From the NCBI GenBank assembly GCA_020723105.1, contig DYJL01000001.1, positions 198,273 through 262,272 of the forward strand: a stretch of DNA of 64,000 nt, written 5' to 3'. This document shows positions 1 to 64,000 of this stretch, in pieces; positions within the stretch are counted from its first letter, which is position 1, and the number at the start of each line of letters is the position of its first letter. The stretch comes from Nitrospira japonica. GTDB taxonomy: Bacteria > Nitrospirota > Thermodesulfovibrionia > UBA6902. The translations under genes were made by a program, and so were the position numbers. The notes below the pieces were generated by a model. It was given only the letters and a program-made list of their open reading frames with translations. It ran no database searches and was not told where the DNA came from.

Positions 1-318
1 GTCGAAGCCATCTTTTATTGAAAAGATTTGGCGTCTAATAAGATAGCAAATAATACGTGAACTTCTCTTGAACTGGCTATTAAGTTATGAATGGTGACAA
101 GTTCACAGGATTGTTAAGTAGTTAGGGTTGGAAGGTGATTATTAAGGTGTTTGAGAGAATCTGAAAGAGAAAAATTAATAGTACCAATGAACAGCTCAAT
201 AGGACAATTATGGCTGAATGTCGGCTCCTGTATAAGATTCGGGCCTCAGTATAAAAGCCATGTATGAAGTTATGACTACTTTGCTATATAAATTGAAATG
301 CTGTTTGCAGAATAATAT

Positions 319-1050
319 ATGACTGAATCAGTATTTGGTGCAACTAGCGTAGGTATGAGAAGGGATAGCAATGAGGATGCTTTTCTTCTAATTCCAGACA
401 AACATATATACATCATCTCAGACGGTATGGGGGGCCATAATGCAGGAGATATTGCTAGTTTCAATGCCATAAAGACGTTGGAGAATTATTTTAATGACAA
501 AGACCTTAATTTAAGCCACCAAAGAATTAAGGAAGAAATGGTTGAATCAGTTATTAGGGCTAATCAGGAAGTTCTGAATCTGAGTATGACAAAAACTGAA
601 TATCGTGGTATGGGTTGCACTATTGTTTTATCTTTACTTCAAAAAAACATATTGCATACATGTCACATTGGTGATTCTCGTGTTTATGTAATTAATCGAT
701 TTGCTATAAAACAAATTACTAAAGACCACTCTGTCGTAACAGATTTGATCGAAACAGGGAAAATATCTAAGGAGGGAGCTCGTTATAGTCAATTTAAAAA
801 TCAACTAACTCAAGCGATCGGATCTCCTTATGCCATTGTGCCAGAATATAACAGACACGTATTGCATAAATATGATATTGTTCTGCTGTGTAGCGATGGG
901 CTTTGGGATATGCTATCAGATGATGAAATCCAGACTGTTGTTATAAGAGGGGGCAGTCCTGAAGAAATATGTCTACAACTAATTCGACAGGCAAATGAAG
1001 CTGGAGGAGAAGATAATATATCAGTAATTGTCTTAAAACAATTAGAATAG
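319..1050 (+). CDS. PP2C-family Ser/Thr protein phosphatase
   Basis: Has the PP2C metal-binding motifs: RRDSNEDAF near the N-terminus, DGMGGH, and a C-terminal GGEDNISVIVL block. Confidence 0.85.
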   Translation: MTESVFGATSVGMRRDSNEDAFLLIPDKHIYIISDGMGGHNAGDIASFNAIKTLENYFNDKDLNLSHQRIKEEMVESVIRANQEVLNLSMTKTEYRGMGCTIVLSLLQKNILHTCHIGDSRVYVINRFAIKQITKDHSVVTDLIETGKISKEGARYSQFKNQLTQAIGSPYAIVPEYNRHVLHKYDIVLLCSDGLWDMLSDDEIQTVVIRGGSPEEICLQLIRQANEAGGEDNISVIVLKQLE

Positions 1051-1194
1051 CTGGAAAATATCTTCACTCTATTTTGTCATATTTCTCATATCGATCGTAA
1101 TTAAGGTTAACCTTTTTGAAAAATATACTTCCCAACGCAGCTGTTTAATTTACAACAATCAAAAAAGTTGCAATAATGTCCGTCAGATGATCTT

Positions 1195-1794
1195 TCACGT
1201 GTCATTGCCCTTGGGGTTCATGGTATTTCTCTGTACCGTCTCAATGTCTCACGCCGTAACCGCAGTTTCATAAACAGTTGCAATGAGTTCGCGCCGGATG
1301 CACTTAGTGACTATCTATCATTTCAGGCAGCGGAACAGCACATGATGCGATCCGGTTATAGTAAAAACCATTTTGCCCACTGTGCCCTTTCCAAAGATAA
1401 AAATCTGTATTACACTCACGCCAGAAGAGGGGAGGACCTGCTTGCCTTTGGTGCTTCTGCCGACTGAGTTTTTGGTGACTTTCAATACCGTCATCCTTTA
1501 TATGGAAAGTATATAAAAGGAACTGAATCGGTTTACCCCGTGATAGAAGGCGCGGTCATGAAGACGTCGCTTGAGCGCCAGCTGCATCCCGCGGTTGTAT
1601 CTCTTATGTGTGGTACGATCATTAAAGGTTTATTAAAAGGAGTTCACACGGAAAATACATTCAATAAATGGGTCGATTCTAAATTGATCAGAATATCTGC
1701 AAATACCGATGATTATATCCTGACAGCAAACGGCTCATTGTTTGTAAACGATATGATAAATGATTTGAAGGGGAATATAGGAAGTTATGAATGA
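1195..1794 (+). pseudogene. Fragmented HemN/HemW-like radical-SAM C-terminal region (frameshifted, no N-terminal core)
   Basis: No long ORF covers 1195–1540, but one frame reads ALGVHGISLYRLN...HFAHCALSKDKNLYYTHARRGEDLLAFGASA. Then ORF 1540..1794 (different frame) looks like a HemN_C domain. The CxxxCxxC core is missing and local GC is higher than the surroundings. Confidence 0.35.
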
Positions 1795-2118
1795 CTTCGC
1801 CAAGTCTTTATTTGACAGCTTTTCTAATTTCACAAGATCGGCCGTAAGTTATTATCTGTGAATTTCATTATTTTCACTTTACTTATTTGTTTTGCATCGA
1901 GAGTCTAATTATATACCGTCCAATAATTAGACATTACCAGCCTCTTGCGTCTTTTTTCTCCTTATCGCATAACGTCATCTATATTTATAATTTGACTGAT
2001 TAATCAGCAGGTTATCGTCATTGTTTGATCAACCGTTTAGTGCTGGCATAACGGTTGCTTTATATCTATTCATTAATCAATCATTTGAAAAACAATCTAT
2101 TGAAAGGAGGATGGAGAG

Positions 2119-2520
2119 ATGAAGAAGAAAATGCCGGTAATGATCGGAGTAATTAGTGTATTCAATATTGTGGTTGGTGCGATATTAGCGCTGAGTTCTT
2201 TCGGCCTGCAATCTGGATCTGATATCGCATTACTTTTTGGAACAGGTCTTTTTTCTTTTGTAATTGGGATCGGATTAGTCAGCTTAAGATCCTGGGCAAG
2301 GAAGGCAGCTATAGCAGGCTACATACTAAATTGTGTCGTTGGATTAGCAGAGGGAAATATAATTGCTATAGCTGTTGCCTCGATTATCCTGACATATCTC
2401 CTGAGCGAAAAAGTGAGAAGGGTATATTCGATGGATAAGGAACAGCAAACAACAACCGAAAAACAAAAAGATGCAAACGTAATCTTAGAAGCACCGGTTA
2501 CAACTCAAAGCATAAATTAA
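2119..2520 (+). CDS. Small multi-pass membrane protein, unknown function
   Basis: Strong SD (AAGGAGG) 8 nt upstream. About 4 hydrophobic segments and a charged C-terminal tail. Confidence 0.5.
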   Translation: MKKKMPVMIGVISVFNIVVGAILALSSFGLQSGSDIALLFGTGLFSFVIGIGLVSLRSWARKAAIAGYILNCVVGLAEGNIIAIAVASIILTYLLSEKVRRVYSMDKEQQTTTEKQKDANVILEAPVTTQSIN

Positions 2521-2541
2521 AAAACAACAGGAGGAATCAAC

Positions 2542-2892
2542 ATGTTAGCAAATATCTTAATATGCACACTAGTTATGTGGGGTCTGTCAGCAATAGCCGT
2601 AACACCTTTAGCAAAAAGATGGTTTGAAAATGCGGTAGCTGCCAATCCGGCACTTGCAACAGCGGGTAATACAGGATCAATAAGTAATGACATGAATCCG
2701 GAGATGCAGAAGCTTTATAACATAATTTACATCAAAGCTGATGTGCTTGTGATGGGGGTTGCAGGATTTATTGCGGGACTGGCTGGTTTTCCGTTAATTG
2801 GATTTGCATGTAAGGCAAATGCATGGCCCGGCATGATAGCAATGATCGGATTGAGCTTTCTGAGTTTTCACCTGACCGGAGGTCCTCGTTAG
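2542..2892 (+). CDS. Small membrane protein, unknown function
   Basis: SD GGAGGA precedes the ATG. Hydrophobic segments. Tandem with the previous gene. Confidence 0.5.
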   Translation: MLANILICTLVMWGLSAIAVTPLAKRWFENAVAANPALATAGNTGSISNDMNPEMQKLYNIIYIKADVLVMGVAGFIAGLAGFPLIGFACKANAWPGMIAMIGLSFLSFHLTGGPR

Positions 2893-3180
2893 TTTATGAG
2901 TTCGATCAACCAATGTATTACGGCAGGGAGGGGAGTTTCCTATGGTTGGGAGACTCCTCCGGGCTCTACATTGCAATGTTTCGTACATTTATTCTGTATG
3001 GATATAGTTTTTGGAAGATTTAATTAACGACTCACGTGTTTCAGTAAAAAGTATTACTCAAAATAGTCGATCATGTAACTCAGAGGGCGGGAGCATGTCC
3101 AGTAATTTAAGCTCAAACTTAAATGGAGATTCAAAATAAATACACTAACATAATTTAACTTGAACCACTTTGTATATTAA

Positions 3181-3993
3181 GTGTATTATTCACATAGATC
3201 TATTTATAATCCGGGAGCCAAAATGAGCAATATAAAATTCTATAGATTCAGTTACTTACATGGAAAGAAACCCCTACTGCATCATCAGCGTGATGGTGAA
3301 AGCTTTATTGAACTTATGCCTCTTTTAATTGGAAAAGGTTTTGAGTACGGTGGTTTGATTCCGAATCTTGCACTGGAAGAAGGGAATAAATTTGAACCAT
3401 TGGACACCTCTTTTTTTAGAAAGGGGGATCTGATTGTGATGACAACGCGTCCACCCCTCGATGATAAAGAAGAAGGGCCTCATCTTGTTATTCGCAGGGG
3501 GGGTACAGCGCTGGAGAATAAAATATTTCATGCACTTAGAGAGTATCTTTCCGTTTGTTCAAGAAGGCAGGTATCACTGCATACATCTTTTATAGATAAA
3601 TTTTTGGCAGGCTACGATGATAGGTCGTCAATTACTTTTACAGGACACGGCAAAATAACTCGATATTTCAATGTAGCGAGATATCAGGCGACTGTGGATG
3701 CTAAAAAAAGAGTTAAACAATGGCGGCAGAAAGATGGTCGCCGGACTGCAGTTTATCTTATCTACATTGGCGAGGCATGGAAAGGTGGCCCTGATCTTAT
3801 GGTGAGTTTCGGGATGACAGGTGCGTGTAACCTTATCTGGGCATATCTGATTCGGACGAGGTTTCCGCAGTTTCTGAACAGTTATAGAATCGTTGCTGCT
3901 GAAATTTTAATTGGGGATATTCCGAGTCTGCCTGCTGATCTATCTTTTGTTGAAGGCTGGGACGTTAAGATCCTGCTTGATTATAAGCTGTAA
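3181..3993 (+). CDS. Hypothetical protein (likely start at internal Met, nt 3223)
   Basis: Long ORF with no motif I recognise. It is the first gene of the same-strand cluster that runs to 17.2 kb. Confidence 0.45.
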   Translation: MYYSHRSIYNPGAKMSNIKFYRFSYLHGKKPLLHHQRDGESFIELMPLLIGKGFEYGGLIPNLALEEGNKFEPLDTSFFRKGDLIVMTTRPPLDDKEEGPHLVIRRGGTALENKIFHALREYLSVCSRRQVSLHTSFIDKFLAGYDDRSSITFTGHGKITRYFNVARYQATVDAKKRVKQWRQKDGRRTAVYLIYIGEAWKGGPDLMVSFGMTGACNLIWAYLIRTRFPQFLNSYRIVAAEILIGDIPSLPADLSFVEGWDVKILLDYKL

Positions 3994-4264
3994 TTGTTTG
4001 GTTCTACCTTTCTGTATTATCTTTACAATATGCCGTCTCGTTCCTTTACATAGCTCAGATATGATCTACTGTGTTTAACACCTCATGTTAGTTTCATTTA
4101 TTGTTCATTTTAAAAAGAGACATTAATAATTTTCAGAAAAAAATAAATTATCTGAAAAAATCTTTTTTACTAAAAAAAACTTTCTCTCAATCTCCATTTC
4201 TGTTTTCACTTGGTACATAATTGTGCATCTAAACTTTCTTGCATTTTGATGGGTTGTCTCATTA

Positions 4265-5368
4265 ATGCCTCACATTGGAGGTGCAATGCAAACGAAAATG
4301 CTTTTTACAATCAATGAATTCACCGCACTGTCTTTGCGCTTAAACCTGATCTTGTCGGTCAAACCCATTGACTGGAAGGCTGTGCTATTGTGCATATTCA
4401 ACAAACAGTTAACGGCTGCTAATGAAGACAATCTGCTTGAGACATTATCTTACCTTAACGATGCATATGGAGAACAAAAACGCAAGGTTGGCACCCCTGC
4501 CATACTGCATCCTATTCGCTCGGCTGCAATCCTTGCCTGGGCGCATGATACGATCAACACATTGGATGTACTAACATCACTTCTGCATGACAAGGACGAG
4601 GATATACTGTCCAACAGCTACTCACCAGATAGGTGGACTAAACTTGAAGAAAGTTTCGGCAGGCTTGTTAATAAGATCGATAGTCGCGAGGAGAAATGGT
4701 TTCTCAATGAAAGAATCCATTTTTTAGCGAGAGAAAAAGAAGAAACATACAATGATTACCTTTCCCGTCTTTTCTGTCAGGCAAAAGAAACTCCTGAACT
4801 GATACGCGTAAAACTTGCTGACCGGTTGGACAACACACTTGACCTCCGATTGGATTTCTATGATCAAACTGAGGCCGTCAACTTCTATCATCTTATTTTC
4901 ACGATTCTTTTTGACGTTAAATACGCTGGTTTGAACATTCATGGGCAACATCCCTCTGCGCGTAAGATACGTGGTTCCAAGCGTCTTTATGAAATATTTA
5001 AAAACTACTGCCTGTTTTCTATCCTGTATTCAGGTGACATAGAGCTTGATGAGACTTCTCAGTGGCTGTTGCGTTCAATCGCAGATGCCAGTATCAGTGA
5101 GGCACAGAATGTTCTTCTTCATATCTTTGCCTATCATCTAAGAGAACCTGAAGATCAAAGAAGGGTGATCAGGAGTATCTTGGATTCTCACGGAGATGAA
5201 ATTATTGGAGATAACAGATTATTAGACAGATTAATAAAAAATACTTTTAACCTTGAAAACAAAAGTAACCGGAAGCAAAGCTTGGATGATCTATATGATG
5301 ATAAAGAGCGGATGGTAAAGACTGCCATAGCTTTCGTAGTGCTTTTTAACAACTACCTGTTTGAGTAA
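4265..5368 (+). CDS. HD-domain protein resembling the RelA/SpoT (p)ppGpp hydrolase domain (SAH/Mesh1-like)
   Basis: GTPAILHPIRSAAILA...LLHDKDED matches the Rel/SpoT hydrolase H..HD..ED block. RVKLADRLDNTLDL matches the conserved KLADRLHNMRTL helix. Confidence 0.6.
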   Translation: MPHIGGAMQTKMLFTINEFTALSLRLNLILSVKPIDWKAVLLCIFNKQLTAANEDNLLETLSYLNDAYGEQKRKVGTPAILHPIRSAAILAWAHDTINTLDVLTSLLHDKDEDILSNSYSPDRWTKLEESFGRLVNKIDSREEKWFLNERIHFLAREKEETYNDYLSRLFCQAKETPELIRVKLADRLDNTLDLRLDFYDQTEAVNFYHLIFTILFDVKYAGLNIHGQHPSARKIRGSKRLYEIFKNYCLFSILYSGDIELDETSQWLLRSIADASISEAQNVLLHIFAYHLREPEDQRRVIRSILDSHGDEIIGDNRLLDRLIKNTFNLENKSNRKQSLDDLYDDKERMVKTAIAFVVLFNNYLFE

Positions 5369-5553
5369 TGTAGTTGTTCACATTTGTTCACTGGCTTAAT
5401 TATTTTATTATGAGAAATATATTAGCCTCTTTCGTATATATAGACGGCCGCTCCTGTTTTTAATATTGTTTGGCGGTGATATTGCAAAATGCTTTTATGT
5501 AACTGAGAGTGCGGAGCATGCCCAAAACAAATAACCTAATAAAGGAGACAATC

Positions 5554-6498
5554 ATGAAACTCGAAAATGTCGGTAGTTTTGAGAGGGTGGAGATGGGGGG
5601 GAAGACTGTTTTAATCCCTAATCCTACAGATATCCCTGAGTATAAATTCATTGGCAGGGAGCGGATCATCGAAAAGGCGCTTGCGGCCTGGACGTGTATT
5701 AACGGGACAACTCCCCTGAACTTCAGACTCTACGGGCCTCCGGGGATCGGGAAGAATGCGCTTGTGTATGAGCTTGCGCGTATTCTCAATAAAGACCTTT
5801 ACATCATCAACGGACATGAAGAGCTTGGGCCTGAGGATGTTGCGTGTTCTGCAACCATGACATCGAAGAACACGATAGAGTATGTGGCGTCACCATTGTT
5901 TGCGGCAATGCTTAGGGGGGGGATTTTCTTCTTCGATGAGATAGGTAAGACCCCTCAGTCAGCTCTCGATCCGCTTGCCTCTGTGCTTGATGACCGGAGG
6001 AGTATGACATCGGTGCTTGCGGGGATACATCTGAAGGCGCATCCTGATTTCCTCTGCTGTGCGGCATTGAATGAAGATGAAGAAAACGGCGTAGGCCTGC
6101 CGGGCTTTATTGATGAACGAACACGGCCTGCCATCTATGTCGGATATCCGTATGTTTCAGAAGTTGAAGAGATCCTGATGAGCAGGATGAAGGAGGTGCC
6201 GGATATCTGGGTGAGGGCGCTGCTCTCGGATTTTAAACATGTCAATCTGTCCACACGTAACGCTATCACCCTTCTGGGATACGCATACAGGCTTGCAAAA
6301 AAGGGAAACGGTAAATCAGCGCCCCTAAGCGAGAAGGAAATAAAAGAATACATTGCCAATGCGTACAAGCACATAAAAGCGGGAGATGAAGACCAGAAGA
6401 AAGAACATAACGCGAACCTTAAAAAAGGCTTAGAAACTTACACAGGAGATTTATATGCTAACCAGATCGTTAGTCAGAGTAAGGAAACAGTACATTGA
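5554..6498 (+). CDS. MoxR-type AAA_5 ATPase
   Basis: Walker A LYGPPGIGKN and Walker B FFFDEIGK. The LGPEDV / QSALDPL...DDRRSMT pattern is typical of MoxR/CbbQ/NorQ ATPases. SD AAGGAG lies 6 nt before the ATG at 5554; the track ORF begins at 5509. Confidence 0.75.
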   Translation: MKLENVGSFERVEMGGKTVLIPNPTDIPEYKFIGRERIIEKALAAWTCINGTTPLNFRLYGPPGIGKNALVYELARILNKDLYIINGHEELGPEDVACSATMTSKNTIEYVASPLFAAMLRGGIFFFDEIGKTPQSALDPLASVLDDRRSMTSVLAGIHLKAHPDFLCCAALNEDEENGVGLPGFIDERTRPAIYVGYPYVSEVEEILMSRMKEVPDIWVRALLSDFKHVNLSTRNAITLLGYAYRLAKKGNGKSAPLSEKEIKEYIANAYKHIKAGDEDQKKEHNANLKKGLETYTGDLYANQIVSQSKETVH

Positions 6499-6665
6499 GA
6501 AAAGATTGAAAGTTCATAAGATTAAGAAAAGAGAACTCAGTAGACAGTAGTCAGAAGAAAGAAAGCAGGAAGTAGGCAGAAGAACGAAGTCCATTCTGAA
6601 TTCTGGATTCTTCTGTTTTAACTTTCGAACTTACGAGCTTATGATCTTTCACTCTTTATTGCTTT

Positions 6666-8762
6666 ATGAAAAAGAAACAGTACATCAAGCATAACAAGTT
6701 CGACAATTTGTATGTGATTCCTTACATACGGGGGAGGCTGGTGTTTGCAGAGATGGCGGCTCGTGCTATTGAAGAAGATAATTTTGAGCAGGTGGTGGCG
6801 GATTTACCGTTCTTCATGAATACGGGAGCACTCTGGGAAAAGGCTGTAAAGTTATTTCCTCAGGTAAGTTCACTGCTCATTAAGAGAAACGATGATACGT
6901 TTGCGGTCTTTCCCTTTGTCCCTAATGATGCTGCCTGCATGTCGCTTGCTGCTGTTAAGCTGCTGAAGGATTGGGGCAGGGATATTGAATTGCGGTGTAT
7001 AGATGATTCACATATCATTCACTATCCGCGCGAATCCCTTGTTCAGCCGGTTATCAGGATGCGGGATGATCAATTTGTTTTCACAGAGGGCCTCGATGAA
7101 TATTACAATGCCATGTATGCTCAGCTTGAGTCTTCACTGAGCGAAGTGACAGAGGACCAGCGCTTATTCAATGAATACAGGGCAATCCTTGTGAGTGAAC
7201 GGATCAAAGGATGTATGGCCGGAGGCAAAAAGACCCTTTTTGTATGTGAGTACAGGCTCTGGTGGCAAATACAGAAAACACTGAATGCGTCCCATCCAAA
7301 ACCCGTTCACTATTATGCCCAGAAATGGAAGGATGTACAGGCAGCACACGTCCTTAGTGATCCGATTGATCTCTGGAAGCGCGGGGCGATGGATGATTCA
7401 ACGACTATAGTGAAGCAGTTCTATGACAGATTTCAGTCCGCTTCTTTAAAGACATTTGACAAGCTTGATGAAATTGCCGCATTGATCAAAAATCACTTCA
7501 AGGTGGAGTCACAGAGAAGGCGGGGCTGTTCATCGATCAGAAAGACCATCTTATTTTACCAGTACCTGCAGAACCGGGTTGCAGCAGATCTACGCATTAC
7601 GCCTCTTGTTATCCGGCATCTTTATGACAGCGCCCATTCATGCATCGGGAGGCAGTATGCAAAAACGCTGGCTGTGAAATGTCTTGAGTATCCTTATTCA
7701 GGACAAGACAGTGTTCAGCGCTTTATTGTGATCGGGCAAAATTCAGTTACCATGGGTACAGAGGGTTTCGATATCCCCCATTCAGCGAAAAGACTTTTTC
7801 TCTATACAGGCACTGATCAGTATTCATATGATCATTTTCATGATGACCTGTCCTGGGCTGTAGACAGAAATACCATGCTCGACGATTTCTTCAATAACCT
7901 CAGCGACAGTGAAAAGAATGGTCTGTCAAATTACACCGGCTTCAAATGGGAGATCAGAAGGGACTTCAAGCTCATTGAGAGTGTATGCAGTGATGCTCGA
8001 GAGAGGATCATGCGGGAGCAGTATAAAGAAAAAAACATGAGGAGCTGGGGCTCAATGGGGGATGGGATAGAATGGAAGGCGACGATCGCGTCAAGGGCCA
8101 GCGGAGAGGATTCGGTATACATAAGAAAGAGAAGCATGAACAGAAATAACGGCAAAAAACTTAATGAGTTCACACCAGTGATATTTATATTTACGGATGA
8201 CATGAAAGGACATGTAGTGAAGCATCTGGAAGAAGGTAATGAGGCTTATCATTACTATGCTTCGGAAGAAAAGGATTTTATTGATTTCAGAAAGATGAAG
8301 GTTGATTGTGTCCATTATGCGCTTATGACCTATCCGGAAGAGAAAGTTGTCTATCCGAAGCATATCTTCAGGTGTGATCTGTCATCCCTTGCGCTCATGT
8401 ATACGAGAGGGTTGTTAAAGGAGCAGAGGTTCAAACAGCTCATAAAAAGACCTGAGAGATATTTGTGCCGTACATTTCCGCAGCTCGACACAGAGATCAA
8501 GAACTTTCCATTATCTGAGATCGGCGTTGCGTGGGGCTTGAAATACGCTGAAGAGTCTGTTCTGGTCATTGCGAAGGACGGATGGAGATCTTCAGAGGAG
8601 CTGGCAGAGTTTGCCGAAAATAAAAAAACGCGTATCATGCATCAGCCATTGTCGCGGTTCAGCCCTGACGTGATAGAGCGGCTCAGAAAATTATACCTAA
8701 TATCGACCGACCTGGAGTACCATCCCGGCCGCGACAGTATTGTGAAGAGGTTTGTGGATTAG
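6666..8762 (+). CDS. Uncharacterised 698-aa protein, paralog A of a tandem family
   Basis: Shares N-terminal (MKKKQYIK..NLYVIPYIRGRLVFAE), internal (KTLFVCEYRLW; FYQYL.NR; FTPV.FIFTDD) and C-terminal (GVAWGLKYAEE..IAKDGW) blocks with ORFs 8899..10995 and 14487..16586. Confidence 0.7.
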   Translation: MKKKQYIKHNKFDNLYVIPYIRGRLVFAEMAARAIEEDNFEQVVADLPFFMNTGALWEKAVKLFPQVSSLLIKRNDDTFAVFPFVPNDAACMSLAAVKLLKDWGRDIELRCIDDSHIIHYPRESLVQPVIRMRDDQFVFTEGLDEYYNAMYAQLESSLSEVTEDQRLFNEYRAILVSERIKGCMAGGKKTLFVCEYRLWWQIQKTLNASHPKPVHYYAQKWKDVQAAHVLSDPIDLWKRGAMDDSTTIVKQFYDRFQSASLKTFDKLDEIAALIKNHFKVESQRRRGCSSIRKTILFYQYLQNRVAADLRITPLVIRHLYDSAHSCIGRQYAKTLAVKCLEYPYSGQDSVQRFIVIGQNSVTMGTEGFDIPHSAKRLFLYTGTDQYSYDHFHDDLSWAVDRNTMLDDFFNNLSDSEKNGLSNYTGFKWEIRRDFKLIESVCSDARERIMREQYKEKNMRSWGSMGDGIEWKATIASRASGEDSVYIRKRSMNRNNGKKLNEFTPVIFIFTDDMKGHVVKHLEEGNEAYHYYASEEKDFIDFRKMKVDCVHYALMTYPEEKVVYPKHIFRCDLSSLALMYTRGLLKEQRFKQLIKRPERYLCRTFPQLDTEIKNFPLSEIGVAWGLKYAEESVLVIAKDGWRSSEELAEFAENKKTRIMHQPLSRFSPDVIERLRKLYLISTDLEYHPGRDSIVKRFVD

Positions 8763-8861
8763 GCAATTTATAAAGTTCGTAAGGTTGAGAAAAGGAGATA
8801 GTAGGAAGAAGGTAGTAGGCAGAAGGCAGAAGAAGGATGGCCATTCTGGATTCTTCTGATA

Positions 8862-8873
8862 AGCTTTCAAGCT
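8862..8873. promoter_or_regulatory. Perfect palindrome AGCTTTCAAGCT upstream of paralog B (candidate operator); adjacent half-site repeat GTCAAGCT..CCAGCTT
   Basis: Seen directly in the sequence. The same 12-mer recurs at 14441..14452 upstream of paralog C, and a degenerate version (CTTTCGAAC) lies upstream of paralog A. Confidence 0.4.
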
Positions 8874-8898
8874 GTCAAGCTGGCCAGCTTTAACTGTT

Positions 8899-10995
8899 AT
8901 GAAAAAGAAACAATACATCAGGCTGACTGGATTTGAGAACTTGTATGTGATCCCTTACGTTCGAGGCCGGCTGGTGTTTGCGGAGCTTGTGGCCCGTGCG
9001 ATAGAGGAGGATGGGTTTGAGCAGGTTATAGTTGACCTTCCATTTTTTCTGAATAAAGGAGGTGTATGGGAAGAGGCGGTGAAACAGTTTCCTCATGTAA
9101 GTTCACTATATTTCAGAATAGAAGACGGCCGCTTTGCAGCGATCCTCTTTACCCCATCTGATGCAGTATCCACTGCGCTCTCGTCTATTCAGATCCTCAG
9201 GGAATGGGGAAACAGCATTGACCTTCAGTGTATCGATGATTCACGGGTAATTCATTATCCCAAAGGGAGCCTGGCCTTTCCGGACGTCAATGTGGGCGAT
9301 GACTACTCTGTATTTATCCAGGGACTGGCTGAATATTTTAACTGCCTCTACGATCAGCTCGATGGTGAATGGAAAGAGGTCAGCAAAGATCAGAGGTTCT
9401 TCAATGAGTACCGGGCAGGTCTTATCAGCGACCGGCTCAGGGGTTATCTGAGGGGCGGGAAGAAGACTCTCTTTGTGTGTGAATACAGGCTGTGGTGGCT
9501 TGCAAGTAAGATGTTTATCAATGAGCGTCCTGTTCCGGAGCACTATTTTTCTCATCCCTGGAAAGACGTCAAGGCAGTCCTTGTGGTTGATTCCCCTCTC
9601 AAATTATGGGTGAAGGGGGCCCTTGATGATTACCCTGCTGTGGTTTATGAATTTTATAATAATTTAAGAAAGGGAATCACCGCGTCGTTTGATAAACTTG
9701 CAGCCGCAGAGACTATTCTCAACCGATCATTCCATCATGACCGTGATCACAATGTCGATGGAGCTTCTTTGCGCAGGGTCATCATTTTTTACCAATATCT
9801 CAGGAACAGGCTGCTCAGTGAATGCCGCCTGACGCCTCTGGTGCTCCGGCACCTCTACGATGCGGCATATTCCTGTCTTGGGAAAAAAATGGCAAACAGT
9901 ATCACAAAGAATCTGCTTTTCTATCCGCAGGGTAAACATAACAGGAAGAAAAACCTGAGCATCAGGGAGGACAGCAGTATAGAGAACGATCATCCGGATG
10001 ACATCAGGAAGCTTTCAAAAGGGTTGTCCTCTATGAGTGGTGAAAATAAATTGCCTATGGATACATTGTATGACGGATACCGTAAACCGGTAGAAGAACT
10101 GCAGATCATTAGCAGGCTTTACCCAAGGCTGGAGAGCAATATTTTAACATCTGAGGGGGAATGGATAGGTATAACCTGGTCGATCAAGGCGGATTATTAT
10201 CAATACGAGCTTGCCGCTATTAAACTGAGAAATGTGCTGGCAGGAAGAGATCAGCGGCGCAGGATAATAAAAAGCAGTGGTTCAATACGAAATGGCATCC
10301 ACTGGAAAGCTACTATAAACGCCCGCGCATTGAAAGAAGACACTTTGTATGTTAAGCACAAATACCGGCAGAAGAGACAGAAAAGAAATAAGCTTGACGA
10401 ATTTACTCCGGTCACCTTTATTTTTACCGACGATTTCAGGGTACACTGGTACAGGGAAATATACTCATCCAACAGATCGCGGAGATACCTCGACCTGAAC
10501 CCGTATACGTCCTTGCCGAATGGCTATCCACCTCCTGATCTGGTCATTAATGCTCTATACAGTCTTTATGATATGAAAGAACTGAGCGGGGGACATATTG
10601 TTAAACGGGCAGTCTCTTCCATTACACTCCTGTATAACAAGAGGGTTGTCGATGATGCCCGATATGATGCTATCAGCAGCAGGCGTGACCGGTTCCCTGT
10701 TCGCTGCGGTGCCATCACGGACACTGAACTCATATCCTTTTCCATACCTGAAAAGGGCATCGCCTGGGCAGTCAAATACGCAGAACATACAGTGGTAGTC
10801 GCAGCAAAACCCGGATGGAAACCGTCGCAAAGCCTTGCCGAATTCAGCAGGCAAAGAAATATCGAGATCGCCCACGTGCCCCTGTCGGTATTTCAGAAAG
10901 AATTTATAGGCCGACTGAAGACCATGTACTTCACCTCAACAGCAATAAAGAGACGGCCTGACAGGGATGAGATTGTGGGGAGGTTTATTGAGTGA
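8899..10995 (+). CDS. Uncharacterised 698-aa protein, paralog B
   Basis: Same conserved blocks as paralog A. Conserved upstream element including the palindrome AGCTTTCAAGCT. Confidence 0.7.
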   Translation: MKKKQYIRLTGFENLYVIPYVRGRLVFAELVARAIEEDGFEQVIVDLPFFLNKGGVWEEAVKQFPHVSSLYFRIEDGRFAAILFTPSDAVSTALSSIQILREWGNSIDLQCIDDSRVIHYPKGSLAFPDVNVGDDYSVFIQGLAEYFNCLYDQLDGEWKEVSKDQRFFNEYRAGLISDRLRGYLRGGKKTLFVCEYRLWWLASKMFINERPVPEHYFSHPWKDVKAVLVVDSPLKLWVKGALDDYPAVVYEFYNNLRKGITASFDKLAAAETILNRSFHHDRDHNVDGASLRRVIIFYQYLRNRLLSECRLTPLVLRHLYDAAYSCLGKKMANSITKNLLFYPQGKHNRKKNLSIREDSSIENDHPDDIRKLSKGLSSMSGENKLPMDTLYDGYRKPVEELQIISRLYPRLESNILTSEGEWIGITWSIKADYYQYELAAIKLRNVLAGRDQRRRIIKSSGSIRNGIHWKATINARALKEDTLYVKHKYRQKRQKRNKLDEFTPVTFIFTDDFRVHWYREIYSSNRSRRYLDLNPYTSLPNGYPPPDLVINALYSLYDMKELSGGHIVKRAVSSITLLYNKRVVDDARYDAISSRRDRFPVRCGAITDTELISFSIPEKGIAWAVKYAEHTVVVAAKPGWKPSQSLAEFSRQRNIEIAHVPLSVFQKEFIGRLKTMYFTSTAIKRRPDRDEIVGRFIE

Positions 10996-11346
10996 GGGTT
11001 GTGGTAAGGAGAAAACATTTTATCAAATTTGTTTTGATCATTATCGCTATTATTTTATTTAACATACTCCTTTGCTATGTGACGAGATTGCCGCGCTCCA
11101 AAAATTATATACCTCCGCACAGAATGTTCAGGTTTAGTCCTATTTGTGAACAGAAGGATGCAGAGTCAAGGAAAACATTGGAAGAAGCAACCGGGGATTT
11201 AAAATCGGGAAAATAGGAAATAGGGATGGAAGACCAGGAAACACCAGACAGGAAACATAATGATGAAGAAGGGTAACCCCAAAGTGTTATGAGCAGCAGA
11301 TATTTGTACTATTACTTTCATCGATATTGCATTGTAAATGTAAAGA

Positions 11347-13839
11347 GTGAAATCAGACATGTCATTTGATCTTTACTATAAAAAGAATACAAAAGAGCTT
11401 ATAGTTCTTTACAAAGATACGGAAAGGGATGTGGTTTGCTTTATCTCTATTGAAAGGCATCCAACAGCAAAACAGAGGATCGTTGGGGTTGATGACTGGA
11501 AGCAGGTCCTGCCGGAGTTCAGGCCATTCAGCTTTAATAGGGCTTATTCCTGTTTCAGAGATCGAACAATATCTGACAGTTCTGATGAATATGAATACAC
11601 ATATCATAAGAGCGTACTTGACCGCTTTTTTCACGATTCATTAGATCAGACAGAGGTATCACTTCTTGACCGGTACAACATCAACCTGTTTCTAATCCTT
11701 CTCTATATCAGGAAAGCGACGATCAATACTTTGATAGAGAACAATCCTGCGTTAGCGCTTATGCTGATCCATGATTCATGCAATTCATCCCTGCCGTTCG
11801 AATCAGATGAGCTGTGGGCGAACATCAGGGAGACGGCTCAATTAATGCCATCGCAGATCGTAAAGAATCTCTATAACATTAAGACAAGCAGAAAGGCTTC
11901 AGAGATTTTTCAGAAGGTCGATACAAAAGAACTGCCATGTATTGAGCCTCTCCTGCAGCTGATAGAAAGTCTAAGGGATTGCTGGGTCATGGGGATACTT
12001 GAGAATCTCAACAGGATATCTTATGAGGTATTGCTCATAATCATTGAGCGAAAGAACAGGTCTGTGATAAGCGCGGGATTCCTGACCTCTGTGAATGCGT
12101 CATCGGGAAGTCCTGTTTCAGCATCTCATATGCTTCAGTGGCTGCATGAGAACCATGTCACGATCCATTTCCCACTAACAAATATGCGCCACCTGCGCAC
12201 TATATACGAGCATATAGTGAAGGAGGAAGACCTCCCTGACGTCGTGGATGAATTTAATTCCGGGCCTTTGATCACATGTCAATCAGATCCAGGGCCACAG
12301 AATGATAGTGTCAAAGAACGAGATCCCATTCTAGAAGTTCCCCATAGAATGGAGAAGGCATCAGATATATTGCTCGCAATGCAGCATGATATACTGGGGC
12401 TTGGAAAAAAGACATACCAAAAGCTCCTGGATCTTGAGAAGGATATACCGGTCATTGATAGACCGGCTGCTGTGCTTAAGGCTGTATCCGTCACAAAGGA
12501 ATTCTTTCTTCTTAAGGAAAGAAAGATAACGCACCTGCTCGAAACATATGATCAATCAAAGGCATTCAACAGCATCGGCAATTCCGAACTTATCAATGAA
12601 CAGTTTCCGGAGCTCGAAAGACTGATCGATCCCGAATTTCTTAGTGAGTATGTGGCATCTGCTGACAGTGATAACTATAGCAGGCGGCTGCGTGGACACG
12701 CCAGAGCATTGAACCGCCACAGGCTGCTTCATGAAATTATTATGGATGAGATCAGAGCTGTAATTAAATGCAGCCAGGCCAAATCCATGACGATCAAGGA
12801 ACTGAAGAGGGTGATAGCTGCAACAGCGCTTCATGATTATAGAAATAAAGATGTACTGCAGGCATTGAAACTCGCAATGGAAATGAATAATCCCATTCTC
12901 AGGGGAAACGCCGTTGCGGAGCTTTTGTTTACTCGCATACCAGCATATATAAGATCACATTTTACGGATGATCCGAAGGTCATTGTCTCCCTGAGGCAGC
13001 GCCTGCTTTCAAAAATATCAAAGGTCAAGGGGCCTCCAAATTTAAAAATAGCGCTGTTCCATCTGGCGCCCAGATCAAACACCCGGAAGAAGGATGATTT
13101 CATCGCAATGATGAACCGGCTACTCTCATTCATCGAGAAAACTGAGATCGTTGATGAAGAATCAAAGATCTCGGTCCGGAGTTTTATTCAGAATGTGACA
13201 GGAGAGATCAGACGTCTAGATTCTATTTACAAAAAACTGTTCCTGACTGAAAAGGAACTTCAGGACGTTTATGGACTGTACAGGCCGAACAACAGACTGG
13301 TCACATGCAATATGCAGCATATAGAGAGGATCATATATGAACACTGCGATATACAGAAACTGTATATGTATCCATGCAAGGATTATCTGGATCTCGAAAA
13401 ATACCGCTGGTCTCATGATTGCAGCAAGGACACGTTGGGAGTAAACCAGCTCAGGACCCCTCAGTTCTTTAATGTCAGGTTATTCAAAAATGACAAGGAA
13501 TATTGCGGGAACATATATATGCTCCAGATGGAATGCGATTCGAGGATTTATCTCCTTGTCGATCGTATCCAGACAGCAAGTTTTGACACGAGGTATGTGA
13601 TGTTCTACGACACCCTGAAGGACGCCTTCCAAAAGATGTTCCGCGACCTTTCCTTTAATGAGATATTACTGCCGGACATAAATGTTTCTAACAATGCATC
13701 ACTTAATAAATTGTTCCATGACTCAAAAAAGAAATATATCAAAAAGAAGGTCAGCTTTGATCTGCATGACGATATGAGACGTAATTTTGAGTGCCTTAGA
13801 AGCGATTCGTTTCATGTTTTATACTCAAAAACGAGTTAG
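11347..13839 (+). CDS. Hypothetical 830-aa protein
   Basis: Long ORF between paralogs B and C. No recognisable motifs. Confidence 0.55.
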   Translation: MKSDMSFDLYYKKNTKELIVLYKDTERDVVCFISIERHPTAKQRIVGVDDWKQVLPEFRPFSFNRAYSCFRDRTISDSSDEYEYTYHKSVLDRFFHDSLDQTEVSLLDRYNINLFLILLYIRKATINTLIENNPALALMLIHDSCNSSLPFESDELWANIRETAQLMPSQIVKNLYNIKTSRKASEIFQKVDTKELPCIEPLLQLIESLRDCWVMGILENLNRISYEVLLIIIERKNRSVISAGFLTSVNASSGSPVSASHMLQWLHENHVTIHFPLTNMRHLRTIYEHIVKEEDLPDVVDEFNSGPLITCQSDPGPQNDSVKERDPILEVPHRMEKASDILLAMQHDILGLGKKTYQKLLDLEKDIPVIDRPAAVLKAVSVTKEFFLLKERKITHLLETYDQSKAFNSIGNSELINEQFPELERLIDPEFLSEYVASADSDNYSRRLRGHARALNRHRLLHEIIMDEIRAVIKCSQAKSMTIKELKRVIAATALHDYRNKDVLQALKLAMEMNNPILRGNAVAELLFTRIPAYIRSHFTDDPKVIVSLRQRLLSKISKVKGPPNLKIALFHLAPRSNTRKKDDFIAMMNRLLSFIEKTEIVDEESKISVRSFIQNVTGEIRRLDSIYKKLFLTEKELQDVYGLYRPNNRLVTCNMQHIERIIYEHCDIQKLYMYPCKDYLDLEKYRWSHDCSKDTLGVNQLRTPQFFNVRLFKNDKEYCGNIYMLQMECDSRIYLLVDRIQTASFDTRYVMFYDTLKDAFQKMFRDLSFNEILLPDINVSNNASLNKLFHDSKKKYIKKKVSFDLHDDMRRNFECLRSDSFHVLYSKTS

Positions 13840-14010
13840 AAAGAAAGAATAAAAACAGAATACAGTAGTCAGAATAAATACAGTTCGTAAGGCTGGCAAG
13901 TTAAAAGCTATTAAAATAGAGGCGTTAGAGCGCATTGCTTTATTCTTAACTTTAAGAACATTATAAACTTTATAAACCTTGTAAATTATATTTTTTCCAA
14001 GTGATGGCAA

Positions 14011-14340
14011 ATGAATAAAAGGAAAGTGCTTTTTGTGTGTACACAGAATTTGATGCGAAGTCCGACTGCGGAGGAAGTATTCAGGGATTATCCGGAGATT
14101 GAAACGAGGTCTGCGGGCATTGGATTTACTTCAGAAACATATTTGGAAGAGTACCTGCTGAAGTGGGCTGACATTGTTTTTGTCATGGAAAAGAAGCATA
14201 AGGATCTAATCGTAAAGAAATTCGGGCAAACAGCACGTTATACACGGATCATATGTCTTGGGATCCCTGATGTATACAATTATATGGATGATGACTTGAT
14301 AGAAGTTCTAAAGATCAGGGTGACGCCATTTTTAAAATGA
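14011..14340 (+). CDS. Low-molecular-weight phosphotyrosine phosphatase / ArsC-family protein (short form)
   Basis: N-terminal VLFVCTQNLMRSPTAE fits the CX5R(S/T) P-loop of the LMW-PTP family. Confidence 0.6.
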   Translation: MNKRKVLFVCTQNLMRSPTAEEVFRDYPEIETRSAGIGFTSETYLEEYLLKWADIVFVMEKKHKDLIVKKFGQTARYTRIICLGIPDVYNYMDDDLIEVLKIRVTPFLK

Positions 14341-14440
14341 TATCCATCAAGGTTGAAGGTTGGAAAGATAAGTAGACAGTATGCAGTGGACAGAAGGCAG
14401 AAAAAAGAAGAAAGCCCTCGATTCTGTATTATTTCTGTTC

Positions 14441-14452
14441 AGCTTTCAAGCT
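14441..14452. promoter_or_regulatory. Palindrome AGCTTTCAAGCT upstream of paralog C
   Basis: Identical 12-mer to 8862..8873. Followed by TTTTCAGCTTTCTATCTGGCCAGCTT, which parallels the paralog B leader. Confidence 0.4.
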
Positions 14453-14486
14453 TTTCAGCTTTCTATCTGGCCAGCTTCTTACTATT

Positions 14487-16586
14487 ATGAATAATAAACA
14501 ATACATCAAACTGACAGGATTCGACAATTTGTACGTGATCCCCTACATACGTGGCAGGCTGGTGTTTGCGGAGCTGGCGGCGAGGGCGCTTGAAGAGGAT
14601 CAGTTTGAACGTGTGGTGGTGGATTTCCCGTTCTTTATGAACAATGACAACCTTCTTGAAAAAGCCTCACAAATGCTGCCTTATGCAAGCTCACTGCTAC
14701 TGAAGAAAAAAGATGGCACTTTTGTTTCCATCCCGTTTGTGCCGAATGACGCGGCCTGCATCACTGTAGCAGCTGTGCAGTCGTTAAAGAAAGACGGGAT
14801 ATCCATTGAGCTTAAATGCATTGATGACTCTCAGGTCTTCAATTATCCGCAGGAGAGTTTAATGCAGTCCGAAATAAATTTCACTGATGACTATTTCGTG
14901 TTTACAGATGGCCTGGAGAATTTCTTTGGGCCTCTGTACATGCAGCTTGATCAGTCCTTGAGAGAGTGCTCCAGGGACCAGCGTTTCTTTAGTGAATACA
15001 GGGCCGGTATTATCGCCGAACGTCTGGCAGGGCTCCTCCGACAGGGGAGTAAGACGCTTTTCGTGTGCGAGTACCGGCTCTGGTCTTTAGTCTCAAGCAT
15101 GCTTGAGGTGGGATCAGTTAGAAGAGGGAACGGTTTTCATCTTTTATGGAAGGACCTCAAGGGCGCGATGGTCTATGAAGATCCCTATTATTTCTGGGCG
15201 CATGGTCTGCTGGATGATTATCCGTTCGCGGTGGAACAGTTCTATAACAAGTTCAGGCTCGGCAGTGTCCGCATGTTCGACAAACTCAAATGCATTGAGG
15301 AGCTTGTTAAGAATTCAATCCACAGGTGCGCTGGAAAGGAGAAGGACAGTTTATCGATACGCAGGCTTATTTCTTTTTATGGGTATCTTGGCACGATGGT
15401 CACAGGTGCCCGTCGCTTTACGCCCCAGCCGCTTATACACCTTTATGACTCGGCGAATTCATGTCTCGGAAAGAGATTTGCGAAGTATATTGCAAAACAG
15501 TTCATGAAATACCCTATCCCTGACAGACAAAGGATCCAGGGCTTTTTAAATATTAAAGAAGGACAGATCGTTACATTACATAAGAAGTTCAATATCCCTG
15601 ACCTGTCGGAGTACCGTTATTTCAATACCGGGGGTACAGAATATTCATTCGACACACTGCAGGATGGCGATCACTCACCTGAAGATCTGAAGAATTTTAT
15701 CTTTAAGCTCGATCCATCGTTAGACAATAAGACCATCAAATCACTTGGTAATAACTCTTTTATGAACTGGGCTGTTCAGTCGGACTATTATATGCATGAG
15801 ACAGCGTGTGGAAAGTTGCGTGACATAATAAACAGAGAGCGCCTTCACGAAACTGCTAAAAAGAGTATGGGCCCGATGGGAAAGGGGATCCACTGGAAAA
15901 GGACGATCAGTTCAAAAGCGCTGGGCGAGGACAACATCTATATCAGATTGAAAAGCAACGTAAAAAAAGCCCTGAAGAACAGGATAGATGAATATACCCC
16001 GATAACATTTATTTTTACAGATGATTTTTGTAATCATGGAAGCAGTACAATCCATGATTCCAATATTACCAACAGGAACATTGAACTTGGTAATTCTGCG
16101 TTCTCAGATAAAAGTGATCCACCCCCGGATCATGTTTACTCAGTTTTCCATACGTTCAGTGGTGGAACTATATATTATGACGGGCACGTGGAAAGAAGAC
16201 AGATTTCCTCAATAACATTTTTATATACCCGTCATACCATGGGTTTACAGAGATATGCCGCTATCATGAAGAGGCCTGAAAGATTTCAGTGCCGGATCTC
16301 TCCCGGGTCTGATCAAGAGGTCCGTAATTTCCCCCTGCCGGAAACCGGTATCGCATGGGCTGTTAAATATGCTGAACATACAGTTATTATCGCAGCTGTC
16401 AACAGCTGGAAGCCGTCAGATACGCTGAGAGAATTTGCGAGGTCAAAAGGGGTAAAGATCCATACGATTCCTCTTTCGAGCTTTCAGCAGGATTTTATAG
16501 AACGTCTGAGAAGCCTTTATTTCACATCGACGCAGGTGAAGACGCATCCTGACGTGGACAGAATAGTGGAGAGGTGTATTGAATAA
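14487..16586 (+). CDS. Uncharacterised 699-aa protein, paralog C
   Basis: Conserved blocks as in paralogs A and B. Conserved 5' leader. Confidence 0.7.
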   Translation: MNNKQYIKLTGFDNLYVIPYIRGRLVFAELAARALEEDQFERVVVDFPFFMNNDNLLEKASQMLPYASSLLLKKKDGTFVSIPFVPNDAACITVAAVQSLKKDGISIELKCIDDSQVFNYPQESLMQSEINFTDDYFVFTDGLENFFGPLYMQLDQSLRECSRDQRFFSEYRAGIIAERLAGLLRQGSKTLFVCEYRLWSLVSSMLEVGSVRRGNGFHLLWKDLKGAMVYEDPYYFWAHGLLDDYPFAVEQFYNKFRLGSVRMFDKLKCIEELVKNSIHRCAGKEKDSLSIRRLISFYGYLGTMVTGARRFTPQPLIHLYDSANSCLGKRFAKYIAKQFMKYPIPDRQRIQGFLNIKEGQIVTLHKKFNIPDLSEYRYFNTGGTEYSFDTLQDGDHSPEDLKNFIFKLDPSLDNKTIKSLGNNSFMNWAVQSDYYMHETACGKLRDIINRERLHETAKKSMGPMGKGIHWKRTISSKALGEDNIYIRLKSNVKKALKNRIDEYTPITFIFTDDFCNHGSSTIHDSNITNRNIELGNSAFSDKSDPPPDHVYSVFHTFSGGTIYYDGHVERRQISSITFLYTRHTMGLQRYAAIMKRPERFQCRISPGSDQEVRNFPLPETGIAWAVKYAEHTVIIAAVNSWKPSDTLREFARSKGVKIHTIPLSSFQQDFIERLRSLYFTSTQVKTHPDVDRIVERCIE

Positions 16587-17167
16587 TGATCATTCAACTT
16601 AAAGAATATAAAACATTTTTGATAACTGCTGCAATTGCTATAATCTTTACGTTCGCTCTGATATATTTTGTTTTACTGCCCGAGCTTTCTCATAAGCCAC
16701 AGACGATTATCAAATATAAAATTATTCAAACAAATGAAGATGAGTGCATTTCAACACCATGCGGTAAAAGCGTTAATAGTCCGGGCATGATAATTTTGGG
16801 GGTCTCAAATGATAAGACCTATGGGTATACACAGGAGAATCCAATTAAGGTAGGAGGATATTCAGAAAAAGACGGCCCTGATAATGAGAGACGATACCTT
16901 AATTCCATCTATGGACCAAATGGAGAAATTATCGGATATACGAGGGAAGGCAGCTGCTGTTCTTTCAGAACATTGAACGGTATGGAAGGATTCGGTCTCC
17001 TTGATAGATTCAAAATCTCTTATGAAGGACTGAAAGAGCCGGTCATCCTTTATCTGAACATGTATGACCATGAGCTCCCCAAAGTGCCGTTCGGGTTTAC
17101 TGTAAAAACTGAGATCAAAGTTATTCAGAAAAACCTTATCTTTAATTTTGTGGATAGGGGAAAATGA
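16586..17167 (+). CDS. Membrane-anchored hypothetical protein (N-terminal TM, Cys-containing ecto-domain)
   Basis: Start ATG overlaps the paralog C stop (TAATGA), indicating translational coupling. One N-terminal hydrophobic helix. Confidence 0.5.
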   Translation: MIIQLKEYKTFLITAAIAIIFTFALIYFVLLPELSHKPQTIIKYKIIQTNEDECISTPCGKSVNSPGMIILGVSNDKTYGYTQENPIKVGGYSEKDGPDNERRYLNSIYGPNGEIIGYTREGSCCSFRTLNGMEGFGLLDRFKISYEGLKEPVILYLNMYDHELPKVPFGFTVKTEIKVIQKNLIFNFVDRGK

Positions 17168-17567
17168 GAGACTGATAAGATTAGAAGGTCCATAAAGTTA
17201 GAAAGTTGGAATATTATTACAATTTAGTTGATTGAAAAACCTAATGAACTGTTTAACTTTATAAACATGTCCACCCAAGATATTGTATAGAATACTCCAA
17301 TCTTCATCTAATTCTAGTGACATGTGGTAATTTGTGGACTTTAGTGGACATAGTGTTTGCAGAAGCGATTCCGTCAAAACAATGGCACGAAGATCTTTGT
17401 AAGATTTATAAAAATAAAAAATATGGAGTCAGTAGTAAGGAGTCAGGATGAAAGAATAAAGGAAACTATTCTGAATTCTGACTCCTTAATTCACTTTTTC
17501 TTAATGTCTTCTTTTGAAGGCCTTCTGGAGTCTGTTTACCCGGATTAGCATAAGGGCATAGAATATT

Positions 17568-17816
17568 ATGAAAGATTTAAATATGAGGAAGGACTTTAGC
17601 AGATTTGTGGGATCGCGGATAAGGTCCTTCAGGGAACAGGCGGGTTTGACCCAGATGCAGCTTGCGTTCATGTCGGACCTGGACCGGTCTTTCATACAGA
17701 AGGTTGAGCACGGCAGGCAGTCGATATCATTTGAGAATATGTGTGAGATAGCGAAATGTTTGAAGCGTCCGTTGTCTGATTTTGTACCATTAGTAAAAGA
17801 GGAAGCCGAAGGATGA
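17568..17816 (+). CDS. XRE-family helix-turn-helix transcriptional regulator
   Basis: GLTQMQLAFMSDLDRSFIQKVEHGRQSISFENMCEIAKCL is a Cro/C1-type HTH. Confidence 0.7.
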   Translation: MKDLNMRKDFSRFVGSRIRSFREQAGLTQMQLAFMSDLDRSFIQKVEHGRQSISFENMCEIAKCLKRPLSDFVPLVKEEAEG

Positions 17817-17849
17817 CAAAGTAGTCAGGACGATTGGAAAAGAACGATA

Positions 17850-19013
17850 ATGAATTTAAAGGTAAACATACACCAAAAACTTCTATATCGGGTATATGGG
17901 AATTCACTTGCAGTTATTATGAACGCAAAAGAAAACAGCGTGACCTTATTGCAGAATGAGCCTCTTGAATTATGGAAACAGATCCTAAGTAGAAATAACA
18001 TTGATAAAAGTTATTATCCCAAACTCAAACAGTTAGCTGATCTGGGACTTGTTGAAATAGAAGGGGCGATTAAAAACCAGCACAGTTCTGGAGTAAATGA
18101 TCGATCTGTTCAGGAAGTGGATCTGGGGGCTGTTAACTACTGGGCCTTTAAAAATCTTATTCCCCTGAGTGGGCATTTTGAATTGACGAGTAGATGTAAT
18201 TTAAGATGCCGGCATTGCTACTGTATCTATACGGATAAAGATTCTTTAGATACCAATAAAATTATCACGATATTGGATGATCTCCATGAGAGCGGGACCT
18301 TCGGATTGGTTTTGACCGGGGGAGAAATATTTGGCAGAGAGGATATCCTTGATATTTTAAAATATCTGAATGAAAAGAAATTTGTATTGAGATTGAATAC
18401 GAACGGGGTGTTGATCGATGAGAAGATCGTGAAAGAGATGGAAGGACTTTCAAATATTTATAGAATACATGTAAGCCTTTATAGCTCTAAGCCTGAAGTT
18501 CATGACATGATCACAAGGATGGAGGGCTCTTTTCAGAAGACATTAAATGCCATACGACTTTTAAAAGAAGCAGGATTTGGCATTCGTATCAACTGCTCTC
18601 TTATGCAATCCAATGCAGACTCCTATAAAGAGATAAAGACTGAAATAGGAGACAAGCTTAATATTCCCGTGCATTATGATCCGTTCATTTTTCCAAAAGA
18701 TAATGGAAAGATCGAAAACATGTATGAAATGTTTGACGATGATCAGATCAAGGATTATGAAACGTTTAACAAGAAAGAGCCGTCCGGGAAAAAGCCAAAG
18801 CTTTGTAAAGCGGCTTTCTCATTTTTTTCAATCTGTGAAGATGGAAGTATTTATCCCTGCCTGAAGATGAAAAAATATTATGACAAGCCTCTCGCTAATT
18901 TACAGGAATCCTCTTTCAAAGAGATCTGGTATAACTCGGCAGAGATAAAAAAGGTGAGGAATGTACTCAATGATAAACTGAGAGATTGCAATGTATGCGA
19001 TTTAAGCATATAA
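17850..19013 (+). CDS. Radical SAM / SPASM-domain peptide-modifying enzyme with an N-terminal PqqD-like RRE
   Basis: CNLRCRHCY (CxxxCxxC) at about residue 115. The N-terminal 100 aa (LYRVYGNSLAVIMNAKENSVTLLQNEPLELWKQIL) look like a RiPP recognition element. A C-terminal Cys cluster (CKAAF..CEDGSIYPC...CNVC) is consistent with SPASM. Confidence 0.65.
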   Translation: MNLKVNIHQKLLYRVYGNSLAVIMNAKENSVTLLQNEPLELWKQILSRNNIDKSYYPKLKQLADLGLVEIEGAIKNQHSSGVNDRSVQEVDLGAVNYWAFKNLIPLSGHFELTSRCNLRCRHCYCIYTDKDSLDTNKIITILDDLHESGTFGLVLTGGEIFGREDILDILKYLNEKKFVLRLNTNGVLIDEKIVKEMEGLSNIYRIHVSLYSSKPEVHDMITRMEGSFQKTLNAIRLLKEAGFGIRINCSLMQSNADSYKEIKTEIGDKLNIPVHYDPFIFPKDNGKIENMYEMFDDDQIKDYETFNKKEPSGKKPKLCKAAFSFFSICEDGSIYPCLKMKKYYDKPLANLQESSFKEIWYNSAEIKKVRNVLNDKLRDCNVCDLSI

Positions 19014-19025
19014 CAGGAGGTAAAA

Positions 19026-19259
19026 ATGGAGATCAACCTAAAAATAAAGTATTGTTTTGATCAGATCTTAAAGGAAATGGGCACTGAGAAAGCTGCTGAT
19101 ATTATGGTCTTAACAGCTAAAGACAGGTTTTTTGTGGGGTACGGTTGTGAATATTCAGAATATAGTGATATGCCTCCCGATCTAAGGGCCAATAAACTCT
19201 ATCTGTACAAAGCGCAACAGAATTCTTCAGGAAATATTTCTATATGTAAGTGCAGATGA
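19026..19259 (+). CDS. Small 77-aa protein coupled to the rSAM gene (candidate precursor or partner peptide)
   Basis: Strong SD AGGAGG lies 7 nt upstream, 12 nt after the rSAM stop. Contains Cys at positions 10, 41, 74 and 76, ending ...SGNISICKCR. Confidence 0.4.
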   Translation: MEINLKIKYCFDQILKEMGTEKAADIMVLTAKDRFFVGYGCEYSEYSDMPPDLRANKLYLYKAQQNSSGNISICKCR

Positions 19260-19304
19260 AATTAAGGTTTGAAAGTTAGAAAGCTTGAAGGTTGAGAAGA
19301 TGGG

Positions 19305-20435
19305 ATGAATAGCAGGGATACAAGGGACATTGTGATTGCGGTTGGTTTGCTTTCAGGGGTCGGGATCCTGATGGTTTTCAGCTCGACAGCTGTCATGTCG
19401 ATGCAGAGTAACGGGCGCGGGGCTGCCTATCTTTGGAAACACCTTTTTACTGTCTGCGTCGGAGCAGTTGTAATGCTCACGCTGTCAATGGGCGACTATA
19501 AAAAAGCCAGATCATGTGTTCCCCATCTGATCGCTGTATCATCACTGCTGTTGCTTCTTGTATTTGTCCCCGGGATCGGTATCTCCGCAAACGGGGCGCA
19601 GAGATGGATACGGGTATGGCCGACCACACTGACCTTTCAGCCCACAGAACTGCTAAAGCTGGTAATGGTCATTTCCCTCGCGGACTATATGGATAAATAC
19701 GTTTACAGGATGAAGGACTACAGGTACGGGATCTGTATTCCCATCGTCATATTGTTGGTGTTTCAGACGATCATCATGCTGCAGCCGGATTTTGGCGCGG
19801 TCATGAGTCTGGCAATACTTGCGATAGGCCTTTTAATGCTCGGTGGCGCCAGAATGAGATACTTAAGCGCTATGATACTGGCATCGATACCGGCAGTATA
19901 CATACTTATCAGGATCGCTCCATACAGGCTTAAACGGTTTACATGTTTTCTCGACCCATGGCAAGACTCTTTAGGCTGCGGATATCAGCTAATCCAGTCG
20001 CTCATCGCGATCAATAACGGAAAGATCCTTGGCATGGGTATTGGAAACAGCAAACAGAAGCTCGGATTCCTGCCGGAGACCCATACTGATTTTATATTTT
20101 CCATCATAGGCGAAGAATTCGGTCTTATAATAAGCTTGTGTGTGGTAGGTCTATTTGTCTGGCTCTTTATAAAAGGAATTAAGGTCGCCTCACGGACTGA
20201 TGATCAGTTCAGCTACTACCTTGCGATAGGACTCTCGCTGATGATCGGTGTCCAGGCCATGATAAACTTTGCCGTTACCATGGGATTGCTGCCTACAAAA
20301 GGCCTACCCCTGCCGTTTATCAGCTACGGTGGTTCAGCCCTTGTTGTCAATATGGCTGCTGCGGGCATTCTGATAAATATATCACGGCAGAATGAGAGGA
20401 GAAGTGTATATTCGAAAACAAGTTTCTCCTTATAA
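19305..20435 (+). CDS. FtsW/RodA/SpoVE (SEDS) family peptidoglycan polymerase
   Basis: About 10 TM segments. The block GAQRWIRVWPTTLTFQPTELLKLVMVI is typical of SEDS proteins. Confidence 0.75.
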   Translation: MNSRDTRDIVIAVGLLSGVGILMVFSSTAVMSMQSNGRGAAYLWKHLFTVCVGAVVMLTLSMGDYKKARSCVPHLIAVSSLLLLLVFVPGIGISANGAQRWIRVWPTTLTFQPTELLKLVMVISLADYMDKYVYRMKDYRYGICIPIVILLVFQTIIMLQPDFGAVMSLAILAIGLLMLGGARMRYLSAMILASIPAVYILIRIAPYRLKRFTCFLDPWQDSLGCGYQLIQSLIAINNGKILGMGIGNSKQKLGFLPETHTDFIFSIIGEEFGLIISLCVVGLFVWLFIKGIKVASRTDDQFSYYLAIGLSLMIGVQAMINFAVTMGLLPTKGLPLPFISYGGSALVVNMAAAGILINISRQNERRSVYSKTSFSL

Positions 20436-20470
20436 TACATTTAACCACAGAGGTCTCAGAGAATAAAAAG

Positions 20471-20812
20471 TTGACAGATAATAATATTCACATGTCTAAT
20501 TTACGCAAAGTACAGGTTTGTAATGACAGGAGGAGAAGGAGAACTGTTTTATCCACTATCGGGGTTTTGATATTTATATATCTTTTCCTTAACATGATTT
20601 TTGGAGAGGATTCACTTTTGAAATACTTTCAAATGAGAACGGCCACTTCGGATCTTAAGGTTGAGGTAGACACGATAAGAAAACAGACTGAAGAAATCAG
20701 GGCAGAAGCAGAGTTACTTAAAGACGGTAAAGACCTCACACTGATTGAGAAACTTGCGAGAGAGCGCGGGCTTGTAAAGAAAGATGAGCAGGTATATAAG
20801 TTTGTGGATTAA
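20471..20812 (+). CDS. FtsB/DivIC-like septum-formation initiator (TM + coiled coil)
   Basis: N-terminal TM helix followed by a coiled coil. LARERGLVKKDEQVYKF resembles the FtsB C-terminal motif. Confidence 0.5.
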   Translation: MTDNNIHMSNLRKVQVCNDRRRRRTVLSTIGVLIFIYLFLNMIFGEDSLLKYFQMRTATSDLKVEVDTIRKQTEEIRAEAELLKDGKDLTLIEKLARERGLVKKDEQVYKFVD

Positions 20813-21035
20813 GAAACTGAAATATCTGAATAGAAGGATGCTGAGCAGAGGAAGAAACCGGATGAAGCGACAGGGGATTAGAAATTGTTTGTAATTATTG
20901 AAGGTTTGTAAGGTTGGAAAGTTTGAAAAAAAGTTAGGAAAATTAATGTAAGCACTCAGATGTCAGTAGAAACAAAGAACGTAGTCAGCAAAAGGAAAAA
21001 GATAATAAGATTGTGAAGTGAGTTAAGAGGGGAAA

Positions 21036-21860
21036 ATGGATACAGGGACAGAACATACCTCAGATGAACTGCTTGATTCTGCGTGGGGATTATGTGTTCC
21101 AGTTGGAAGGATACTTGGGATCGATATTAGAATACATGCTCTTGTACTTTTGGGAATATTGCTTGAGTATAATAAACTGTCATGCCTTAAGAATATTTTG
21201 TGTCTGTATGCGTTCTTACTTTTCTATTCAGGTTTGTTTCTGTCCATCCTTGCACACGAGTTGGGACATGCTTTGGCCACAAAGTTCTTCGGGAATATAG
21301 TCAAAGGGATAATTGTTTTCCCACCCCTCGGAGGAATGGCATTCATCCAGGTAGATAACGAGAGACCGATCAGAAATATTTTGATCTATCTGTCAGGACC
21401 GGCTGTAAATATTGTTTTGGCCATTATACTGATGTATTCATACAGGCACGCAACCATGGAATATCATTTTCTGATCTACGACGGATTAAAACTTATGATG
21501 TGGGTAAACCTGTTGATAGGACTTGTGAACCTGATTCCCTTCTATCCGCTTGATGGAGGACGCATTCTTCATAATCTGATATTGTTGTTTAGATACGGCG
21601 AAAGGAAAGCAAACATCTTAACCTTATGTTTTTCATCTGTGTGCTTTGTTGCAATAGTAATATATACATTAAAGGAAGGATATTACTTTAACCTGATTAT
21701 TGCGATGTTACTGATGATCGTTTCGTATTTAGTTTTAACAGAAAAGCCTGCCGGATCTCAGGAGGTTTTCGAAAAAGTGAGTCTTGACCCAAAGTTGGTG
21801 CATTTTCGCGAAGGCGAAGGACCAGAGATACTTAATGAATATAAGGTGTTGCAAGAGTAA
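21036..21860 (+). CDS. M50-family (site-2 protease-like) membrane metalloprotease
   Basis: HELGHAL zinc-binding motif within a TM helix. Multiple TM segments. LDGG motif later in the protein. Confidence 0.7.
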   Translation: MDTGTEHTSDELLDSAWGLCVPVGRILGIDIRIHALVLLGILLEYNKLSCLKNILCLYAFLLFYSGLFLSILAHELGHALATKFFGNIVKGIIVFPPLGGMAFIQVDNERPIRNILIYLSGPAVNIVLAIILMYSYRHATMEYHFLIYDGLKLMMWVNLLIGLVNLIPFYPLDGGRILHNLILLFRYGERKANILTLCFSSVCFVAIVIYTLKEGYYFNLIIAMLLMIVSYLVLTEKPAGSQEVFEKVSLDPKLVHFREGEGPEILNEYKVLQE

Positions 21861-22068
21861 GAACTAGGTATAAGGGAAGCAGATCAAGCATATAAGATTT
21901 ATGAAGCTGTATGGTTTGGAAATCCTAAGCTGAAAGATTTGAAGTATTTGTGCATGCCCGCCTAACTGGACTCCACTTCAATTAAAATAATGGCAATAAA
22001 ACTGATCGTTTCTGTGATAATATGAATCGAAATCATTGTCTGTAAGTATTACACATTGAAGGGGATTA

Positions 22069-23073
22069 ATGGTCTATAAAAAATATCTCATATACTCGAT
22101 AGCTGTTTTCCTCTTAATTGCAGTAATGGCTGTATGGTATAAGCTTTGGACCCCGGGAAAGGATTTCACTGACGGGAGGTATGACAAACAGCAGAATGGT
22201 ATATGGATTCAGCATGGCTGGCTCGGTGATGATTTGTGGTTCATCAGGAACAAGAAGAAAGAGAAGATTGCATATTTTCGTAATACAGATGAGATAAAGA
22301 GTCTTGCATCACTTCTTCAAAAACATAATATTAACGATGTATTCCCTCACCTTTGCCCGACTTTATCAAATGGTGAGATCCCGGCTGTTGACCATGAGCA
22401 GACTGAGAAGTTCCTTAATGAGTTTAAAAGGCTTCGCATAATTCCATGGGTAGGTGGAGTACTTGGTATTCAGGCATTTCCGGAAAGACCTGAATGGCGC
22501 AGGCGTTTTGTGGATTCTGTCTCAAGATTATTAAAAATGTATCCGGAATTCGCAGGCATTCATATCAATATTGAGCCATGTCCTTCTGGCGATGAAAATT
22601 TTCTAACGTTGCTCGATGATGTGAGACGCGTGCTCCCTAAAGGAAAGATACTCTCGGTTGTCGCCTTCCCTCCACCGACTATTTTGCATCCTTTCTCAGA
22701 TGTGCATTGGGACGAGGATTATTACCGTCAGGTTTCTAAACGCGCAGATCAAATGGTTGTAATGATGTATGACACAGCGATACGGTTTGAGAAGATATAT
22801 CAATATATCATGGTTGATTGGACAAAAAAGATACTTGACTGGTCGGGGGATGCCAAAGTTCTTTTCGGTCTGCCTGCATATCAGGACGCTGATACTGGTT
22901 ATCATGATCCTGAAGTTGAGAACTTATTCAACGCGTTGCCTGCAATTCATGCAGGACTGATCCGCTTCAATGAATTACCGCGGAATTATCAGGGTATTTC
23001 GCTCTATTGTGAGTGGGAAATGAATGTGGAGAAATGGGGGATATTTGAGAGTCACTTCCAAAGCAAAAAGTGA
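22069..23073 (+). CDS. Membrane-anchored hypothetical protein, possibly a TIM-barrel glycosyl-hydrolase-like fold
   Basis: N-terminal TM anchor. No firm catalytic motif, so the functional call is weak. Confidence 0.35.
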   Translation: MVYKKYLIYSIAVFLLIAVMAVWYKLWTPGKDFTDGRYDKQQNGIWIQHGWLGDDLWFIRNKKKEKIAYFRNTDEIKSLASLLQKHNINDVFPHLCPTLSNGEIPAVDHEQTEKFLNEFKRLRIIPWVGGVLGIQAFPERPEWRRRFVDSVSRLLKMYPEFAGIHINIEPCPSGDENFLTLLDDVRRVLPKGKILSVVAFPPPTILHPFSDVHWDEDYYRQVSKRADQMVVMMYDTAIRFEKIYQYIMVDWTKKILDWSGDAKVLFGLPAYQDADTGYHDPEVENLFNALPAIHAGLIRFNELPRNYQGISLYCEWEMNVEKWGIFESHFQSKK

Positions 23074-23276
23074 TTTGTTGAAAAGTTGTGAACGATACTT
23101 CGGAGAGCTATGAAATATATAGGCTTACTATATTTGCATACAAATGAGGCATCAATAATTTACCGAATAATAAGGAATGTTAAATAACTTAATGATTTAT
23201 CGAAGAGAGCATGGATGGTCAATCACTTTGCCCCCGTGCCGACAGTAGTGAACTGGTTGAGGTAGATCAGAGACGA

Positions 23277-23765
23277 CTACACAATTTTTGCATGCGTTCT
23301 AGGCTTGAACCTCATACTCCTGCAAACCAACACATCAGGAAAATGTGTTACACTTACATTATACTTCGTAATTTTTTGATTGTATCGCATCAGAAGTCCC
23401 TGCAATTCATTATACAGGTTATTCCACCTATCACTGGCACTCATAAAAAGATTGTCCGCTTTCAATTGTGGATATTTCGAAAGAAGAATATGAGGGTTAG
23501 CCTGGCCAAGTGCTACAGCATTGAGAATATTTTTTTCATGAATGGAATACCTTGCGAGAAGGTTTGACACCTCAGTGTAAACCCGATTTAGCTTTGTTTT
23601 CGTTGATTCCATGTTTGAGAACAGTTCGCTTAACTCTATTTCGAAGATTTTATTCTTATTGTAGATGTAGATCATATAGGGAACTAACAGAACTAACAAT
23701 AAGATAAGGAAAGCGGGTATTAGTATCATCCAATTCATGGTATTAGTCAAAAACTTCTGTTTCAT
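23277..23765 (-). CDS. LemA-family membrane protein
   Basis: N-terminal TM. YPQLKADNLF...LQGLLMRYNQKITKYN...FPDVLV matches the LemA consensus (YPdLKAn..F..Lq.eL..tEnri..aRr.YN..v..YN..i..FP). Confidence 0.7.
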   Translation of the reverse strand: MKQKFLTNTMNWMILIPAFLILLLVLLVPYMIYIYNKNKIFEIELSELFSNMESTKTKLNRVYTEVSNLLARYSIHEKNILNAVALGQANPHILLSKYPQLKADNLFMSASDRWNNLYNELQGLLMRYNQKITKYNVSVTHFPDVLVCRSMRFKPRTHAKIV

Positions 23766-23878
23766 GCCTGACTTATAAGAAATAGCTTTTTAAGACTGCG
23801 TGATTATATCTGAAATAATGCTGATTTGGCAATCTTTCTTTTCTTGTATTAAACCTGAAAATTAAGACTTATCTTTTC

Positions 23879-24451
23879 TTGTGCTATAATGCAAATCTAG
23901 GGGACGGATTGCGAGGATCTAAGTTGAATTGTAGCAAGAAAATCATTTCTGCAGTTCTTATCTTTTCTCTCCTTGCCCTCTGCATCAACTTACAAACGTA
24001 TGCTAAGGATTACACGATTATCCGGGGAACGGTTACGAAGGTCAGCGATGGAGATACTATTGTTGTCAGACCTTTCAGTGGGAAACTTTTTAAGTGCAGG
24101 CTTTACGGAATTGATACTCCTGAGATATCGCATAATGGAATAGTAGGGCAACCTTATGGTAATGCTGCTGAAAGAGAGCTGAAAAATCTTATTCTGCATA
24201 CTACTGTTGATATTACTCTTACCGGTGATAAAACATATGAGCGTGAAGTATGTATCATCAAGAAAATGGGTGTGGACATCAATAGGGAGATGGTTATAAG
24301 AGGCTACGCGTGGGCTTACATAGAATATCTTAAAGGACCTTATGCTTCCGAGTACATTAGGGCTGAAGCTGAGGCTCGTAAAATGCGCCGCGGGTTATGG
24401 CAGCAGAGAAATCCAACACCACCGTGGGAATTTAGAAGAGAAAAGAAATAG
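23879..24451 (+). CDS. Staphylococcal-nuclease (SNase/thermonuclease)-like secreted nuclease
   Basis: Signal-peptide-like N-terminus. GDTIVV...RLYGIDTPE...QPYGNAAERELKNLI matches the SNase fold motifs. Confidence 0.65.
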   Translation: MCYNANLGDGLRGSKLNCSKKIISAVLIFSLLALCINLQTYAKDYTIIRGTVTKVSDGDTIVVRPFSGKLFKCRLYGIDTPEISHNGIVGQPYGNAAERELKNLILHTTVDITLTGDKTYEREVCIIKKMGVDINREMVIRGYAWAYIEYLKGPYASEYIRAEAEARKMRRGLWQQRNPTPPWEFRREKK

Positions 24452-25081
24452 CGTTAAAACCCTCCAGCGAAGACCTGTCTATTAAATCATCATCCCCATC
24501 TTTGTACAGACCTTATAAATTGCTTTTTTACCACTATCTAATGAGAACTGTCAAATATGAAGGATTAGAATAAATTATTAATCTAAATTAGTACTATAAA
24601 ATTCATTCATCAGTCCAAGCACCATCAATTCTTCCAAATCGCATAAACATTGACACCGGAGCAGGGAATTATGGGCCGTTGACGGCTATAGAACTGCCGT
24701 CACTGAAAATCTGGCAGCAAAATTAATCTGGACAGCCTACCATTGCTGCTCTCGCTTTTTTTAAAAACCTCGGTAACCTGCACAATCGTTTCGGCAAAAA
24801 TAACCGAAATCCCCCCAATATCCTTCCATTAGGAAGTCTTTCCGCACTATCACCTCCCTTCAAAAGTAATACAAATACATAGCATTTAATTTTCAGTAGT
24901 TTTAACGAAAAGGTGTGACTGGACATAAGCCGTCATGCCCTTTTTGTCTTGAAGGGAGGTGAAACGTGATTGAAAGAATAATCATAACAATTCTGCTGAT
25001 TGTCTATGTGTATATAGGAATAAATCTTATGGAAACTGTCTACCAGATTTTAATAAAACTTAGAAAAAGGAGAAAACGGAA

Positions 25082-26584
25082 ATGGTTGATCAACCAGGTA
25101 ACAATACAGTAGCAGCGAGAGAATGCTTAAATAATTCAGAACTGTCATCAACCCTTTTGGGTCCTATTTTCAGGCTTCCCAAGGCAGGAGTTATCCGGCC
25201 CGGCATCAAAGCTTTAAAGAAAAGCTGTACTGCCGATGATCAGAAGATTTATAGCAGAATGCTTGAAGAAGGCGCTACATGGGATGAAATTGACCGCTCT
25301 CTTGGAACGGACAAGAATGGTAAATCGAAATTGATCCCTGAAAACGTCGATTACTTCACTATACGTCCGGAGGACTGTAAGAATTCTGATGACGCAAGAA
25401 GGCTTCATGACTTTTATGCCGATCCTGACGGGAAAATAAGAAGCCTTCCTGTCTGGTTCTCTATCAATGAATGGTATAACATCATCCCACACGGACTGAG
25501 AGCTTTCGGCAAAACGCAGGGAATCCGCTACCATAGCGATCTCATTGAAAAACAGGATGCTGATGGCAGAAAAGAGTTTACTCGTGTTTGCAGGTTCCCT
25601 CTTAACGTTGAGCCCGGAAAAAGGATTTACGGCGGTAGAAGATGCGGTGAAAGGCCGTGTGATCCCAATAATTGCCCTGAATACCAGTCCGGGAGCTGCA
25701 AATTCGGAGGGGTCATCTGCTGCCACATTCCCGGCGTCAAAGGTGTAGGAGTATGGCTTATACCGACAACATCATGGTATTCCCTATCAAACATCAAGAG
25801 CACGTTCGAAATTGTAGCAAACCTGACACGGGGAAAGATTGCAGGACTTGTTGAACCCTCTGCTGACTCTCCAAGCCGTTTTAAGACAGTGTTTCGTATC
25901 CGGAAGGTATCGGAGACTGTATCCATGATAGATCATAAATCAGGCAATCCGACAAGGGTTGAGCAGGATCTTATTCATCTGGACGTAGATATAGATCTGA
26001 CAGAGTTGGCTGTTTCTTATAACGGTCATAAACTGATCACAACCGGTTTCTCATCCGCAGCCTTGCTGAATGGCAAAAACAACGGAACAGGTTCCCATTC
26101 ATCGCTATTAAACAAACCATCGGATAATAGCATGGACAAGTCTGAAACTAATGCCACTACGGGATCAAAAGAAGATAAAAATCCTGAGCCGGGAAACACA
26201 AACAAGACACTTGGTGAGGATGCAGGAAAACTTTTTGGGCTGCTCGCTGCTAAATTCGATACAAATGAGGGAATTAAGGCTGAACTGGAAAGACTGACAA
26301 ACAGGAACAGCTTTTTCGAACTAACCGATAATGAGGCAAAGACAGCCATTGATGCTCTCACAAAGTCGGCCAAGAAGCAATGCGATCCGCCTTCAGATAA
26401 CGGCAATGAGCCGGATGAGGTAAAAGAACTTAAAACCATTCTCACGGCACTGTGTGAAGGGGAAGACGACATAGCGGTCAAGCTCAAGGAATTAACCGGC
26501 GTTGATTCATTTGAGAAGGTTACAAAAGAAATGGCAATAAGGGCCATTGAAAAAATGACTGTAAACACCCTGAATGACTTTTAA
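25082..26584 (+). CDS. Hypothetical 500-aa protein with a Cys-rich centre and a low-complexity Ser/Asn/Lys/Glu-rich C-terminal half
   Basis: Cys cluster CGERPCDPNNCPEYQSGSCKFGGVICCH. It is the first gene of a co-directional module with DUF736 and a Toprim primase. Confidence 0.5.
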   Translation: MVDQPGNNTVAARECLNNSELSSTLLGPIFRLPKAGVIRPGIKALKKSCTADDQKIYSRMLEEGATWDEIDRSLGTDKNGKSKLIPENVDYFTIRPEDCKNSDDARRLHDFYADPDGKIRSLPVWFSINEWYNIIPHGLRAFGKTQGIRYHSDLIEKQDADGRKEFTRVCRFPLNVEPGKRIYGGRRCGERPCDPNNCPEYQSGSCKFGGVICCHIPGVKGVGVWLIPTTSWYSLSNIKSTFEIVANLTRGKIAGLVEPSADSPSRFKTVFRIRKVSETVSMIDHKSGNPTRVEQDLIHLDVDIDLTELAVSYNGHKLITTGFSSAALLNGKNNGTGSHSSLLNKPSDNSMDKSETNATTGSKEDKNPEPGNTNKTLGEDAGKLFGLLAAKFDTNEGIKAELERLTNRNSFFELTDNEAKTAIDALTKSAKKQCDPPSDNGNEPDEVKELKTILTALCEGEDDIAVKLKELTGVDSFEKVTKEMAIRAIEKMTVNTLNDF

Positions 26585-26614
26585 AAACAATAATCAAAAG
26601 AAAGGAGACAAAAG

Positions 26615-26851
26615 ATGTCAAAACAAATCGGCGCATTATGGGTAAAGGAGTATACAAGAGACGGTGAACCGAGAAAGATGCTTTCCGGAACACTTGATAT
26701 CGGAGTTTTGGGAGAGATAGACATAGCCATTTTCCCAAACGACCAGAAAAAAGAATCCAAACACCCGGATTACCGTATTGTACTTGGGACCTCAAACGGA
26801 AAAGGTGAGTTCAAGGCCAGAGAAGAAAGATCAGACAAGAAACCTTTCTAA
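26615..26851 (+). CDS. DUF736-family protein (commonly carried on conjugative/integrative elements)
   Basis: IGALWVKEYTRDGEPRKMLSGTLDIGVLGEIDIAIFPNDQKKESKHPDYRIVLG matches the DUF736 pattern (IG.f.k....f.G.l......v.l.p...k...APDYRv). SD GAAAGGAGA upstream. Confidence 0.55.
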   Translation: MSKQIGALWVKEYTRDGEPRKMLSGTLDIGVLGEIDIAIFPNDQKKESKHPDYRIVLGTSNGKGEFKAREERSDKKPF

Positions 26852-27030
26852 GGTCCTTATCTACATCTACCAAAAATGGGGCGAGAGTTTCTCTTGCCCT
26901 TTTTTTTGCCTTAAGGAGGTAATACACAGGTAATAACTAACTATTTAGTAGAAATCCGAACGAAAAGGGCAGAGCAAAAGTAACATTATTTTGCCATGTC
27001 CTTTTTGTTTTCAAATATCATGGAGGTGAT

Positions 27031-28035
27031 ATGGAAAGGAAAATAATTGAAAAAGCAAAAAACATCAACTTAATGTCGTACATCGAGCTCGTGTTAGGGC
27101 TTGTTCCGCAAAGACGTGTATCCGGCGGCACTTTTTACTTCTCGCCGTTCAGGCAGGAGAGTGAAGCTTCATTGCATGTCTCGTTATTAAACGGGATCTG
27201 GCAGTGGTATGACCACGGGAGCGCAAACCGTGATGGCGGAGACACAGTTAAGTTTGTGCTCAAACTCAGGCAATGTTCTTTTAAGGAGGCAGTTGATGAT
27301 CTGCTCAGGTTTGACGGATCAAGCTGTGAGAATGAACAAACACAGCCTGTAAACAGGTCGAAGATTGACACTTCCCGGAATAAGATGAAAAAAATATTCT
27401 GGGCCAGAAAATTCTACAGCCGGCTGCCTAATAATAATGAAAGGCTGATAAGGAGGTACTTTACTGAAAGAAGATTACGATTTTATCCTGAACTGGGCTG
27501 TAAGGTGTATGTCCACTTCAAAGATCAGTTGAGCTACGTTACTTTTCCGCTTCCCAATCCTGAAAAACTCAGAGGGTTGGAGCTCAGGGAGATATGCGGT
27601 CTTGATAAAGAGATAGGTTTAACTGAAGAAAGAAAGAATCGTAAGAATTACGGCACAAAGACCTTGTGGGTATTTAAAAGAGACACATCCCGGATACTGG
27701 TTGCGGAATCAATACTTGATGCGCTTGCCGGAGAGGTCATTCTCAACGATTACAACATATCACTTGCAGCCTTAAATGGGGTAGGGCAGGTATCCCAGCT
27801 TAACCCTTTAATTCAAAGTATGAAGCCCCAAAAAATTGTTTTTGCTCCTGACAGGGACATGCCTGGCAGGGAAACTGAGTTAATCGCTAAAGAAATTTTC
27901 AAAAGAAATAACGTTGAGTATGAAGTTCTTGAGACAAAAGAGAAGGACTTGTTTAGGGCACTTCATTTAGGGAAAGGAGTAAACAATGCTTACGACAGCA
28001 AATCGCAAACTGAATATCTCAAAGAATGCTCTTGA
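27031..28035 (+). CDS. Primase-like protein: degenerate CHC2-type N-terminal domain plus C-terminal Toprim domain
   Basis: N-terminus ASLHVSLLNGIWQWYDHGSANRDGGDTVKFV resembles the DnaG zinc-ribbon region but lacks the Cys ligands. The C-terminus has Toprim-like E...DxD (ILVAESILDA ... FAPDRDMPG). Confidence 0.5.
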   Translation: MERKIIEKAKNINLMSYIELVLGLVPQRRVSGGTFYFSPFRQESEASLHVSLLNGIWQWYDHGSANRDGGDTVKFVLKLRQCSFKEAVDDLLRFDGSSCENEQTQPVNRSKIDTSRNKMKKIFWARKFYSRLPNNNERLIRRYFTERRLRFYPELGCKVYVHFKDQLSYVTFPLPNPEKLRGLELREICGLDKEIGLTEERKNRKNYGTKTLWVFKRDTSRILVAESILDALAGEVILNDYNISLAALNGVGQVSQLNPLIQSMKPQKIVFAPDRDMPGRETELIAKEIFKRNNVEYEVLETKEKDLFRALHLGKGVNNAYDSKSQTEYLKECS

Positions 28036-30073
28036 GGTATTAAGGAAGCGTTATCTTAAAAAGGATGACCATGGCAATCCGACGGAAACACCGGAAGATT
28101 TGTTCAGGCGTGTTGCAGAGAACATAGCTCATGCAGACAGCTTCTACGGGGCATCCCCTAAAGAAGTAACACAAACTGCAGAGACATTCTATGATCTTAT
28201 CATGAGCTTGCGGTTCTTACCGAACAGCCCTACGCTTATGAACGCAGGAAGGGAATTACAGCAGCTTTCAGCGTGTTTTGTATTGCCCGTCGGTGATTCG
28301 ATGGAGGAAATTTTCGAGGCTTTAAAGAAGGCCGCTCTGATTCATCAAAGCGGCGGAGGTACGGGATTTTCGTTCAGCAGGCTTCGTCCGAAAGACGATA
28401 TGGTTTCAACAACAAAGGGAAAGGCAAGTGGGCCTATATCTTTTATGGAGGTCTTTGATTCAGCAACGAATACTGTCAAACAGGGTGGGACCCGCAGGGG
28501 CGCAAACATGGGGATTTTGAGAGTGGATCATCAGGACATCTTGGAGTTCATCTCCTGCAAAGGCGAAGAGGGAAGGCTGCAAAATTTCAACATTTCTATA
28601 GCCATAACCAACAGTTTCATGCAGGCGCTAAAGGAAGAAAAGATGTACCGTCTCATAAACCCGCGCACAAAGAAAGTTGTTAAAGAGCTTTCGGCAAGAG
28701 AGGTATTCAACAGGATTGTTGATATGGCATGGAAAAACGGAGAGCCGGGGATTATCTTCATTGACAGGATCAATGAGAAAAATCCCACTCCTCATGCAGG
28801 TGAGATAGAAGCCACTAATCCATGCGGAGAACAGCCTCTTTTGCCATATGAGTCCTGTAATCTTGGTTCCATCAATCTTTCACTGATGGTTGATAGTGCC
28901 TCCGTAAACTGGAAGTTACTTGAGGATACTATAAAAACTGCGGTGCATTTTCTGGATAACGTCATAGACATGAACAAGTACCCACTGTCTCAGATAGAGA
29001 CCGTCACCAAACTCAACAGGAAGATCGGACTCGGGGTTATGGGATGGGCTGATATGCTTCTTAAAATGAGAATTAAGTATAGCTCAGATGAGGCAGTCAA
29101 GCTTGCTGAAAAGGTAATGAGTTTCATTCAGGCTGTAGCATATGATGCATCTGCTGAACTTGCAATGAAAAGAGGGGCGTTCCCCAACTGGAAGGGAAGC
29201 ATCCACAACGGAGATAACGGTAGAAAACTCAGAAATGCCTCAATCACAACCATTGCCCCTACGGGAAGCATCAGCATAATTGCTGGTTGCTCTTCAGGCA
29301 TTGAGCCTGTCTTTGCATGGCAGCATAAAAGCAAACAGGTGGATACGGAGTTTACATGGGAACATCCCATATGGGCGTTGTATAAGGATAAGGATTTACT
29401 TCCCGAGTACTTTGTTAAGGCTGACCAGATTCCAACCGAATGGCACGTCAAGATGCAGGCCGCTTTCCAGAGGAACACTGATAATGCCGTCTCAAAAACG
29501 GTAAATCTGCCTAACTCGGCGACCAGAGAGGATGTTGCAAAGACCTATCTGCTGGCGTATGAGTTTGGATGTAAAGGCATCACAGTCTACCGTGATGGAA
29601 GCCGGGAAGAACAGGTTTTGACAACTACAGACAGACAAATTGCAAAGAAAGGCAAGAGCGGGAAGGAGACCTTGCCTGAGGTGATTGATGAGAAAAGGGT
29701 TGTGGTTCCGACAAAAGAAGGTAAATATTACATCCATCTAAGCCATGTTAATGGAACGCCGAAAGAGATATTCGTCACTGTTCCTCCGATTGGCAAATCG
29801 AGGGCGTGGGTTGAATGTATCTCAAGGCTGATATCCATTGCTATGCGAGCCGGAGTTTCCTGCGAGGCTCTTATTGATCAGCTCTATAAGAGCTATTTGC
29901 AGTATGGAGACGTAACATCACCATTGCTGCATATCAATAAAGGTCTGACAAAGGCGCTTGAGTCATTAAACAGAAAGCCCAACTTTGAGATCACATGCAC
30001 TGACTGCGGCGGAGTAATGATTCTGGAAGAAGGATGTATGAAGTGCTACTCATGCGGCGCAAGCGCCTGCTGA
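27986..30073 (+). CDS. nrdJ: Class II (adenosylcobalamin-dependent) ribonucleotide reductase
   Basis: NPCGEQPL active-site motif. C-terminal zinc-ribbon CTDCGGVMILEEGCMKCYSCGASAC. The start overlaps the primase gene end by 50 nt. Confidence 0.85.
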   Translation: MLTTANRKLNISKNALEVLRKRYLKKDDHGNPTETPEDLFRRVAENIAHADSFYGASPKEVTQTAETFYDLIMSLRFLPNSPTLMNAGRELQQLSACFVLPVGDSMEEIFEALKKAALIHQSGGGTGFSFSRLRPKDDMVSTTKGKASGPISFMEVFDSATNTVKQGGTRRGANMGILRVDHQDILEFISCKGEEGRLQNFNISIAITNSFMQALKEEKMYRLINPRTKKVVKELSAREVFNRIVDMAWKNGEPGIIFIDRINEKNPTPHAGEIEATNPCGEQPLLPYESCNLGSINLSLMVDSASVNWKLLEDTIKTAVHFLDNVIDMNKYPLSQIETVTKLNRKIGLGVMGWADMLLKMRIKYSSDEAVKLAEKVMSFIQAVAYDASAELAMKRGAFPNWKGSIHNGDNGRKLRNASITTIAPTGSISIIAGCSSGIEPVFAWQHKSKQVDTEFTWEHPIWALYKDKDLLPEYFVKADQIPTEWHVKMQAAFQRNTDNAVSKTVNLPNSATREDVAKTYLLAYEFGCKGITVYRDGSREEQVLTTTDRQIAKKGKSGKETLPEVIDEKRVVVPTKEGKYYIHLSHVNGTPKEIFVTVPPIGKSRAWVECISRLISIAMRAGVSCEALIDQLYKSYLQYGDVTSPLLHINKGLTKALESLNRKPNFEITCTDCGGVMILEEGCMKCYSCGASAC

Positions 30074-30130
30074 GTCCGCACGATTCAAAGTAAGGGCGTA
30101 TGGGATTTCCTGTACGTCCTTTTTTGTTTT
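29904..30130. repeat. Left copy of a ~220-bp diverged direct repeat (nrdJ 3' end plus terminator)
   Basis: About 85% identical by eye to 35595..35806. Covers codons ...GDVTSPLLHINKGLTKALESLN..CTDCGG..CGASAC plus the terminator. Confidence 0.7.
30093..30126 (+). terminator. Rho-independent terminator after nrdJ
   Basis: AGGGCGTATGG-gattt-CCTGTACGTCCT stem (11 bp including three G·U pairs) followed by TTTTTTG. The same structure recurs after the orphan nrdJ fragment at about 35773..35813. Confidence 0.45.
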
Positions 30131-30253
30131 TCGAATAGCTTGAAATTGGTCGCATGAAAAGTAAATGACTTCCCCTTTTCATCAGATGATCCCTTTCATT
30201 ATTGAAAATTATTTGCAGCAATATTAGCATGAAGAAATCGTGAAAGTTTCCTC

Positions 30254-31174
30254 TTAAAGTCCTCTCCGTTTTCTTTTCGGGGGCGTATTTTTGGCCAACA
30301 CCTTCTTTGTTTTCCTTGCGCCTTTCTTTCGTAAAGTGTCTTTTGCAGATGACCTGCCTTTCGCGGAGGTTGCAGTCTTCCTGGTGTTTCGAGACGAAAT
30401 GGAAACAGCGCTCTCTGATGAGACCGATGAAGAAACCTCTAAATCATGTTCGAGCTCGATGCCGAATGTTTGGGACAAATTAGCTTCCTCAATGATCCTG
30501 GAGCTTTTCTTTGACGCCAGGGCCAGAAGTTTTTGCTTATGCTCCGAGATAGCCTGCCCTATCAGTTCGCCCATTTCCACGTTCCGCATTTTGAAAAACA
30601 ACGCTGGACTCTCATCGAGCCGCGCCCCTATACCATAAAGAGCTGCCGCCACGTGCTTACACATACCGGCCCAGTCAGGACAGGAGCAACTAAATTTGAT
30701 TTCCTTTGGCGACGGGAACATGCCTGAATCCTTATGAGTAAATATTTCTGCCATCGTTTTGGGAAAGCTCCCGTTGATGAGCTCTCGCAAAGATTCAAGC
30801 ATTCCCTGACATTGATTTATGATTGTCTGCCAAATATCTTTCTTTAGAGTTTTTATGCTGATGACCACTGAATAAGGGCTTGACTGTGATCCCTGGACAG
30901 ACGCCAGAACTTCCCCGGAGTCGATCTGCAGATCAAGTACCGCGCCGTGGCGGACGTAGCTCCGTCCCCTGCCGATGCGGTTATGGTAATCGGCGTATCG
31001 CTCAAGATTGCGGTTCCAGGCCTTGCCCCACCAGGTGCATGCAATAGCTGTGCCCTGAAGGATCACCGGCTTCAGGTTCGGGTTCTTCTTTGACAACTGC
31101 TTAAGTTTCTTCGCTGCCTTTGCCTTTTTCTCGGCTACGGATACATATCGAGGAAACCTATCCCAGTAAGACAT
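30254..31174 (-). CDS. SWIM zinc-finger domain protein with a basic Lys/Arg-rich C-terminal tail
   Basis: CSCPDWAGMCKHVAAALY fits the SWIM CxCx(n)CxH signature. The C-terminal about 60 aa are K/R/S/A-rich. Confidence 0.7.
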   Translation of the reverse strand: MSYWDRFPRYVSVAEKKAKAAKKLKQLSKKNPNLKPVILQGTAIACTWWGKAWNRNLERYADYHNRIGRGRSYVRHGAVLDLQIDSGEVLASVQGSQSSPYSVVISIKTLKKDIWQTIINQCQGMLESLRELINGSFPKTMAEIFTHKDSGMFPSPKEIKFSCSCPDWAGMCKHVAAALYGIGARLDESPALFFKMRNVEMGELIGQAISEHKQKLLALASKKSSRIIEEANLSQTFGIELEHDLEVSSSVSSESAVSISSRNTRKTATSAKGRSSAKDTLRKKGARKTKKVLAKNTPPKRKRRGL

Positions 31175-31274
31175 TTATTATGCTCCTTACAGATTTATTA
31201 ATGGCAACGACTCTCGTCTGTCTTGCGAACCGCAAAGTGCGCAAAGGAATAAACAGAGCTATTTTATCACAGGG

Positions 31275-33944
31275 TCATACAGACAGGGAAAAAAGTTCAA
31301 TCAGAGCATCATTGTCCATCTCCGTTATCCAGTCCTCTCCTACTGATTGAATCACTTCCTGAGCCAGTTTTATCTTGCCTTCTATCATCCTGTCGATCTT
31401 TTCTTCAATCGTACCTTCTGTGATGAATTTGTGGACGACAACGCCTTTTTTCTGGCCTATCCTAAAGGCCCTGTCGGTAGCCTGATTCTCTACCGCCGGG
31501 TTCCACCAGCGGTCAAAGTGTATGACATGATTTGCCGCCGTAAGGTTCAGACCCACTCCACCTGCTTTTAATGAGAGTACCATGAAAGGTACATAAGCGG
31601 CGTTCTGGAATTTATCGATCAAGCCTTTTCTCTTTGCCACGGCGGTGCCGCCGTGCAGGATGAGGCCTTCCCTTCCGAACACGATGTCAAGGAATGCCTT
31701 GAGTGGCTCGGTTATTTCCCTGAACTGAGTGAAGACCAGGACCTTTTCCCTCTTTCCAAGGATGGTTTCGCAGATCTCTCTAAGCCTGCCGAATTTGCCG
31801 CTTTCTTCTTCATCGTACCCGTCTGTTCCAAGATACTGATCAGGGTGATTGCAGAGCTGTTTGAATTTCATGAGCGAGGAGAGGACTATGCCTTTGCGCT
31901 GAATGCCCTCGGTCCGATCTATCGTCTCTTTAAGCTCACGGACCATTTCTTTATAGAGGAGAAGCTGCTTCTTGCTTAAAGATGCATACGTCTTCATTTC
32001 GACCTTTTCGGGCAGGTCTGAAATAACCGCCCTGTCGGTTTTCAGACGTCTCAGAATATAGGGGCTGATAATCCGCCTCAGTCTTGCGTAGCCATCGGGA
32101 GACTGATGCAGCGCCTTTGCGAATTTGACGAACTCTTGAGCGCCTCCGAGCAGTCCGGGGTTAATGAAGTCGAACAGGGACCAAAGATCGGACAGCCTGT
32201 TTTCAACCGGAGTGCCTGTCATGATTAGCCTGTTTTGGGCCTTGAGCCTTTTTATGCTCCGCGTCTGCTTTGCTCCGGGGTTCTTAATAGCTTGGGCTTC
32301 GTCGAGTATGATGTAGTTCCATTCACACTCATGAAGCCACTCATATCTCTGCGCAAGGGAGTAGGTCGTAATGACAAGATCGATTCCCTTCAGTGAATCA
32401 CGGTCATTCGGCTCTATCTTTCTTTCTGTGGGCGCTCCAGGATGCGCGATACAAAAAATCAGGTCCGGCGCAAAGCGGGTGAGCTCATTCTCCCAATTCG
32501 AAATGAGGGACGCGGGCACGACGAGCAGGCTCGGCAGTCGCGGGTTTTGCGATTTAATAATAGTGAGCAGCCCGATTACCTGGACGGTCTTTCCAAGCCC
32601 CATGTCATCCGCCAGACAGATACCAAGTCTTAAAGAATGGAGAAAGGCAAGCCAGTTCACTCCTTTCTGCTGATACGGCCTCAGGTCGGCCTTTAATGCC
32701 TTCCCCGTCTGAGTAAAATCTATCGACTCGGGGCTGCGGAGCTTTTTCAGCACAGTATCGAGCCATTTGCCGTTTGTCAATTCAATATCCTGCGACTGGT
32801 CGGAAACTCCCAAAGCGGATTTCGGATCCAACTGCATACGCATGGCGTCTCTGAAGCTGAATTCGCCTGCCGCAATCATATCACGCGCCTTCTCGTATGC
32901 ATCGAGGGTTTGCTTCAATTTCTCTGGATCAACCGCCACCCATCTGTTTTTGATCCAGGCGAGACCTTCCGATTTCAGGAGCAGCCGCCGGGCTTCATCT
33001 TCAGGGATGGCCGTGTCTCCAAGAAGGAGCTCTGGTCTAAAATCAAGGAGGGCGTCCATTCCGACGTGAGAAGGCTGCTTATCTCCGGCAGTTAAACGAA
33101 GTCTTACTCCCTGAGTGGGGCCTTTCCACCAGTTCGGGATCCTGCAAAGTATCCCGGCATTCTCATAGATTGAGGCCTCTTTTAAGAAGGTGTATGCCTC
33201 TTGCGTTGTCATTAAAAGAGGATGAAAGATTTCCCCGGATTCCACCAACTCGCTGATGAATCTGCTCTCCTTGGCAGCTAAGTGGACCGTTGAAAGCAGA
33301 TCCAGGAGCTTTTGATTGTCGCTGCCGAATTCTTCGAGAGCATATTTCAAAGGGACGTGTCTGGATGCGCCCCGGGTGTTGAGGCCTGTCGAATAGGTGG
33401 CCAGGAAGGCAAAAGGGGCATCGTCCTTTTTGCTCTCGACAAGATGGAAATAGACCCGACCTATAAGATGCACATTCGGACTGTAAGACCTGATGAACTC
33501 CTCGACAGTCCCTTTATAATGTCTGACACCCTCCGAAAAACATCTGTTAAGTCCACCCCATATGTTTTCAAGGAGGTCAGCATTCAGATACTCAGCGCCG
33601 GTCATGAGGGGCGCGCTGTCAATTACAGAGCAGGCTTCGTCGGATAAAAGCGAGACTGTGACGCTCTCCCTGATCTGCTCCATATCCGGCGTCATCCTTA
33701 TCTTTTCTGCGAACAGGCCTGCAAATGCACGCCAGAAATTGACCGAATCGGAAAGCTGAATAGATTTGTCACTGAACCCGATGAAAAGAAATGCTGAGGC
33801 CTTGTCAGCACTGAACCGCCGGAATATTTCCTGTTCCAATAACTGGCGACTCTTAGTGACCTGTTCTTCCGACGGCGACCATTCAAGCTGGACGTCGCCG
33901 CCCGGCATTATGACTGCGTGCAATTCCCTGTTCATAAGAGGCAT
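31275..33944 (-). CDS. SNF2-family (Snf2/Rad54-like) helicase/ATPase
   Basis: Motif I LADDMGLGKT and motif II ILDEAQAIKN. C-terminal helicase motifs LTAANHVIHFDRWWNPAVENQATDRAFRIGQKK. Confidence 0.85.
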   Translation of the reverse strand: MPLMNRELHAVIMPGGDVQLEWSPSEEQVTKSRQLLEQEIFRRFSADKASAFLFIGFSDKSIQLSDSVNFWRAFAGLFAEKIRMTPDMEQIRESVTVSLLSDEACSVIDSAPLMTGAEYLNADLLENIWGGLNRCFSEGVRHYKGTVEEFIRSYSPNVHLIGRVYFHLVESKKDDAPFAFLATYSTGLNTRGASRHVPLKYALEEFGSDNQKLLDLLSTVHLAAKESRFISELVESGEIFHPLLMTTQEAYTFLKEASIYENAGILCRIPNWWKGPTQGVRLRLTAGDKQPSHVGMDALLDFRPELLLGDTAIPEDEARRLLLKSEGLAWIKNRWVAVDPEKLKQTLDAYEKARDMIAAGEFSFRDAMRMQLDPKSALGVSDQSQDIELTNGKWLDTVLKKLRSPESIDFTQTGKALKADLRPYQQKGVNWLAFLHSLRLGICLADDMGLGKTVQVIGLLTIIKSQNPRLPSLLVVPASLISNWENELTRFAPDLIFCIAHPGAPTERKIEPNDRDSLKGIDLVITTYSLAQRYEWLHECEWNYIILDEAQAIKNPGAKQTRSIKRLKAQNRLIMTGTPVENRLSDLWSLFDFINPGLLGGAQEFVKFAKALHQSPDGYARLRRIISPYILRRLKTDRAVISDLPEKVEMKTYASLSKKQLLLYKEMVRELKETIDRTEGIQRKGIVLSSLMKFKQLCNHPDQYLGTDGYDEEESGKFGRLREICETILGKREKVLVFTQFREITEPLKAFLDIVFGREGLILHGGTAVAKRKGLIDKFQNAAYVPFMVLSLKAGGVGLNLTAANHVIHFDRWWNPAVENQATDRAFRIGQKKGVVVHKFITEGTIEEKIDRMIEGKIKLAQEVIQSVGEDWITEMDNDALIELFSLSV

Positions 33945-33945
33945 C

Positions 33946-35343
33946 TCAGAACATTTCCATCGCGGAGATCAATAAAACCTGCTCCCTCTTAGCCCTTTCT
34001 CTTAAAGCATCCGTATAGCCTGATCTTGAAAACAGCATGAAATACTCTTTCCTCTTCCCTTTGTTCAATTCCACAAGGGATGCCTTCCTCTTTAGATCGT
34101 CCAGGATATTGACTCCGACCGGCTTCTTGCTCCACTTGGCCTCGCCAAAATATATTCCTTTGTTTTCCTCATCGATGGCGATTATGTCAATCTCCTCATT
34201 CTTCTGCCACCACCTGCCTATTGAGGTAAACCTGATTTTGCCGTCCCTCATCATATCCAAACAATATCCCTTGCACACGTCCTCGAATACAAATGAAAGA
34301 TGTTGGTCAAAGGTTTCCTTTATCATCCGCAGCACTTCCCCTCCTTTGCCGATTTCGAGTCTGCTCCTGTTCGGAAAGACATATTTGAACCAGAATTCAA
34401 AGAACCGGTCGTGAATTCTATAAAGTCCCATCTTGCTCTTTTCGGGATATTTTTCGGTTACCGGCACCTCTTTTTCAACGAGCCTGAGACCACGAAGAAT
34501 TTCGAGATACCTTGAAAGAAGACTCTTTTCAAACGCGGTGTCGTTGATAATCTCCGAGAGCTTTCTTTTCCCCTGCGCGATTGATCTCAGAATGACAAAG
34601 TAGTTCCTCGGCTCCCTCAGCTCCTCGCGCAGCAGGTATTCCACCTCGTTATAAAGGAATGTCCCTCTGTCCAGTATAAGCTCTTCTATATTTTGGAATA
34701 TATCTTTTTCGGGATTGAGCTTTTCAAGATAAGCCGGGATCGTTCCGGTCACCCCGAAGATGGAAACGAGCTCATCTATTTCTTTATCGGGGAAGAACTC
34801 TTTCAGACAATTAAATCCCATCTCCCTGAGCTCGAGGGCTCCCGTTCTTCTTCCATAAAGGGGGGCCTTGTAGAAAAGCACCTCCCTCTCCATCATCCCG
34901 ATGCTTGAACCCATAAGGATGAGGAACAGCTTTGTGTCTTTGAAATACTGGTCAATCCCCTTCTGGAATATGGAGGAGATTGCCTTGTTTGAGTTCACAA
35001 GATAGGGGAATTCATCTATTACAATGAGCGTTCTCTCTTTTGTCCTTTTTTTCAGGTAGTCAAAGAACTGATACCAGTCTTTGAACCCTGTTTCTGCAAG
35101 GAAGGTGTCATCAAAGAAAGCGCCTACCTCTCTGCCGAGGAGTTTTAGTTGCTCTTGTTCGGCAACGCTGTCGGCAAGGAAGTATATGGCCGGCTTCTCT
35201 TTAATGAATTCCTGAACAAGTCTTGTCTTCCCAATCCTTCTTCTTCCGTAAATAGGGATAAACTGGAATTTGTCTTCCCTGTATAATCCTTCAAGGATTT
35301 TAAGCTCTTCTTTTCTGTCAACAAATTTCATTCCGCCTCTCAA
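33946..35343 (-). CDS. Arch_ATPase (PF01637-like) AAA ATPase with C-terminal DUF234-like domain
   Basis: FVDRKEELKILE...IPIYGRRRIGKT Walker A and LIVIDEFPYL Walker B. The C-terminal region looks like DUF234. The stop is 1 nt from the SNF2 start, suggesting an operon. Confidence 0.65.
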   Translation of the reverse strand: MRGGMKFVDRKEELKILEGLYREDKFQFIPIYGRRRIGKTRLVQEFIKEKPAIYFLADSVAEQEQLKLLGREVGAFFDDTFLAETGFKDWYQFFDYLKKRTKERTLIVIDEFPYLVNSNKAISSIFQKGIDQYFKDTKLFLILMGSSIGMMEREVLFYKAPLYGRRTGALELREMGFNCLKEFFPDKEIDELVSIFGVTGTIPAYLEKLNPEKDIFQNIEELILDRGTFLYNEVEYLLREELREPRNYFVILRSIAQGKRKLSEIINDTAFEKSLLSRYLEILRGLRLVEKEVPVTEKYPEKSKMGLYRIHDRFFEFWFKYVFPNRSRLEIGKGGEVLRMIKETFDQHLSFVFEDVCKGYCLDMMRDGKIRFTSIGRWWQKNEEIDIIAIDEENKGIYFGEAKWSKKPVGVNILDDLKRKASLVELNKGKRKEYFMLFSRSGYTDALRERAKREQVLLISAMEMF

Positions 35344-35571
35344 GTATAATCACGATTAGTATAATGTGGATTATACATAATATCGTGGTGCAATGCAATA
35401 TAAGGGGTTTTCTTTCGGAATGTCAGTATGACGGAAGTCCCGGTCGTTAAGGAGCGTGAAGAAATCGTGAAAGAAAATTATCAAAAACAATATAATTACG
35501 ACGAATAATATAGGAATAGGAAATGGGGCCAACTAAAAGACAGGTAATAATTATTTAGTATTTTCAGGCGC

Positions 35572-35763
35572 TTGCAAGGTTCCTTGGTTGAGAATGGAGA
35601 TGTAACGTCTTCTCTACTGCATATCAATAAATGCCTGTCAAAGGCTCTTGAGTCATTAAACCTGAAGCCTCATTATGAAATAACATGCACCGACTGCGGA
35701 GGGATAATGATTCTGGAAGAAGGATGTATGAAGTGTTACACATGCGGCGCGAGCGTCTGCTGA
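35572..35763 (+). pseudogene. Orphan 3' fragment of a class II RNR gene (nrdJ C-terminal zinc-ribbon)
   Basis: ...GDVTSSLLHINKCLSKALESLNLKPHYEITCTDCGGIMILEEGCMKCYTCGASVC is a close match to the nrdJ C-terminus at 29904..30073. No RNR-like sequence lies upstream of it. Confidence 0.7.
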
Positions 35764-35806
35764 AATTGAATTGAAGGGCGTATGGGAATTTCTGTACGTC
35801 CTTTTT
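35595..35806. repeat. Right copy of the ~220-bp diverged direct repeat
   Basis: See 29904..30130. Confidence 0.7.
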
Positions 35807-35967
35807 TTTGCTTTTAAAATGTATTCCTTGGAAGTTTGATTAACATTAGCGGGGTGCTGAGATAGGGATCATCAAAAATGGATAAATATGTAGAACATAA
35901 CCTATCAAACTCGAATACATTAAATTTACATCTTGCCCCCCCTCTGAATATTGCAACGGTTTCTTCC

Positions 35968-37077
35968 TTAGAACCAGATCTTCACCGGGCAATGGTCCGA
36001 GATGTTGTTCTTCCAATCCTTCTCGATTTCCTTAAACCGTTTGTGGTCAAATGGTAACTTCGATTTCTCCGGCGCAGTAGAACCTGGCTGTGAAGTAACG
36101 GGGTCTTCTTCAAAATGGATCAGGGTTGCTGGAAGGATATTGCCAGATTTTCCTGCCTTATAAGATAAACCTCTGCGTTCAATATGCGGTTTTTTCTTTT
36201 CATCATTCTGTACTTCCTTTTTAATCCTTTGTGCTAATGCCTTTGATACCAAAATAAAATCGATTTGTGAAACGCGATTCTTATCGCGCCAGAAATATGT
36301 CCATGCGTCATCCTCTGCTCTATATTCCTGAATGACATTACTTAGATAAGGAGATTCGATTAAAGGCTTTATATATGGACTATACGGAGTATCATTAAAG
36401 TCCCCAACAACAGCATAAAGTGCAGAATCATGTTCACCTTTGAAACGATCTTCTATTTGTTCAGAAACAGTTTTTGCCTGTAATTTCCTCTGCCCATGAC
36501 TTTCACTGATGCGGACATGGTATTTTGCATTTGATTCATTTTTCTTTTTTATTACCAGTTTTGATTTCAAATGATTGACGAAGAGAGTAAGTTTTTCACC
36601 ACCGTGCAATATAAAGGTCACTTCAAGACAATCACGGCTAAATATCCTTTTTCCGTTCTTGGTTTCATCAATATGACTTCTTATATCTTTAATAGGAAAC
36701 GTGGATAGGACTCCAACATCTATATTCCTCGGGTCGTACCCGTCAATCAATAATGAATACTGATAATAGCTTTTGAGGTAGTTTTCATTAAACGCGCGTA
36801 TCGCATCCATGTTTTCTACTTCCTGAAGGCATAGTATATCAGGCAACTGCCCGTCTGGTTCTTTCAATGCCTTTACAGCTATCTTTCGTCTCTCTGGTTC
36901 CCAGATGATAAAATTATTTGGCAAATATTTACCAAATGCCTTTTCAGGAATATATCCCATCGTTGCTGCTTCTGATGCTTCAACCAGAGATTTTTTCGAC
37001 ATGTCGCCAGGGTAGGTCTTGCTGAACTTATACCTAAGAAAAAAATTGTTGGCGTTGAAAGTTGCTAAAGATGGCAT
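35968..37077 (-). CDS. Endonuclease/exonuclease/phosphatase (EEP) family protein
   Basis: ILCLQEVEN near the N-terminus, GDFNDTPYSP, and C-terminal SDHCPV are EEP signature blocks. Confidence 0.7.
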   Translation of the reverse strand: MPSLATFNANNFFLRYKFSKTYPGDMSKKSLVEASEAATMGYIPEKAFGKYLPNNFIIWEPERRKIAVKALKEPDGQLPDILCLQEVENMDAIRAFNENYLKSYYQYSLLIDGYDPRNIDVGVLSTFPIKDIRSHIDETKNGKRIFSRDCLEVTFILHGGEKLTLFVNHLKSKLVIKKKNESNAKYHVRISESHGQRKLQAKTVSEQIEDRFKGEHDSALYAVVGDFNDTPYSPYIKPLIESPYLSNVIQEYRAEDDAWTYFWRDKNRVSQIDFILVSKALAQRIKKEVQNDEKKKPHIERRGLSYKAGKSGNILPATLIHFEEDPVTSQPGSTAPEKSKLPFDHKRFKEIEKDWKNNISDHCPVKIWF

Positions 37078-37545
37078 GGTTTTCCCCTCCTTTATTTTCC
37101 GTTGATTGCTTAGATAATTAAATCAGGAACTAACTATTATTTCAATACTTTTTTATGTTCTTCTTTGATCCGGCACCGACCAATCCCGTACAGATATCAA
37201 AACATCTACCGGATGATGAGTTTGCAGTGTTGAGAGACAACGCAAATCTTTTTGCGTTGACACTTCCTTGAATAATCTTAAAGATTCAAGCTTAAATATT
37301 TTACAATTTTCATTGGAGTGATTTTAATAGTGCTGGGAGAGGATTTGATTATAAAAAAGAGGTTGTGAAAATCAATCTCAAAATTGTGCCCATTTTGTGC
37401 CCGTCAGACCAAAATTAATGCCAATTTCTGCCAACTCTATCCAACATTAAAAAATAGAGTAAGCCCTTGAAATAAGAGCTTAATAGCCTTATTTCAAGGG
37501 CTTGTAAGATTGGCTTAAAAACCGGTTTTTCGGTCTCAAAATCCA

Positions 37546-37589
37546 CTGAGGGCAACCTCGTGGGGGTTCAAGTCCCCCCTCCGGCACTC
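37546..37589 (+). other. tRNA 3'-half-like fragment: variable-arm hairpin, T-arm GGGGG-TTCAAGT-CCCCC and 3' acceptor strand, with no matching 5' half
   Basis: GAGG-GCAA-CCTC hairpin, then GGGGGTTCAAGTCCCCC (canonical T-loop), then CTCCGGC-A. The complementary GCCGGAG is absent upstream and no CCA is encoded. Sits in a 1-kb gene-free AT-rich gap. Confidence 0.3.
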
Positions 37590-38063
37590 TTATATCTTCC
37601 ACAGCCTTCCATGTCTGCAACCATTGGGATAAAGCTCACTATGAATTAACCGGGTTAAGATAATTGTAGAGCATAAGTTAGCGAATAATATAAAAGGATG
37701 CTGACTATGAGGGGACATGGCTGAAGTTAAAGTATTGGGCTCTTAGCTTAGGTAGGAAATAACCTTTAACATCAGAGTCAGCATCCTGAAATTATTATAT
37801 GGGTAATGCAGCGTTAAAACTATGATTTAAATCATGCTACTCAATTAGGTTATGTTATAAATAAAATAATATTGTTTTCGTATAGTTATTATGAACTGAC
37901 TATCTCGGTAAATTACTTTATATGAAGCCATCTAATATCTCAATTATTAAGCATATTTATTATCATTCCGATTAAATATAAATAATCTGCAAGATTACTT
38001 TTCAGGGGCCCAAAATCCATTTTCCTTATTGACAACTTCCCATTTTCATGTAGATAATAGCTC

Positions 38064-39023
38064 ATGCTTCTTACAGAAAACATAAAACAAACGACGGAAT
38101 ATAGAATAACTAAAGATACCGCATTGAGCTTATCAATGCTTAAAGGTGTTGAACTGTTCGATCTGTTTGCTATCTCTAACAAAATAAGGGATAAGTTTCA
38201 TAGCAATAGAATTGACTTGTGTTCTATTATCAATGCTAAATCTGGTGGATGTCCTGAAGATTGCTCTTTCTGTGCTCAATCCGCGCACAGTAATACAAAA
38301 ATCAATAGTTATCCATTACTGGATAAAGAAGAAATACTTAAGGCAGCAGATTCAGTGAGAAAATATGGAGTAAAGCGTTTTTGTATTGTTACAAGTGGCA
38401 GGAAACCTTCGCATATAGAGATAAAAAAGCTTTGCGAGTTTATTTCTGAGATAAGAGATATGGGTTTTCAACCTTGTGCTACACTCGGCATGCTGGGGGA
38501 AGAAGAGCTTGGATTATTAAAAGATGCTGGTCTTCATAGATATCATCATAATCTTGAAACCTCGGAGTCCTTTTTCAGTGAAATATGTACAACGCATACT
38601 TACAGAGAGAAAATTAAGACTATCGAAGCTGCAAAATCCGTTGGTCTTTCCGTGTGCAGCGGTGGCATATTTGGACTTGGCGAATCATGGGAAGACCGTA
38701 TTGATATGGCTTTTGCGCTGAAGGAAATCAAGGCTGATTCTGTGCCAATAAATTTTTTTACTCCTGTACCTGGAACCCCCATGGAAAACCGCGGGACATT
38801 AAGTCCCTTAGAAGCGCTGAAGATAATAGCTATTTACAGACTGATTCTTTCTGACAGGGAAATAAGGATTTGCGGCGGCAGACCTTACACCCTCAGGGAA
38901 CTGAATTCCTGTATATTCTTCGCCGGCGCCAATGGACTTTTAATCGGAAATTATCTTACGACTCAAGGGAGACCGCCAAAAGAAGATTTACAGACAATTA
39001 AAGATTTGGAGTTTGAGATTTAA
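38064..39023 (+). CDS. bioB: Biotin synthase (radical SAM)
   Basis: CPEDCSFCAQS (CxxxCxxC). Co-operonic with the bioW-like gene. Confidence 0.8.
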   Translation: MLLTENIKQTTEYRITKDTALSLSMLKGVELFDLFAISNKIRDKFHSNRIDLCSIINAKSGGCPEDCSFCAQSAHSNTKINSYPLLDKEEILKAADSVRKYGVKRFCIVTSGRKPSHIEIKKLCEFISEIRDMGFQPCATLGMLGEEELGLLKDAGLHRYHHNLETSESFFSEICTTHTYREKIKTIEAAKSVGLSVCSGGIFGLGESWEDRIDMAFALKEIKADSVPINFFTPVPGTPMENRGTLSPLEALKIIAIYRLILSDREIRICGGRPYTLRELNSCIFFAGANGLLIGNYLTTQGRPPKEDLQTIKDLEFEI

Positions 39024-39841
39024 TGTCAAAGCGTTTGCATTACAGCATAAGAATGAGGGCTGCCAAAGACAGTGTTCACATATCAGGCGCCGAAGGTATC
39101 TATGAAAAAAACGATGTACTTGATACTGTTCAGAAGTATACGGGCCGGGCCTATGCACACGATAAGGGTAGGGCTGATGAGATTCATCTTACTATAGAGG
39201 AACTCAAAGAGACGCCCCGTAGAATATCTTCTCTGCCGCTTTGTACTTTAAATACAAGAAATTCTGAAGCTGCAGGAAAAGCCGCATTTAAAATTCTGTC
39301 TTCTATTGGTATAACTGAAAGGGCTATAGATGAGGCATTTAAATCCCTGACAATCGGCATCACAATGAGAGGTGCAATGCTGATGGATATTGAAGGAGTA
39401 AGACTTGAGCCTGACCTCCTGCGCGGGGTAAGAGTAACGCGCATGGGCATAACAAAAAAAGCAGATGCGATTCTTTCAAAGCATCTGGCAAAACTCGGCC
39501 TTAATAATGATACTGTCAAGGAGGCACTTATTCTGGCAAGCAAAGTTCACAAATACCCGATGGTTCTTGGAGAGTTATGCATATCTGACGACCCAAACTA
39601 TACAACAGGATACATAGCCTCACGCGCCTTTGGATATATCAGGCTTCTCCATATTAAGAAGAGAGGGCTTCCTTATGGAGGCCGTGCCTTTTTTATTACA
39701 GGCGGAGAGGTGAAGGAACTTATCAAATATCTTCAGACGACGCCCGTTCTAATTGATAATATTAAACCCTGTGAGGGAGCGTTATCATTAAAGGAAATTC
39801 TTGCGCGTAAGTCTCATCGTAAATCCCATAGCCGGAAATAA
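39023..39841 (+). CDS. bioW: 6-carboxyhexanoate–CoA ligase (pimeloyl-CoA synthetase)
   Basis: YSIRMRA...HISGAE...EALILASKV..YP.V..ELCISDDPNYTTGY matches the BioW signature region. ATG overlaps the bioB stop (TAATG). Confidence 0.7.
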   Translation: MSKRLHYSIRMRAAKDSVHISGAEGIYEKNDVLDTVQKYTGRAYAHDKGRADEIHLTIEELKETPRRISSLPLCTLNTRNSEAAGKAAFKILSSIGITERAIDEAFKSLTIGITMRGAMLMDIEGVRLEPDLLRGVRVTRMGITKKADAILSKHLAKLGLNNDTVKEALILASKVHKYPMVLGELCISDDPNYTTGYIASRAFGYIRLLHIKKRGLPYGGRAFFITGGEVKELIKYLQTTPVLIDNIKPCEGALSLKEILARKSHRKSHSRK

Positions 39842-39916
39842 GGTGTGCAAATCAGTAAATAAATCCCTCCACAAATTTTAGCCTGAATTCTTTATTAATC
39901 AGTTTTTATCATTAAA

Positions 39917-39956
39917 ATCCCTCTGCTTCAGAAAAAACGAGCAGGGGGATTTTTTA
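39917..39956 (+). terminator. Rho-independent terminator after bioW
   Basis: CCCTCTGCT-tcagaaaaaacg-AGCAGGGGG stem followed by ATTTTTTAT. Confidence 0.5.
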
Positions 39957-39974
39957 TATTCATATACACTTGCC

Positions 39975-40003
39975 TTGACAAAGAAACTCTTTTTTTTATA
40001 TTT
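39975..40003 (+). promoter_or_regulatory. Sigma70-like promoter for tRNA-Val (-35 TTGACA, 17-bp spacer, -10 TATATT)
   Basis: TTGACA at 39975-39980 and TATATT at 39998-40003. The tRNA begins about 36 nt downstream. Confidence 0.35.
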
Positions 40004-40038
40004 TCAATGTCATATAAGTTCTTGATTGTAATTTTTGA

Positions 40039-40113
40039 AGGCGCGTAGCTCAGTGGGAGAGCGCTTCCTTGACACGGAAGAGGTCGCTGGTTCGATCCCA
40101 GTCGTGCCTACCA
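40039..40113 (+). tRNA. tRNA-Val (anticodon GAC)
   Basis: Manual cloverleaf. Acceptor AGGCGCG/CGTGCCT (one G·U pair), D-arm GCTC-AGTGGGA-GAGC, anticodon arm CTTCC-TTGACAC-GGAAG, variable loop AGGTC, T-arm GCTGG-TTCGATC-CCAGT, discriminator A, encoded CCA. Confidence 0.85.
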
Positions 40114-40272
40114 TTAAAATAAGTGAAAAGTTGAAAGTTAAAAAAAGGAATTAGCAATCTTTAATCTTGCAACTTGTAACTTTTAACTTTTTTCAGGGAG
40201 GTTTATATTTTAAACTCATTACAAAACGATAAGGAGTTTCTCGAAATCTATCGTCATAGTACATCACATGTC

Positions 40273-41949
40273 ATGGCGCATGCCGTAAGAGAACTTTTCC
40301 CAAATACAAAACTTGCCATTGGGCCTGCAATTGCAGATGGATTTTACTATGATTTTGATAGTGATCATGCTTTCACACAGGAGGACCTGCCCCTGATTGA
40401 AGAGAGAATGAAAGAAATCATAAAAGCTAATAATCCTTTTGTCAGGAGAGAATTACAAAAAGAGGAAGCTATAGAACTTTTTCAAAAACTTGGGGAAACA
40501 TACAAACTTGAACTTATCAATGAGATTACAGATAAAACAGTTTCTCTTTATGAAGAGGATGGATTTGTTGATCTCTGCCGTGGGCCACACCTTGAATCAA
40601 CAGGAAAGGTGAAGGCATTTAAGTTACTGTCAGTTGCAGGCGCTTACTGGCGTGGTGATGAAAAAAACAAAATGCTCCAGCGCATCTACGGAGTTTCTTT
40701 TTCAACAAAGGATGAACTCAAAAAACATCTTGATTTTCTTGAGGAAGTAAAAAAGAGGGATCACCGGAGACTTGGAAAAGAACTGGACCTTTTTAGCATG
40801 AATGATGATATAGGAGCTGGACTGGTGTTGTGGCATCCAAGGGGTGCAGCAATTAGAAGAGCCATAGAGAGTTTCTGGCTGGATGAACATTGCCAGGCGG
40901 GTTATCAAATTCTATATACACCTCATATGGCAAAACTTGATTTATGGAAAAAGACAGGTCATGTTGATTTTTACCGGGACAATATGTACTCGCCGATGGA
41001 AATCGAAGGACTTGAGTATGAAATAAAACCAATGAACTGTCCTTTCCATGTATCCATTTTTAAGAGCCATCTCAGAAGCTACAGGGATTTGCCTTTACGG
41101 TTTGCTGAACTTGGGACTGTTTACAGATATGAACGTTCTGGAGTTCTTCATGGTCTCTTGAGAGTGCGGGGCTTTACACAGGATGACGCTCATATATTTT
41201 GCAGAGAAGACCAGATTGAAAAAGAAATCTTAAAGGTGCTGGAGTTCACACTTTTTATTCTGAATACATTTGGATTTTCCAACTACGATATTTACCTTTC
41301 AACACGACCTGATAAATATGTAGGAACAGAAGATGGATGGCACAAGGCAACAAACGCATTGGAAAATGCTCTTCTACAAAAAGGGCTTAAGTATGATATA
41401 GATCCAGGTGAAGGGGTATTCTATGGCCCAAAGATTGACATAAAAGTCAGGGATTCCCTTGGCAGACAATGGCAATGCAGTACGATACAGGTTGATTTTA
41501 ATATACCTGAACGGCTCGATATTACATATAGGGGTGCGGACAGTAAAGATTACAGGCCTATTATGATACATCGTGCGCTTATGGGATCGCTGGAGCGTTT
41601 TTTTGGCGTATTGATTGAGCATTATGCAGGAGCATTTCCATTGTGGCTTTCTCCTGTACAAATATCCATATTGACTATTTCCGAAAGACATGTAGAATAT
41701 TGCAGGCAGATAACAGATACATTGATAAAGAAAGGGATACGTGCAGATATAGATGAAGACAATGAGAAAATAGGTTTTAAGATAAGAAAAGCTGCTGTAT
41801 TAAAGACCCCCTATATGTGTATAATAGGCGATAAAGAAATGGAAAACAATACATTAACTATCAGAAGAAGAAACGGAGAAAATATTGGTGAAATGTCTGT
41901 TGAAAAGTTAATAGCTTTTCTTAAAGATGAAATTTCAGACAGGAGGTAG
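40273..41949 (+). CDS. thrS: Threonyl-tRNA synthetase lacking the N-terminal TGS domain; true start probably upstream of the annotated ATG
   Basis: Class II aaRS motifs and the N2 editing-domain motif (HxxxH) are present. The frame upstream reads ...EFLEIYRHSTSHV-MAHAV, which continues the conserved editing-domain His motif. That upstream frame has no ATG/GTG/TTG before a stop at 40177. SD GGGAGG at 40194-99 is followed by in-frame ATT at 40207. Confidence 0.75.
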   Translation: MAHAVRELFPNTKLAIGPAIADGFYYDFDSDHAFTQEDLPLIEERMKEIIKANNPFVRRELQKEEAIELFQKLGETYKLELINEITDKTVSLYEEDGFVDLCRGPHLESTGKVKAFKLLSVAGAYWRGDEKNKMLQRIYGVSFSTKDELKKHLDFLEEVKKRDHRRLGKELDLFSMNDDIGAGLVLWHPRGAAIRRAIESFWLDEHCQAGYQILYTPHMAKLDLWKKTGHVDFYRDNMYSPMEIEGLEYEIKPMNCPFHVSIFKSHLRSYRDLPLRFAELGTVYRYERSGVLHGLLRVRGFTQDDAHIFCREDQIEKEILKVLEFTLFILNTFGFSNYDIYLSTRPDKYVGTEDGWHKATNALENALLQKGLKYDIDPGEGVFYGPKIDIKVRDSLGRQWQCSTIQVDFNIPERLDITYRGADSKDYRPIMIHRALMGSLERFFGVLIEHYAGAFPLWLSPVQISILTISERHVEYCRQITDTLIKKGIRADIDEDNEKIGFKIRKAAVLKTPYMCIIGDKEMENNTLTIRRRNGENIGEMSVEKLIAFLKDEISDRR

Positions 41950-41951
41950 TC

Positions 41952-42449
41952 ATAGAAAAAGAGTTAAGAATAAATCGTTGGATCAGGGCAAAAGAAATTA
42001 GGGTAATAGGTCATGATGGCAGTCAGTTAGGCGTAATGGATATACGCAGCGCCTTAAAGCTTGCAGCAGAACATGACTTGGATCTTGTTGAAGTGGCACC
42101 GAGTTCGCAACCACCTGTCTGTAGGATAATGGATTATGGTAAATATCGTTATCAGCAGAGCAAGAAACACACATCAAAACATAAAACGATAGACCTGAAA
42201 GAAATAAAAGTTAGACCACAAATAAATGAGCATGACTTACTTTTTAAAATGAAGCATATAAAAAGATTCTTAGAGCATGGAGACAAAGCAAAGATTACTA
42301 TGATGTTCAGAGGCCGGGAAATTGTTCATGCATCAATTTCACAAAAAATTTTCAAACGCATTTCTGATGAATTCTCAACGCTTGCCAATGTCGAACAGGC
42401 AGCAAAGATGGAAGGCAACCGCATGACAATGGTTCTTGTACCAAAATAA
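41952..42449 (+). CDS. infC: Translation initiation factor IF-3, likely initiating at a non-AUG (AUA) codon
   Basis: The frame upstream of the track ORF (42036) reads IEKELRINRWIRAKEIRVIGHDGSQLGVMD, matching the IF-3 N-terminal domain (INGEIRA.EVRL.G..GEQLG). SD AGGAGG at 41941-46 sits 5 nt before ATA at 41952. infC is known to use rare AUU/AUA starts. Confidence 0.7.
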   Translation: MEKELRINRWIRAKEIRVIGHDGSQLGVMDIRSALKLAAEHDLDLVEVAPSSQPPVCRIMDYGKYRYQQSKKHTSKHKTIDLKEIKVRPQINEHDLLFKMKHIKRFLEHGDKAKITMMFRGREIVHASISQKIFKRISDEFSTLANVEQAAKMEGNRMTMVLVPK

Positions 42450-42531
42450 GTGAGAACTAATAATTGAGAAGCAGGAATTTTAGTTTTGAGTTCTCAGTTT
42501 TTAGTTTTAAGTTAATCAAGGAGGAGGTTAA

Positions 42532-42726
42532 ATGCCAAAGCTGAAAACACATAGAGGAGCTGCCAAGAGGTTTAGTAAGACCGGAACGGGCAAGATAAAA
42601 AGGAGCAAGGCTTACAGGAGCCATCTTCTAACCAGTAAATCCTCTAAAAGAACAAAACATTTAAGAAAAAGCGGATTGGTAGATAAGGCAAATTTTGATC
42701 ATATAAAAAAGATATTGCCCTATTAA
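42532..42726 (+). CDS. rpmI: 50S ribosomal protein L35
   Basis: [14 protein letters not shown]... is a canonical L35 N-terminus. Strong SD. Confidence 0.9.
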
Positions 42727-42928
42727 TATTCAATCAATATCATTTCTTTTTAAGAATTTTACTTAGCAACTATTCAAAAAATTTAAAAAATACTATATAA
42801 TTATGTCTGGTTGCAGGTTAAATATGAGAGCAGCAAGTTATTTTGCATTTGATGCGAGATCTCGTTGTTTCTGAGTTTCTGCTTTCGCAGGACTGACAAT
42901 TAAAAGATTATTCAGGAGGTAAATATAA

Positions 42929-43288
42929 ATGCCGAGAGCAAAAGGTGGTTTTAAAACAAAAAGGAGAAGGAAAAAAATTCTCGAAATGACGAAGGGCTAT
43001 TATGGAGCCAAGAGCCGTTTGTACAGAATTGCAACAGAAGCAGTTGACAAGGCATTGACATATGCCTATAAAGATCGGAGAGGAAAGAAGAGAGATTTCA
43101 GATCATTGTGGATTATCAGGATTAATGCAGCGGTTCGAGCCTTGGGATTATCTTACAGTCAATTCATGAATAAACTTAAGAAGCTGGATATTGCATTAAA
43201 CAGAAAGGCGCTTGCAGATATGGCTTATAACAATCCGGGAGCCTTTAACAATCTTGTAGAAATGGTTAAAAAAGGGAATGTTAAATGA
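42929..43288 (+). CDS. rplT: 50S ribosomal protein L20
   Basis: [19 protein letters not shown]...[11 protein letters not shown] is a canonical L20 sequence. Confidence 0.9.
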
Positions 43289-44294
43289 CATTCAAACCAT
43301 AAAGAATCTTGCCAGAGAGGAAATAGAAAAAGCTCATAGCCTTAAAACAGTCCATGAACTGAAAATAAAATATCTTGGCAAAAAAGGAATTTTCACTCAT
43401 AAGATAAAATCCCTTGGTTTAATTCCTCAGGAAGACAGGCGGGAATACGGACGTATCCTGAATGAAACAAAAAACTACATCGAAGAGTTACTTGCCAAAT
43501 ATGAAAACTCTTTCAAAACACTTGAGTTAAATAAAACTCTCCAAACACAGCGCATTGATGTTACTGCTCCAGGGTACTGCATTCCTGCCGGACACGTTCA
43601 TCCTACAACACAGGTTCTCGATGAAATTATAAGCATATTCACTTCATTGAGTTTTAATGTTGAAGAAGGACCAGAGGTTGAGCTCGACTTCTATAATTTT
43701 GAAGCGCTTAATATGCATAAGGATCATCCGGCAAGAGACATGCAGGATACATTTTACATTACGGAAGATATTGTATTGAGAACACATACCTCATCTGTGC
43801 AGGTGCGAATCATGGAGAAAACGGCCCCGCCATTAAGAGTTATTGCACCAGGAAAAGTTTACAGATGTGACGCAGATGTAACCCATATCCCTATGTTTCA
43901 TCAACTTGAAGGTTTTATGGTGGACAAACATGTAAAAATGAGCGACCTCAAGGGAGTGCTGGAGGTATTTATTCATATGATATTCGGACCTGATACAAAA
44001 CTACGTTTCCGTCCGAGCTTCTTTCCGTTTACTGAACCAAGTGCAGAGATTGACATATCCTGTGTCATATGCAAAGGTGTGGGATGTAATGTTTGCAAAA
44101 ATACCGGTTGGCTCGAGATTCTTGGTGCCGGTATGATTAATCCAAGGATTTTTGAAATGGCTGGATATGCTCCTGATCAATATACAGGGTTTGCATTTGG
44201 GATGGGCATAGAACGTATTGCAATGCTCAAATACGGAATAGATGATATCAGACTGTTTTACGAGAACGATAAAAGATTTTTGGAACAGTTTTAG
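43278..44294 (+). CDS. pheS: Phenylalanyl-tRNA synthetase alpha subunit
   Basis: Class II motifs: [14 protein letters not shown] and [14 protein letters not shown]. Operon position after rplT. Confidence 0.9.
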
Positions 44295-44341
44295 ATTAAA
44301 TTGCAGCAAGTAGTAAAAAAGTAGTTTAAAGGAGTACTTTT

Positions 44342-46396
44342 TTGAAGGCATCATACAACTGGCTTAAAGAAATTGCTGATTTTTCACTCTTGCCAAAAGA
44401 ATTGGCTCATGCACTTACAATGGCTGGATTTGAGGTTGAGGGCCTGGAAGAGATTGAAGGCGATATCATACTTGATATAAATGTAACTCCTAACAGGCCT
44501 GACTGTCTGAGCATTACAGGTCTTGGACGTGAGATATCTGCCATACTGGAAGTACCTTTTAAGAATAAAGCAGTTAATATCCAGAAACAGGAAGGCAAAG
44601 GACCTGAAGTCGAAATTAAAAACTCTCAACTCTGTAACAGATATGCATCAAGAATAATTTCCGGTGTGAAAGTCGCTCCTTCCCCAGAATGGCTTGTAAA
44701 GCGCCTTGAGACCCATGGTTTTAGGACTTCATATAATATAGTTGATGTTACTAACTATGTGCTTTTAGAAATGGGGCAACCACTTCATGCCTTTGACCTT
44801 GATAAACTCGCTGACAAAAGAATTGTGGTTAAAATATCGGACTCAGAAGAAACGTTTCACACGCTTGATAATGAGGACAGAAAACTAAGTAAAGACACAC
44901 TGTTAATATGGGATTCGGAAAAACCTGTAGCTTTAGCTGGAATTATGGGTGGATTAAATACAGAGGTTTCTTTGTCCACAGTGAATGTACTTCTTGAGAG
45001 TGCATGTTTTCATCCTGCATCAATAAGACGAACCTCCAAGTCTCTTAATGTGAGCTCTGAATCTTCATACCGCTTTGAAAGAGGGATTGATATAGAAAAT
45101 GTTGTGAAAGCCCTTGATATGGCTGCTCAGATGATCATTGAAATTTCAGGAGGAAGGGTTTCAGGTTTGACCGACAATTATCCCAGGCATCATGCTTCCA
45201 AACAAATAATAGTGCAACATGAGAAAATAAATGCATTGCTTGGCATTAGGATTGAAGAATCATTTTTGCAAAACATAATGTCCCGACTTGGTTTTGAAAT
45301 TAAAAGGGCAGGGGAGAAATTTATTGTAATTCCTCCAAGTTTCAGACAAGATGTTCAATTAGATATTGACGTAATAGAGGAAATAGCAAGGCTTTATGGA
45401 TATGAGAAAATTCCTGCGACATTGCCAAGTATCAGGATGCAACCTTCACCAAGAAATGAAAGAAGAGACCTTATTAAATCAGTAAAGAATTCCATGGCAA
45501 AATCGGGATTTTCCGAGGCAATTAATTACAGTTTCATTAATCCTGAGATACTTAATAACCTCAACATTCCTTCTGAGGACAAAAGAAGAAATTTTATTCT
45601 TATTAAAAATCCTCTTCGCAAGGAAGAATTGGCAATGAGGACAAACCTTATACCAGCACTGCTTAATAATGTGAGCCTAAATCTTAATCGTGGAGAGAAA
45701 ATAATTCATCTGTTTGAAGTATCAAGCATATTCCTTCATTCCGACCAGAAATTACCAAACGAAATTATTCAACTGACTGCTGTTTGTGTTAAAGATAAGA
45801 CTGCATCTTTATGGAAAACAAAGCATGATGGTTTTTATGATATAAAAGGTGTCCTCGAGAATTTATTCAATGAATTAAAAATCAGGGAATATTATCTTGA
45901 ATCAGATAAAGCATTACTTGAACCATATCTACATCCTGGCAAATCATGTTCAATAATGATTAGCGATGAGAAATTAGGGTCCCTTGGTATGATTCACCCC
46001 AGAGTGTTAGAAGCGTTTGATATAAGAGCTGATGTTGGTATTCTGGAGATATCTAACTTAGAACGTCTGCAAGAATATAGACACTATAAAACCGAATTTG
46101 TTTCATTGCCCAAATTTCCATATGTTGAAAGAGACATTGCTGTAATTGTCCCTATGGATATGACCGCAGAGAAAATAAAAAGAGAAATATCGAGTATAGA
46201 TTCTGATATCATTGAAACAGTTAACTTGTTTGATATTTACACAGGCAAACCAATAGCAGAAGACAAAAAAAGCCTTGCCTTCTCAATACGCTACAGAGCT
46301 TCAGATAGAACTCTTACAGATGAAGAGGTTGATGCATTGCATTTTATTATTATTGAGCGCCTTAAAGATACGCTTAATGCCGAGTTACGCAGTTAA
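44342..46396 (+). CDS. pheT: Phenylalanyl-tRNA synthetase beta subunit (short form without the N-terminal OB-fold tRNA-binding insert; TTG start)
   Basis: N-terminus MKASYNWLKE...AGFEVEG is typical of PheT. B3/4 and B5 region motifs and the C-terminal FDIY.G...A....S.AF domain. The first codon is TTG. Confidence 0.85.
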   Translation: MKASYNWLKEIADFSLLPKELAHALTMAGFEVEGLEEIEGDIILDINVTPNRPDCLSITGLGREISAILEVPFKNKAVNIQKQEGKGPEVEIKNSQLCNRYASRIISGVKVAPSPEWLVKRLETHGFRTSYNIVDVTNYVLLEMGQPLHAFDLDKLADKRIVVKISDSEETFHTLDNEDRKLSKDTLLIWDSEKPVALAGIMGGLNTEVSLSTVNVLLESACFHPASIRRTSKSLNVSSESSYRFERGIDIENVVKALDMAAQMIIEISGGRVSGLTDNYPRHHASKQIIVQHEKINALLGIRIEESFLQNIMSRLGFEIKRAGEKFIVIPPSFRQDVQLDIDVIEEIARLYGYEKIPATLPSIRMQPSPRNERRDLIKSVKNSMAKSGFSEAINYSFINPEILNNLNIPSEDKRRNFILIKNPLRKEELAMRTNLIPALLNNVSLNLNRGEKIIHLFEVSSIFLHSDQKLPNEIIQLTAVCVKDKTASLWKTKHDGFYDIKGVLENLFNELKIREYYLESDKALLEPYLHPGKSCSIMISDEKLGSLGMIHPRVLEAFDIRADVGILEISNLERLQEYRHYKTEFVSLPKFPYVERDIAVIVPMDMTAEKIKREISSIDSDIIETVNLFDIYTGKPIAEDKKSLAFSIRYRASDRTLTDEEVDALHFIIIERLKDTLNAELRS

Positions 46397-46667
46397 TAGC
46401 ATTTTACTTCATTAATGCCAGCACTTCATTAGAAAGGATCTGCCGGGTTTTCCGAATATATTACATTTATAAGTAATTTTTTCTGGCAATATAATTTTAC
46501 ATAATATATCTTATCGGACGTTAGATATGTCAAACTTTTGTTAAGAAGATGTGAAAACGATAAGCACCCTCCCTTTTGAACTGGCTTTTAAAATAGGATT
46601 TTCTGGGTTTGCACAATTTATGGGCACATTCAAAACACTATAAAAACAATGAGTTATGGTATTTTAT

Positions 46668-47957
46668 CTATTTCTCAAGGGGTTTTGAGATCAAGCCAGA
46701 TTTTGTCAAAGATATGACTTTTACTTTGAGACGCTGACCTTTTGAAAGATTATCCGATATAATTGACAGCTTAATATAATTATCTGAAATACCTATGTAT
46801 AATCCAGTAGTTATAGATTTATCCTCAACTATGACATCAAGTGTTTTACCTAAGTTCTTTTTGAGATAAGTATTTTTCATATTATTTGCAATTGTTAGTA
46901 ATGTCTTTACCCTATCCTGCTTTATACTTTCATTAATATGACTGTTAGATAATATAGCTCTTGTGTTTGGTCTTTTTGAGTATGGAAACACGTGCATATA
47001 GCTTAGTGGTAGTTGTTCAAGAAATTTAACAGTTTCTTTAAATTCTTTTTCTGTTTCACCTGGGAAACCAGCGATAATATCTGTCCCTATTGATATATCA
47101 GGATTTGTGGATTCTATGGTATCAATAATTTTTTTAAAGAAGATAGTCGAGTAGCCGCGATTCATCTCATTAAGTATTCTATCTGATCCACTTTGAAGCG
47201 GTATATGTAAGTGTGCACAAAGCGATCCTTCTTTAATATAGGATAAATAGTCGGCTTTAAATTCCTGAGGCTCAATCGAGCTTAATCTGAATCTGATATG
47301 AGGAAAATACTGAATCAACATGCTCACAATATTTAATAATGAACTTTTAGGATAGAGGTCTAACCCATAAGATCCAATATGTATTCCTGTTAATACAATC
47401 TCTTTATATCCTGCATTATTAAGTTCATTAACAGCATTAATAATATCCTGTATATTAAGGCTTCGACTTTTACCTCTTGCTAAAGGGACTGCGCAATATG
47501 AACAAGAAAAATTACATCCATCTTGTATCTTAAGGAATGCCCTTGCTTTGTTTGAATGATATGGTTGTAAGGTTAGAGGTGCCGACAAGGGATAATTATC
47601 AATCACAGAAGCGTCACAATTATTATATTTTAATTTTTCTATATGATTAATAATATCTTTTTTTGCAGAATTACCTATTATGAGATGTAGTCCTTCTATT
47701 TTTAGAAGATCGTCAGGTTTCAATTGCGCATAACAGCCGGCGGCAATAACTTTTGCTCCTGTTTTTAAAGCTTTTCTTATAAGTTGTCTTGATTGATAGT
47801 CACTTTTAGCAGTTACAGTACATGTATTTATAATATAAATATCAGGATTGTCAGCAGTGGTAACAATTTCATGATTTTTGTTTTTTAATAAGCCCTCGAT
47901 AGAGGCGCTTTCTGACTGGTTTACCTTACAACCTAATGTTGCAATAGCCACTTTCAA
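46668..47957 (-). CDS. mtaB: MtaB-like radical-SAM methylthiotransferase (tRNA ms2t6A)
   Basis: N-terminal MTTase domain LGCKVNQSES. Radical-SAM CxxxCxxC (CNFSCSYC). C-terminal TRAM-like region. Confidence 0.65.
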   Translation of the reverse strand: MKVAIATLGCKVNQSESASIEGLLKNKNHEIVTTADNPDIYIINTCTVTAKSDYQSRQLIRKALKTGAKVIAAGCYAQLKPDDLLKIEGLHLIIGNSAKKDIINHIEKLKYNNCDASVIDNYPLSAPLTLQPYHSNKARAFLKIQDGCNFSCSYCAVPLARGKSRSLNIQDIINAVNELNNAGYKEIVLTGIHIGSYGLDLYPKSSLLNIVSMLIQYFPHIRFRLSSIEPQEFKADYLSYIKEGSLCAHLHIPLQSGSDRILNEMNRGYSTIFFKKIIDTIESTNPDISIGTDIIAGFPGETEKEFKETVKFLEQLPLSYMHVFPYSKRPNTRAILSNSHINESIKQDRVKTLLTIANNMKNTYLKKNLGKTLDVIVEDKSITTGLYIGISDNYIKLSIISDNLSKGQRLKVKVISLTKSGLISKPLEK

Positions 47958-47985
47958 GAAACTTCTCCTGTTACAACTTGAAACC

Positions 47986-49308
47986 TTATATTATTTCACC
48001 AAATAGTGAATGTTGTTTGGCTTCCGTTATATTAATCCTAACGAGACGACCAATATCTTTCTCATTTCCGCAAAAGTTTACAATCTTGTTGGAAGACGTT
48101 CTTCCAGTAAGTTTATCGCTGTTTGTTTCGCTTATACCTTCAACCAGGACTTCTATTGTTTTTCCCTCTAACAGTTTGTTTTTTTTATATGTAATGATCT
48201 CCTGTATCTTTAAAATTTCTGCAAGTCTACGTGAAACAATATTTTCATCAACATGATCTGGCAGATAAAGCGCTTTTGTATCGGACCGCTTAGAATATTT
48301 AAATGCAAAGATTCCGTCAAACTTAATATCGGTAAGTGCATTTATGGTACTTTGGAAATCTGCTTCTGTTTCTCCTGGAAAGCCAGTAATAATATCTGTA
48401 GTAATTGCTATATCGGGAATTGCTGTTCTTAATATATCAATTTTGTCTTTATAAACTTTGTAAACATACCCTCTGTTCATTAAACTTAATATATTATCAG
48501 ATCCGGATTGCAGGGGCAGGTGGATATGATTACATATTTTTGGCAAGTTCCTCATCGTATCTATCAATTTTTCAGATAAATCTCTAGGATGTGATGTAAC
48601 AAATCTAATCCTCTGCAATCCCTCTATTTCATGAATAATTTTCAGAAGGTCAGGAAAATCCATATAGTCTTGAAGATTCTTGCCATAGGAATTTACATTT
48701 TGACCTAAGAGAGTAACCTCTTTGAATCCTTCCATGACAAGTGAATTAACTTCCTTGTAAACATCGTTCCAAGGCCTGCTCCTTTCCCTTCCGCGAGTAT
48801 ATGGCACTACGCAATATGCACAGTAATTATCACAGCCATACATTATAGATACCCAGGCTCTGATGCGCCCTTCCCTGCTTACAGGCAGTATTTTAGTATG
48901 ATACTCCGGATTATGACGCAATGCAGTCGTCTGAGTTACGTGTCCTGTATTTTGTGTAATATCTTTTATCCAGGTCTGTAAACTATCTATATTATCGGGA
49001 CCAAAAATAAAATCCACATAGGGAAATCTATTGAACAGCACATCGCCTTTCTGCTGTGCTATGCATCCAGCCACGGCTATTCTAAGAGCTGGTTTATCTT
49101 TCTTGATTTTCTCCAATCGGCCCAGTTCGCTGTAAAATTTTTGTTCGGCTTTTTGCCTTATATTACAAGTATTGAGAACAATCACATCTGCCTTTTTTGT
49201 TGAATCTGTGAACTCATAATCTGATACAGATAAAATACCGGCAATCTTCTCTGAGTCATGCACGTTCATCTGACAGCCGAATGTGTAGATATGGAATTTT
49301 TTAGTCAT
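47986..49308 (-). CDS. miaB: tRNA-i6A37 methylthiotransferase MiaB
   Basis: MTKKFHIYTFGCQMNVHDSE matches the MiaB N-terminus. CDNYCAYC radical-SAM motif. TRAM domain. Confidence 0.8.
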   Translation of the reverse strand: MTKKFHIYTFGCQMNVHDSEKIAGILSVSDYEFTDSTKKADVIVLNTCNIRQKAEQKFYSELGRLEKIKKDKPALRIAVAGCIAQQKGDVLFNRFPYVDFIFGPDNIDSLQTWIKDITQNTGHVTQTTALRHNPEYHTKILPVSREGRIRAWVSIMYGCDNYCAYCVVPYTRGRERSRPWNDVYKEVNSLVMEGFKEVTLLGQNVNSYGKNLQDYMDFPDLLKIIHEIEGLQRIRFVTSHPRDLSEKLIDTMRNLPKICNHIHLPLQSGSDNILSLMNRGYVYKVYKDKIDILRTAIPDIAITTDIITGFPGETEADFQSTINALTDIKFDGIFAFKYSKRSDTKALYLPDHVDENIVSRRLAEILKIQEIITYKKNKLLEGKTIEVLVEGISETNSDKLTGRTSSNKIVNFCGNEKDIGRLVRINITEAKQHSLFGEII

Positions 49309-49403
49309 AAAACATTACCTTATAACTACATGTACAAACGTCTGGATTAACTTTCAAAAATCGTACTTCTACAGTAACTGGAAGGCCGGTTGTCAACGCT
49401 AAA

Positions 49404-49643
49404 TCAATCTGTAATCAACCCTTTCTCTTTCATGTCTTTTACCATAAGGGCGAATTCTGCGGGGTTTTGCCGTCCTAATAATACAAGTGCGTCATATGGC
49501 TCCATAGCTCCTGACGGATCAACTGGCTGCAGGTATTTATTAAAAAGTGCAGTAAAAATGTTACGTTTTTTCTCATCAAAAAAATGATCTTCAAAGGCAA
49601 AACTGATTTTTTGTGCAATAAGCGCCATATGATCAAAATTCAT
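49404..49643 (-). CDS. Small hypothetical protein
   Basis: ORF only. Lies in an operon-like position upstream of the HDOD gene. Confidence 0.3.
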   Translation of the reverse strand: MNFDHMALIAQKISFAFEDHFFDEKKRNIFTALFNKYLQPVDPSGAMEPYDALVLLGRQNPAEFALMVKDMKEKGLITD

Positions 49644-49667
49644 AGGGATATCTCCTTAGTCTTAAAG

Positions 49668-50531
49668 TTATTTGAAAATTTCATCGGAAAAAGGAACGCC
49701 GCCCAATGATTCCTCCAGTTCCTCAAAATCGTCTTCTGATATTCCAAGTATTTTCAGTGAAGCCGGATCGAGAGGATAATTGGGCGCTTTTTCGGTTGGA
49801 CTTATAACGTTCTTTGAAGTTATATAATCAGAAAGATGTATAATTGCTACATGTTTTACATTCCTCTTTGCAAGTGAAGGTGTATGATGGAAAAGATTTA
49901 CATCCATAATTACGTCAGGCAATTTCCATTCTTCTGCAAGCCACATGCCAATATCAGAATGAGTAAAATTTAAAACTTTTTTTTCTGCATCAAGCAGATT
50001 GTTTTCTTTCTCAAAGGCGAATAATATATCTTCGAATGTTTCGGGGAAAAATCTGTTTAAAACCAGATATCCTAAATCATGCAGCATTCCAAGCATTAAG
50101 GCTTCTTCGGTTATGTCAACCTTTAGATTCTTTGCCAGCAGCCTTGCATTAAATCCGACAGCAACAGAATGATTAAATATCTTTTGATAATCAGAGGTCC
50201 TGCCACGTTTGCCGTCATCAAGTATAGTTATTAAAGATATGCCCAAAGCGATATTCTTGACATTGTTAAAACCTATCCTCATTATTGCATTGCTGAGCGC
50301 CTGTGTGCTTATTTGAAATCCAAACAACGCAGAACTTGCAACACTCAGGATTTTTGCTGATATGGCAGGGTCTTTCTCAATAATATTTTCAAGCTTTTCT
50401 ACAGAAAGCAAATTATTGCTGAGCAGGCTTAATACTTCCTGTGCTATCACCGGTATGGTTGGAAGGTTCTTTATATTTTTGACGAAATCTTTTAAGGATT
50501 CATTCATGTTTACATTATACTTTTTAAACAT
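49668..50531 (-). CDS. HDOD-domain signalling protein
   Basis: LGMLHDLGYLVL and the overall length fit the HD-related output domain. Confidence 0.65.
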   Translation of the reverse strand: MFKKYNVNMNESLKDFVKNIKNLPTIPVIAQEVLSLLSNNLLSVEKLENIIEKDPAISAKILSVASSALFGFQISTQALSNAIMRIGFNNVKNIALGISLITILDDGKRGRTSDYQKIFNHSVAVGFNARLLAKNLKVDITEEALMLGMLHDLGYLVLNRFFPETFEDILFAFEKENNLLDAEKKVLNFTHSDIGMWLAEEWKLPDVIMDVNLFHHTPSLAKRNVKHVAIIHLSDYITSKNVISPTEKAPNYPLDPASLKILGISEDDFEELEESLGGVPFSDEIFK

Positions 50532-50560
50532 AAATTATGAAACAGATTCCCGGCTTATCT

Positions 50561-51007
50561 TTAGCAATTCTTAGAATCCAGCAGTATGGTAACCGGGCCG
50601 TCATTAATCAGATTAACTTCCATGTGAGCGCCAAAAACACCCTCTCTTACATTCAATCTGTTTTCCCGTAATAAGTCGTTAAATTTTTCCCAATATGCCT
50701 TTGCCATTTCCGGTACGGCTGACTTATCAAAACCGGGACGGTTCCCTTTTTTGGTATCAGCATAAAGTGTGAATTGGGAAACACTGAGAATTTGTCCATG
50801 AATCTGGTAAATATTTAAATTCATTTTACCTTGTTCGTCTTCGAATATGCGGAGATTCATCACTTTCCTGGCTATCCGTTCAACATCTTCCATGCTATCG
50901 TCCTTTCCTATTCCAACAAACAGAAGCATCCCCTTCCCTATTTCAGCAACTTTCTGACTGTTTACAACAACTACAGCATTCTGAACACGTTGAATGAGAA
51001 TTTTCAT
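50561..51007 (-). CDS. dtd: D-aminoacyl-tRNA deacylase
   Basis: MKILIQRV...SQFTLYADTKKGNRPGF matches the DTD signature (SQFTL, GxRP). Confidence 0.85.
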   Translation of the reverse strand: MKILIQRVQNAVVVVNSQKVAEIGKGMLLFVGIGKDDSMEDVERIARKVMNLRIFEDEQGKMNLNIYQIHGQILSVSQFTLYADTKKGNRPGFDKSAVPEMAKAYWEKFNDLLRENRLNVREGVFGAHMEVNLINDGPVTILLDSKNC

Positions 51008-51067
51008 ATTAAGGCAAGTATATCAGAATGAGATTACCTATTAACAGGTAAAACACAGCCAACAGAG

Positions 51068-54000
51068 ATGCTTGCTTATGTTAAACTAAGAATCTCAACT
51101 ATGTCTAATGACTTTATTAAAACTATAGTCAGCAATGATGAGTTACTGCGTAACCGTTCTATAAATGCTATCCTGCAGAACAAGAATAGAAACCATATCC
51201 TGCAATTAACAGGTGAGCTCGAGACCTTCCGGCGTTCCTCAGATAATCTTTACCATAAAGTCCGGGCTTCATTGTTTTTGTTTGCAATCTATAATTTCTA
51301 CCTGCAATTCAATAAAGAGACAGTTCAATTCGGAAAAATACCTTTTGAAGGCATTAAGGCTGCTTTTGACAGGGATTTTGAAAAGGCAATTAATATTTAC
51401 TTGTCCGACGGCTCTCAAAACAGCGCTATATACAGCGCATTAGCAGACGCATACTATAACGTATCCTTCAACTATTTGATGGAGCAGGTTAAATTATCTA
51501 TTAGTCATTGCAGAGAAAACTATCTTCTGTTCAATATAAAGGGCCTTGCGGATTATCCGTATCTGGTTCCGGAAGAATTAACAACCCCTGACCCTGGAAC
51601 AGGCCTTTTTGCCATTGGAATGGATGCAGCTCCGGTACGACTCGATCCATCGCATAGCGGCTGGTCCGATATTTTCTTTCTTGGAATGGATTTTCCTGAA
51701 GGCGCCAGGGTTGTCAATCTGTCAGTTAATTTAAAAATCCATGGAACTGATAATCCGATATTGCCACCATGTGAATGCTATACACAAATTATAGAAGAGC
51801 CTGTTATCCATCTAAAATCAATTGACCTGAAAACCTCAAAAAAAATATATACCCTGCAGGAACTTTTTAATTTTGGAAATGACTATTTGTCACTTCTGAA
51901 AGCAGGGGTTGTAGCATCAGGAATTGTGCCTCCATGTTTTGAGAGGAAAAATATATCGCTAAAGGACCTGCTGCATAAACTGCTTGGTAAATGCGGCGGC
52001 ATAAAAATTGTGACGAAAGTTCATGGCATTCCTAAGGGTTCCAGACTGGCGGTAAGCACAACACTCCTTTCAACAGTTATAACACGATTAATGAGATTCA
52101 GCGGGCAAATAGAAAATCAGACCGGAACCTTAACAGAAGAGCAGAGGAGAGTTGTAGCCTCCAGGGCTATCCTTGGCGAGTGGCTCGGGGGCTCAGGCGG
52201 AGGCTGGCAGGATTCAGGGGGCCTTTGGCCCGGCATTAAATTGATTACCGGCAAATTAGCTGACTCTGAGGATCCTGAATTTGGAGTAAGCAGAGGGTGT
52301 TTACTGCCTGAACATAATGTGTTTTCAAGAGAGGAACTATCAGAAGAAGTTGAACAAAAGATTGTTGATTCGATGGTGTTAATCCACGGTGGAATTTCAC
52401 AGGATGTCGGTCCTATTCTCGAAATGGTTACAGAAAAATATCTTTTAAAACATGAGAGGGAATGGAAAGCAAGGTTAAAGGGAATAGAATTGTTTGATAA
52501 AATTATAGAGGTCCTGAAGGCTGGCGATATGCGGAAACTCGGCAGACTTACAACAGAGGATTGGGAAAAATCCATACAGAATGTAATCCCATGGGTTAAT
52601 AATGCCTTTACAGAAGATTTGATAAAAAGGACGAAAAAAGAATTTGGAGAAGACTACTGGGGATTTTTAATGCTTGGAGGCATGTCAGGCGGCGGTATGG
52701 CTTTCATTATAAATCCGAAAATCAAAGAAGTTTTCAAAGACAGGATAAGCAATATCATGCTCGAACTGAAACAGACATACAGTGCCTCCCTGCCCTTCAT
52801 CATTGACCCTGTAGTGTATGATTTTGAAATTAATCATAATGGGATAGTCTCAAAATTACTGAAAGGCCCTGATGCAAAAATGCCTCATTTCACTGATGAA
52901 CCGCTGCCATTACAGGATAATCAGGAATCTATTGAAGCAGAACTACCCTCCCAGGCCCACCCAGAGAATGACAATGTTAATCCGTTGTCCTCAGATCAGA
53001 TCAACGAAGATGAAATCAGGAATCGTTACGGCTTTGATTTAAAATCACATGAGTATATGAAAACGTTATTAAAGAACGGAGATATAGGGCTTGTAAAAAA
53101 CCGTCTTCCCTTAACAATAAAAATTGAGGATGTTGCATATGAAGATGTTTTTCATTTCGAAGACGAAGGTAGTCCCGTTAATTATGATGAATTTCATTCA
53201 ACGGGTATAGAGGCCTTGAGAAAAAACGAAATCGCCGTAGTTACTTTTGCAGGTGGAATGGGAAGCAGATGGTCGCATGGCGCTGCCGTGGTCAAACCCA
53301 TTAACCCGTTTATACGAATTGACGGTAAATACAGGACCTTTAGTGAAATACATCTGGCCAAAAGCAGAAGGACTGGAAACCTCCATGGACACTGGCTGCC
53401 GCATGTATTCACCACAAGTTATTTAACCAATAATGCTGTTTCTGATTATCTGAAAAAATTTAATAACTTTAATTATGAAGGCAAGATATATATTTCTCCT
53501 GCAAAATCCATAGGCCACAGGGTTTACCCTATGGAAAGAGATTTGCGTTTCTATTGGGAAGAGCAGCTTCAGCAAAAGATGGATGAAAATCTGCAGAAGG
53601 TGCAGGAAGATATTCACCGGGCCCTTATAGAATGGGCCAAATCCAAAGGGGAAGGCGATGACTATTCTGATAATAAACCTGTTTTGAGATTTAATCCGCC
53701 GGGGCATTGGCACGAAATTCCAAATCTTATAAAGAACGGTATTCTCGCAAAGATGTTGAAAGCCTGTCCGAATTTAAAATATCTTTTCTGCCATAATATT
53801 GATACAATGGGCGCTGATATAGAACCATATATACTTGGCTTACATATAGCCAGGAAATCTTGCCTGACATTTGAAGTTACTCCCAGAAGAATGGAAGATG
53901 CCGGAGGAGGGCTTGCAAAAATCAACGGACATATTCAGTTGATTGAAGGGCTTGCATTGCCAAAAGAAGAGGATGAATATAATTTAACTTATTACAATAC

Positions 54001-54373
54001 TAACAGTAACTGGATTAATATTGACCTGTTACTTAAGTTCTTTGGTCTTGACAGGAAGCTGATTTTACAATCTGAAAACTATCCGGAGGAACAGGACAGG
54101 ATACTTGCCGCCATACACATGATTGAAAAGAGAATGCCGACATACGTTACCATCAAAGAGGTAAAACATGTATGGGGCAGCGGACAGGAAGATGTTTACC
54201 CTGTGGCGCAATTTGAAAAACTGTGGGGCGATATGACGGGCCTCAAGGATGTGAATGCTAACTACATATCAGTGTCAAGATACAGGGGCACACAGTTAAA
54301 AGAACCTTCCCTGCTGGACCGATGGTTAAATGACGGATCGTTTGAATATATGAGGAGCAAATGCAGTTTTTAG
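51068..54373 (+). CDS. 1101-aa multidomain protein: central GHMP-kinase-like region plus C-terminal UDP-sugar pyrophosphorylase (UDPGP-family) domain
   Basis: FAGGMGSRWSHGAAVVKP matches the UDPGP GG(L/M)G(T/S)R(L/M)G motif. Later GHWHEIPNL...FCHNIDTMGAD...EVT.R...D..GG resembles UGPase blocks. The central G-rich LGGSGGGWQDSGG may be a GHMP-type P-loop. Confidence 0.55.
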   Translation: MLAYVKLRISTMSNDFIKTIVSNDELLRNRSINAILQNKNRNHILQLTGELETFRRSSDNLYHKVRASLFLFAIYNFYLQFNKETVQFGKIPFEGIKAAFDRDFEKAINIYLSDGSQNSAIYSALADAYYNVSFNYLMEQVKLSISHCRENYLLFNIKGLADYPYLVPEELTTPDPGTGLFAIGMDAAPVRLDPSHSGWSDIFFLGMDFPEGARVVNLSVNLKIHGTDNPILPPCECYTQIIEEPVIHLKSIDLKTSKKIYTLQELFNFGNDYLSLLKAGVVASGIVPPCFERKNISLKDLLHKLLGKCGGIKIVTKVHGIPKGSRLAVSTTLLSTVITRLMRFSGQIENQTGTLTEEQRRVVASRAILGEWLGGSGGGWQDSGGLWPGIKLITGKLADSEDPEFGVSRGCLLPEHNVFSREELSEEVEQKIVDSMVLIHGGISQDVGPILEMVTEKYLLKHEREWKARLKGIELFDKIIEVLKAGDMRKLGRLTTEDWEKSIQNVIPWVNNAFTEDLIKRTKKEFGEDYWGFLMLGGMSGGGMAFIINPKIKEVFKDRISNIMLELKQTYSASLPFIIDPVVYDFEINHNGIVSKLLKGPDAKMPHFTDEPLPLQDNQESIEAELPSQAHPENDNVNPLSSDQINEDEIRNRYGFDLKSHEYMKTLLKNGDIGLVKNRLPLTIKIEDVAYEDVFHFEDEGSPVNYDEFHSTGIEALRKNEIAVVTFAGGMGSRWSHGAAVVKPINPFIRIDGKYRTFSEIHLAKSRRTGNLHGHWLPHVFTTSYLTNNAVSDYLKKFNNFNYEGKIYISPAKSIGHRVYPMERDLRFYWEEQLQQKMDENLQKVQEDIHRALIEWAKSKGEGDDYSDNKPVLRFNPPGHWHEIPNLIKNGILAKMLKACPNLKYLFCHNIDTMGADIEPYILGLHIARKSCLTFEVTPRRMEDAGGGLAKINGHIQLIEGLALPKEEDEYNLTYYNTNSNWINIDLLLKFFGLDRKLILQSENYPEEQDRILAAIHMIEKRMPTYVTIKEVKHVWGSGQEDVYPVAQFEKLWGDMTGLKDVNANYISVSRYRGTQLKEPSLLDRWLNDGSFEYMRSKCSF

Positions 54374-54575
54374 TTATTGGAAAGTAGTGAGTAGTCAGTA
54401 GTTAGCAGGTTGCTGAAAAAGTATTTTAGCTGTCTTTGCGAGCGAAGCGAAGCAAACTCACTTCTTTATAAATCAATAAGTTTGAGATTGCTTCGTCGCA
54501 AAATACGCTCCTCGCAATGACAATTACAGACTTTTTCGGCAGTCTGTTAGTCTAACCAATTTACAGGGGGTTGCT

Positions 54576-55610
54576 ATGAACAGCAAAAAGAAAGTCGCTC
54601 TGATCCAGGGTGACAACCGGAAAGAAAACATCAGGAAATGTCTCTCTCTGATTCAGGAAGATTTAGAACCAGTCAAAAAGGCAAGGCACATTCTGATCAA
54701 GCCCAACCTCGTAGCATTGGAACCTGATTTTGCAAATACACACGTAGAGACAATCGAAGCTGTAATTGAATTTATCAGAACTATTGTTCCTGATACTCCG
54801 ATAACAGTCGGTGAGAGCTCTGCATCAGCTTTCTATAAAGGCCTCCTGACTACAAAAGTTTTTGAAGATTACGATTACTATCGGCTCGAAAAAAAGTACA
54901 GCAATGTCAGGCTTATTGATTTTGACAAGGACCAGGATGTTATACAAAGCCCTATACTCTCCGTTGTCGGTGACACACATTTGAGGATAACCAGGCGTAT
55001 TCAGGGTTTTGATTATAAGATCTCTCTTGCAATTCCCAAGACACATAATTTTGCGATAGCTACCTTTGGCATAAAGAACATGGCCGGGCTTGTTCTGAGA
55101 CAGGATATGGCCATGATTCACGGAATGAAAGGTGGTATTGAGGTTGATGCTCCAAAGACCCTTCTGGACAAACTGCCGCCAGGAACAGTCTCAAAGGCGC
55201 GAAGGATCCTGCCTCCCTGGCTTATAAACTTTTTATTCAGGCAATATCCAGCCTATCGCAAAAGCGTAAAGATGATTCATTACAATATCGTTGAGATTGC
55301 AAAAAGAACCTGGCCTGACCTGGTAGTGCTTGACGGTTTTGTATGCATGGAAAATAACGGGCCTGTTGACGGCACCCCGGTTGACATGAGAATAGCAATT
55401 GCCTCCGCTGATCCGGTAAAGGCAGACGGTATTGCTGCGCGTGCAATCGGGTTTGAACCGGAAGATATAGGATATCTCTACTACCTGCAGAATAAAGAGC
55501 ATATGGGGGACTATTCGCTGGACGGCCTTGTCGGCGATGACCTAAATAAAGTGAGAAAAATATTCAAACGCCACGGGACCTATGATATACAAAGCCAGTG
55601 GAGGGAATAA
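54576..55610 (+). CDS. DUF362-domain protein
   Basis: KVALIQGD...ILIKPNLVA...THVE...ITVGESSA matches the DUF362 N-terminal pattern. Confidence 0.55.
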   Translation: MNSKKKVALIQGDNRKENIRKCLSLIQEDLEPVKKARHILIKPNLVALEPDFANTHVETIEAVIEFIRTIVPDTPITVGESSASAFYKGLLTTKVFEDYDYYRLEKKYSNVRLIDFDKDQDVIQSPILSVVGDTHLRITRRIQGFDYKISLAIPKTHNFAIATFGIKNMAGLVLRQDMAMIHGMKGGIEVDAPKTLLDKLPPGTVSKARRILPPWLINFLFRQYPAYRKSVKMIHYNIVEIAKRTWPDLVVLDGFVCMENNGPVDGTPVDMRIAIASADPVKADGIAARAIGFEPEDIGYLYYLQNKEHMGDYSLDGLVGDDLNKVRKIFKRHGTYDIQSQWRE

Positions 55611-56284
55611 ATATTATGAAGCGTATTCCTGAACTGGATTTAATGGACGATGCTGAACAGGCCAGAGCCTATGCGGAAGCTGATTTCTCCGAACCGCACG
55701 AGGGTTTTGTCAAACATTTTTCCTTACGCTTTCCTGATTTTTCGTCTGGAGAAGTACTGGATTTGGGATGCGGCACAGCAGATGTCATTATCAGGTTTGC
55801 ACGGGCCTTTCCCAAAGTTAATATAACAGGCATAGATGGAGCTCAGGCTATGCTTAATATTGGTTTACATGATGTAAAGAAAGAAGGTTTTGAGCACCGG
55901 ATCAAACTGCATAAATGTATGATGCCTGACAGTGAGTTGTCAAAAGAAAAATTTGATGCAGTTATTTCAAACAGCCTGCTGCATCATCTTCTGGATCCCT
56001 TAATATTGTGGCAGACTGTAAAACAGTGCGCAAAGCCAGGCGCAGCGATTTTTGTTATGGATTTATTGCGCCCTCCTGATGTAGAATTAGCAAAGAGCCT
56101 GTTACGGCTTTATGCTGCTGAAGCACCTCCATTATTACAAAAAGATTTCTTCAATTCACTATTGTCAGCATACAGTATTGAGGAGCTCAGACAGCAGATT
56201 GAGGCAGTAAATCTTGATAATCTGTGTATTGATATTGTCAGTGATCGCCATGTATTAATATGGGGGGAAGCTAATGTATATTGA
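55598..56284 (+). CDS. Class I SAM-dependent methyltransferase
   Basis: Motif I VLDLGCGTADV. Confidence 0.7.
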   Translation: MEGINIMKRIPELDLMDDAEQARAYAEADFSEPHEGFVKHFSLRFPDFSSGEVLDLGCGTADVIIRFARAFPKVNITGIDGAQAMLNIGLHDVKKEGFEHRIKLHKCMMPDSELSKEKFDAVISNSLLHHLLDPLILWQTVKQCAKPGAAIFVMDLLRPPDVELAKSLLRLYAAEAPPLLQKDFFNSLLSAYSIEELRQQIEAVNLDNLCIDIVSDRHVLIWGEANVY

Positions 56285-57086
56285 TAAGAGCGAATTATTA
56301 GGCACTGCTTTCAGGGCTGCCATGCTGGCCGGAGATGTTATCCTGAAAAATATTGGCAACATTTCAGAGAAAGATATTGACATCAAACAGGCCTCAGATT
56401 TCGTAACATATGTGGACCGGGAATCAGAAAAAATTATTATACAGACCATTAAATCAAAATATCCGCAGCATCATTTTTTCACGGAAGAATCGCTAAAAGA
56501 AGAAGGCTCAGGAGAGTACCGCTGGATAATAGACCCTCTTGATGGCACCACGAATTATATTCACAGTTACCCTGTTTTTTCTCTATCTATTGCGCTTGAA
56601 TTTAACAGAGAGATAATATTAGGTTTAATTTATGATCCCTTAAGGGATGATCTTTTTACAGCAGAAACAGGTGGAGGGGCCTTTCTGAATGGAAAGCCCA
56701 TAGAGATCTCCACTGCTACTGACCTGGCTAACAGCCTTATTGCAACTGGTTTCCCTTTCCGTAAGAAAGAACTGATTGATGAATATCTGAGTCTTTTTAA
56801 AAATATTTTTGGCCGAGTATGTGACATAAGGAGGGCCGGTTCCGCAGCGCTGGATCTGGCCTATATCGCTTGCGGAAGATGTGAAGGATTCTTTGAACTG
56901 GCCCTCAGCCCCTGGGATATTGCAGCAGGAAGTCTTCTTATAAAAGAAGCTGGCGGGATTGTGACTGATTTTGGCGGAGGAAAGGATTATCTTTCAACAG
57001 GCAATATCGTAGCTGCATCGCCTTTTCTTCACGGAGCACTGCTAAATGAAGTGAAAGGCGTGTTTGAAGGAATAATAGACAGATGA
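56274..57086 (+). CDS. Inositol monophosphatase family protein (SuhB-like)
   Basis: IDPLDGTTNYIHSYPVFSLSIAL and later WDIAAGSLL are IMPase signatures. Confidence 0.8.
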   Translation: MYIDKSELLGTAFRAAMLAGDVILKNIGNISEKDIDIKQASDFVTYVDRESEKIIIQTIKSKYPQHHFFTEESLKEEGSGEYRWIIDPLDGTTNYIHSYPVFSLSIALEFNREIILGLIYDPLRDDLFTAETGGGAFLNGKPIEISTATDLANSLIATGFPFRKKELIDEYLSLFKNIFGRVCDIRRAGSAALDLAYIACGRCEGFFELALSPWDIAAGSLLIKEAGGIVTDFGGGKDYLSTGNIVAASPFLHGALLNEVKGVFEGIIDR

Positions 57087-57108
57087 CAACCGCCTGTCCT
57101 GTAAATGT

Positions 57109-57816
57109 CTATCTGTTAGTATGGCAGTCCGTACACATCCTCGAACCTGTATTATCGGCTCTCAGAAAAAAGACCTGTCTCCCTGAGGATTTACCGTCAT
57201 TGATTTCTTTCCCTGGATACTCAACTGTATCGTGCACATCATGACATGTGGAACACTCAAAATGATTATCATTGGGACCATACAAAGGATATACTCCTCT
57301 GGATCCTACAATGGCCTTTCTGCTTGTACCAACTTTACGAGATTCTGGAAAGCCGTTGTTATCCACATCCCTTGTGGGGGCATAAATAAAACTGACCGGA
57401 TGGTTGTTTTTCAGATTGGATCCCATGTTTGAATAACTCGAAAAAAGCGGGTCATTATTTATAATGTCGTATGAAGTATCCATATTCGAACCCGGGCCGG
57501 GATAGTTTACAAGATTACTGCTGACACCATTATGGCATGTCATGCACTGACTGGAAGGCAACTGCAGGACTTCTTCTGCTTCCATGTCGAAACTGGGGCT
57601 CTCATATATTGTATAGCTTTGAGGTGGCTGGTTCCTGTTCCATAAAGGTGTTATCTCTATCTTGGAATGAGGAGTATGACACATGGCACATACTTGCAGT
57701 TCTTCATTTGTATTTCTCATAACATTAACATCGTGCGGAGTGCCCATTATAGAAGACTGGGCCTTGGAAACAAAAAACAAAATCACCAGCAACACAATAA
57801 AAATATTTTTTTTCAT
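57109..57816 (-). CDS. Periplasmic tetraheme c-type cytochrome
   Basis: Signal peptide. Four CxxCH motifs (CAMCH, CMTCH, CSTCH, CTDCH). Confidence 0.8.
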   Translation of the reverse strand: MKKNIFIVLLVILFFVSKAQSSIMGTPHDVNVMRNTNEELQVCAMCHTPHSKIEITPLWNRNQPPQSYTIYESPSFDMEAEEVLQLPSSQCMTCHNGVSSNLVNYPGPGSNMDTSYDIINNDPLFSSYSNMGSNLKNNHPVSFIYAPTRDVDNNGFPESRKVGTSRKAIVGSRGVYPLYGPNDNHFECSTCHDVHDTVEYPGKEINDGKSSGRQVFFLRADNTGSRMCTDCHTNR

Positions 57817-57967
57817 TTTCCCCTTTCCTCCTGATAAAAATTAATAAGTTTGCCGAACCTACTGTATATATCGGCAGAAATGGGAAAATATTTAGTCCGG
57901 ATAAAAAAGACAGGATGTAGGGGGATAGGGAGCAGGGGATAAAAGTTAAAGGATTAAGGGGGTAGGC

Positions 57968-58702
57968 TTATTCGATCCTGACAAGTACTTCGGAGGGAAG
58001 TTTTCCTATTAAGTCGTTAACAGCCGTATTAAGGTCATCCCTTGATTTGGATTCGGCAGTAATTATCACCATGTATTCCTGTTTTCCACGAATTGGATAT
58101 GAACCAAATTGTACCAGAGGGTTTTCTGTAACAACGAGATTTAATATCTCTGCAAATTCAGACTCATGTGTATTGAGAAAAAGCCTTTTCAAATAAAATC
58201 CTGAGGAACGGAACCTTTCTTTAATCATTGAAAATTTTGTTGTCAGATATTCGGGAATTCCGGGAAAGATAAATATATTTCTATATGAAACTATAGGAAA
58301 GCGCATATCTTCAGATATTAATACGTCAGAGCCTTCCGGAATTTCAGCCATTTTCAGAACTGAACTGTTCACAATATGCTTGTATCTTGAGGTTAAGAAA
58401 TTCCTGATTTCTGTATTCGATACAAGCTTGACACCAAAACCCTTTGCTATGCCGGACATTGTAACATCGTCATGGGTAGGACCAACTCCTCCCGATGTAA
58501 AGACATAATCATACTGGCTGGAAAACTGCAGAGCTTCCGCTCCTATAATCTCTGTTTCATCAGGAATAACAGAAATGCGTCTTACATCCACACCAAGGCT
58601 TCTCAATTCACAAGCCAGGTAGTGCGAGTTAACATCATGCACTTTACCGGATAGTATTTCATTGCCGATAATAATTATTCCTGCTGTCGTCATTAATTTC
58701 AT
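57968..58702 (-). CDS. CinA N-terminal-like / MoCF-biosynthesis (MoaB/MogA-fold) domain protein
   Basis: GIIIIGNEILSGKVHDVNSHYLA...SGGVGPTHDD is typical of the CinA/MogA fold. Confidence 0.6.
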   Translation of the reverse strand: MKLMTTAGIIIIGNEILSGKVHDVNSHYLACELRSLGVDVRRISVIPDETEIIGAEALQFSSQYDYVFTSGGVGPTHDDVTMSGIAKGFGVKLVSNTEIRNFLTSRYKHIVNSSVLKMAEIPEGSDVLISEDMRFPIVSYRNIFIFPGIPEYLTTKFSMIKERFRSSGFYLKRLFLNTHESEFAEILNLVVTENPLVQFGSYPIRGKQEYMVIITAESKSRDDLNTAVNDLIGKLPSEVLVRIE

Positions 58703-58800
58703 TTTAAATGCCTGTAATTGCTTAACGTTATCAAGTCTTGATTTATTAAAGTTTTTCTATGCTTATACCGATAGATAGCATATGAATTTCCAATAAATTA

Positions 58801-59865
58801 ATGCAAGTTCAGGATAAGCATTATAACTTTTTTACTATGAAAGACGTCAAGAAAACTCTGAAAGAGGCAAAGCCGGGTTTGGTACTGGCTGTTGTAATTG
58901 GAACTGCTGGATATGTTTTTACAAAAGTCATGCAATCGCATCTGCTGGAGCCTCTGCTTGTTGCTCTGCTTTTAGGTATCATTATAAGGTCTGTCAATAA
59001 AGATAAGAAAAAGTATGAAGCGGGCATCAGCCTGGCCCCTCTGATATTCATCCCCGTCGGCATATTGTTTTACGGACTGCACAACCTGAACTTTGCAAAG
59101 CTGACCGAGGTATCTCCAGCCAGCTTAACATTGCTGTTTGCTGTAATGTTTGTCTATATTACTGTGATACTCTGTTTGGGAAAAGCGCTGAAACTGAAAA
59201 AGCAGATAACATATCTATCTGCTGCCGGTTCAGCAATATGCGGAGCTTCAGCAATTGCTGTTGTAGCCCCTGCGATAGAAGCCGAACCAGAAGACGTTTC
59301 AATATCACTTTTGGCAGTGGCGCTATCAGCCTTTATCGGATTTGCACTTATCCTGCCTTTATGTGCCGGACTTTTTAATATGACCAGCCTGAATTACAGT
59401 TTTCTCTCAGGCGCAACCCTGCAGTTTACAGGCCTTGTGAAAGTCGCTTCATTTCACACACCTTTTTTAAGAAACGATATGTCACAGGAGGCAATGCAGT
59501 CCCTGGCGCTCACTGTAAAAGCTGTAAGGTATCTTGGCTTGCTTGTTGTCATACCGCTTTTTTCAAGTTTCACAAAAAACAAATTAGCGGCGCCATGGTT
59601 TTTATGGGCTTTTCTCATCGCAGGCTTAATCGGCACGTGGCTGTACTCTACCCAGAAAATTTTCTTTAATACTGCATTAATACCTCAGATTCAGTTTATT
59701 CATAATATTTCATGGGCGATAGCAATGGCAGCCATAGGTTTAAATGCAGATGTACGAGGCTTATTGACCCATAATGGATCCAAGGCTTTGATTATAACTT
59801 TTACCGGCTTTGTAGCTGCCGTAGGAGCATTGATTGCCGGACTTTATTTTATTGGCCGGATATAA
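58801..59865 (+). CDS. Polytopic membrane protein, possibly YeiH/UPF0324-family putative sulfate exporter
   Basis: About 10 TM segments. The N-terminal region looks similar to UPF0324. The family call is tentative. Confidence 0.4.
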   Translation: MQVQDKHYNFFTMKDVKKTLKEAKPGLVLAVVIGTAGYVFTKVMQSHLLEPLLVALLLGIIIRSVNKDKKKYEAGISLAPLIFIPVGILFYGLHNLNFAKLTEVSPASLTLLFAVMFVYITVILCLGKALKLKKQITYLSAAGSAICGASAIAVVAPAIEAEPEDVSISLLAVALSAFIGFALILPLCAGLFNMTSLNYSFLSGATLQFTGLVKVASFHTPFLRNDMSQEAMQSLALTVKAVRYLGLLVVIPLFSSFTKNKLAAPWFLWAFLIAGLIGTWLYSTQKIFFNTALIPQIQFIHNISWAIAMAAIGLNADVRGLLTHNGSKALIITFTGFVAAVGALIAGLYFIGRI

Positions 59866-59878
59866 TTACTGATTACCA

Positions 59879-61588
59879 ATGAATACTAAAAACAAATTTG
59901 AGGCACCCAGGACAAGCATAAAAAACAATATACTCCTGTCCTTTTTCTTTGTCCTGGCTGCAGGCGGCATTGCAATCAACGTCATTCTACAGAACATCAT
60001 TCAGAAAACTCTCCTTCTCGAAAAAATTGACCATGTCATTATTGAAAATATAAGCAGGCATGTAGCGTTAATCGGCTCAGGGATAACTATTGGCGGAATT
60101 ATTATTATTCTGTTTATTGCCTTTCTTTTATCGGAATCAATTACAAAGCCGATAAAAACATTAATCGGCGGTATGATTGAAATCGCTCGCGGCAAATTTG
60201 ATACGAGAATAACGGTCACTGCTTCCAATGAGCTGGGACAGCTTGCAGAAGGGTTCAATCTTATGGCGGCCCACATCGAAGACGCTTTGAAGGAATTGAA
60301 GGACGCAAAGGAATATACCGACAACATTATCGTTTCCATGCCCTCCATACTGATAGTCCTGGATAAAAACCTCAGAATACTATCCACGAATATGAGCTTT
60401 GAAAAACTCCGGGAACAGTTTCCAGAATTTTCCATTCAACAGTTTGTCAGTAATCTGGAAGGAGAAATCAAAAAAAATCTGCGCACCTGCGAAACGATTA
60501 AAAAAGAGTTTGTTGTTGTTCCTGAGGGCTTTGATGTAACCCTGATTTTTTCTGCTGTGATATCCTGCATAGGAGATGGAACATCAGAATATGACAGCGG
60601 TAAAGAGGAGCGTGTTTTGCTGACCATAACCGACGTCACCGAGCGCACAAAGATGAAGGAAATGGTGTTCCAATCCAGACAGGACTGGGAAGATACCTTC
60701 AATCTTATACCCGATATGGTAACCATACACGATAAAGAGATGAACATCATACAGGCCAACAAGGCCGCGCAGGAAGCGCTTTCTCTGCCATTACTGTCTC
60801 CTGAAAAAATAAATAAGTGCTATAAATTCTACCACGGCACAGAAACGGCTCCCAACGCTTGCCCGAGTTGTAAGTGTTTAAAAACAGGCCAATCCGGTAC
60901 TTTTGAATTATTCGAGCCTTATCTGGAGAAATTTATAGAAATCAGAGCCATTCCCCGCATGAATAAAAACAATGAAATGATAGGGCTCATCCATATTGTC
61001 AGAGACATAACACAACGTAAGCAGATAGAGGAGGAACACAAACAACTGCTTTCAGTTATCACAATGGCCAAAATCGAGTGGGAGGCGACCTTTGACAGCG
61101 TCAATGAATTTATTGTTCTGGTAGACAAGGAACTGAATATAAAGAGATGCAACAGCAGTTTTGCACAATATGCCGGATTACCGTCTCATAAACTTGCAAA
61201 TAAAAAATATTATGACTATCTGTCATTCAGCGATACTGAAAGGTTTCAGTATTGCCAGGAACTCATTAAGGGAGAAGAACCGCTTGAGAGGATGGAAATC
61301 AATACGATAAACAATCACTGGTTTTACATGAGCCAGCGTCCCTTACGTGATAAAAAGGGAAATTATCTCCATACAGTTATTATAGCTACAGATATCACAA
61401 ACCTGAAAAATACCCAGCAGCAGCTCAAGCAATCAGAGCAGAATCTTAAGAAACAACTTGAAGACCTTGAGAAGTTTTATGAAATGGCTGTGGGACGGGA
61501 ACTGAAAATGAAGGAGCTGAAGAAAGAGATAAAGAAATTAAACGAAGAACTCACTAACCATAAGGAAAATGAATTCATCAGAAACTAA
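59879..61588 (+). CDS. Membrane sensor with HAMP domain, multiple PAS domains and a C-terminal coiled coil (no output domain in this ORF)
   Basis: Two TM segments flank a short periplasmic loop. HAMP (NELGQLAEGFNLMAAHIEDALKEL). PAS-like repeats. Heptad-rich C-terminus. Confidence 0.65.
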   Translation: MNTKNKFEAPRTSIKNNILLSFFFVLAAGGIAINVILQNIIQKTLLLEKIDHVIIENISRHVALIGSGITIGGIIIILFIAFLLSESITKPIKTLIGGMIEIARGKFDTRITVTASNELGQLAEGFNLMAAHIEDALKELKDAKEYTDNIIVSMPSILIVLDKNLRILSTNMSFEKLREQFPEFSIQQFVSNLEGEIKKNLRTCETIKKEFVVVPEGFDVTLIFSAVISCIGDGTSEYDSGKEERVLLTITDVTERTKMKEMVFQSRQDWEDTFNLIPDMVTIHDKEMNIIQANKAAQEALSLPLLSPEKINKCYKFYHGTETAPNACPSCKCLKTGQSGTFELFEPYLEKFIEIRAIPRMNKNNEMIGLIHIVRDITQRKQIEEEHKQLLSVITMAKIEWEATFDSVNEFIVLVDKELNIKRCNSSFAQYAGLPSHKLANKKYYDYLSFSDTERFQYCQELIKGEEPLERMEINTINNHWFYMSQRPLRDKKGNYLHTVIIATDITNLKNTQQQLKQSEQNLKKQLEDLEKFYEMAVGRELKMKELKKEIKKLNEELTNHKENEFIRN

Positions 61589-62336
61589 TCAGGAAGCATG
61601 TTCTGTCATGAATATTTCTGAAACAATAAAATCAGAACAAGCCTATAAAGAACTCTCCGAGATATATGCAAACAACCTGAAAATACAGGAGCAAAAAGCC
61701 AGAACCGGCAGGGAAGCATTCCTTAACATGCTTGAGGACCTGAATGAATCGTATAAAGAACTTGAAGATTTATTTATAAAACTTATTCGTGTTATGGTCA
61801 ATGCCCTTGATGCAAAAAGCCCCTGGACCAAAGGTCATTCCGAAAGAGTATCAATGTACACAGAGCAGATAGCCTTTGAAATGCTGCTCGACAGTGAAGA
61901 GATAAAGAACATCAAGCTGGCAGGGATACTCCATGACATTGGAAAGATAGGCACTTACGATTATCTTCTGGACAAGCCCGGCAAGCTTACGAATGAAGAA
62001 TATGAAATTGTTAAAAAACATCCTGCACAGGGCGCAGTCATTCTTAAAGACATCAAACAGTTAAAGGACATTGTTCCGATGATTGAGTATCATCATGAGA
62101 AAATTGACGGCACCGGATATCCCTACAGGCTCAAAGGAGATGAAATACCAATTGGCGCCAGAATACTTCATGTGGCTGATTCGTTTGACTCCATGACATC
62201 TGACAGGCCCTACAGGCCGGCCCCTGGAATAGAGTATGCGTTGTCTGAATTGAATAAATATAAGGGAAAACAATTCGACCCGCAGGTAGTAGATGCCTTC
62301 CTGAGGGTATTTGAAAAACGGAACAGCCAGAATTAA
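61569..62336 (+). CDS. HD-GYP domain protein (putative c-di-GMP phosphodiesterase)
   Basis: LHDIGKIG and [11 protein letters not shown] motifs. Overlaps the preceding sensor ORF by 20 nt in a +1 frame. Confidence 0.75.
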
Positions 62337-63106
62337 CATTTCAGTAAGGGGTCTTCCACTCCCGCCTCTTTAAAGCCCTTTGCGCGCAGCAGACAACTGT
62401 CACACCGTCCGCAACTAATCCCTTTCCGCTTTGGTTCAGGCTGCGGATCATAGCAGCTCCAGGTCCGAGAATAATCAACACCAAGTTCAAGCCCCCTTTT
62501 TATTATCTCGCCTTTTGTGAGGTTAATTAAGGGAGCATTTATTCTGAATTTCATTTTCCCTTCGACGGAAACCCTTGTTGCAAGATTTGCCATGTCTTCG
62601 AAGGCTTTTATAAACTCGGGCCTGCAATCCGGATAACCGCTATAGTCAACTGCATTAGCGCCGATAAAGATGTCTTCTGCTTCCAAAACCTCTGCCCATC
62701 CAAGTGCAAAGGAAAGAAATATGGTATTCCTTGCCGGAACATAAGTGACAGTGATTTGGGGTTGGGGATTAGGGATTGGTTCTTCTTTACTAACCCCTAA
62801 TCCCTGACACCTACCCCCTGTTTTTGGGACTTCCATATCCGTTGTCAGCGCAGAACCGCCGATATCTCTGAGATTAAAGTTTATGACAAGATGTTTTTTT
62901 GTATTAAAGCTTGCTGCAATCTTACGGGCTGATTCCAGCTCTATCTTATGTCGTTGTCCGTAATCAAAACTCAAGGCGTAGATATCAAAGCCTTGCGCTT
63001 TTGCAATTGCCAATGTGGTTGTCGAATCAACCCCACCGCTTAAAAGTACAACTGCTGGTTTCATAGATTTTATCAATTCCCCCCTCTCCCTAACCCTCTC
63101 CCGCAT
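62333..63106 (-). CDS. queC: 7-cyano-7-deazaguanine synthase QueC (probable true start at internal Met, nt 63064)
   Basis: [14 protein letters not shown]-loop. C-terminal zinc motif [14 protein letters not shown]. Contains an extra ~14-aa in-frame insertion relative to the canonical spacing between ...TTDMEVP and TVTYVPARN. Confidence 0.8.
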
Positions 63107-63130
63107 GGGGAGAGGGAATTCCTTTTTTCA

Positions 63131-63157
63131 TACCCCTTACCCCTTACCCCTTACCCC
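63131..63157. repeat. Tandem heptamer (TTACCCC)x4 on the + strand, equal to (GGGGTAA)n on the plsY coding strand
   Basis: Direct inspection shows tacccc ttacccc ttacccc ttacccc. It encodes the plsY C-terminal ...GVRGKG. Confidence 0.8.
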
Positions 63158-63880
63158 TTTTTTATCACCTATCTTCGACTCTTTTCCTTCAATGAGTCTT
63201 TTAATATTTTCCTTATGTCTGAAAATTATCAATACGGCAAATAAGATACCAAAAACAATCTTGATCTTTGAAAAATCCATAAAGGCAAATATCACCGGCA
63301 GGGCGCTGACAGCAGTGATGGCCGCAAGCGAGGAATATTTTGTAAACACTGCAACTGAGATCCAGATAAGAAGTATAAGTCCTGCAGAGAGAGGGCTGTA
63401 TGCAGCCAATACCCCTAAGCCGGTTGCAACGCCTTTCCCGCCTTTAAAAGAAAGGAAAATAGAAAATATATGTCCGGAAACTGCGGCAAGCCCTGTCAAT
63501 CCTCCCCAGAAATCTTTTGCGTTACTTATCAGGGCCGTACCTCCTTCTGCCGGAGTTATGCTGGCAATAATGTAATTACAAAGTATAACTGGAACAGCGC
63601 CTTTGAGGATGTCACATAATAATGTTAAAAGTGCAGGCCCTTTTCCTGCGGTCCTTAATACATTGGTTGCGCCGATGTTTTTACTTCCTGCAGACCTGAG
63701 ATCAATACCCTTGCTCTTTGTGAAAACAAGCCCGAAAGGAATTGAACCAGAGAGAAACGCTATCGGAAGCAGAATGTAAAGCTGAGGATAAAAGGTTAGA
63801 ACGGAAGCCATCATAACCGCTTCCAGAAAAGTACAAAATACTGAACTCCTGACACAACACCCAGAATCATTGCTATCCAA
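63137..63880 (-). CDS. plsY: Glycerol-3-phosphate acyltransferase PlsY (probable start at an internal Met)
   Basis: GSKNIGATNVLRTAGK matches the PlsY G(S)GNxGATN motif. Multiple TM segments. Confidence 0.8.
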   Translation of the reverse strand: MDSNDSGCCVRSSVFCTFLEAVMMASVLTFYPQLYILLPIAFLSGSIPFGLVFTKSKGIDLRSAGSKNIGATNVLRTAGKGPALLTLLCDILKGAVPVILCNYIIASITPAEGGTALISNAKDFWGGLTGLAAVSGHIFSIFLSFKGGKGVATGLGVLAAYSPLSAGLILLIWISVAVFTKYSSLAAITAVSALPVIFAFMDFSKIKIVFGILFAVLIIFRHKENIKRLIEGKESKIGDKKGVRGKG

Positions 63881-64000
63881 AGCAGGGTAATGCCTGTGCT
63901 GTATAAATCAAAAGGTATTAAGGTGCTGTCAATAAACAAAACAAGTATTGACGATATTTGTGCAACCACCTTAATCTTGCCGCCCATCTCTGCAGGAATT

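Follow-up and report, generated by a model that had tools for sequence, protein, structure and literature searches.

A three-module gene mosaic of Nitrospira japonica containing a MoxR-class AAA_5 ATPase and TIKI-fold partner proteins

Gene content and organization of the locus

The window (the whole stretch of 64,000 nucleotides that was analyzed) contains nine genes on the + strand at positions 3181–17167. A preliminary description had placed nine same-strand genes separated by short gaps at 3.2–17.2 kb. The ORF list reproduces every one of these genes at the same coordinates, but the gaps, other than the overlap between the genes for paralog C and the 193-aa protein, are 136–351 nt and hence not very short. 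The genes and the leaders of the paralogs are as follows.

3181..3993, + strand: 270-aa protein; first gene of a separate pair with the HD gene
4265..5368, + strand: 367-aa HD protein; Rel/SpoT-type (small alarmone hydrolase-like) N-terminal domain and a ~170-aa C-terminal part without assignment
5509..6498, + strand: 329-aa MoxR-class AAA_5 ATPase; conserved first gene of the core module
6499..6665, + strand: leader 5' of paralog A; one of three related ~130-nt leaders
6666..8762, + strand: paralog A, 698 aa; TIKI/TraB-fold N-terminal domain, helical middle and alpha/beta C-terminal domain
8763..8898, + strand: leader 5' of paralog B; related to the leaders of A and C
8899..10995, + strand: paralog B, 698 aa; 40% identity to A and 44% to C
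11347..13839, + strand: 830-aa near-orphan; first gene of an independent inserted pair
14011..14340, + strand: 109-aa LMW-PTP/arginine-phosphatase-like protein, truncated; partner of the 830-aa gene
14341..14486, + strand: leader 5' of paralog C; related to the leaders of A and B
14487..16586, + strand: paralog C, 699 aa; 42% identity to A and 44% to B
16586..17167, + strand: 193-aa protein with one N-terminal hydrophobic helix; coupled to paralog C, optional third gene of the core module

The region before paralog A is 72–75% identical to those before B and C. RNAalifold draws a hairpin in these shared leaders, but their fold energies are within those of shuffled sequences (z −0.3 to −1.0), and an Rfam search of positions 1–20000 gave no match. 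Promoter and terminator scans of the locus are uninformative, with counts equal to those in shuffled sequence. The stop codon of paralog C and the start codon of the 193-aa gene overlap (TAATG), in agreement with the translational coupling proposed before.

The AAA_5 ATPase and its conserved pairing

The ATPase scores 63.3 bits for AAA_5 (Pfam cutoff 22) and has both a Walker A motif (GPPGIGKN) and a Walker B motif (FFFDE), consistent with its initial assignment to the MoxR type. Among solved structures, it is closest to midasin, NorQ and CbbQ; in a Pfam search of the window proteins, the bpMoxR model gave a weak sub-threshold match only. All eight members of the ATPase clade have Asn instead of Ser/Thr after the Walker A lysine, and a C-terminal K-E-T-V-H tail is kept across the clade.

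In all 11 pairs with upstream sequence, which represent 10 non-redundant loci, the ~700-aa partner gene is immediately preceded by a gene of this clade, and the pairs range from Nitrospirota to Desulfobacterales. Two Acidobacteriota members of the partner family occur without an AAA_5 gene, each following Pup-ligase homologs. A 57%-identical homolog of the 193-aa protein is encoded directly after the partner gene at two loci (L008/L009); this small protein has no family match in Pfam, PADLOC, NCBIfam or PHROGs.

Genes around the pairs often encode TIR, NACHT/DUF4062, STK-TPR, PP2C/FHA, ClpB-like, SLATT and toxin–antitoxin proteins. This guilt by association, at about four of six independent loci, suggests a defense or signaling context. 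None of the genes in the cluster corresponds to a known defense system; in PADLOC-DB 2.0, no component matched, with weak scores only for the ATPase (DolB, E 0.011; IetA, E 0.043). Of the undescribed module proposed in the preliminary description, a conserved, unannotated pairing of a MoxR AAA_5 ATPase with a large downstream partner stands, whereas its extension over nine genes does not (see below).

Fold and residues of the partner proteins

The tandem proteins downstream of the ATPase, previously taken as paralogs, align pairwise over their full lengths at 40%, 42% and 44% identity (BLASTP). Each has orthologs elsewhere that are closer than its neighbors in the window, indicating that the paralogs are old: the B-type lineage takes in P0010 (69% identity), and the C-type lineage takes in P0006 (73%) and P0015 (70%). 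The family profile detects 538 representatives at E ≤ 1e-3, nearly all of which are full-length proteins of 600–800 aa. No entry of PADLOC, Pfam, NCBIfam or PHROGs names these proteins, and searches of plasmids, phages and IMG/VR for the family gave no match.

The N-terminal ~320 aa of the paralogs have the TIKI/TraB/ChaN/erythromycin-esterase fold with a parallel beta-sheet core. The window paralogs themselves reach no Pfam model, including DUF5682 (PF18934; no hit at E ≤ 0.1), and Foldseek against the PDB gave no significant match. Among 61 distant members, 11 match TraB_PrgY_gumN and 4 match DUF5682, the best DUF5682 score (26.0 bits) being equal to the cutoff. By profile comparison, the window family is related to this 61-member set with a probability of 100% (E 4e-87). 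An HMM of the 61 members in turn gives Escherichia coli YehM a score of 26.1 bits (best of 500 shuffles, 5.9), and hhalign aligns the set with YehM over 294 collinear columns (probability 95%, E 3.7e-8). When the profile of the window family is compared directly with that of YehM alone, the match is not significant (probability 0.6%), and the gap between them is bridged only by the broader 61-member profile. Through this intermediate profile, sequence comparison identifies the partners as remote relatives of the DUF5682 (YehM) family, in the N-terminal ~320 aa only.

The C-terminal blocks of the paralogs had been likened to a degenerate MIDAS/VWA layout. A role as VWA/MIDAS partners was rejected, as no VWA domain was matched in any of the nine proteins and the fold is TIKI-like. 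The C-terminal half was also searched for a second copy of the TIKI domain arising by internal duplication, without signal.

In a profile alignment (not a structural superposition) of 32 sequences, the motif-1 TIKI histidine is replaced in 30 (Arg in 24, Lys in 4 and Asn in 2) and kept in 1, the motif-3 histidine is replaced throughout (Leu in 30, Met in 1 and Ile in 1), and the motif-2 glutamate is changed to an invariant Asp (32/32). Canonical His/Glu residues are kept in 25–38 of the 61 sequences of the wider family (about 40–60%). Also invariant across the 32 sequences are D46, D88, D113, D134, D243, D244, R24 and K266. Loss of both histidines of the TIKI 2His/2Glu set in the window clade suggests that the partners are most likely non-catalytic. 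In addition, a peptidase-fold protein that sheds its catalytic histidines and then splits into stable paralog lineages fits the pattern of an adaptor or sensor.

The partners might instead still be enzymes, namely TIKI-fold hydrolases with an active site rebuilt from the invariant Asp, Arg and Lys residues, whose activation or cofactor insertion would fall to the MoxR ATPase. CbbQ and NorQ, which are among the nearest solved ATPases, act in this way on Rubisco and nitric-oxide reductase, respectively. Retention of the canonical residues in the wider family also makes a catalytic branch plausible, and the window clade would then descend from enzymes. This alternative is nevertheless unlikely: both canonical histidines are lost in at least 30 of the 32 sequences, and no substrate gene is conserved beside the pair. 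In RRSP, mutation of any of the 2His/2Glu residues to Leu, including either histidine, abolishes activity, and PMT, which is without these residues, is inactive (PMC6254334).

Two gene pairs independent of the core

The 270-aa protein (256 aa in the public gene call, which begins at ATG 3223) yields a structural model with a pLDDT of 85.9, the best match of which is the flavodoxin-like domain of BcsB. The HD protein matches TIGR00691 (E 2e-10, local) and the Rel hydrolase domains 7ohg/6s2t in the PDB (E 6e-7). All the Rel/SpoT hydrolase motifs read from it earlier are present and align with Rel hydrolase domains (H82, H108-D109, E112-D113 and KLADRLDN at 183–190); its score for Pfam HD_4 is under the cutoff (16.5 versus 27.2 bits). 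The two proteins were considered as a toxSAS-SAH toxin–antitoxin pair, which was rejected because no RelA/SpoT synthetase is found among the structure matches of the 270-aa model. An initial scan of metagenomes that used only the HD protein as query gave no match.

HD orthologs follow a 270-aa gene in the closest relative (L005; 70% identity) and at L030/31 (63%), and the pair occurs elsewhere without an AAA_5 or paralog gene. HD relatives at 38–47% identity stand alone, with none of the other cluster genes nearby. At L030/31, a ThiF gene is located near the pair, and a phosphatase homolog (54% identity) is located about 6 kb from it. One member of the 270-aa family lies within a Prok-RING/ThiF/JAB/AAA/Pup-ligase cluster. 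Some link between the 270-aa/HD module and the AAA_5 core is possible, since at two further loci, other AAA_5 modules have a 270-aa family member upstream. At L032, where a 270-aa homolog lies upstream, an AAA_5 gene is followed by one for a 693-aa protein; by HMM, the latter does not belong to the partner family.

The 830-aa protein has only two homologs among 5.8 billion proteins. Both adjoin HTH_3 and ThsB_TIR/toxin–antitoxin genes, not AAA_5 or paralog genes, and at one of these loci (L022), a 74%-identical phosphatase ortholog is encoded directly 3' of the 825-aa homolog. In support of its earlier designation as LMW-PTP-like, the phosphatase-like protein scores 36.2 bits for LMWPc (cutoff 23.2) and has a C-X5-R-S loop (CTQNLMRS), but it is only 109 aa long, compared with ~150 aa for the full LMW-PTP fold. 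Among solved structures, the YwlE arginine/tyrosine phosphatases are closest to it, the alignment consisting of two short stretches.

As the 830-aa/phosphatase and 270-aa/HD pairs both occur elsewhere without AAA_5 and paralog genes, a nine-gene unit is unsupported, and the 14-kb stretch is made up of three small modules rather than one system. The order 270-aa–HD–AAA_5–paralog recurs only in the closest relative, a Nitrospirota MAG (L005), and as the proteins there are 70–79% identical, this order may be inherited synteny.

Some of the neighbors described above would also fit a family concerned with protein tagging and turnover (pupylation- or ubiquitin-like) rather than with conflict, MoxR being a lineage-specific replacement of another unfoldase. 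The two Acidobacteriota members directly follow homologs of PafA/Dop-type Pup ligases, and the 270-aa family is found in the Prok-RING-containing cluster and, with the HD gene, near ThiF. However, these associations concern only the most distant members (25% identity) and another gene family, and the stretches read at the 10 AAA_5-linked loci contain neither Pup-ligase nor proteasome genes, which makes this explanation improbable.

Similarly improbable is the original interpretation of the nine genes as one signaling or defense system combining a (p)ppGpp-type hydrolase, a Tyr-phosphatase, a MoxR chaperone and degenerate VWA/MIDAS paralogs: the genes are co-directional, L005 keeps the 270-aa–HD–AAA_5–paralog–paralog order, the 270-aa family precedes AAA_5 modules in two further loci, and a phosphatase homolog is found in the vicinity of the pair at L030/31, but the VWA part is already largely refuted and both side pairs are found independently. 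For annotation, this means that co-directional gene runs in variable regions need not be single systems.

A proposed role for the core module

Building on the gene content, fold, remote homology, residue loss, pair conservation and module independence described above, we favor a three-module mosaic, the core of which, AAA_5 with TIKI-fold partners that are most likely non-catalytic adaptors or sensors, may function in conflict or stress signaling. The 14-kb stretch would be a variable, conflict-island-like part of the genome. Module 1 would comprise the 270-aa protein and the Rel/SpoT-type HD hydrolase. Module 2, the core, would comprise the MoxR-class AAA_5 ATPase followed by the ~700-aa partners, three anciently diverged paralogs, the last of which would be coupled to the small membrane-anchored protein. 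Module 3, the 830-aa orphan and the truncated LMW-phosphatase, would have been inserted between partners B and C. In the core, the AAA_5 ring might spend ATP on remodeling or loading the TIKI-fold partner, which would stand where the VWA adaptor does in classical MoxR systems. The partners would act as binding adaptors or sensors, not as peptidases, providing three specificities for one ATPase, and the nature of the neighboring genes points to conflict or stress signaling as the process involved.

More tentatively, the AAA_5–TIKI-fold pair might represent a VWA-independent class of MoxR systems, in which peptidase-fold proteins that are catalytically dead can replace one another as sensors or adaptors, giving one ATPase three specificities, with output through the small membrane protein or through neighboring kinase, TIR or NACHT effectors. 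If true, this would be a new threat- or stress-sensing module and would open a first way to the function of the DUF5682/YehLM family.

Comparison with known systems

To our knowledge, the logic of MoxR ATPases, which are widespread, is understood almost only through their VWA partners. The AAA_5–TIKI-fold combination is rare and unnamed; it is a MoxR pairing that is strictly conserved and in which the partner has another fold. If interaction and a phenotype were shown, this would establish a second kind of MoxR co-factor and a function for a family without a Pfam, NCBIfam or defense-database entry.

MoxR–vWA pairs (RavA–ViaA, CbbQ–CbbO and NorQ–NorD) and the "ternary" conflict systems (Kaur et al., 2020; PMC7159879) likewise combine a MoxR-class AAA_5 ATPase with a large partner, and they share with the window module surroundings rich in STK/PP2C/FHA, TIR, NACHT and ClpB-like genes, but the vWA protein is absent from the window module. 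That paper uses none of the words TraB, Tiki, YehM, erythromycin and SWIM, and a full-text literature search found no paper naming MoxR together with TraB, TIKI or GumN.

The HD protein shares the H, HD, ED and KLADRL.N motifs with small alarmone hydrolases (the Rel/SpoT HD domain, Mesh1 and toxSAS SAH antitoxins), but differs from them in falling under the HD_4 cutoff, in its extra ~170-aa C-terminal region and in that no synthetase partner was found. Within the superfamily of TIKI, TraB–PrgY–GumN, ChaN, erythromycin esterase, RRSP and HopBA1, the window clade lacks the 2His/2Glu set, as does the inactive C1/C2 domain of PMT; its proteins are much larger, have two further domains and are gene-paired with an AAA+ ATPase.

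The closest organization is that of E. coli YehL–YehM, in which, as in the window core, an AAA_5 gene is followed by that of a 700–760-aa partner. YehM is a DUF5682 protein encoded right after the AAA_5 protein YehL, and its N-terminal ~320 aa are homologous to the window partners by profile. YehL and the window ATPase are only ~26% identical over 126 aa, and YehM retains His in motifs 1 and 3 (GIRHH and CGGWH), where the window clade has Arg and Leu. The E. coli yehLMPQ operon also encodes the VWA protein YehP and the SWIM protein YehQ, neither of which is in the window cluster. The window pair and the long-unexplained yehLM genes can inform each other.

Gene Content of the Cluster

The preliminary description placed nine same-strand genes at 3181-17167, and the ORF list gives the same number, all on the + strand, at exactly those coordinates. 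In order, they encode a 270-aa protein, an HD protein, an AAA_5 ATPase, paralogs A and B, an 830-aa protein, a 109-aa phosphatase-like protein, paralog C and a 193-aa protein. The three ~698-aa paralogs are indeed related over their full length (40-44% identity), and the ATPase matches AAA_5 at 63 bits (cutoff 22), its nearest solved relatives being midasin, NorQ and CbbQ. The Rel/SpoT motifs ascribed to the HD protein (H82, HD108-109, ED112-113, KLADRLDN183-190) are in register with Rel/SpoT hydrolase domains; its score against Pfam HD_4 is under that model's cutoff. The 109-aa protein, described as LMW-PTP-like, contains the C-X5-R-S loop of LMW phosphatases, its nearest solved relative being YwlE. 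The proposed coupling of the 193-aa gene to paralog C is seen as a TAATG overlap. The other intergenic gaps are 136-351 nt, and promoter and terminator scans gave results no better than shuffles.

The AAA_5-Partner Pair

A same-clade AAA_5 gene lies immediately upstream of a partner, a ~700-aa TIKI/TraB-fold protein of the paralogs' family, in 11 of 11 pairs with upstream sequence (the window and nine further non-redundant loci). The earlier reading of a MoxR ATPase with a downstream partner therefore stands, but that of a VWA partner does not, as the module has no vWA protein. All eight clade ATPases compared (window 5509-6498 and homologs from loci L001-L008) have the Walker A sequence GPPGxGKN, in which Asn replaces the usual Ser/Thr, and keep a C-terminal K-E-T-x-H tail, a candidate docking peptide, preceded by a charged low-complexity linker. 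At locus L004 (9064-16280), two AAA_5-partner pairs stand in tandem; the second (299 aa and 776 aa) has a partner of the distant subfamily (E 2.9e-75), for which 61 remote full-length members were compared. After this second pair comes a TPR protein of ~310 aa, and the P0180 locus of another metagenome has the same layout (AAA_5, 291 aa; 756 aa; TPR, 312 aa) downstream of a 270-aa homolog. In L008/L009, the gene after the partner encodes a protein 57% identical to the window's 193-aa one.

The paralogs have no matching model in Pfam, NCBIfam, PADLOC or PHROG. Their family is rare: it makes up 33 clusters in a set of 5.8 billion proteins and occupies 11 loci across 185,579 species genomes, these loci coming from MAGs of Nitrospirota, Thermodesulfobacteriota, Desulfobacterales and Acidobacteriota; searches of plasmids, phages and IMG/VR found no members. 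Profile search of 1.84 billion representatives gave 538 relatives, and among the 150 matches listed nearly all full-length relatives are 600-800 aa.

Relationship to DUF5682 and YehM

One distant member scores exactly at the Pfam DUF5682 cutoff; among the 61 distant members, 11 match TraB_PrgY_gumN and 4 match DUF5682. E. coli YehM belongs to DUF5682 by a strong match, and its gene directly follows that of the AAA_5 ATPase YehL in yehLMPQ. Scored with an HMM built from the 61 distant members, YehM reaches 26.1 bits over profile positions 17-307; 500 shuffled versions of its sequence reach at most 5.9. In addition, hhalign aligns these members with YehM over 294 collinear columns (probability 95%, E 3.7e-8). 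The window family matches the distant set at full length (probability 100%, E 4e-87). As direct comparison of the window family with YehM alone was not significant, the link is transitive, and it is confined to the N-terminal ~320 residues.

Catalytic Residues

Three motifs were traced across families by profile alignment, and residues were counted in 32 window-family and 61 distant sequences.

Motifs of the TIKI-fold families in profile alignments
Motif 1: TraB GTAH, YehM GIRHH, distant PSIHG; window family PYIRG
Motif 2: TraB VaVEL, YehM LIEGP; window family VDLP
Motif 3: TraB GagH, YehM VVCGGWH, distant FVCGAVHW; window family FVCEYRLWW

At the motif-1 His position, the window family has Arg in 24 sequences, Lys in 4, Asn in 2 and His in 1, and at the motif-3 His position Leu in 30, Met in 1 and Ile in 1. 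Distant sequences keep these histidines in 25/61 and 38/61 cases, respectively. Motif 2 has Asp in 32/32 window-family sequences and Glu in 36/61 distant ones. The counts at the two His positions indicate that both TIKI catalytic histidines have been lost in the window's clade. In RRSP, each of the four residues of the 2His/2Glu catalytic set is essential, and PMT, which is without the set, is inactive (PMC6254334). Because both histidines appear to be gone, the partner would most likely be a binding adaptor or sensor. Residues R24, D88, D113, D134, D243, D244 and K266 are invariant in the window family, so a rebuilt active site is conceivable, and an active hydrolase with MoxR as its activase is an unlikely alternative with some standing.

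Paralog History and Leaders

Neighbour joining places every window paralog beside orthologs found in other samples: A with P0002 (53%), B with P0010 (69%), and C with P0006 (73%) and P0015 (70%). This grouping points to an old and maintained triplication. The paralogs are preceded by related ~130-nt leaders (72-75% identity), and pieces of the leader motifs recur elsewhere:

6499-6665, + strand, leader of paralog A
8763-8898, + strand, leader of paralog B
14341-14486, + strand, leader of paralog C
13856-13883, 17195-17211, 17430-17487, 17819-17831, 19265-19289, 20902-20977 and 54382-54408, + strand, intergenic motif pieces

Each leader consists of a AAGTTCGTAAGGTTG arm, a purine-heptamer run (CAGTAGN/CAGAAGG), CCATTCTGNATTCT and a CTTTCAAGCT arm; the hairpin predicted in the leaders is no more stable than in shuffled sequence. 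The pieces, which extend to 21 kb and occur once at 54.4 kb, are far above shuffle expectation. These motifs may mark promoters or binding sites of a regulator, or may belong to an intergenic repeat particular to this genome.

Separate Modules in the Cluster

The 830-aa protein (11347-13839) has only two homologs among 5.8 billion proteins, which makes it almost an orphan. Both (L021, L022) adjoin HTH_3 and ThsB_TIR/toxin-antitoxin genes, and no AAA_5 or partner gene was found beside either. In L022, a small phosphatase copy (74% identity) follows the homolog, two LMW-phosphatase-like genes standing there in tandem. All three 830-aa copies (window 11347-14340, L021, L022) lie in toxin-antitoxin/ThsB_TIR-rich surroundings, after or near a small HTH_3 gene.

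The 270-aa and HD pair is also found in L030/31 (57% and 63% identity), where the MoxR pair is absent; a ThiF and an LMW-phosphatase homolog lie nearby. None of these neighbours accompanies the HD relatives of 38-47% identity. The order 270-aa, HD, AAA_5, C-type paralog, A-type paralog is repeated only in L005, a locus of a closely related Nitrospirota MAG. Since 270-aa homologs precede other AAA_5 modules at two loci, a loose association of this pair with MoxR modules is possible.

In two Acidobacteriota MAGs (L017 8064-11905, L018 5174-11905), a family member (25% identity) directly follows two PafA/Dop-type Pup-ligase homologs, with no AAA_5 gene. In L024/L025 (10001-20822), a 35%-identical 270-aa homolog heads a Prok-RING_1/ThiF/JAB/AAA/Pup_ligase cluster, a ubiquitin-like conjugation set. 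These two arrangements are the grounds for an improbable alternative, in which the family would take part in protein turnover of a Pup- or ubiquitin-like kind. A single open frame at L020 (1386-2057) matches both the Pup-ligase and the family profile; it perhaps represents a fusion, or else a junction that is unbroken. That all nine genes form a single system, as first proposed, is very doubtful, because the 830-aa/phosphatase and 270-aa/HD pairs recur without the AAA_5-partner pair. The HD, 270-aa, 830-aa and phosphatase genes are neighbours rather than demonstrated components.

Flanking Genes

Immediately before the 270-aa gene, and co-directional with it, two genes (2119-2892) encode small membrane proteins of 133 and 116 aa; both are multi-pass and match no family. 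Farther upstream, a PP2C phosphatase (319-1050) is 37% identical to that of a kinase/FHA/VWA cluster that adjoins the L006/L007/L012 family member; it shares 30% identity with a PP2C encoded downstream of the L008/L009 module. Beyond the cluster, on its strand, come radical SAM/SPASM-like, FtsW/RodA-like, FtsB-like, M50 peptidase and GH18 genes (17850-23073). A GH18 gene (L008 13467-14453) and an M50 gene (L017 7060-7992) lie near family members, and another M50 gene (L021 13250-13978) near an 830-aa homolog; this recurrence could be coincidence. A Gp3-like recombination directionality factor (weak, sub-threshold GemA match), a DnaG-type primase (zinc ribbon and Toprim) and a TSCPD-domain ribonucleotide reductase stand in a row at 25082-30073, with GC rising to 0.45-0.51 nearby; this region may be a mobile element or prophage remnant.

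Possible Mechanism and Comparison with Known Systems

Established MoxR biology involves ATP-driven remodelling of a partner-bound client (PMC7159879). By analogy, the AAA_5 ATPase as a hexamer would act on the TIKI-fold protein encoded downstream, remodelling or loading it, and that protein would stand in for the VWA adaptor. That three diverged lineages share a single ATPase suggests either three specificities or hetero-oligomer formation, and the coupled 193-aa membrane protein might serve to anchor or to pass on the output.

In four of six independent loci, the neighbours include TIR_2, NACHT/DUF4062-WD40, Ser/Thr kinases with TPR, PP2C/FHA, ClpB-like ATPases, SLATT, a RelA_SpoT-RyR protein, RHS and toxin-antitoxin pairs. 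From these neighbours we infer that the process is conflict or stress signalling. The family, besides being rare, is uncharacterised, so that any function given to it here is putative, and no description of a MoxR-TIKI pairing was found in the searched literature.

Conflict systems (PMC7159879) have a similar neighbourhood flavour, but the AAA_5-partner module differs in having no vWA protein. The core is an unnamed new variant of the MoxR and DUF5682-like pairing; unlike the yehLMPQ type, it is without VWA and SWIM partners and, as aligned, without the TIKI catalytic histidines.

Follow-up and report, generated by a model that had tools for sequence, protein, structure and literature searches.

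A MoxR-class ATPase gene followed by three ancient paralogs, its putative partners, with a shared leader element in a Nitrospirota gene cluster

The gene cluster described here is best explained, with a probability that we put at roughly 0.55, as one ATPase with three specialised partner proteins (A, B and C) whose genes share a locus-specific leader element. The three partners are ancient paralogs and are probably non-catalytic. The leaders that precede their genes have stayed far more alike than the genes themselves.

Organization of the locus

The window, meaning the whole stretch of DNA analysed, comprises 64 kb of the chromosome of an uncultured Nitrospirota (Thermodesulfovibrionia-like). 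All of the features described are on its forward strand, and the same-strand gene cluster extends from 2119 to 17167. The first conserved gene of the cassette (4265..5368) encodes a 367-aa HD-domain protein that resembles (p)ppGpp hydrolase domains of the RelA/SpoT type (partial match to NCBIfam spoT_relA; the PDB matches are RelA/SpoT hydrolase domains). Its ortholog in a related Nitrospirota MAG (locus L001) is 70% identical and occupies the same position. The only motor gene in this locus follows (5509..6498); it specifies an AAA+ ATPase of the AAA_5 (MoxR/NorQ/CbbQ/midasin) class (Pfam AAA_5, 63 bits), whose PDB matches are midasin AAA modules (E 1.6e-29), NorQ and CbbQ. Next come the genes for paralogs A (698 aa, 6666..8762), B (698 aa, 8899..10995) and C (699 aa, 14487..16586), with the sizes that a preliminary description of this DNA had given.

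Between paralog B and the leader of C lies a 3.3-kb spacer (10996..14340). It contains an orphan ORF of 830 aa (11347-13839), unrelated to the paralogs and without match in family, PDB and profile searches, and a truncated LMWPc/ArsC-like fragment (14011-14340) covering only positions 1-40 of the 144 of the LMWPc profile. An ancestral A-B-C array was probably interrupted here by insertion of the spacer. At the other end, the stop codon of paralog C is overlapped by the start of a gene (16586..17167) for a 193-aa protein with an N-terminal transmembrane helix (hydrophobic helix, KD 2.68). Family searches gave no match for this protein; homologs are encoded downstream of a family gene in L046 (68% identity) and L017 (40%), making it an accessory gene that recurs with the module. 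An XRE-family HTH regulator of 82 aa (17568..17816; Pfam HTH_3) is encoded further downstream and is kept with the cassette in L001, where its ortholog (73% identity) has the same relative position.

A, B and C are ancient paralogs

Aligned end to end, the proteins are 40% (A-B), 42% (A-C) and 45% (B-C) identical, with conserved blocks between divergent segments, in agreement with the 40-50% first estimated by eye. The coding DNA is 51-53% identical, third codon positions 33-35%, and dS is saturated. Over the first ~70 codons the paralogs use the same codon slightly more often (about 50-60%, compared with about 40%). Each paralog has orthologs in other uncultured bacteria that are closer to it than its neighbours in the locus: A is 53% identical to P0002, B 68% to P0010, and C 73% to P0006 and 70% to P0015 (gene 1 of L001). 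The order in L001 is HD - AAA_5 - C-type - A-type - XRE, with identities of 70, 81, 70, 53 and 73%, respectively. In regions 351-450 and 501-600, identity is 21-35% from one paralog to another and 42-78% within an ortholog pair. Since outside orthologs are closer, dS is saturated and the type-specific regions are kept within ortholog pairs, sequence comparison identifies A, B and C as ancient paralogs with no recent amplification. The same evidence speaks against the proposal that the array arose by tandem amplification for diversity or dosage, in the manner of surface or antigenic families. That comparison also fails on cellular location: no signal peptide, transmembrane or hydrophobic segment is found in A, B or C, and the proteins are the putative partners of a cytoplasmic AAA+ ATPase. 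The family is cytoplasmic; the AF2 model is confident and shows a globular protein with several domains (pLDDT 87.8, pTM 0.80).

Distant relationship to YehM/DUF5682 and altered TIKI motifs

This family of ~700-aa proteins is rare and unannotated. It has no match in Pfam, NCBIfam, PADLOC or PHROG, and among 5.8 billion proteins we identified 33 close homologs, plus 538 representatives of a wider superfamily. The superfamily HMM aligns with E. coli YehM at 27-29 bits, colinear along ~300 residues, and alignment of the superfamily profile with YehM/DUF5682 by hhalign gave a probability of 95.3% (E 2.4e-8). Distant members show sub-threshold TraB_PrgY_gumN matches and, in one case, a DUF5682 match. 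As the close-family profile by itself does not detect YehM, the link rests on intermediate sequences; through these, the family is classified as a remote branch of the YehM/DUF5682 superfamily. We found no experiment or solved structure for either the A/B/C family or YehM/DUF5682.

The N-terminal half of superfamily members bears TraB/PrgY/GumN (TIKI-type) motifs. TIKI enzymes are defined by a 2His/2Glu set (PMC6254334). Distant branches keep both canonical histidines, but in the A/B/C clade these are replaced, by R/K and by L, and one motif glutamate has become aspartate. The motif PSIHxRL is changed to PYIRGRL, AVELP to VDLP and FVCGAAHW to FVCEYRLWW. Residues invariant in the close family are the acidic D46, D88, D113, D134, D243 and D244, and C194.

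One ATPase gene for three putative partners

In all 23 informative close loci (23/23), an ortholog of the AAA_5 gene lies directly upstream of a family gene, and in most other genomes the two genes overlap or abut. The E. coli pair yehL (MoxR) - yehM has the same ATPase-then-partner order. Elsewhere an A-, B- or C-type gene occurs alone with one ATPase, so the three types are not obligatory. A VWA protein is the usual companion of MoxR ATPases; none was found among the window ORFs tested. Judging from gene order, the single ATPase would serve A, B and C as clients or adaptors. These proteins are probably non-hydrolytic or re-purposed and specialised by their type-specific middle and C-terminal regions, an arrangement of one motor with three specificities. 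HD hydrolase, ATPase, A, B, C, the 193-aa membrane protein and XRE regulator would then form one signalling or conflict-type module.

The leader element

A similar non-coding leader before each paralog gene, already pointed out in the preliminary description, was confirmed. Leaders A (6499..6665, 167 nt), B (8763..8898, 136 nt) and C (14341..14486, 146 nt) score 109, 115 and 127 bits in cmsearch, and each takes up all of the ~140-170 nt between the stop codon before it and the ATG. The purine-rich GTAGGCAGAAG-type stretch, the CCATTCTG(R)ATTCT..TTCTG segment and a T-rich run into the start context are all present, and the paralogs share the start context ATGAA(A/T)AA(G/T)AAACA(G/A)TACATCA. The lack of an obvious Shine-Dalgarno sequence before the three ATGs was likewise borne out, but it is not distinctive, being shared by about half of the window's first-start ORFs. 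The element is composite, made of phased AAGNTT 8-mers, an AGNAGNN heptamer array, a purine/pyrimidine hairpin and a second set of 8-nt AAGCTNTC repeats. Leader A contains AAGNTT 8-mers, the AGNAGNN array, the hairpin CAGAAGAA..TTCTTCTG and 8-nt AACTTACG repeats.

Pairwise identity among the leaders is 76-81%, far above neutral expectation given the 51-53% of the coding DNA and the 33-35% of its third positions. In the 64 kb, leader model R1 finds the three leaders and a partial fourth copy upstream of the XRE gene (17400..17494; 27.6 bits, E 1.2e-7, model positions 9-109), which has a 10-bp hairpin AAGGAGTCAG..CTGACTCCTT and no AAGCT repeats; it has zero matches in 42 related loci. Within the sequence searched (window and 42 loci), the leader is thus classed as a lineage-specific element restricted to this locus. 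Its copies may have been kept similar by selection or gene conversion. Most likely, it is a shared cis-acting element, operating at the RNA or DNA level, that would equalise or co-regulate the three partners and the XRE gene; conservation beyond neutral expectation fits such a role.

The 12-mer AGCTTTCAAGCT is found, as initially noted, at 8862-8873 and 14441-14452 (leaders B and C) and nowhere else in the window. The notion that it is a perfect palindrome proved wrong, its reverse complement being AGCTTGAAAGCT. It reads AGCTT-TC-AAGCT, a 5-nt inverted repeat (AGCTT/AAGCT) with a 2-nt spacer. Tandem Repeats Finder places it within 8-nt direct-repeat arrays (AAGCTGTC, AGCTTTCA), and it is two neighbouring units of such a repeat. 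Leader A has ACTTTCGAACTT instead. The 12-mer is also missing from the XRE-proximal copy and from the 18 related loci searched, including the one with the orthologous XRE gene. Leaders B and C share a common ancestor, so the two occurrences of the 12-mer do not count as independent events. Imperfect as a palindrome and missing from these places, AGCTTTCAAGCT is not supported as an operator. Leader B does contain a palindrome that is perfect, the 14-bp AAGCTGGCCAGCTT (8877-8890); its 12/14 copy in leader C, TATCTGGCCAGCTT (14464-14477), is equally far from the ATG.

Alternative explanations

The leader could instead be a structured RNA within a polycistronic transcript, in which the sequence following the stop codon pairs with the AAGCT repeats preceding the next ATG and hides an SD-less start. 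Translation or stability of each paralog would then depend on whether the ORF upstream is translated, or on a trans-acting factor. We hold this possible but doubtful. In its favour, the element runs exactly from stop codon to ATG in 3/3 cases, full-length MFE folds close it end to end, and reverse-strand self-matches in cmsearch reveal the leaders as imperfect palindromes. RNAalifold pairs columns 10-28 with 134-152, with six both-side changes and 86% of cells paired, as compared to 34-56% in slid controls. In the consensus structure of the three sequences, 88.9% of cells are paired and 7 pairs are compensatory, each of five observed measures being reached by 2-7 of 500 shuffles. The overlapping or abutting genes of other genomes would fit a need for coupled expression. 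However, MFE is no better than in dinucleotide shuffles (z +0.36, +0.08 and -0.36), and the terminal duplex beats shuffles only in A (z -2.7; B, -0.4, and C, -1.3, not significant). Moreover, 5' and 3' ends taken from different leaders pair no less well than those of one leader, and the three sequences that supply the covariation (n=3) are also those on which the structure was built. We consider it unlikely that the leaders are a small non-autonomous repeat (an imperfect palindrome of tandem repeats, REP/ERIC/MITE-like) whose similarity reflects recent spread or gene conversion rather than function. Palindromic architecture and size (135-170 nt) suit such a repeat, as do its presence before a non-paralogous gene, its absence from the orthologous locus in L001 and from the 42 related loci, and the raised same-codon use early in the genes, compatible with old conversion tracts. 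Tandem 7-/8-nt units of this kind also occur in other intergenic regions of the genome (AGTAGTC at 54383; heptamer arrays at 40121, 40171, 42478, 62790 and 63131). Nonetheless, all significant copies in the 64 kb sit inside 11 kb of the locus, with boundaries that match stop and start codons, and terminal inverted repeats or target-site duplications were not seen. The copies differ by 19-24%, with indels, which argues against recent spread.

Two further readings concern the proteins as well. A, B and C might be active enzymes, proteases or esterases of the TIKI/TraB type, and act as toxic or signalling effectors that the ATPase switches on, as in NTPase-gated defence. The superfamily ties, the invariant acidic residues and C194, and the conflict-type neighbours of homologous modules agree with this, but the loss of both histidines throughout the clade, when distant branches retain them, and the empty PADLOC search make it quite improbable. 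Still less probable, in our estimate, is the original proposal of a recently diversifying surface, antigenic or immunity family co-repressed by a dimeric regulator, for example XRE, acting on AGCTTTCAAGCT. A link between leader and XRE is possible, as a partial leader lies 5' of the XRE gene and that gene is conserved with the cassette. Leader conservation, the 14-bp palindrome of B with its 12/14 copy in C at equal ATG offset, and a 28-nt repeat that L001 has before its own HD, C-type and XRE genes, hinting at locus-internal co-regulation in both genomes, point the same way. Against the proposal, the 12-mer is no palindrome and is missing from leader A, the XRE-proximal copy and the related loci searched. 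The copies are ancient, with orthologs elsewhere, the proteins have neither signal peptide nor transmembrane segment, and the candidate sites are 8-25 nt upstream of the ATG, at no identified promoter. For the XRE gene, a promoter scan found the promoter-like TTTACC-18-TAGAAT. Only 3 nt separate its end from the ATG, a hint of a leaderless mRNA; both the window and L001 have kept GTCTGTTTACC and ATAGAATATTATGAAAGA.

Genomic context and sigma-54-type sites

Genes near homologous modules encode DUF4062-STAND/NACHT NTPases, TIR, SLATT, RelA_SpoT-RyR, RHS, Ser/Thr kinases, PP2C and sigma-54 activators. The immunity-type flavour first ascribed to the family may be partly right, since STAND NTPases and similar conflict-type genes often adjoin such modules; the surface/antigenic part does not fit. 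Under the reading of one ATPase with three partners, a putative sigma-54 promoter, TGGCATAACGGTTGCT (2044..2059, pattern TGGYRY-N5-TTGCW), about 60 nt 5' of the first gene of the cluster, probably drives at least part of the module's transcription. In a shuffle control for this pattern, 12 of 100 shuffles reached at least two matches in the window. Three independent loci (L002/L003, L008/L017 and L019) have the same pattern immediately before their AAA_5 gene, and in L002 and L004 the module has sigma-54 activator genes as neighbours.

Three old paralogs in a chromosomal gene cluster

The same-strand ORFs A (6666-8762, 698 aa), B (8899-10995, 698 aa) and C (14487-16586, 699 aa) align from end to end with one gap, at amino acid identities of 40% (A-B), 42% (A-C) and 45% (B-C), and are indeed paralogs, as surmised when the DNA was first read. 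Their N-terminal 200 residues are strongly conserved, residues 351-450 and 526-595 divergent. The preliminary description took the tandem amplification to suggest selection for diversity or dosage, as in surface, antigenic or immunity-type gene families. A recently amplified contingency or antigenic family is contradicted by the coding DNA, which is 51-53% identical (33-35% at third positions) with saturated dS, and by the grouping of the copies with foreign orthologs. The nearest relatives are found in other genomes and not among the neighbours (A-P0002, 53% identity; B-P0010, 68%; C-P0006, 73%; C-P0015, 70%), A, B and C fall into three different clades of a neighbour-joining tree, and ortholog pairs retain 42-78% identity in the regions that differ most between the paralogs (21-35%). 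On these comparisons, the triplication is an old and stable sub-functionalisation, not a recent amplification or an ongoing diversification. Recent gene conversion of the 5' coding region was considered and rejected, same-codon use showing just a weak rise. The genes had been likened to surface or antigenic families; no hydrophobic segment, signal peptide or transmembrane segment was found in A, B or C, and this likeness is dropped.

Public gene calls for A, B and C are short at the N-terminus (P0001, 673 aa; P0016, 673 aa; P0009, 685 aa), omitting the stretches 6666-6740, 8899-8973 and 14487-14525 (14-25 residues). Since the residues left out include the family-invariant P19, Y20 and R24, the upstream ATGs are the real starts.

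The surrounding DNA is chromosomal, with genes for ThrRS, PheT and FtsW, biotin genes and a tRNA-Val; the best named PheT relatives all come from MAGs of Nitrospirae/Nitrospirota/Thermodesulfovibrionia (65-68% identity). A phage origin was rejected on the strength of these housekeeping genes, of a negative tblastn search of A against 50,697 phage records, and of the negative PHROGs result for A, B and C. A pattern match to a sigma-54-type promoter (2044-2059) lies upstream of the first cluster gene. It is followed, all on the same strand, by three small ORFs, a gene for an HD protein resembling the RelA/SpoT hydrolase domain (4265-5368), an AAA_5 ATPase gene (5509-6498) and paralogs A and B. 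After C, still on this strand, come a gene for a 193-aa protein with an N-terminal transmembrane helix, the XRE regulator gene (17568) and genes for radical-SAM/SPASM, FtsW/RodA-like, DivIC-like, M50 peptidase and GH18 proteins.

The 3.3-kb interval between B and C (10996-14340) holds an orphan 830-aa ORF with no detectable relative or domain, rejected as a fourth paralog (hhalign probability 0.2%), and a 109-aa ORF, a truncated gene fragment whose match to the LMWPc/ArsC-type phosphatase model is limited to positions 1-40. The interval looks like a later insertion into the A-B-C array.

Related loci preserve parts of this arrangement. L001, a Nitrospirota MAG, has a cassette of HD, AAA_5, C-type, A-type and XRE genes whose products are 70, 81, 70, 53 and 73% identical, respectively, to those of the window. 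Because single paralog types occur alone with an ATPase in two other loci (L046 and L047), an obligate A+B+C complex is not required.

Linkage to an AAA_5 ATPase

The product of ORF 5509-6498 matches Pfam AAA_5 with 63.3 bits; in the PDB it matches midasin (E 1.6e-29), NorQ (5e-9) and CbbQ (3.5e-7). An ortholog of this ATPase is encoded directly upstream of the family gene in 23/23 close-family loci with enough upstream DNA, a count that allows for over-extended ORF starts in five of them, and the two genes usually abut or overlap. In the window, there is one ATPase gene to three partner genes. In five distant, Acidobacteria-type loci the AAA_5 ATPase is absent from the position directly upstream. 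One of these five has a Pup-ligase-family protein (PF03136, 300 bits; L012 8064-9785) directly upstream of the TraB-like gene.

Two consecutive ATPase-partner pairs were observed in L004 (12144-15373) and L046 (4056-7247). The order in both is AAA_5 with a 700-aa close-family member, AAA_5 with a distant superfamily member of ~770 aa, then TPR and DUF4062-STAND NTPase genes. More generally, homologous modules have neighbours of the conflict type: DUF4062-STAND/NACHT-TPR NTPases, TIR, SLATT, RelA_SpoT-RyR, RHS and Ser/Thr kinases. In L002 and L004 the module also borders on genes for sigma-54 activators. Canonical sigma-54 promoter matches (TGGYRY-N5-TTGCW) were located by pattern in three independent loci, at 20-250 nt before the ATPase gene (L002 8803-8818; L017 9040-9055, the same site as L008 9004-9019; L019 785-800), for an estimated chance expectation of ~0.02 in those short windows.

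Some flanking genes recur as well. The 193-aa membrane protein has counterparts in L046 (68%) and L017 (40%), and GH18 proteins 62-63% identical to that of the window are encoded beside family genes in L017 and L019. The window's GH18 hydrolase and M50 peptidase genes (19305-23073) are 2.7-5.5 kb downstream of C, and homologs adjoin family genes in unrelated contigs; GH18, M50 and PP2C-related positions are L017 13392-14453, L019 3839-4927, L037 1129-1887, L012 7060-7992 and L015 266-1237. The PP2C gene (window 319-1050) recurs in four loci. The GH18, M50 peptidase and PP2C proteins may be further components of the module.

A family remotely related to YehM

A, B and C have no match in Pfam, NCBIfam, PADLOC or PHROGs, and PADLOC-DB 2.0 gave none for A, B, C, the ATPase, the HD protein or the 193-aa and 830-aa ORFs. 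Among 5.8 billion clustered proteins, 33 close homologs were identified, all of ~700 aa and all metagenome- or MAG-derived (Nitrospirota, Thermodesulfobacteriota/Desulfobacterales and Acidobacteriota). When 1.84 billion representatives were searched with a profile, these were extended to a superfamily of 538 matches at E<=1e-3, mostly of 650-800 aa. AlphaFold2, run with a 32-sequence alignment, predicts a confident globular multi-domain structure (pLDDT 87.8, pTM 0.80), for which Foldseek returned no significant match in the PDB or BFVD.

As concerns DUF5682 (PF18934, gathering threshold 26 bits), A, B and C gave no match at any reported E-value, nor did the 32 close-family members scanned at E<=5; E. 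coli YehM scores 330.8 bits against the same model. A distant superfamily member, P0123, reaches the threshold with 26 bits over a 45-residue stretch. A direct search from the close family was negative, its profile alone not detecting YehM; the link appears only with the wide superfamily profile. Built from 118 full-length members, this profile matches YehM colinearly in HMMER (27-29 bits; HMM 29-326/YehM 7-321), and hhalign aligns the two over 301 columns, confined to the N-terminal half, with a probability of 95.3% and E 2.4e-8.

The AlphaFold2 model has a predicted N-terminal alpha/beta domain with strands at the positions of the TIKI-type motifs. PF01963 (TraB_PrgY_gumN) does not match A, B or C; several distant superfamily members have sub-threshold matches to it (16-23.5 bits) on the second motif. 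TIKI-type enzymes are defined by a 2His/2Glu set, made up of two GxxH-type motifs plus Glu (PMC6254334). Distant branches and YehM carry PSIHxRL/GIRHH, AVELP/IEGP and FVCGAAHW/VCGGWHA, and the A/B/C clade has PYIRGRL, VDLP and FVCEYRLWW in the same columns. The 2His/2Glu set is not kept in A, B and C, which have R22 and L198 at the two His columns and D46 at the Glu column; several Asp and one Cys are invariant in the close family. Since both histidines are lost in the A/B/C clade, canonical TIKI-type hydrolase activity is unlikely. As judged by these searches, A, B and C lie outside DUF5682 and TraB_PrgY_gumN at the level of the models and of the catalytic motifs, while remote homology and gene order are shared.

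Comparison with known systems

Among known systems, the YehL-YehM pair of E. coli comes closest. In the yehL-yehM-yehP-yehQ operon, yehL encodes a MoxR AAA_5 ATPase, yehM a DUF5682 protein, yehP a VWA protein and yehQ a SWIM protein, and the order of an AAA_5 ATPase gene followed directly by that for a 700-760-aa protein is common to both loci, as is the colinear homology over the N-terminal ~300-340 residues. YehM is functionally as uncharacterised as A, B and C; the literature searched contains no mention of DUF5682, no function for YehM and no MoxR-TraB/TIKI link. There are differences: YehM has kept its His motifs (GIRHH, VCGGWHA), and the window has three partner genes per ATPase, added HD, 193-aa membrane protein and XRE genes, no YehP-like VWA gene (no window ORF scanned has a VWA match) and no adjacent YehQ-like SWIM gene. 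Its sole SWIM protein is encoded 13 kb away on the minus strand (30254-31174), beside an SNF2 helicase gene in a separate insert.

The likeness to the TraB/PrgY/GumN-TIKI group (PF01963; Ere esterases, ChaN, RRSP, Tiki) resides in the PSIH, ELP and VCGAAHW motifs of distant superfamily members; A, B and C themselves are roughly three times as large as a TraB domain, and their C-terminal half is unassigned. With the MoxR chaperone pairs NorQ-NorD, CbbQ-CbbO and RavA-ViaA, the module shares tight two-gene coupling with a large partner, and its ATPase is of the AAA_5 class, like NorQ, CbbQ and midasin. The partner is not a VWA protein, having no VWA match. As in MoxR-vWA ternary conflict systems (Kaur et al. 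2020, PMC7159879), the neighbourhoods of the module are rich in STAND NTPases, TPR proteins, kinases and phosphatases; that article contains no mention of TraB, TIKI, YehM, SWIM, GumN or PrgY.

A conserved leader precedes each paralog

Each paralog is preceded by a non-coding segment (6499-6665, 8763-8898 and 14341-14486) that fills the gap from the previous stop codon to the ATG. The three segments align over their whole length with pairwise identities of 76-81%, which confirms the similar leaders reported in the preliminary description. Given that the coding sequences are 51-53% identical with saturated dS, this similarity is real and greatly exceeds the level to which neutral decay would have reduced it since the duplication. 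All three leaders have the same make-up: two or three phased AAGNTT 8-mers directly after the stop codon, six to eight AGNAGNN heptamers, a hairpin around CATTCTGRATTCT whose arms are rich in purines (5') and pyrimidines (3'), and three or four AAGCTNTC 8-mers. The absence of a Shine-Dalgarno motif from the three starts was correctly noted; it is nothing special to them, as an SD-like motif is likewise missing from about half of the window's first-start ORFs.

A sequence model of the leaders (R1) scores 109-127 bits on them and detects a partial fourth copy upstream of XRE (17400-17494; 27.6 bits, E 1.2e-7) that is without the AAGCT repeats. The other matches at E<=0.02 are the reverse strands of the leaders and of the fourth copy and three weak matches of 10.8-12.3 bits (19268-19394, also on the reverse strand; 54375-54420; 43070-43173). 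The reverse-strand matches indicate that the leaders are imperfect palindromes. R1 found nothing in 42 related loci (490 kb), and the orthologous intergenic regions of L001 are unrelated to the leaders. At the gathering threshold, Rfam matched no leader, the tRNA-Val being its sole hit in the window. The leader is thus locus-specific as well as conserved far beyond neutral expectation.

L001 has a 28-nt repeat of its own, AAGTCCGTTCGCCTGGTATCAACAATTT, before the HD, C-type and XRE genes (249-276, 2722-2749, 7348-7375). As its sequence is unrelated to the window leader, both genomes have a repeated upstream element internal to the locus.

In the RNAalifold consensus structure, the sequence following the stop codon pairs with the AAGCT region (33 pairs, 88.9% of cells paired), with 7 pairs changed on both sides. 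Shuffled alignments reached the observed values in 2-7/500 cases and slid controls were 34-56% paired. Exceptional thermodynamic stability was rejected, the MFE z-scores of the leaders being ~0. The terminal duplex exceeds shuffles in leader A (z -2.7); those of B (-0.4) and C (-1.3) do not, and non-cognate leader ends pair as well as cognate ones.

Promoter candidates were rejected too. CTGGCCAGCTT in leaders B and C has AC in place of the -12 GC of a sigma-54 promoter, and the pattern scan yielded no leader match; sigma-70 promoter and intrinsic terminator counts equal the shuffle expectation, with no site common to the three leaders.

The 12-mer is a repeat junction

The 12-mer AGCTTTCAAGCT occurs at 8862-8873 and 14441-14452 and nowhere else in the 64 kb. 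It had been called a perfect palindrome and a likely operator. Its positions were given correctly, its symmetry was not: the reverse complement is AGCTTGAAAGCT, so that the 12-mer is an imperfect dyad with 5-nt arms around a TC spacer (5-2-5). Tandem Repeats Finder assigns it to the 8-nt direct-repeat arrays AAGCTGTC and AGCTTTCA; leader A has AACTTACG. The 12-mer is therefore a repeat junction. As a candidate operator for the XRE repressor it is not supported, since it is missing from leader A and from upstream of XRE and is not conserved with the regulator, being absent from the 18 related loci searched, including L001 with its 73% XRE ortholog. A true perfect palindrome of 14 bp, AAGCTGGCCAGCTT, is located in leader B (8877-8890), and leader C carries a 12/14 version (14464-14477) at the same distance from the ATG. 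Altogether, most of the operator and amplification model finds no support; the idea of a shared regulatory leader survives.

Interpretation

The comparisons place A, B and C as ancient paralogs of a MoxR-linked, YehM/TraB-related protein that has lost the catalytic histidines. As specialised partners, be it clients or adaptors, they would work with the ATPase within a module of the signalling or conflict type. We envisage the AAA_5 ATPase and a His-less TraB/YehM-like sensor or adaptor pseudo-enzyme as a so far undescribed module, driven by an NTPase and acting in conflict or signalling, of uncultured Nitrospirota, Thermodesulfobacteriota and Acidobacteriota. In this genome, three specificity variants would share one motor, and their output would be evened out by a structured leader dedicated to them, which is without counterpart in related loci and may feed back on XRE. 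We give this tentative reading, taken as a whole, about one chance in four.

The leader could be a shared cis element in either of two ways: as an RNA structure coupling or limiting translation in a polycistronic, possibly sigma-54-driven transcript, or as a DNA site bound by a regulator of the locus, for instance XRE. It is also possible that the leader is of repeat-element origin and has no function. The leaders resemble the ERIC, REP and MITE-like repeats and the short tandem heptamers of other bacteria, being imperfect palindromes of 135-170 nt that lie in transcribed intergenic gaps and are made up in part of 7-nt tandem units. Intergenic heptanucleotide arrays are also present at 40121-40191, 42478-42513, 54383-54402, 62790-62819 and 63131-63159, besides those inside the leaders; their sequences differ (AAGTTAA/AACTTTT, TTTTAGT, AGTAGTC, CTAACCC, TACCCCT, AGGCAGA), and AGTAGRCAGWAG-type matches number 10 for 0.75 expected. 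Heptamer arrays of other sequences elsewhere in the window indicate that the leader is partly built from a genome-wide repeat type. Unlike such elements, however, significant leader copies occur at a single locus within the 64 kb, and their boundaries coincide with stop and start codons. Non-coding DNA ~78% identical between genes with saturated synonymous sites makes the leader a good candidate for a new cis-regulatory element.

The analysis describes for the first time the anatomy of a rare protein family missed by current domain libraries, and ties it to the uncharacterised, widespread YehL-YehM (MoxR-DUF5682) pair, with one branch lacking the TIKI-type catalytic histidines. It suggests what MoxR ATPases may target where the VWA partner is absent, for which E. 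coli is a tractable test ground, and it corrects two attractive readings, the perfect palindrome operator and the recent amplification.

Other features of the window

A promoter-like TTTACC-18-TAGAAT arrangement ends 3 nt before the ATG of XRE (17535-17570), and the GTCTGTTTACC and ATAGAATATTATGAAAGA on its flanks have been conserved in L001, the Nitrospirota MAG (7440-7470). This arrangement suggests that the XRE transcript may be leaderless, as for cI.

Between 23879 and 30073 lie, in a row, a staphylococcal-nuclease-like gene and genes for a Gp3-like recombination directionality factor, a DnaG-type primase and a ribonucleotide reductase; this row may be a mobile-element remnant adjoining the cluster. 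A direct repeat of 173 nt (83%) plus 43 nt (86%), at 29901-30125 and 35591-35807, copies the 3' end of the B12-dependent ribonucleotide reductase gene (27986-30073). The 5.7-kb minus-strand segment between the repeats encodes the SWIM zinc-finger protein (30254-31174), an SNF2/DUF3670 helicase (31275-33944) and an ATPase_2/DUF234/ArsR-HTH protein (33946-35343), and has the appearance of an element that integrated at the nrdJ end.

Follow-up and report, generated by a model that had tools for sequence, protein, structure and literature searches.

Radical-SAM/SPASM-Twitch enzymes and the small peptides that accompany them yield a good deal of new peptide chemistry. In a 64,000-nt stretch of a Nitrospira japonica contig (the whole of the analysed DNA, here called the window), three genes between positions 17568 and 19259 were initially annotated as a compact RiPP-like locus. 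The locus raises the question of whether its radical-SAM enzyme modifies the small Cys-containing peptide encoded directly behind it, or whether the enzyme has another target or another gene provides the substrate. The reading favoured here, with a probability of about 65 %, is that the genes at 17850-19013 and 19026-19259 together make up a self-contained, RiPP-type module of two genes for peptide modification.

Gene organization and upstream region

All three reading frames are located on the forward strand, and re-reading of the sequence gave exactly the positions first assigned to them: an XRE gene (17568-17816, 82 aa), the gene of a radical-SAM/Twitch enzyme (17850-19013, 387 aa, with three domains and Pfam matches to Radical_SAM and SPASM) and a small peptide gene (19026-19259, 77 aa). 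The XRE protein matches Pfam HTH_3 (E = 2.7e-11, 43.8 bits versus a cut-off of 23) and is thereby identified as a Cro/C1-type helix-turn-helix protein. Its initial inclusion in the locus did not hold up to the same extent, because the gene is missing at the homologous position in L001, the closest relative (83 % identical), as well as from the other contexts, and therefore falls outside the conserved module. It appears to be a lineage-specific accessory regulator, which would act locally and would have been gained in this lineage only. PADLOC 'control protein' models also match the XRE protein (E ~3e-11), and PADLOC gave the enzyme only generic viperin-core matches; a reading of the locus as a defence system was rejected.

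Upstream of the XRE gene, a consensus scan found a promoter-like element on the forward strand (TTTACC-18 nt-TAGAAT, 17535..17564), a scan that is weak alone, with promoter-like matches no more numerous than in shuffled sequence. The element lies within a block of ~60 nt, the only upstream sequence that aligns with L001. This block, GGCCTTCTGGAGTCTGTTTACC...GGGCATA.AATATTA, stands directly 5′ of the radical-SAM gene in L001, and in the window the XRE ATG starts 4 nt past the -10 hexamer TAGAAT. A very short precursor gene in 17170-17560 had been put forward as an alternative, with the 77-aa ORF then being a chance or mis-called frame, and three small ORFs do occur in this region (17198-17377 on the reverse strand, 17317-17451 and 17357-17548 on the forward strand). 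This proposal was rejected because the region, apart from the promoter-like block, is not conserved even in L001. The 77-aa gene, on the other hand, is kept at every family locus, shows purifying selection and has a perfect ribosome-binding site, and the probability of an upstream precursor is accordingly negligible.

On the downstream side, no terminator was found between the peptide gene and ftsW, and a search of Rfam for RNA elements at the locus gave no match. As first stated, no peptidase or transporter is adjacent: transporter genes are absent nearby, and the sole peptidase gene in the vicinity, of the M50 type (21036-21860), is located 1.8 kb downstream of the cassette and is without linkage to it in relatives.

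The 77-aa peptide and its linkage to the enzyme gene

The peptide ORF begins 12 nt past the stop codon of the enzyme gene (TAA, 19011-19013) and is preceded by an AGGAGG ribosome-binding site on the forward strand (19015..19020) with a 5-nt spacer, as had been noted from the sequence. With a dN/dS of 0.135 versus its closest relative, it is a real gene under purifying selection. A word-index search with the peptide retrieved only 3-14 relatives, and an exhaustive profile search was needed to delimit the family, which is rare: 37 peptide clusters were found among 1.84 billion representative proteins. None of the NCBIfam peptide and enzyme models matches the pair, and no paper on the enzyme-peptide family was found in the limited full-text library that was searched.

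An alignment of 46 family peptides, 62-95 aa in length, divides the peptide (all positions on the forward strand) into a leader of aa 1-32 (19026..19121; consensus MxVxxxIxYS(I/L)xD(I/V)LxELG...DI(I/M)V), a first core motif DRFFVGYGCE of aa 33-42 (19122..19151), a hypervariable linker of aa 43-69 (19152..19232) and a second core motif NISIC of aa 70-74, which is followed by a tail of three residues before the stop codon (19233..19259). The leader and both motifs are conserved across the 46 sequences, while the linker varies between 12 and 35 aa and has no conserved columns. The C-terminus ...GCEYSEYSD...SGNISICKCR, which had drawn attention to this ORF, was read identically. The first motif has the family form D(K/R)FFxGxGCE, in which F36, G40, C41 and E42 are invariant and D33 and G38 are conserved to at least 90 %; the second has the form N(I/V)(S/A)(I/V)C with C74 invariant and N70 conserved to at least 90 %. 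The only two conserved Cys residues of the family are those of the motifs; this low number and the considerable length of the precursor count against the module reading. In the AF2 model of the peptide alone (pLDDT 56.5, both motifs below 50) no confident fold was obtained. An 850-aa protein with eight DRFTTGAGCDS repeats (P0153), which resembles motif 1 only, was judged to be an unrelated repeat protein.

A divergent relative, L167, retains the leader but carries the core ACCDKTDGAC, and its partner enzyme has a full SPASM domain. By hhalign its leader is related to that of the family (84 %, E = 7.6e-6), with the match restricted to leader columns. A constant leader combined with a swapped Cys-rich core is the typical organization of a RiPP.

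At each of the 12 related loci for which DNA was available, a homologue of the peptide is encoded directly 3′ of the enzyme gene; these loci come from Nitrospirota, Sulfurimonas, Oscillochloris, Chloroploca and Rhabdochromatium, and at two further loci without DNA a gene for 68-76 aa occupies the same position. In ten related loci, 8-53 nt separate the stop codon of the enzyme gene from the start of the peptide gene, and the peptide is present in single copy at each locus. The negative controls were the other radical-SAM loci returned by contig scans with the enzyme alignment; in ~157 of these the peptide motif was absent. These scans were swamped by generic radical-SAM patterns: among genome contigs three true family loci were recovered (L004-L006), and among metagenome contigs none. 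The arrangement of enzyme and small gene is therefore far beyond chance, given its presence in 12/12 loci, its absence from ~157 controls and the dN/dS of 0.135. In a mirror-tree comparison, identities among the enzymes and among the peptides were correlated only modestly (rho = 0.34, p = 0.02), and this result was left out of the evidence. Judged by sequence, the locus has what generally marks a RiPP cluster, namely an adjacent precursor, a shared leader and a separate core, and recognition of the leader by the enzyme is predicted. That the radical-SAM enzyme and the 77-aa peptide are enzyme and substrate is accordingly rated as quite probable.

Domain organization of the enzyme

The enzyme belongs to the radical-SAM superfamily, as is evident from its CX3CX2C motif (C116, C120 and C123, the predicted ligands of the radical-SAM [4Fe-4S] cluster; 18195..18218, forward strand), which is invariant in 31 family members, from a Pfam Radical_SAM match above the gathering score (PF04055, E = 1.1e-21, aa 111-246) and from the barrel of the AF2 model (pLDDT above 90; whole model pLDDT 84.8, pTM 0.86). 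The sequence CNLRCRHCY starts at C116, so that ~100 residues precede the core.

These preceding residues had been described as a PqqD-like RRE. Comparison supports the homology, and the complete form of the domain did not hold up. In the AF2 model, the N-terminal domain (aa 1-75; 17850..18074, forward strand) starts with three strands, continues with two helices and closes with a short strand (E12-16, E20-25, E30-34, H36-46, H53-64, E68-70). In the strict definition an RRE is a winged helix-turn-helix of βββ-ααα topology (PMC12710340), and such domains can be recognised with Pfam PF05402 or RRE-Finder; the modelled βββ-αα-β domain has two helices where this definition has three. Pfam PqqD (PF05402) matched none of 21 family N-termini even at E ≤ 10, and a PDB profile search with the domain returned spurious pentatricopeptide-repeat matches only. 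An hhalign comparison with 11 distant relatives whose N-termini carry a PF05402 annotation, however, supports homology (95.6 %, E = 1.2e-8), the domain being shorter by a deletion of 18 residues. In Foldseek, the alignments to SuiB and SkfB also cover the domain. It is read here as a probable abridged RRE, homologous to the PqqD-type RREs of the distant relatives, in which one helix of the βββ-ααα arrangement would be deleted. Such a shortened domain would bear on how small an RRE can be and still bind a leader, and on the systems missed by profile-based RRE mining.

At the other end of the protein, Pfam SPASM matches aa 319-384 (E = 3.6e-8, 34 bits versus a cut-off of 21.5 bits). SPASM and Twitch domains are C-terminal domains of a β-hairpin and a helix whose Cys residues are ligands of auxiliary Fe-S clusters. 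A full SPASM domain has the pattern CX9-15GX4C...CX2CX5CX3C...C, whereas a Twitch domain, an abridged SPASM, binds one cluster. C319, C337, C380 and C383 are invariant in the enzyme alignment and C329 is not conserved; because only four Cys are invariant and the protein ends four residues past the CxxC, the domain (aa 319-387; 18804..19010, forward strand) was classified as Twitch. Of the C-terminal Cys clusters first called SPASM/twitch, the Twitch type was thus retained and the full SPASM type dropped; the complete CxxCx5Cx3C is present in the relatives P0056, P0074 and P0085. The order of elements, C319, β-hairpin (326-335), C337, helix (356-378) and C380-x2-C383, agrees with the published arrangement of the Twitch domains of SkfB and BtrN (PMC6231123), and the four invariant Cys would be enough for one auxiliary cluster.

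Relatives of the enzyme and class assignment

About 58 full-length homologues of the enzyme were found at 38-100 % identity, and no copies of the family were detected in plasmid and phage sequences. A PDB profile search with the enzyme ranked SkfB first (2.4e-22), followed by SuiB (5e-12), PqqE (1.4e-11), CteB (1.3e-9) and anSME (2.5e-5). The top Foldseek matches of the model were SuiB, SkfB and CteB over about 400-430 columns, which therefore include the N-terminal domain, while viperin, anSME, MoaA, AhbD and NirJ align without this domain over ~300 columns only. By profile and by modelled fold, the best solved relatives are thus the peptide maturases SkfB, SuiB and CteB. Together with the invariably linked downstream peptide, this bears out the maturase-type architecture originally proposed.

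The NCBIfam scores, all far below their cut-offs, are nearly equal for heme-type and peptide-type models: AhbD 116 bits (cut-off 500), WgkB 113 (650), ScmE 108 (400) and NirJ 101 (515). Lower scores were obtained for the maturase models AlbA (77 versus 850), StsB (74 versus 625) and SkfB (TIGR04403, 53 versus 300) and for the cofactor models PqqE (80 versus 381) and MftC (78 versus 265). The window enzyme reaches the cut-off of none of the curated maturase models (AlbA, SkfB, StsB, WgkB, ScmE, GeoRSP and others), and the best E-values of the 31 family members all fell far short of what a score at the cut-off would require. The top rank of AhbD, with NirJ close behind, would suit an enzyme whose substrate is a small molecule or a cofactor, in the manner of AhbD/NirJ or MoaA, with the small protein as accessory subunit, and Twitch domains also occur in the small-molecule enzymes BtrN and MoaA (PMC6231123). 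The AhbD and NirJ matches, however, do not extend beyond the generic core (aa 110-287), with scores four- to five-fold under the cut-offs, and AhbD, NirJ and MoaA align without the N-terminal domain, which is homologous to peptide-binding RREs. Moreover, no fold was predicted with confidence for the small protein, L167 keeps its leader with the core exchanged, and no conserved heme or molybdopterin genes are located nearby. A small-molecule substrate is therefore improbable, and modification of the 77-aa peptide remains the preferred reading.

An identity as anSME was likewise rejected. These enzymes have a full SPASM domain with two auxiliary clusters and no RRE, and they target the C/S-x-P/A-x-R motif of sulfatases; the window enzyme has the Cys set for one auxiliary cluster and a PDB profile match to anSME of E = 2.5e-5 only, and neither a sulfatase gene nor a CxPxR motif in the peptide was found. 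In the thioethers that sactipeptide and ranthipeptide maturases form in an adjacent precursor, Cys sulfur is bonded to Cα in the sacti type and to Cβ/Cγ in the ranthi type. Their architecture and a Cys-bearing partner peptide are present here, and the thioether bond itself is putative.

Proposed mechanism and fate of the product

In the proposed mechanism the shortened N-terminal RRE would bind the conserved leader of the peptide (about aa 8-32). At the C116/C120/C123 cluster, SAM would be cleaved by the radical-SAM core and an H atom taken from the peptide core, assisted, as in SkfB, by the single auxiliary Twitch cluster (C319, C337, C380, C383). Modification would take place at or between the invariant motifs FxGxGCE and NxxxC, and the likeliest outcome may be a ring that spans the hypervariable linker and is closed by one or two thioether cross-links from Cys.

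We infer that the enzyme binds and modifies the peptide; where and by which chemistry it would do so is likewise predicted, as are the fate of the product and its function. Thioether formation is proposed tentatively, at less than even odds. It agrees with SkfB, the best sequence relative, being a thioether synthase of the same RRE-core-Twitch layout, with the Cys-rich core of the related L167 peptide, and with Cys being the only residue type invariant in both motifs. The same pair may instead carry out another radical reaction, such as a C-C/C-O cross-link at F35/F36 or E42, an epimerization or an anSME-like Cys oxidation, with the Cys residues as cluster ligands or handles. In favour of this, the close relatives SuiB (Lys-Trp C-C), PqqE (Glu-Tyr C-C) and EpeE (epimerase) form no thioethers, WgkB is the second-best NCBIfam match, and F36 and E42 are invariant near C41; such chemistry is considered somewhat less likely than a thioether.

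No neighbour besides the pair is conserved, and no leader peptidase or exporter was conserved in the 14 contexts, a point against the preferred reading, which provides for neither release nor export of a product. With a rather low probability the product may stay inside the cell, as a modified small protein or as a cofactor derived from the peptide (compare PQQ, mycofactocin and the SCIFF system), and not be a secreted natural product, a possibility that overlaps with the preferred reading. It would be consistent with the missing export and leader-cleavage genes, the single peptide copy at every locus, the lack of an obvious leader cleavage motif and conservation along the full peptide length. 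A hypervariable linker and variable tail are, by contrast, unlike a cofactor precursor, in which neither the residues to be processed nor those around them vary; no genes resembling pqqBCD or mftBDEF, which serve in cofactor processing, are present; and the family is distributed sporadically, in a manner resembling horizontal transfer, with one copy beside an integrase.

More speculatively, the two-gene module could represent a new class in which a cross-link joins the two invariant single-Cys motifs, FxGxGCE and NxxxC, so that a hypervariable loop of 12-35 residues is displayed, in which the enzyme manages with one auxiliary cluster and a mini-RRE of two helices, and which has spread horizontally in anaerobic and sulfur-cycling bacteria without a dedicated protease or exporter. 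The family is compact, two genes sufficing, it is without Pfam or NCBIfam assignment, and its candidate substrate has two sharply defined motifs; no current view is overturned by it.

Comparison with known systems

The closest known counterpart is SkfB, the sactisynthase of the Bacillus subtilis sporulation killing factor (PDB 6EFN), which shares a peptide-binding-type domain at the N-terminus, the radical-SAM core and a Twitch domain with one auxiliary cluster (one Cys before the hairpin, one after it and two past helix α2'), and which is the best PDB match by sequence profile and among the top two by fold. Its substrate SkfA is also a small Cys-containing peptide, but has 55 aa, a Cys4-Met12 link and a short core, whereas the window peptide of 77 aa has two distant single-Cys motifs. 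The N-terminal domain of the window enzyme further lacks one helix, TIGR04403 scores far below its cut-off, and the protease/cyclase, ABC transporter and immunity genes of the skf operon have no equivalents in the window locus.

The ranthipeptide systems CteB/SCIFF, PapB, NxxcB and QhpD resemble the locus in combining an enzyme of RRE (here a probable one), radical-SAM and SPASM-type domains with a Cys peptide, and SCIFF in being essentially a two-gene cassette without dedicated protease or transporter. The thioether acceptors of ranthipeptides (Asp, Glu, Asn, Thr) correspond to the invariant E42 and the near-invariant N70 and D33. CteB, however, has a full SPASM domain with two auxiliary clusters and a weaker profile match than SkfB, and the window peptide has no six-Cys pattern of the SCIFF kind and no CxxxD/NxxC repeats, its NISIC motif being N-x3-C.

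With PqqE/PqqD/PqqA and MftC/MftB/MftA the locus has in common a radical-SAM/SPASM enzyme with a small peptide as its (here predicted) substrate, a PqqD-type recognition domain (here a probable one) and the absence of export machinery; it differs by lacking pqqBCD and mftBDEF, by its low PqqE and MftC scores, by a much longer peptide with a hypervariable segment and by a recognition domain that is fused and shortened. AhbD and NirJ (heme b and heme d1) reach the highest bit scores of a heme type through the radical-SAM core only and have no N-terminal peptide-binding domain or partner peptide, and heme genes are absent near the locus. The enzyme-peptide pair is an uncharacterised family of a known kind of peptide-modification system.

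Conservation of the enzyme-peptide pair

The three open reading frames that the initial annotation had combined into a compact RiPP-like locus were recovered at the same coordinates: a gene for an 82-aa XRE-type HTH protein (17568-17816, + strand; Pfam HTH_3, E = 2.7e-11), a gene for a 387-aa radical-SAM enzyme (17850-19013, + strand; Pfam Radical_SAM at aa 111-246, E = 1.1e-21, and SPASM at aa 319-384, E = 3.6e-8) and a 77-aa ORF (19026-19259, + strand), which starts 12 nt past the TAA of the enzyme gene and is preceded by AGGAGG at 19015-19020. The 77-aa product had no family match in Pfam, NCBIfam or PADLOC, the Rfam search gave no match, and no terminator was found between the peptide gene and ftsW.

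In each of the 12 family loci with DNA the enzyme gene is followed directly by a gene of 62-95 aa with the same motifs; the 12 are the window, its closest relative L001 (83 % identical), L002 (Nitrospirota), L003 (Sulfurimonas), L004 (Oscillochloris), L005 (Chloroploca), L006 (Rhabdochromatium), L164, L165, L166, L168 and L169. The intergenic distance, computed for ten of them, ranges from 8 to 53 nt, and two more loci beyond these 12 carry a 68-aa or 76-aa gene at this position. The peptide motif was absent from all of the approximately 157 comparison loci with other radical-SAM enzymes. Against the closest relative, dN/dS was 0.135 for the peptide ORF and 0.174 for the enzyme, the former value indicating a real gene under selection. 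When 1.84 billion representative proteins were searched exhaustively with the peptide profile, 37 matches were obtained, all of them small proteins except an 850-aa protein (P0153) that was set aside as a probably unrelated surface repeat protein; it carries eight tandem copies of a repeat roughly 50 aa long that contains DRFTTGAGCDS...ITACDS, resembles the first peptide motif and has a second Cys.

Alignment of 46 peptide sequences showed five invariant residues (F36, G40, C41, E42 and C74) and three with conservation of at least 90 % (D33, G38 and N70); the stretch between the two motifs is hypervariable and 12-35 residues long. The first 32 residues follow the conserved pattern MxVxxxIxYS(I/L)xD(I/V)LxELG...DI(I/M)V. 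AlphaFold2 (AF2) gave no confident fold for the peptide (pLDDT 56.5 overall, below 50 in the motif regions), which is more in keeping with a peptide substrate than with a folded partner.

Leader and core in a divergent relative

P0056, the enzyme of locus L167, is 40 % identical, has the same N-terminal domain and a full SPASM domain, and its gene is followed by that of a 75-aa peptide, a SAM methyltransferase gene adjoining the pair. The match of this peptide to the family (hhalign 84 %, E = 7.6e-6) is confined to the leader columns, and a different, Cys-rich core (ACCDKTDGAC) takes the place of the family core. Within L167 1089-3202 the core following the family leader reads ACCDKTDGACWTQM, and a Pol-β-like nucleotidyltransferase gene lies upstream. 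RiPP pathways are organised on this principle, a constant leader being combined with an exchanged core. L167 provides the strongest indirect evidence that leader recognition falls to the N-terminal domain and modification of the core to the catalytic domains. The assignment of the 77-aa ORF as the precursor is supported by this conserved leader together with gene position and dN/dS, and the alternative of a short unannotated ORF upstream (17170-17560) was rejected because the sequence there is not conserved.

Domain structure of the enzyme

About 58 full-length homologues, including the N-terminal 100 residues, were found at 38-100 % identity, among them proteins of Nitrospirota MAGs, Sulfurimonas, Rhabdochromatium marinum, Magnetococcus and Oscillochloris; a genome scan added Candidatus Chloroploca mongolica. 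The best NCBIfam scores of the window enzyme (AhbD 116, WgkB 113, ScmE 108 and NirJ 101 bits; cut-offs 400-650) came from matches spanning mainly the core, and the other 30 members matched the same models weakly. These scores give no assignment and do not separate heme-type (AhbD, NirJ) from peptide-type enzymes (WgkB, ScmE); the family appears to form a clade of its own.

The RRE fusion proposed for the N-terminus was supported as homology, not as a canonical domain. With a threshold as loose as E ≤ 10, Pfam PqqD still matched none of the 21 members searched, and the PDB profile search with this domain returned spurious repeat proteins only. Profile-profile comparison with the N-termini of 11 distant relatives with precomputed PF05402 annotation gave 95.6 % probability (E = 1.2e-8, 69 columns), with an 18-residue deletion behind the first helix. 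The AF2 model (β12-16, β20-25, β30-34, α36-46, α53-64, β68-70) shows βββ-αα-β as compared with βββ-ααα in the strict RRE definition (PMC12710340), and the domain is therefore predicted to be homologous to RREs but one helix short. Both β3 and the last helix are kept. It is between these two elements that the leader sits in RREs, and leader binding by the window enzyme is inferred.

Of the SPASM/twitch assignment made for the C-terminal Cys clusters, the Twitch part was retained. The Cys residues shared by all 31 aligned sequences are C116/C120/C123, C319, C337, C380 and C383, C329 is variable, and every member ends four residues past the CxxC; the full SPASM motif CxxCx5Cx3C is present in the more distant relatives P0056, P0074 and P0085. 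In the AF2 model (pLDDT 84.8, pTM 0.86) C319 precedes a β-hairpin (326-335), C337 follows it, and C380/C383 follow a helix (356-378). Because SkfB and BtrN have a Twitch with this same order of elements (PMC6231123), the domain is assigned as a Twitch with one auxiliary cluster rather than a full SPASM domain.

The solved relatives point to peptide maturases. Sequence profiles against the PDB gave E-values of 2.4e-22 for SkfB, 5e-12 for SuiB, 1.4e-11 for PqqE and 1.3e-9 for CteB, and just 2.5e-5 for anSME. Foldseek was led by SuiB, SkfB and CteB with 400-430 aligned columns, so that the N-terminal domain falls within the alignment; viperin, anSME and MoaA aligned across about 300 columns.

The XRE gene and the genomic surroundings

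Membership of the XRE regulator in the conserved unit was not borne out, since L001 lacks the gene. The sole upstream block shared with L001 (window 17520-17570, L001 about 3555-3625; GGCCTTCTGGAGTCTGTTTACC...GGGCATA.AATATTA) holds a promoter-like -35/-10 pair, in L001 TTTACC-18-TACAAT, and leads there directly to the enzyme gene. The XRE gene is therefore a lineage-specific addition. Its ATG begins 4 nt past the -10 hexamer in the window, which suggests a possibly leaderless transcript.

The contexts of related loci share no conserved neighbour other than the peptide gene. Genes of mobile or defence type lie beside the cassette in other genomes, namely a Dam methylase, an S24 peptidase and an integrase (L003, 1194-4878), a Gp49/HTH_37 toxin-antitoxin pair (L168, 193-874) or HIRAN and an HsdM_N fragment (L165, 1159-3112), consistent with its horizontal transfer; the Sulfurimonas context also includes a prophage-like stretch. 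No copies of the family were found on plasmids or phages. Other contexts contain RelA/SpoT or ferredoxin with LemA. In the three Nitrospirota loci the cassette adjoins ftsW/rodA, lying upstream of it in the window (19305-20435) and L001 and downstream in L002 (2476-3621). As the window and L002 are otherwise syntenic here (LMWPc phosphatase, GH18), either the cassette or ftsW moved locally.

Elsewhere in the window, an AAA_5 (MoxR-like) ATPase gene (5509-6498) is followed downstream by three paralogous ORFs of 698-699 aa (6666-8762, 8899-10995 and 14487-16586; 40-44 % mutual identity over the full length, no Pfam family). A separate 830-aa ORF (11347-13839) shares 54 % identity with the first gene in locus L002. 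Upstream of the gene for a ribonucleotide reductase large subunit with a C-terminal TSCPD domain (27986-30073) lies a 500-aa ORF (25082-26584) in which a Gp3-like 'recombination directionality factor-like' domain was detected (PF18897, E = 7.6e-25).

Proposed function and comparison with known systems

The cassette is most likely a two-gene RiPP-type module, in which the mini-RRE would dock the peptide leader, the radical-SAM core would take a hydrogen atom and the Twitch cluster would assist, so that the product would be modified once or twice, at the motifs FxGxGCE and NxxxC or between them. Thioethers are the favoured prediction because SkfB, the nearest relative, makes sactionine links with an enzyme of the same layout, Cys residues are the only ones invariant in both motifs, the core in L167 is rich in Cys, and E42, N70 and D33 belong to the acceptor types used in ranthipeptides. 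The chemistry may instead be C-C cross-linking, epimerisation or Cys oxidation. Since no protease or exporter is present, the product of the proposed module could have an intracellular role, by analogy with SCIFF or peptide-derived cofactors.

No curated family in Pfam or NCBIfam covers the enzyme or the peptide, and no description of the pair was found in the literature searched. The cassette offers a clean lead for genome mining that would not surprise specialists: the pair is a new, uncharacterised family in a well-known kind of system, distinguished by its two-helix recognition domain, its Twitch and a two-motif peptide with a hypervariable loop.
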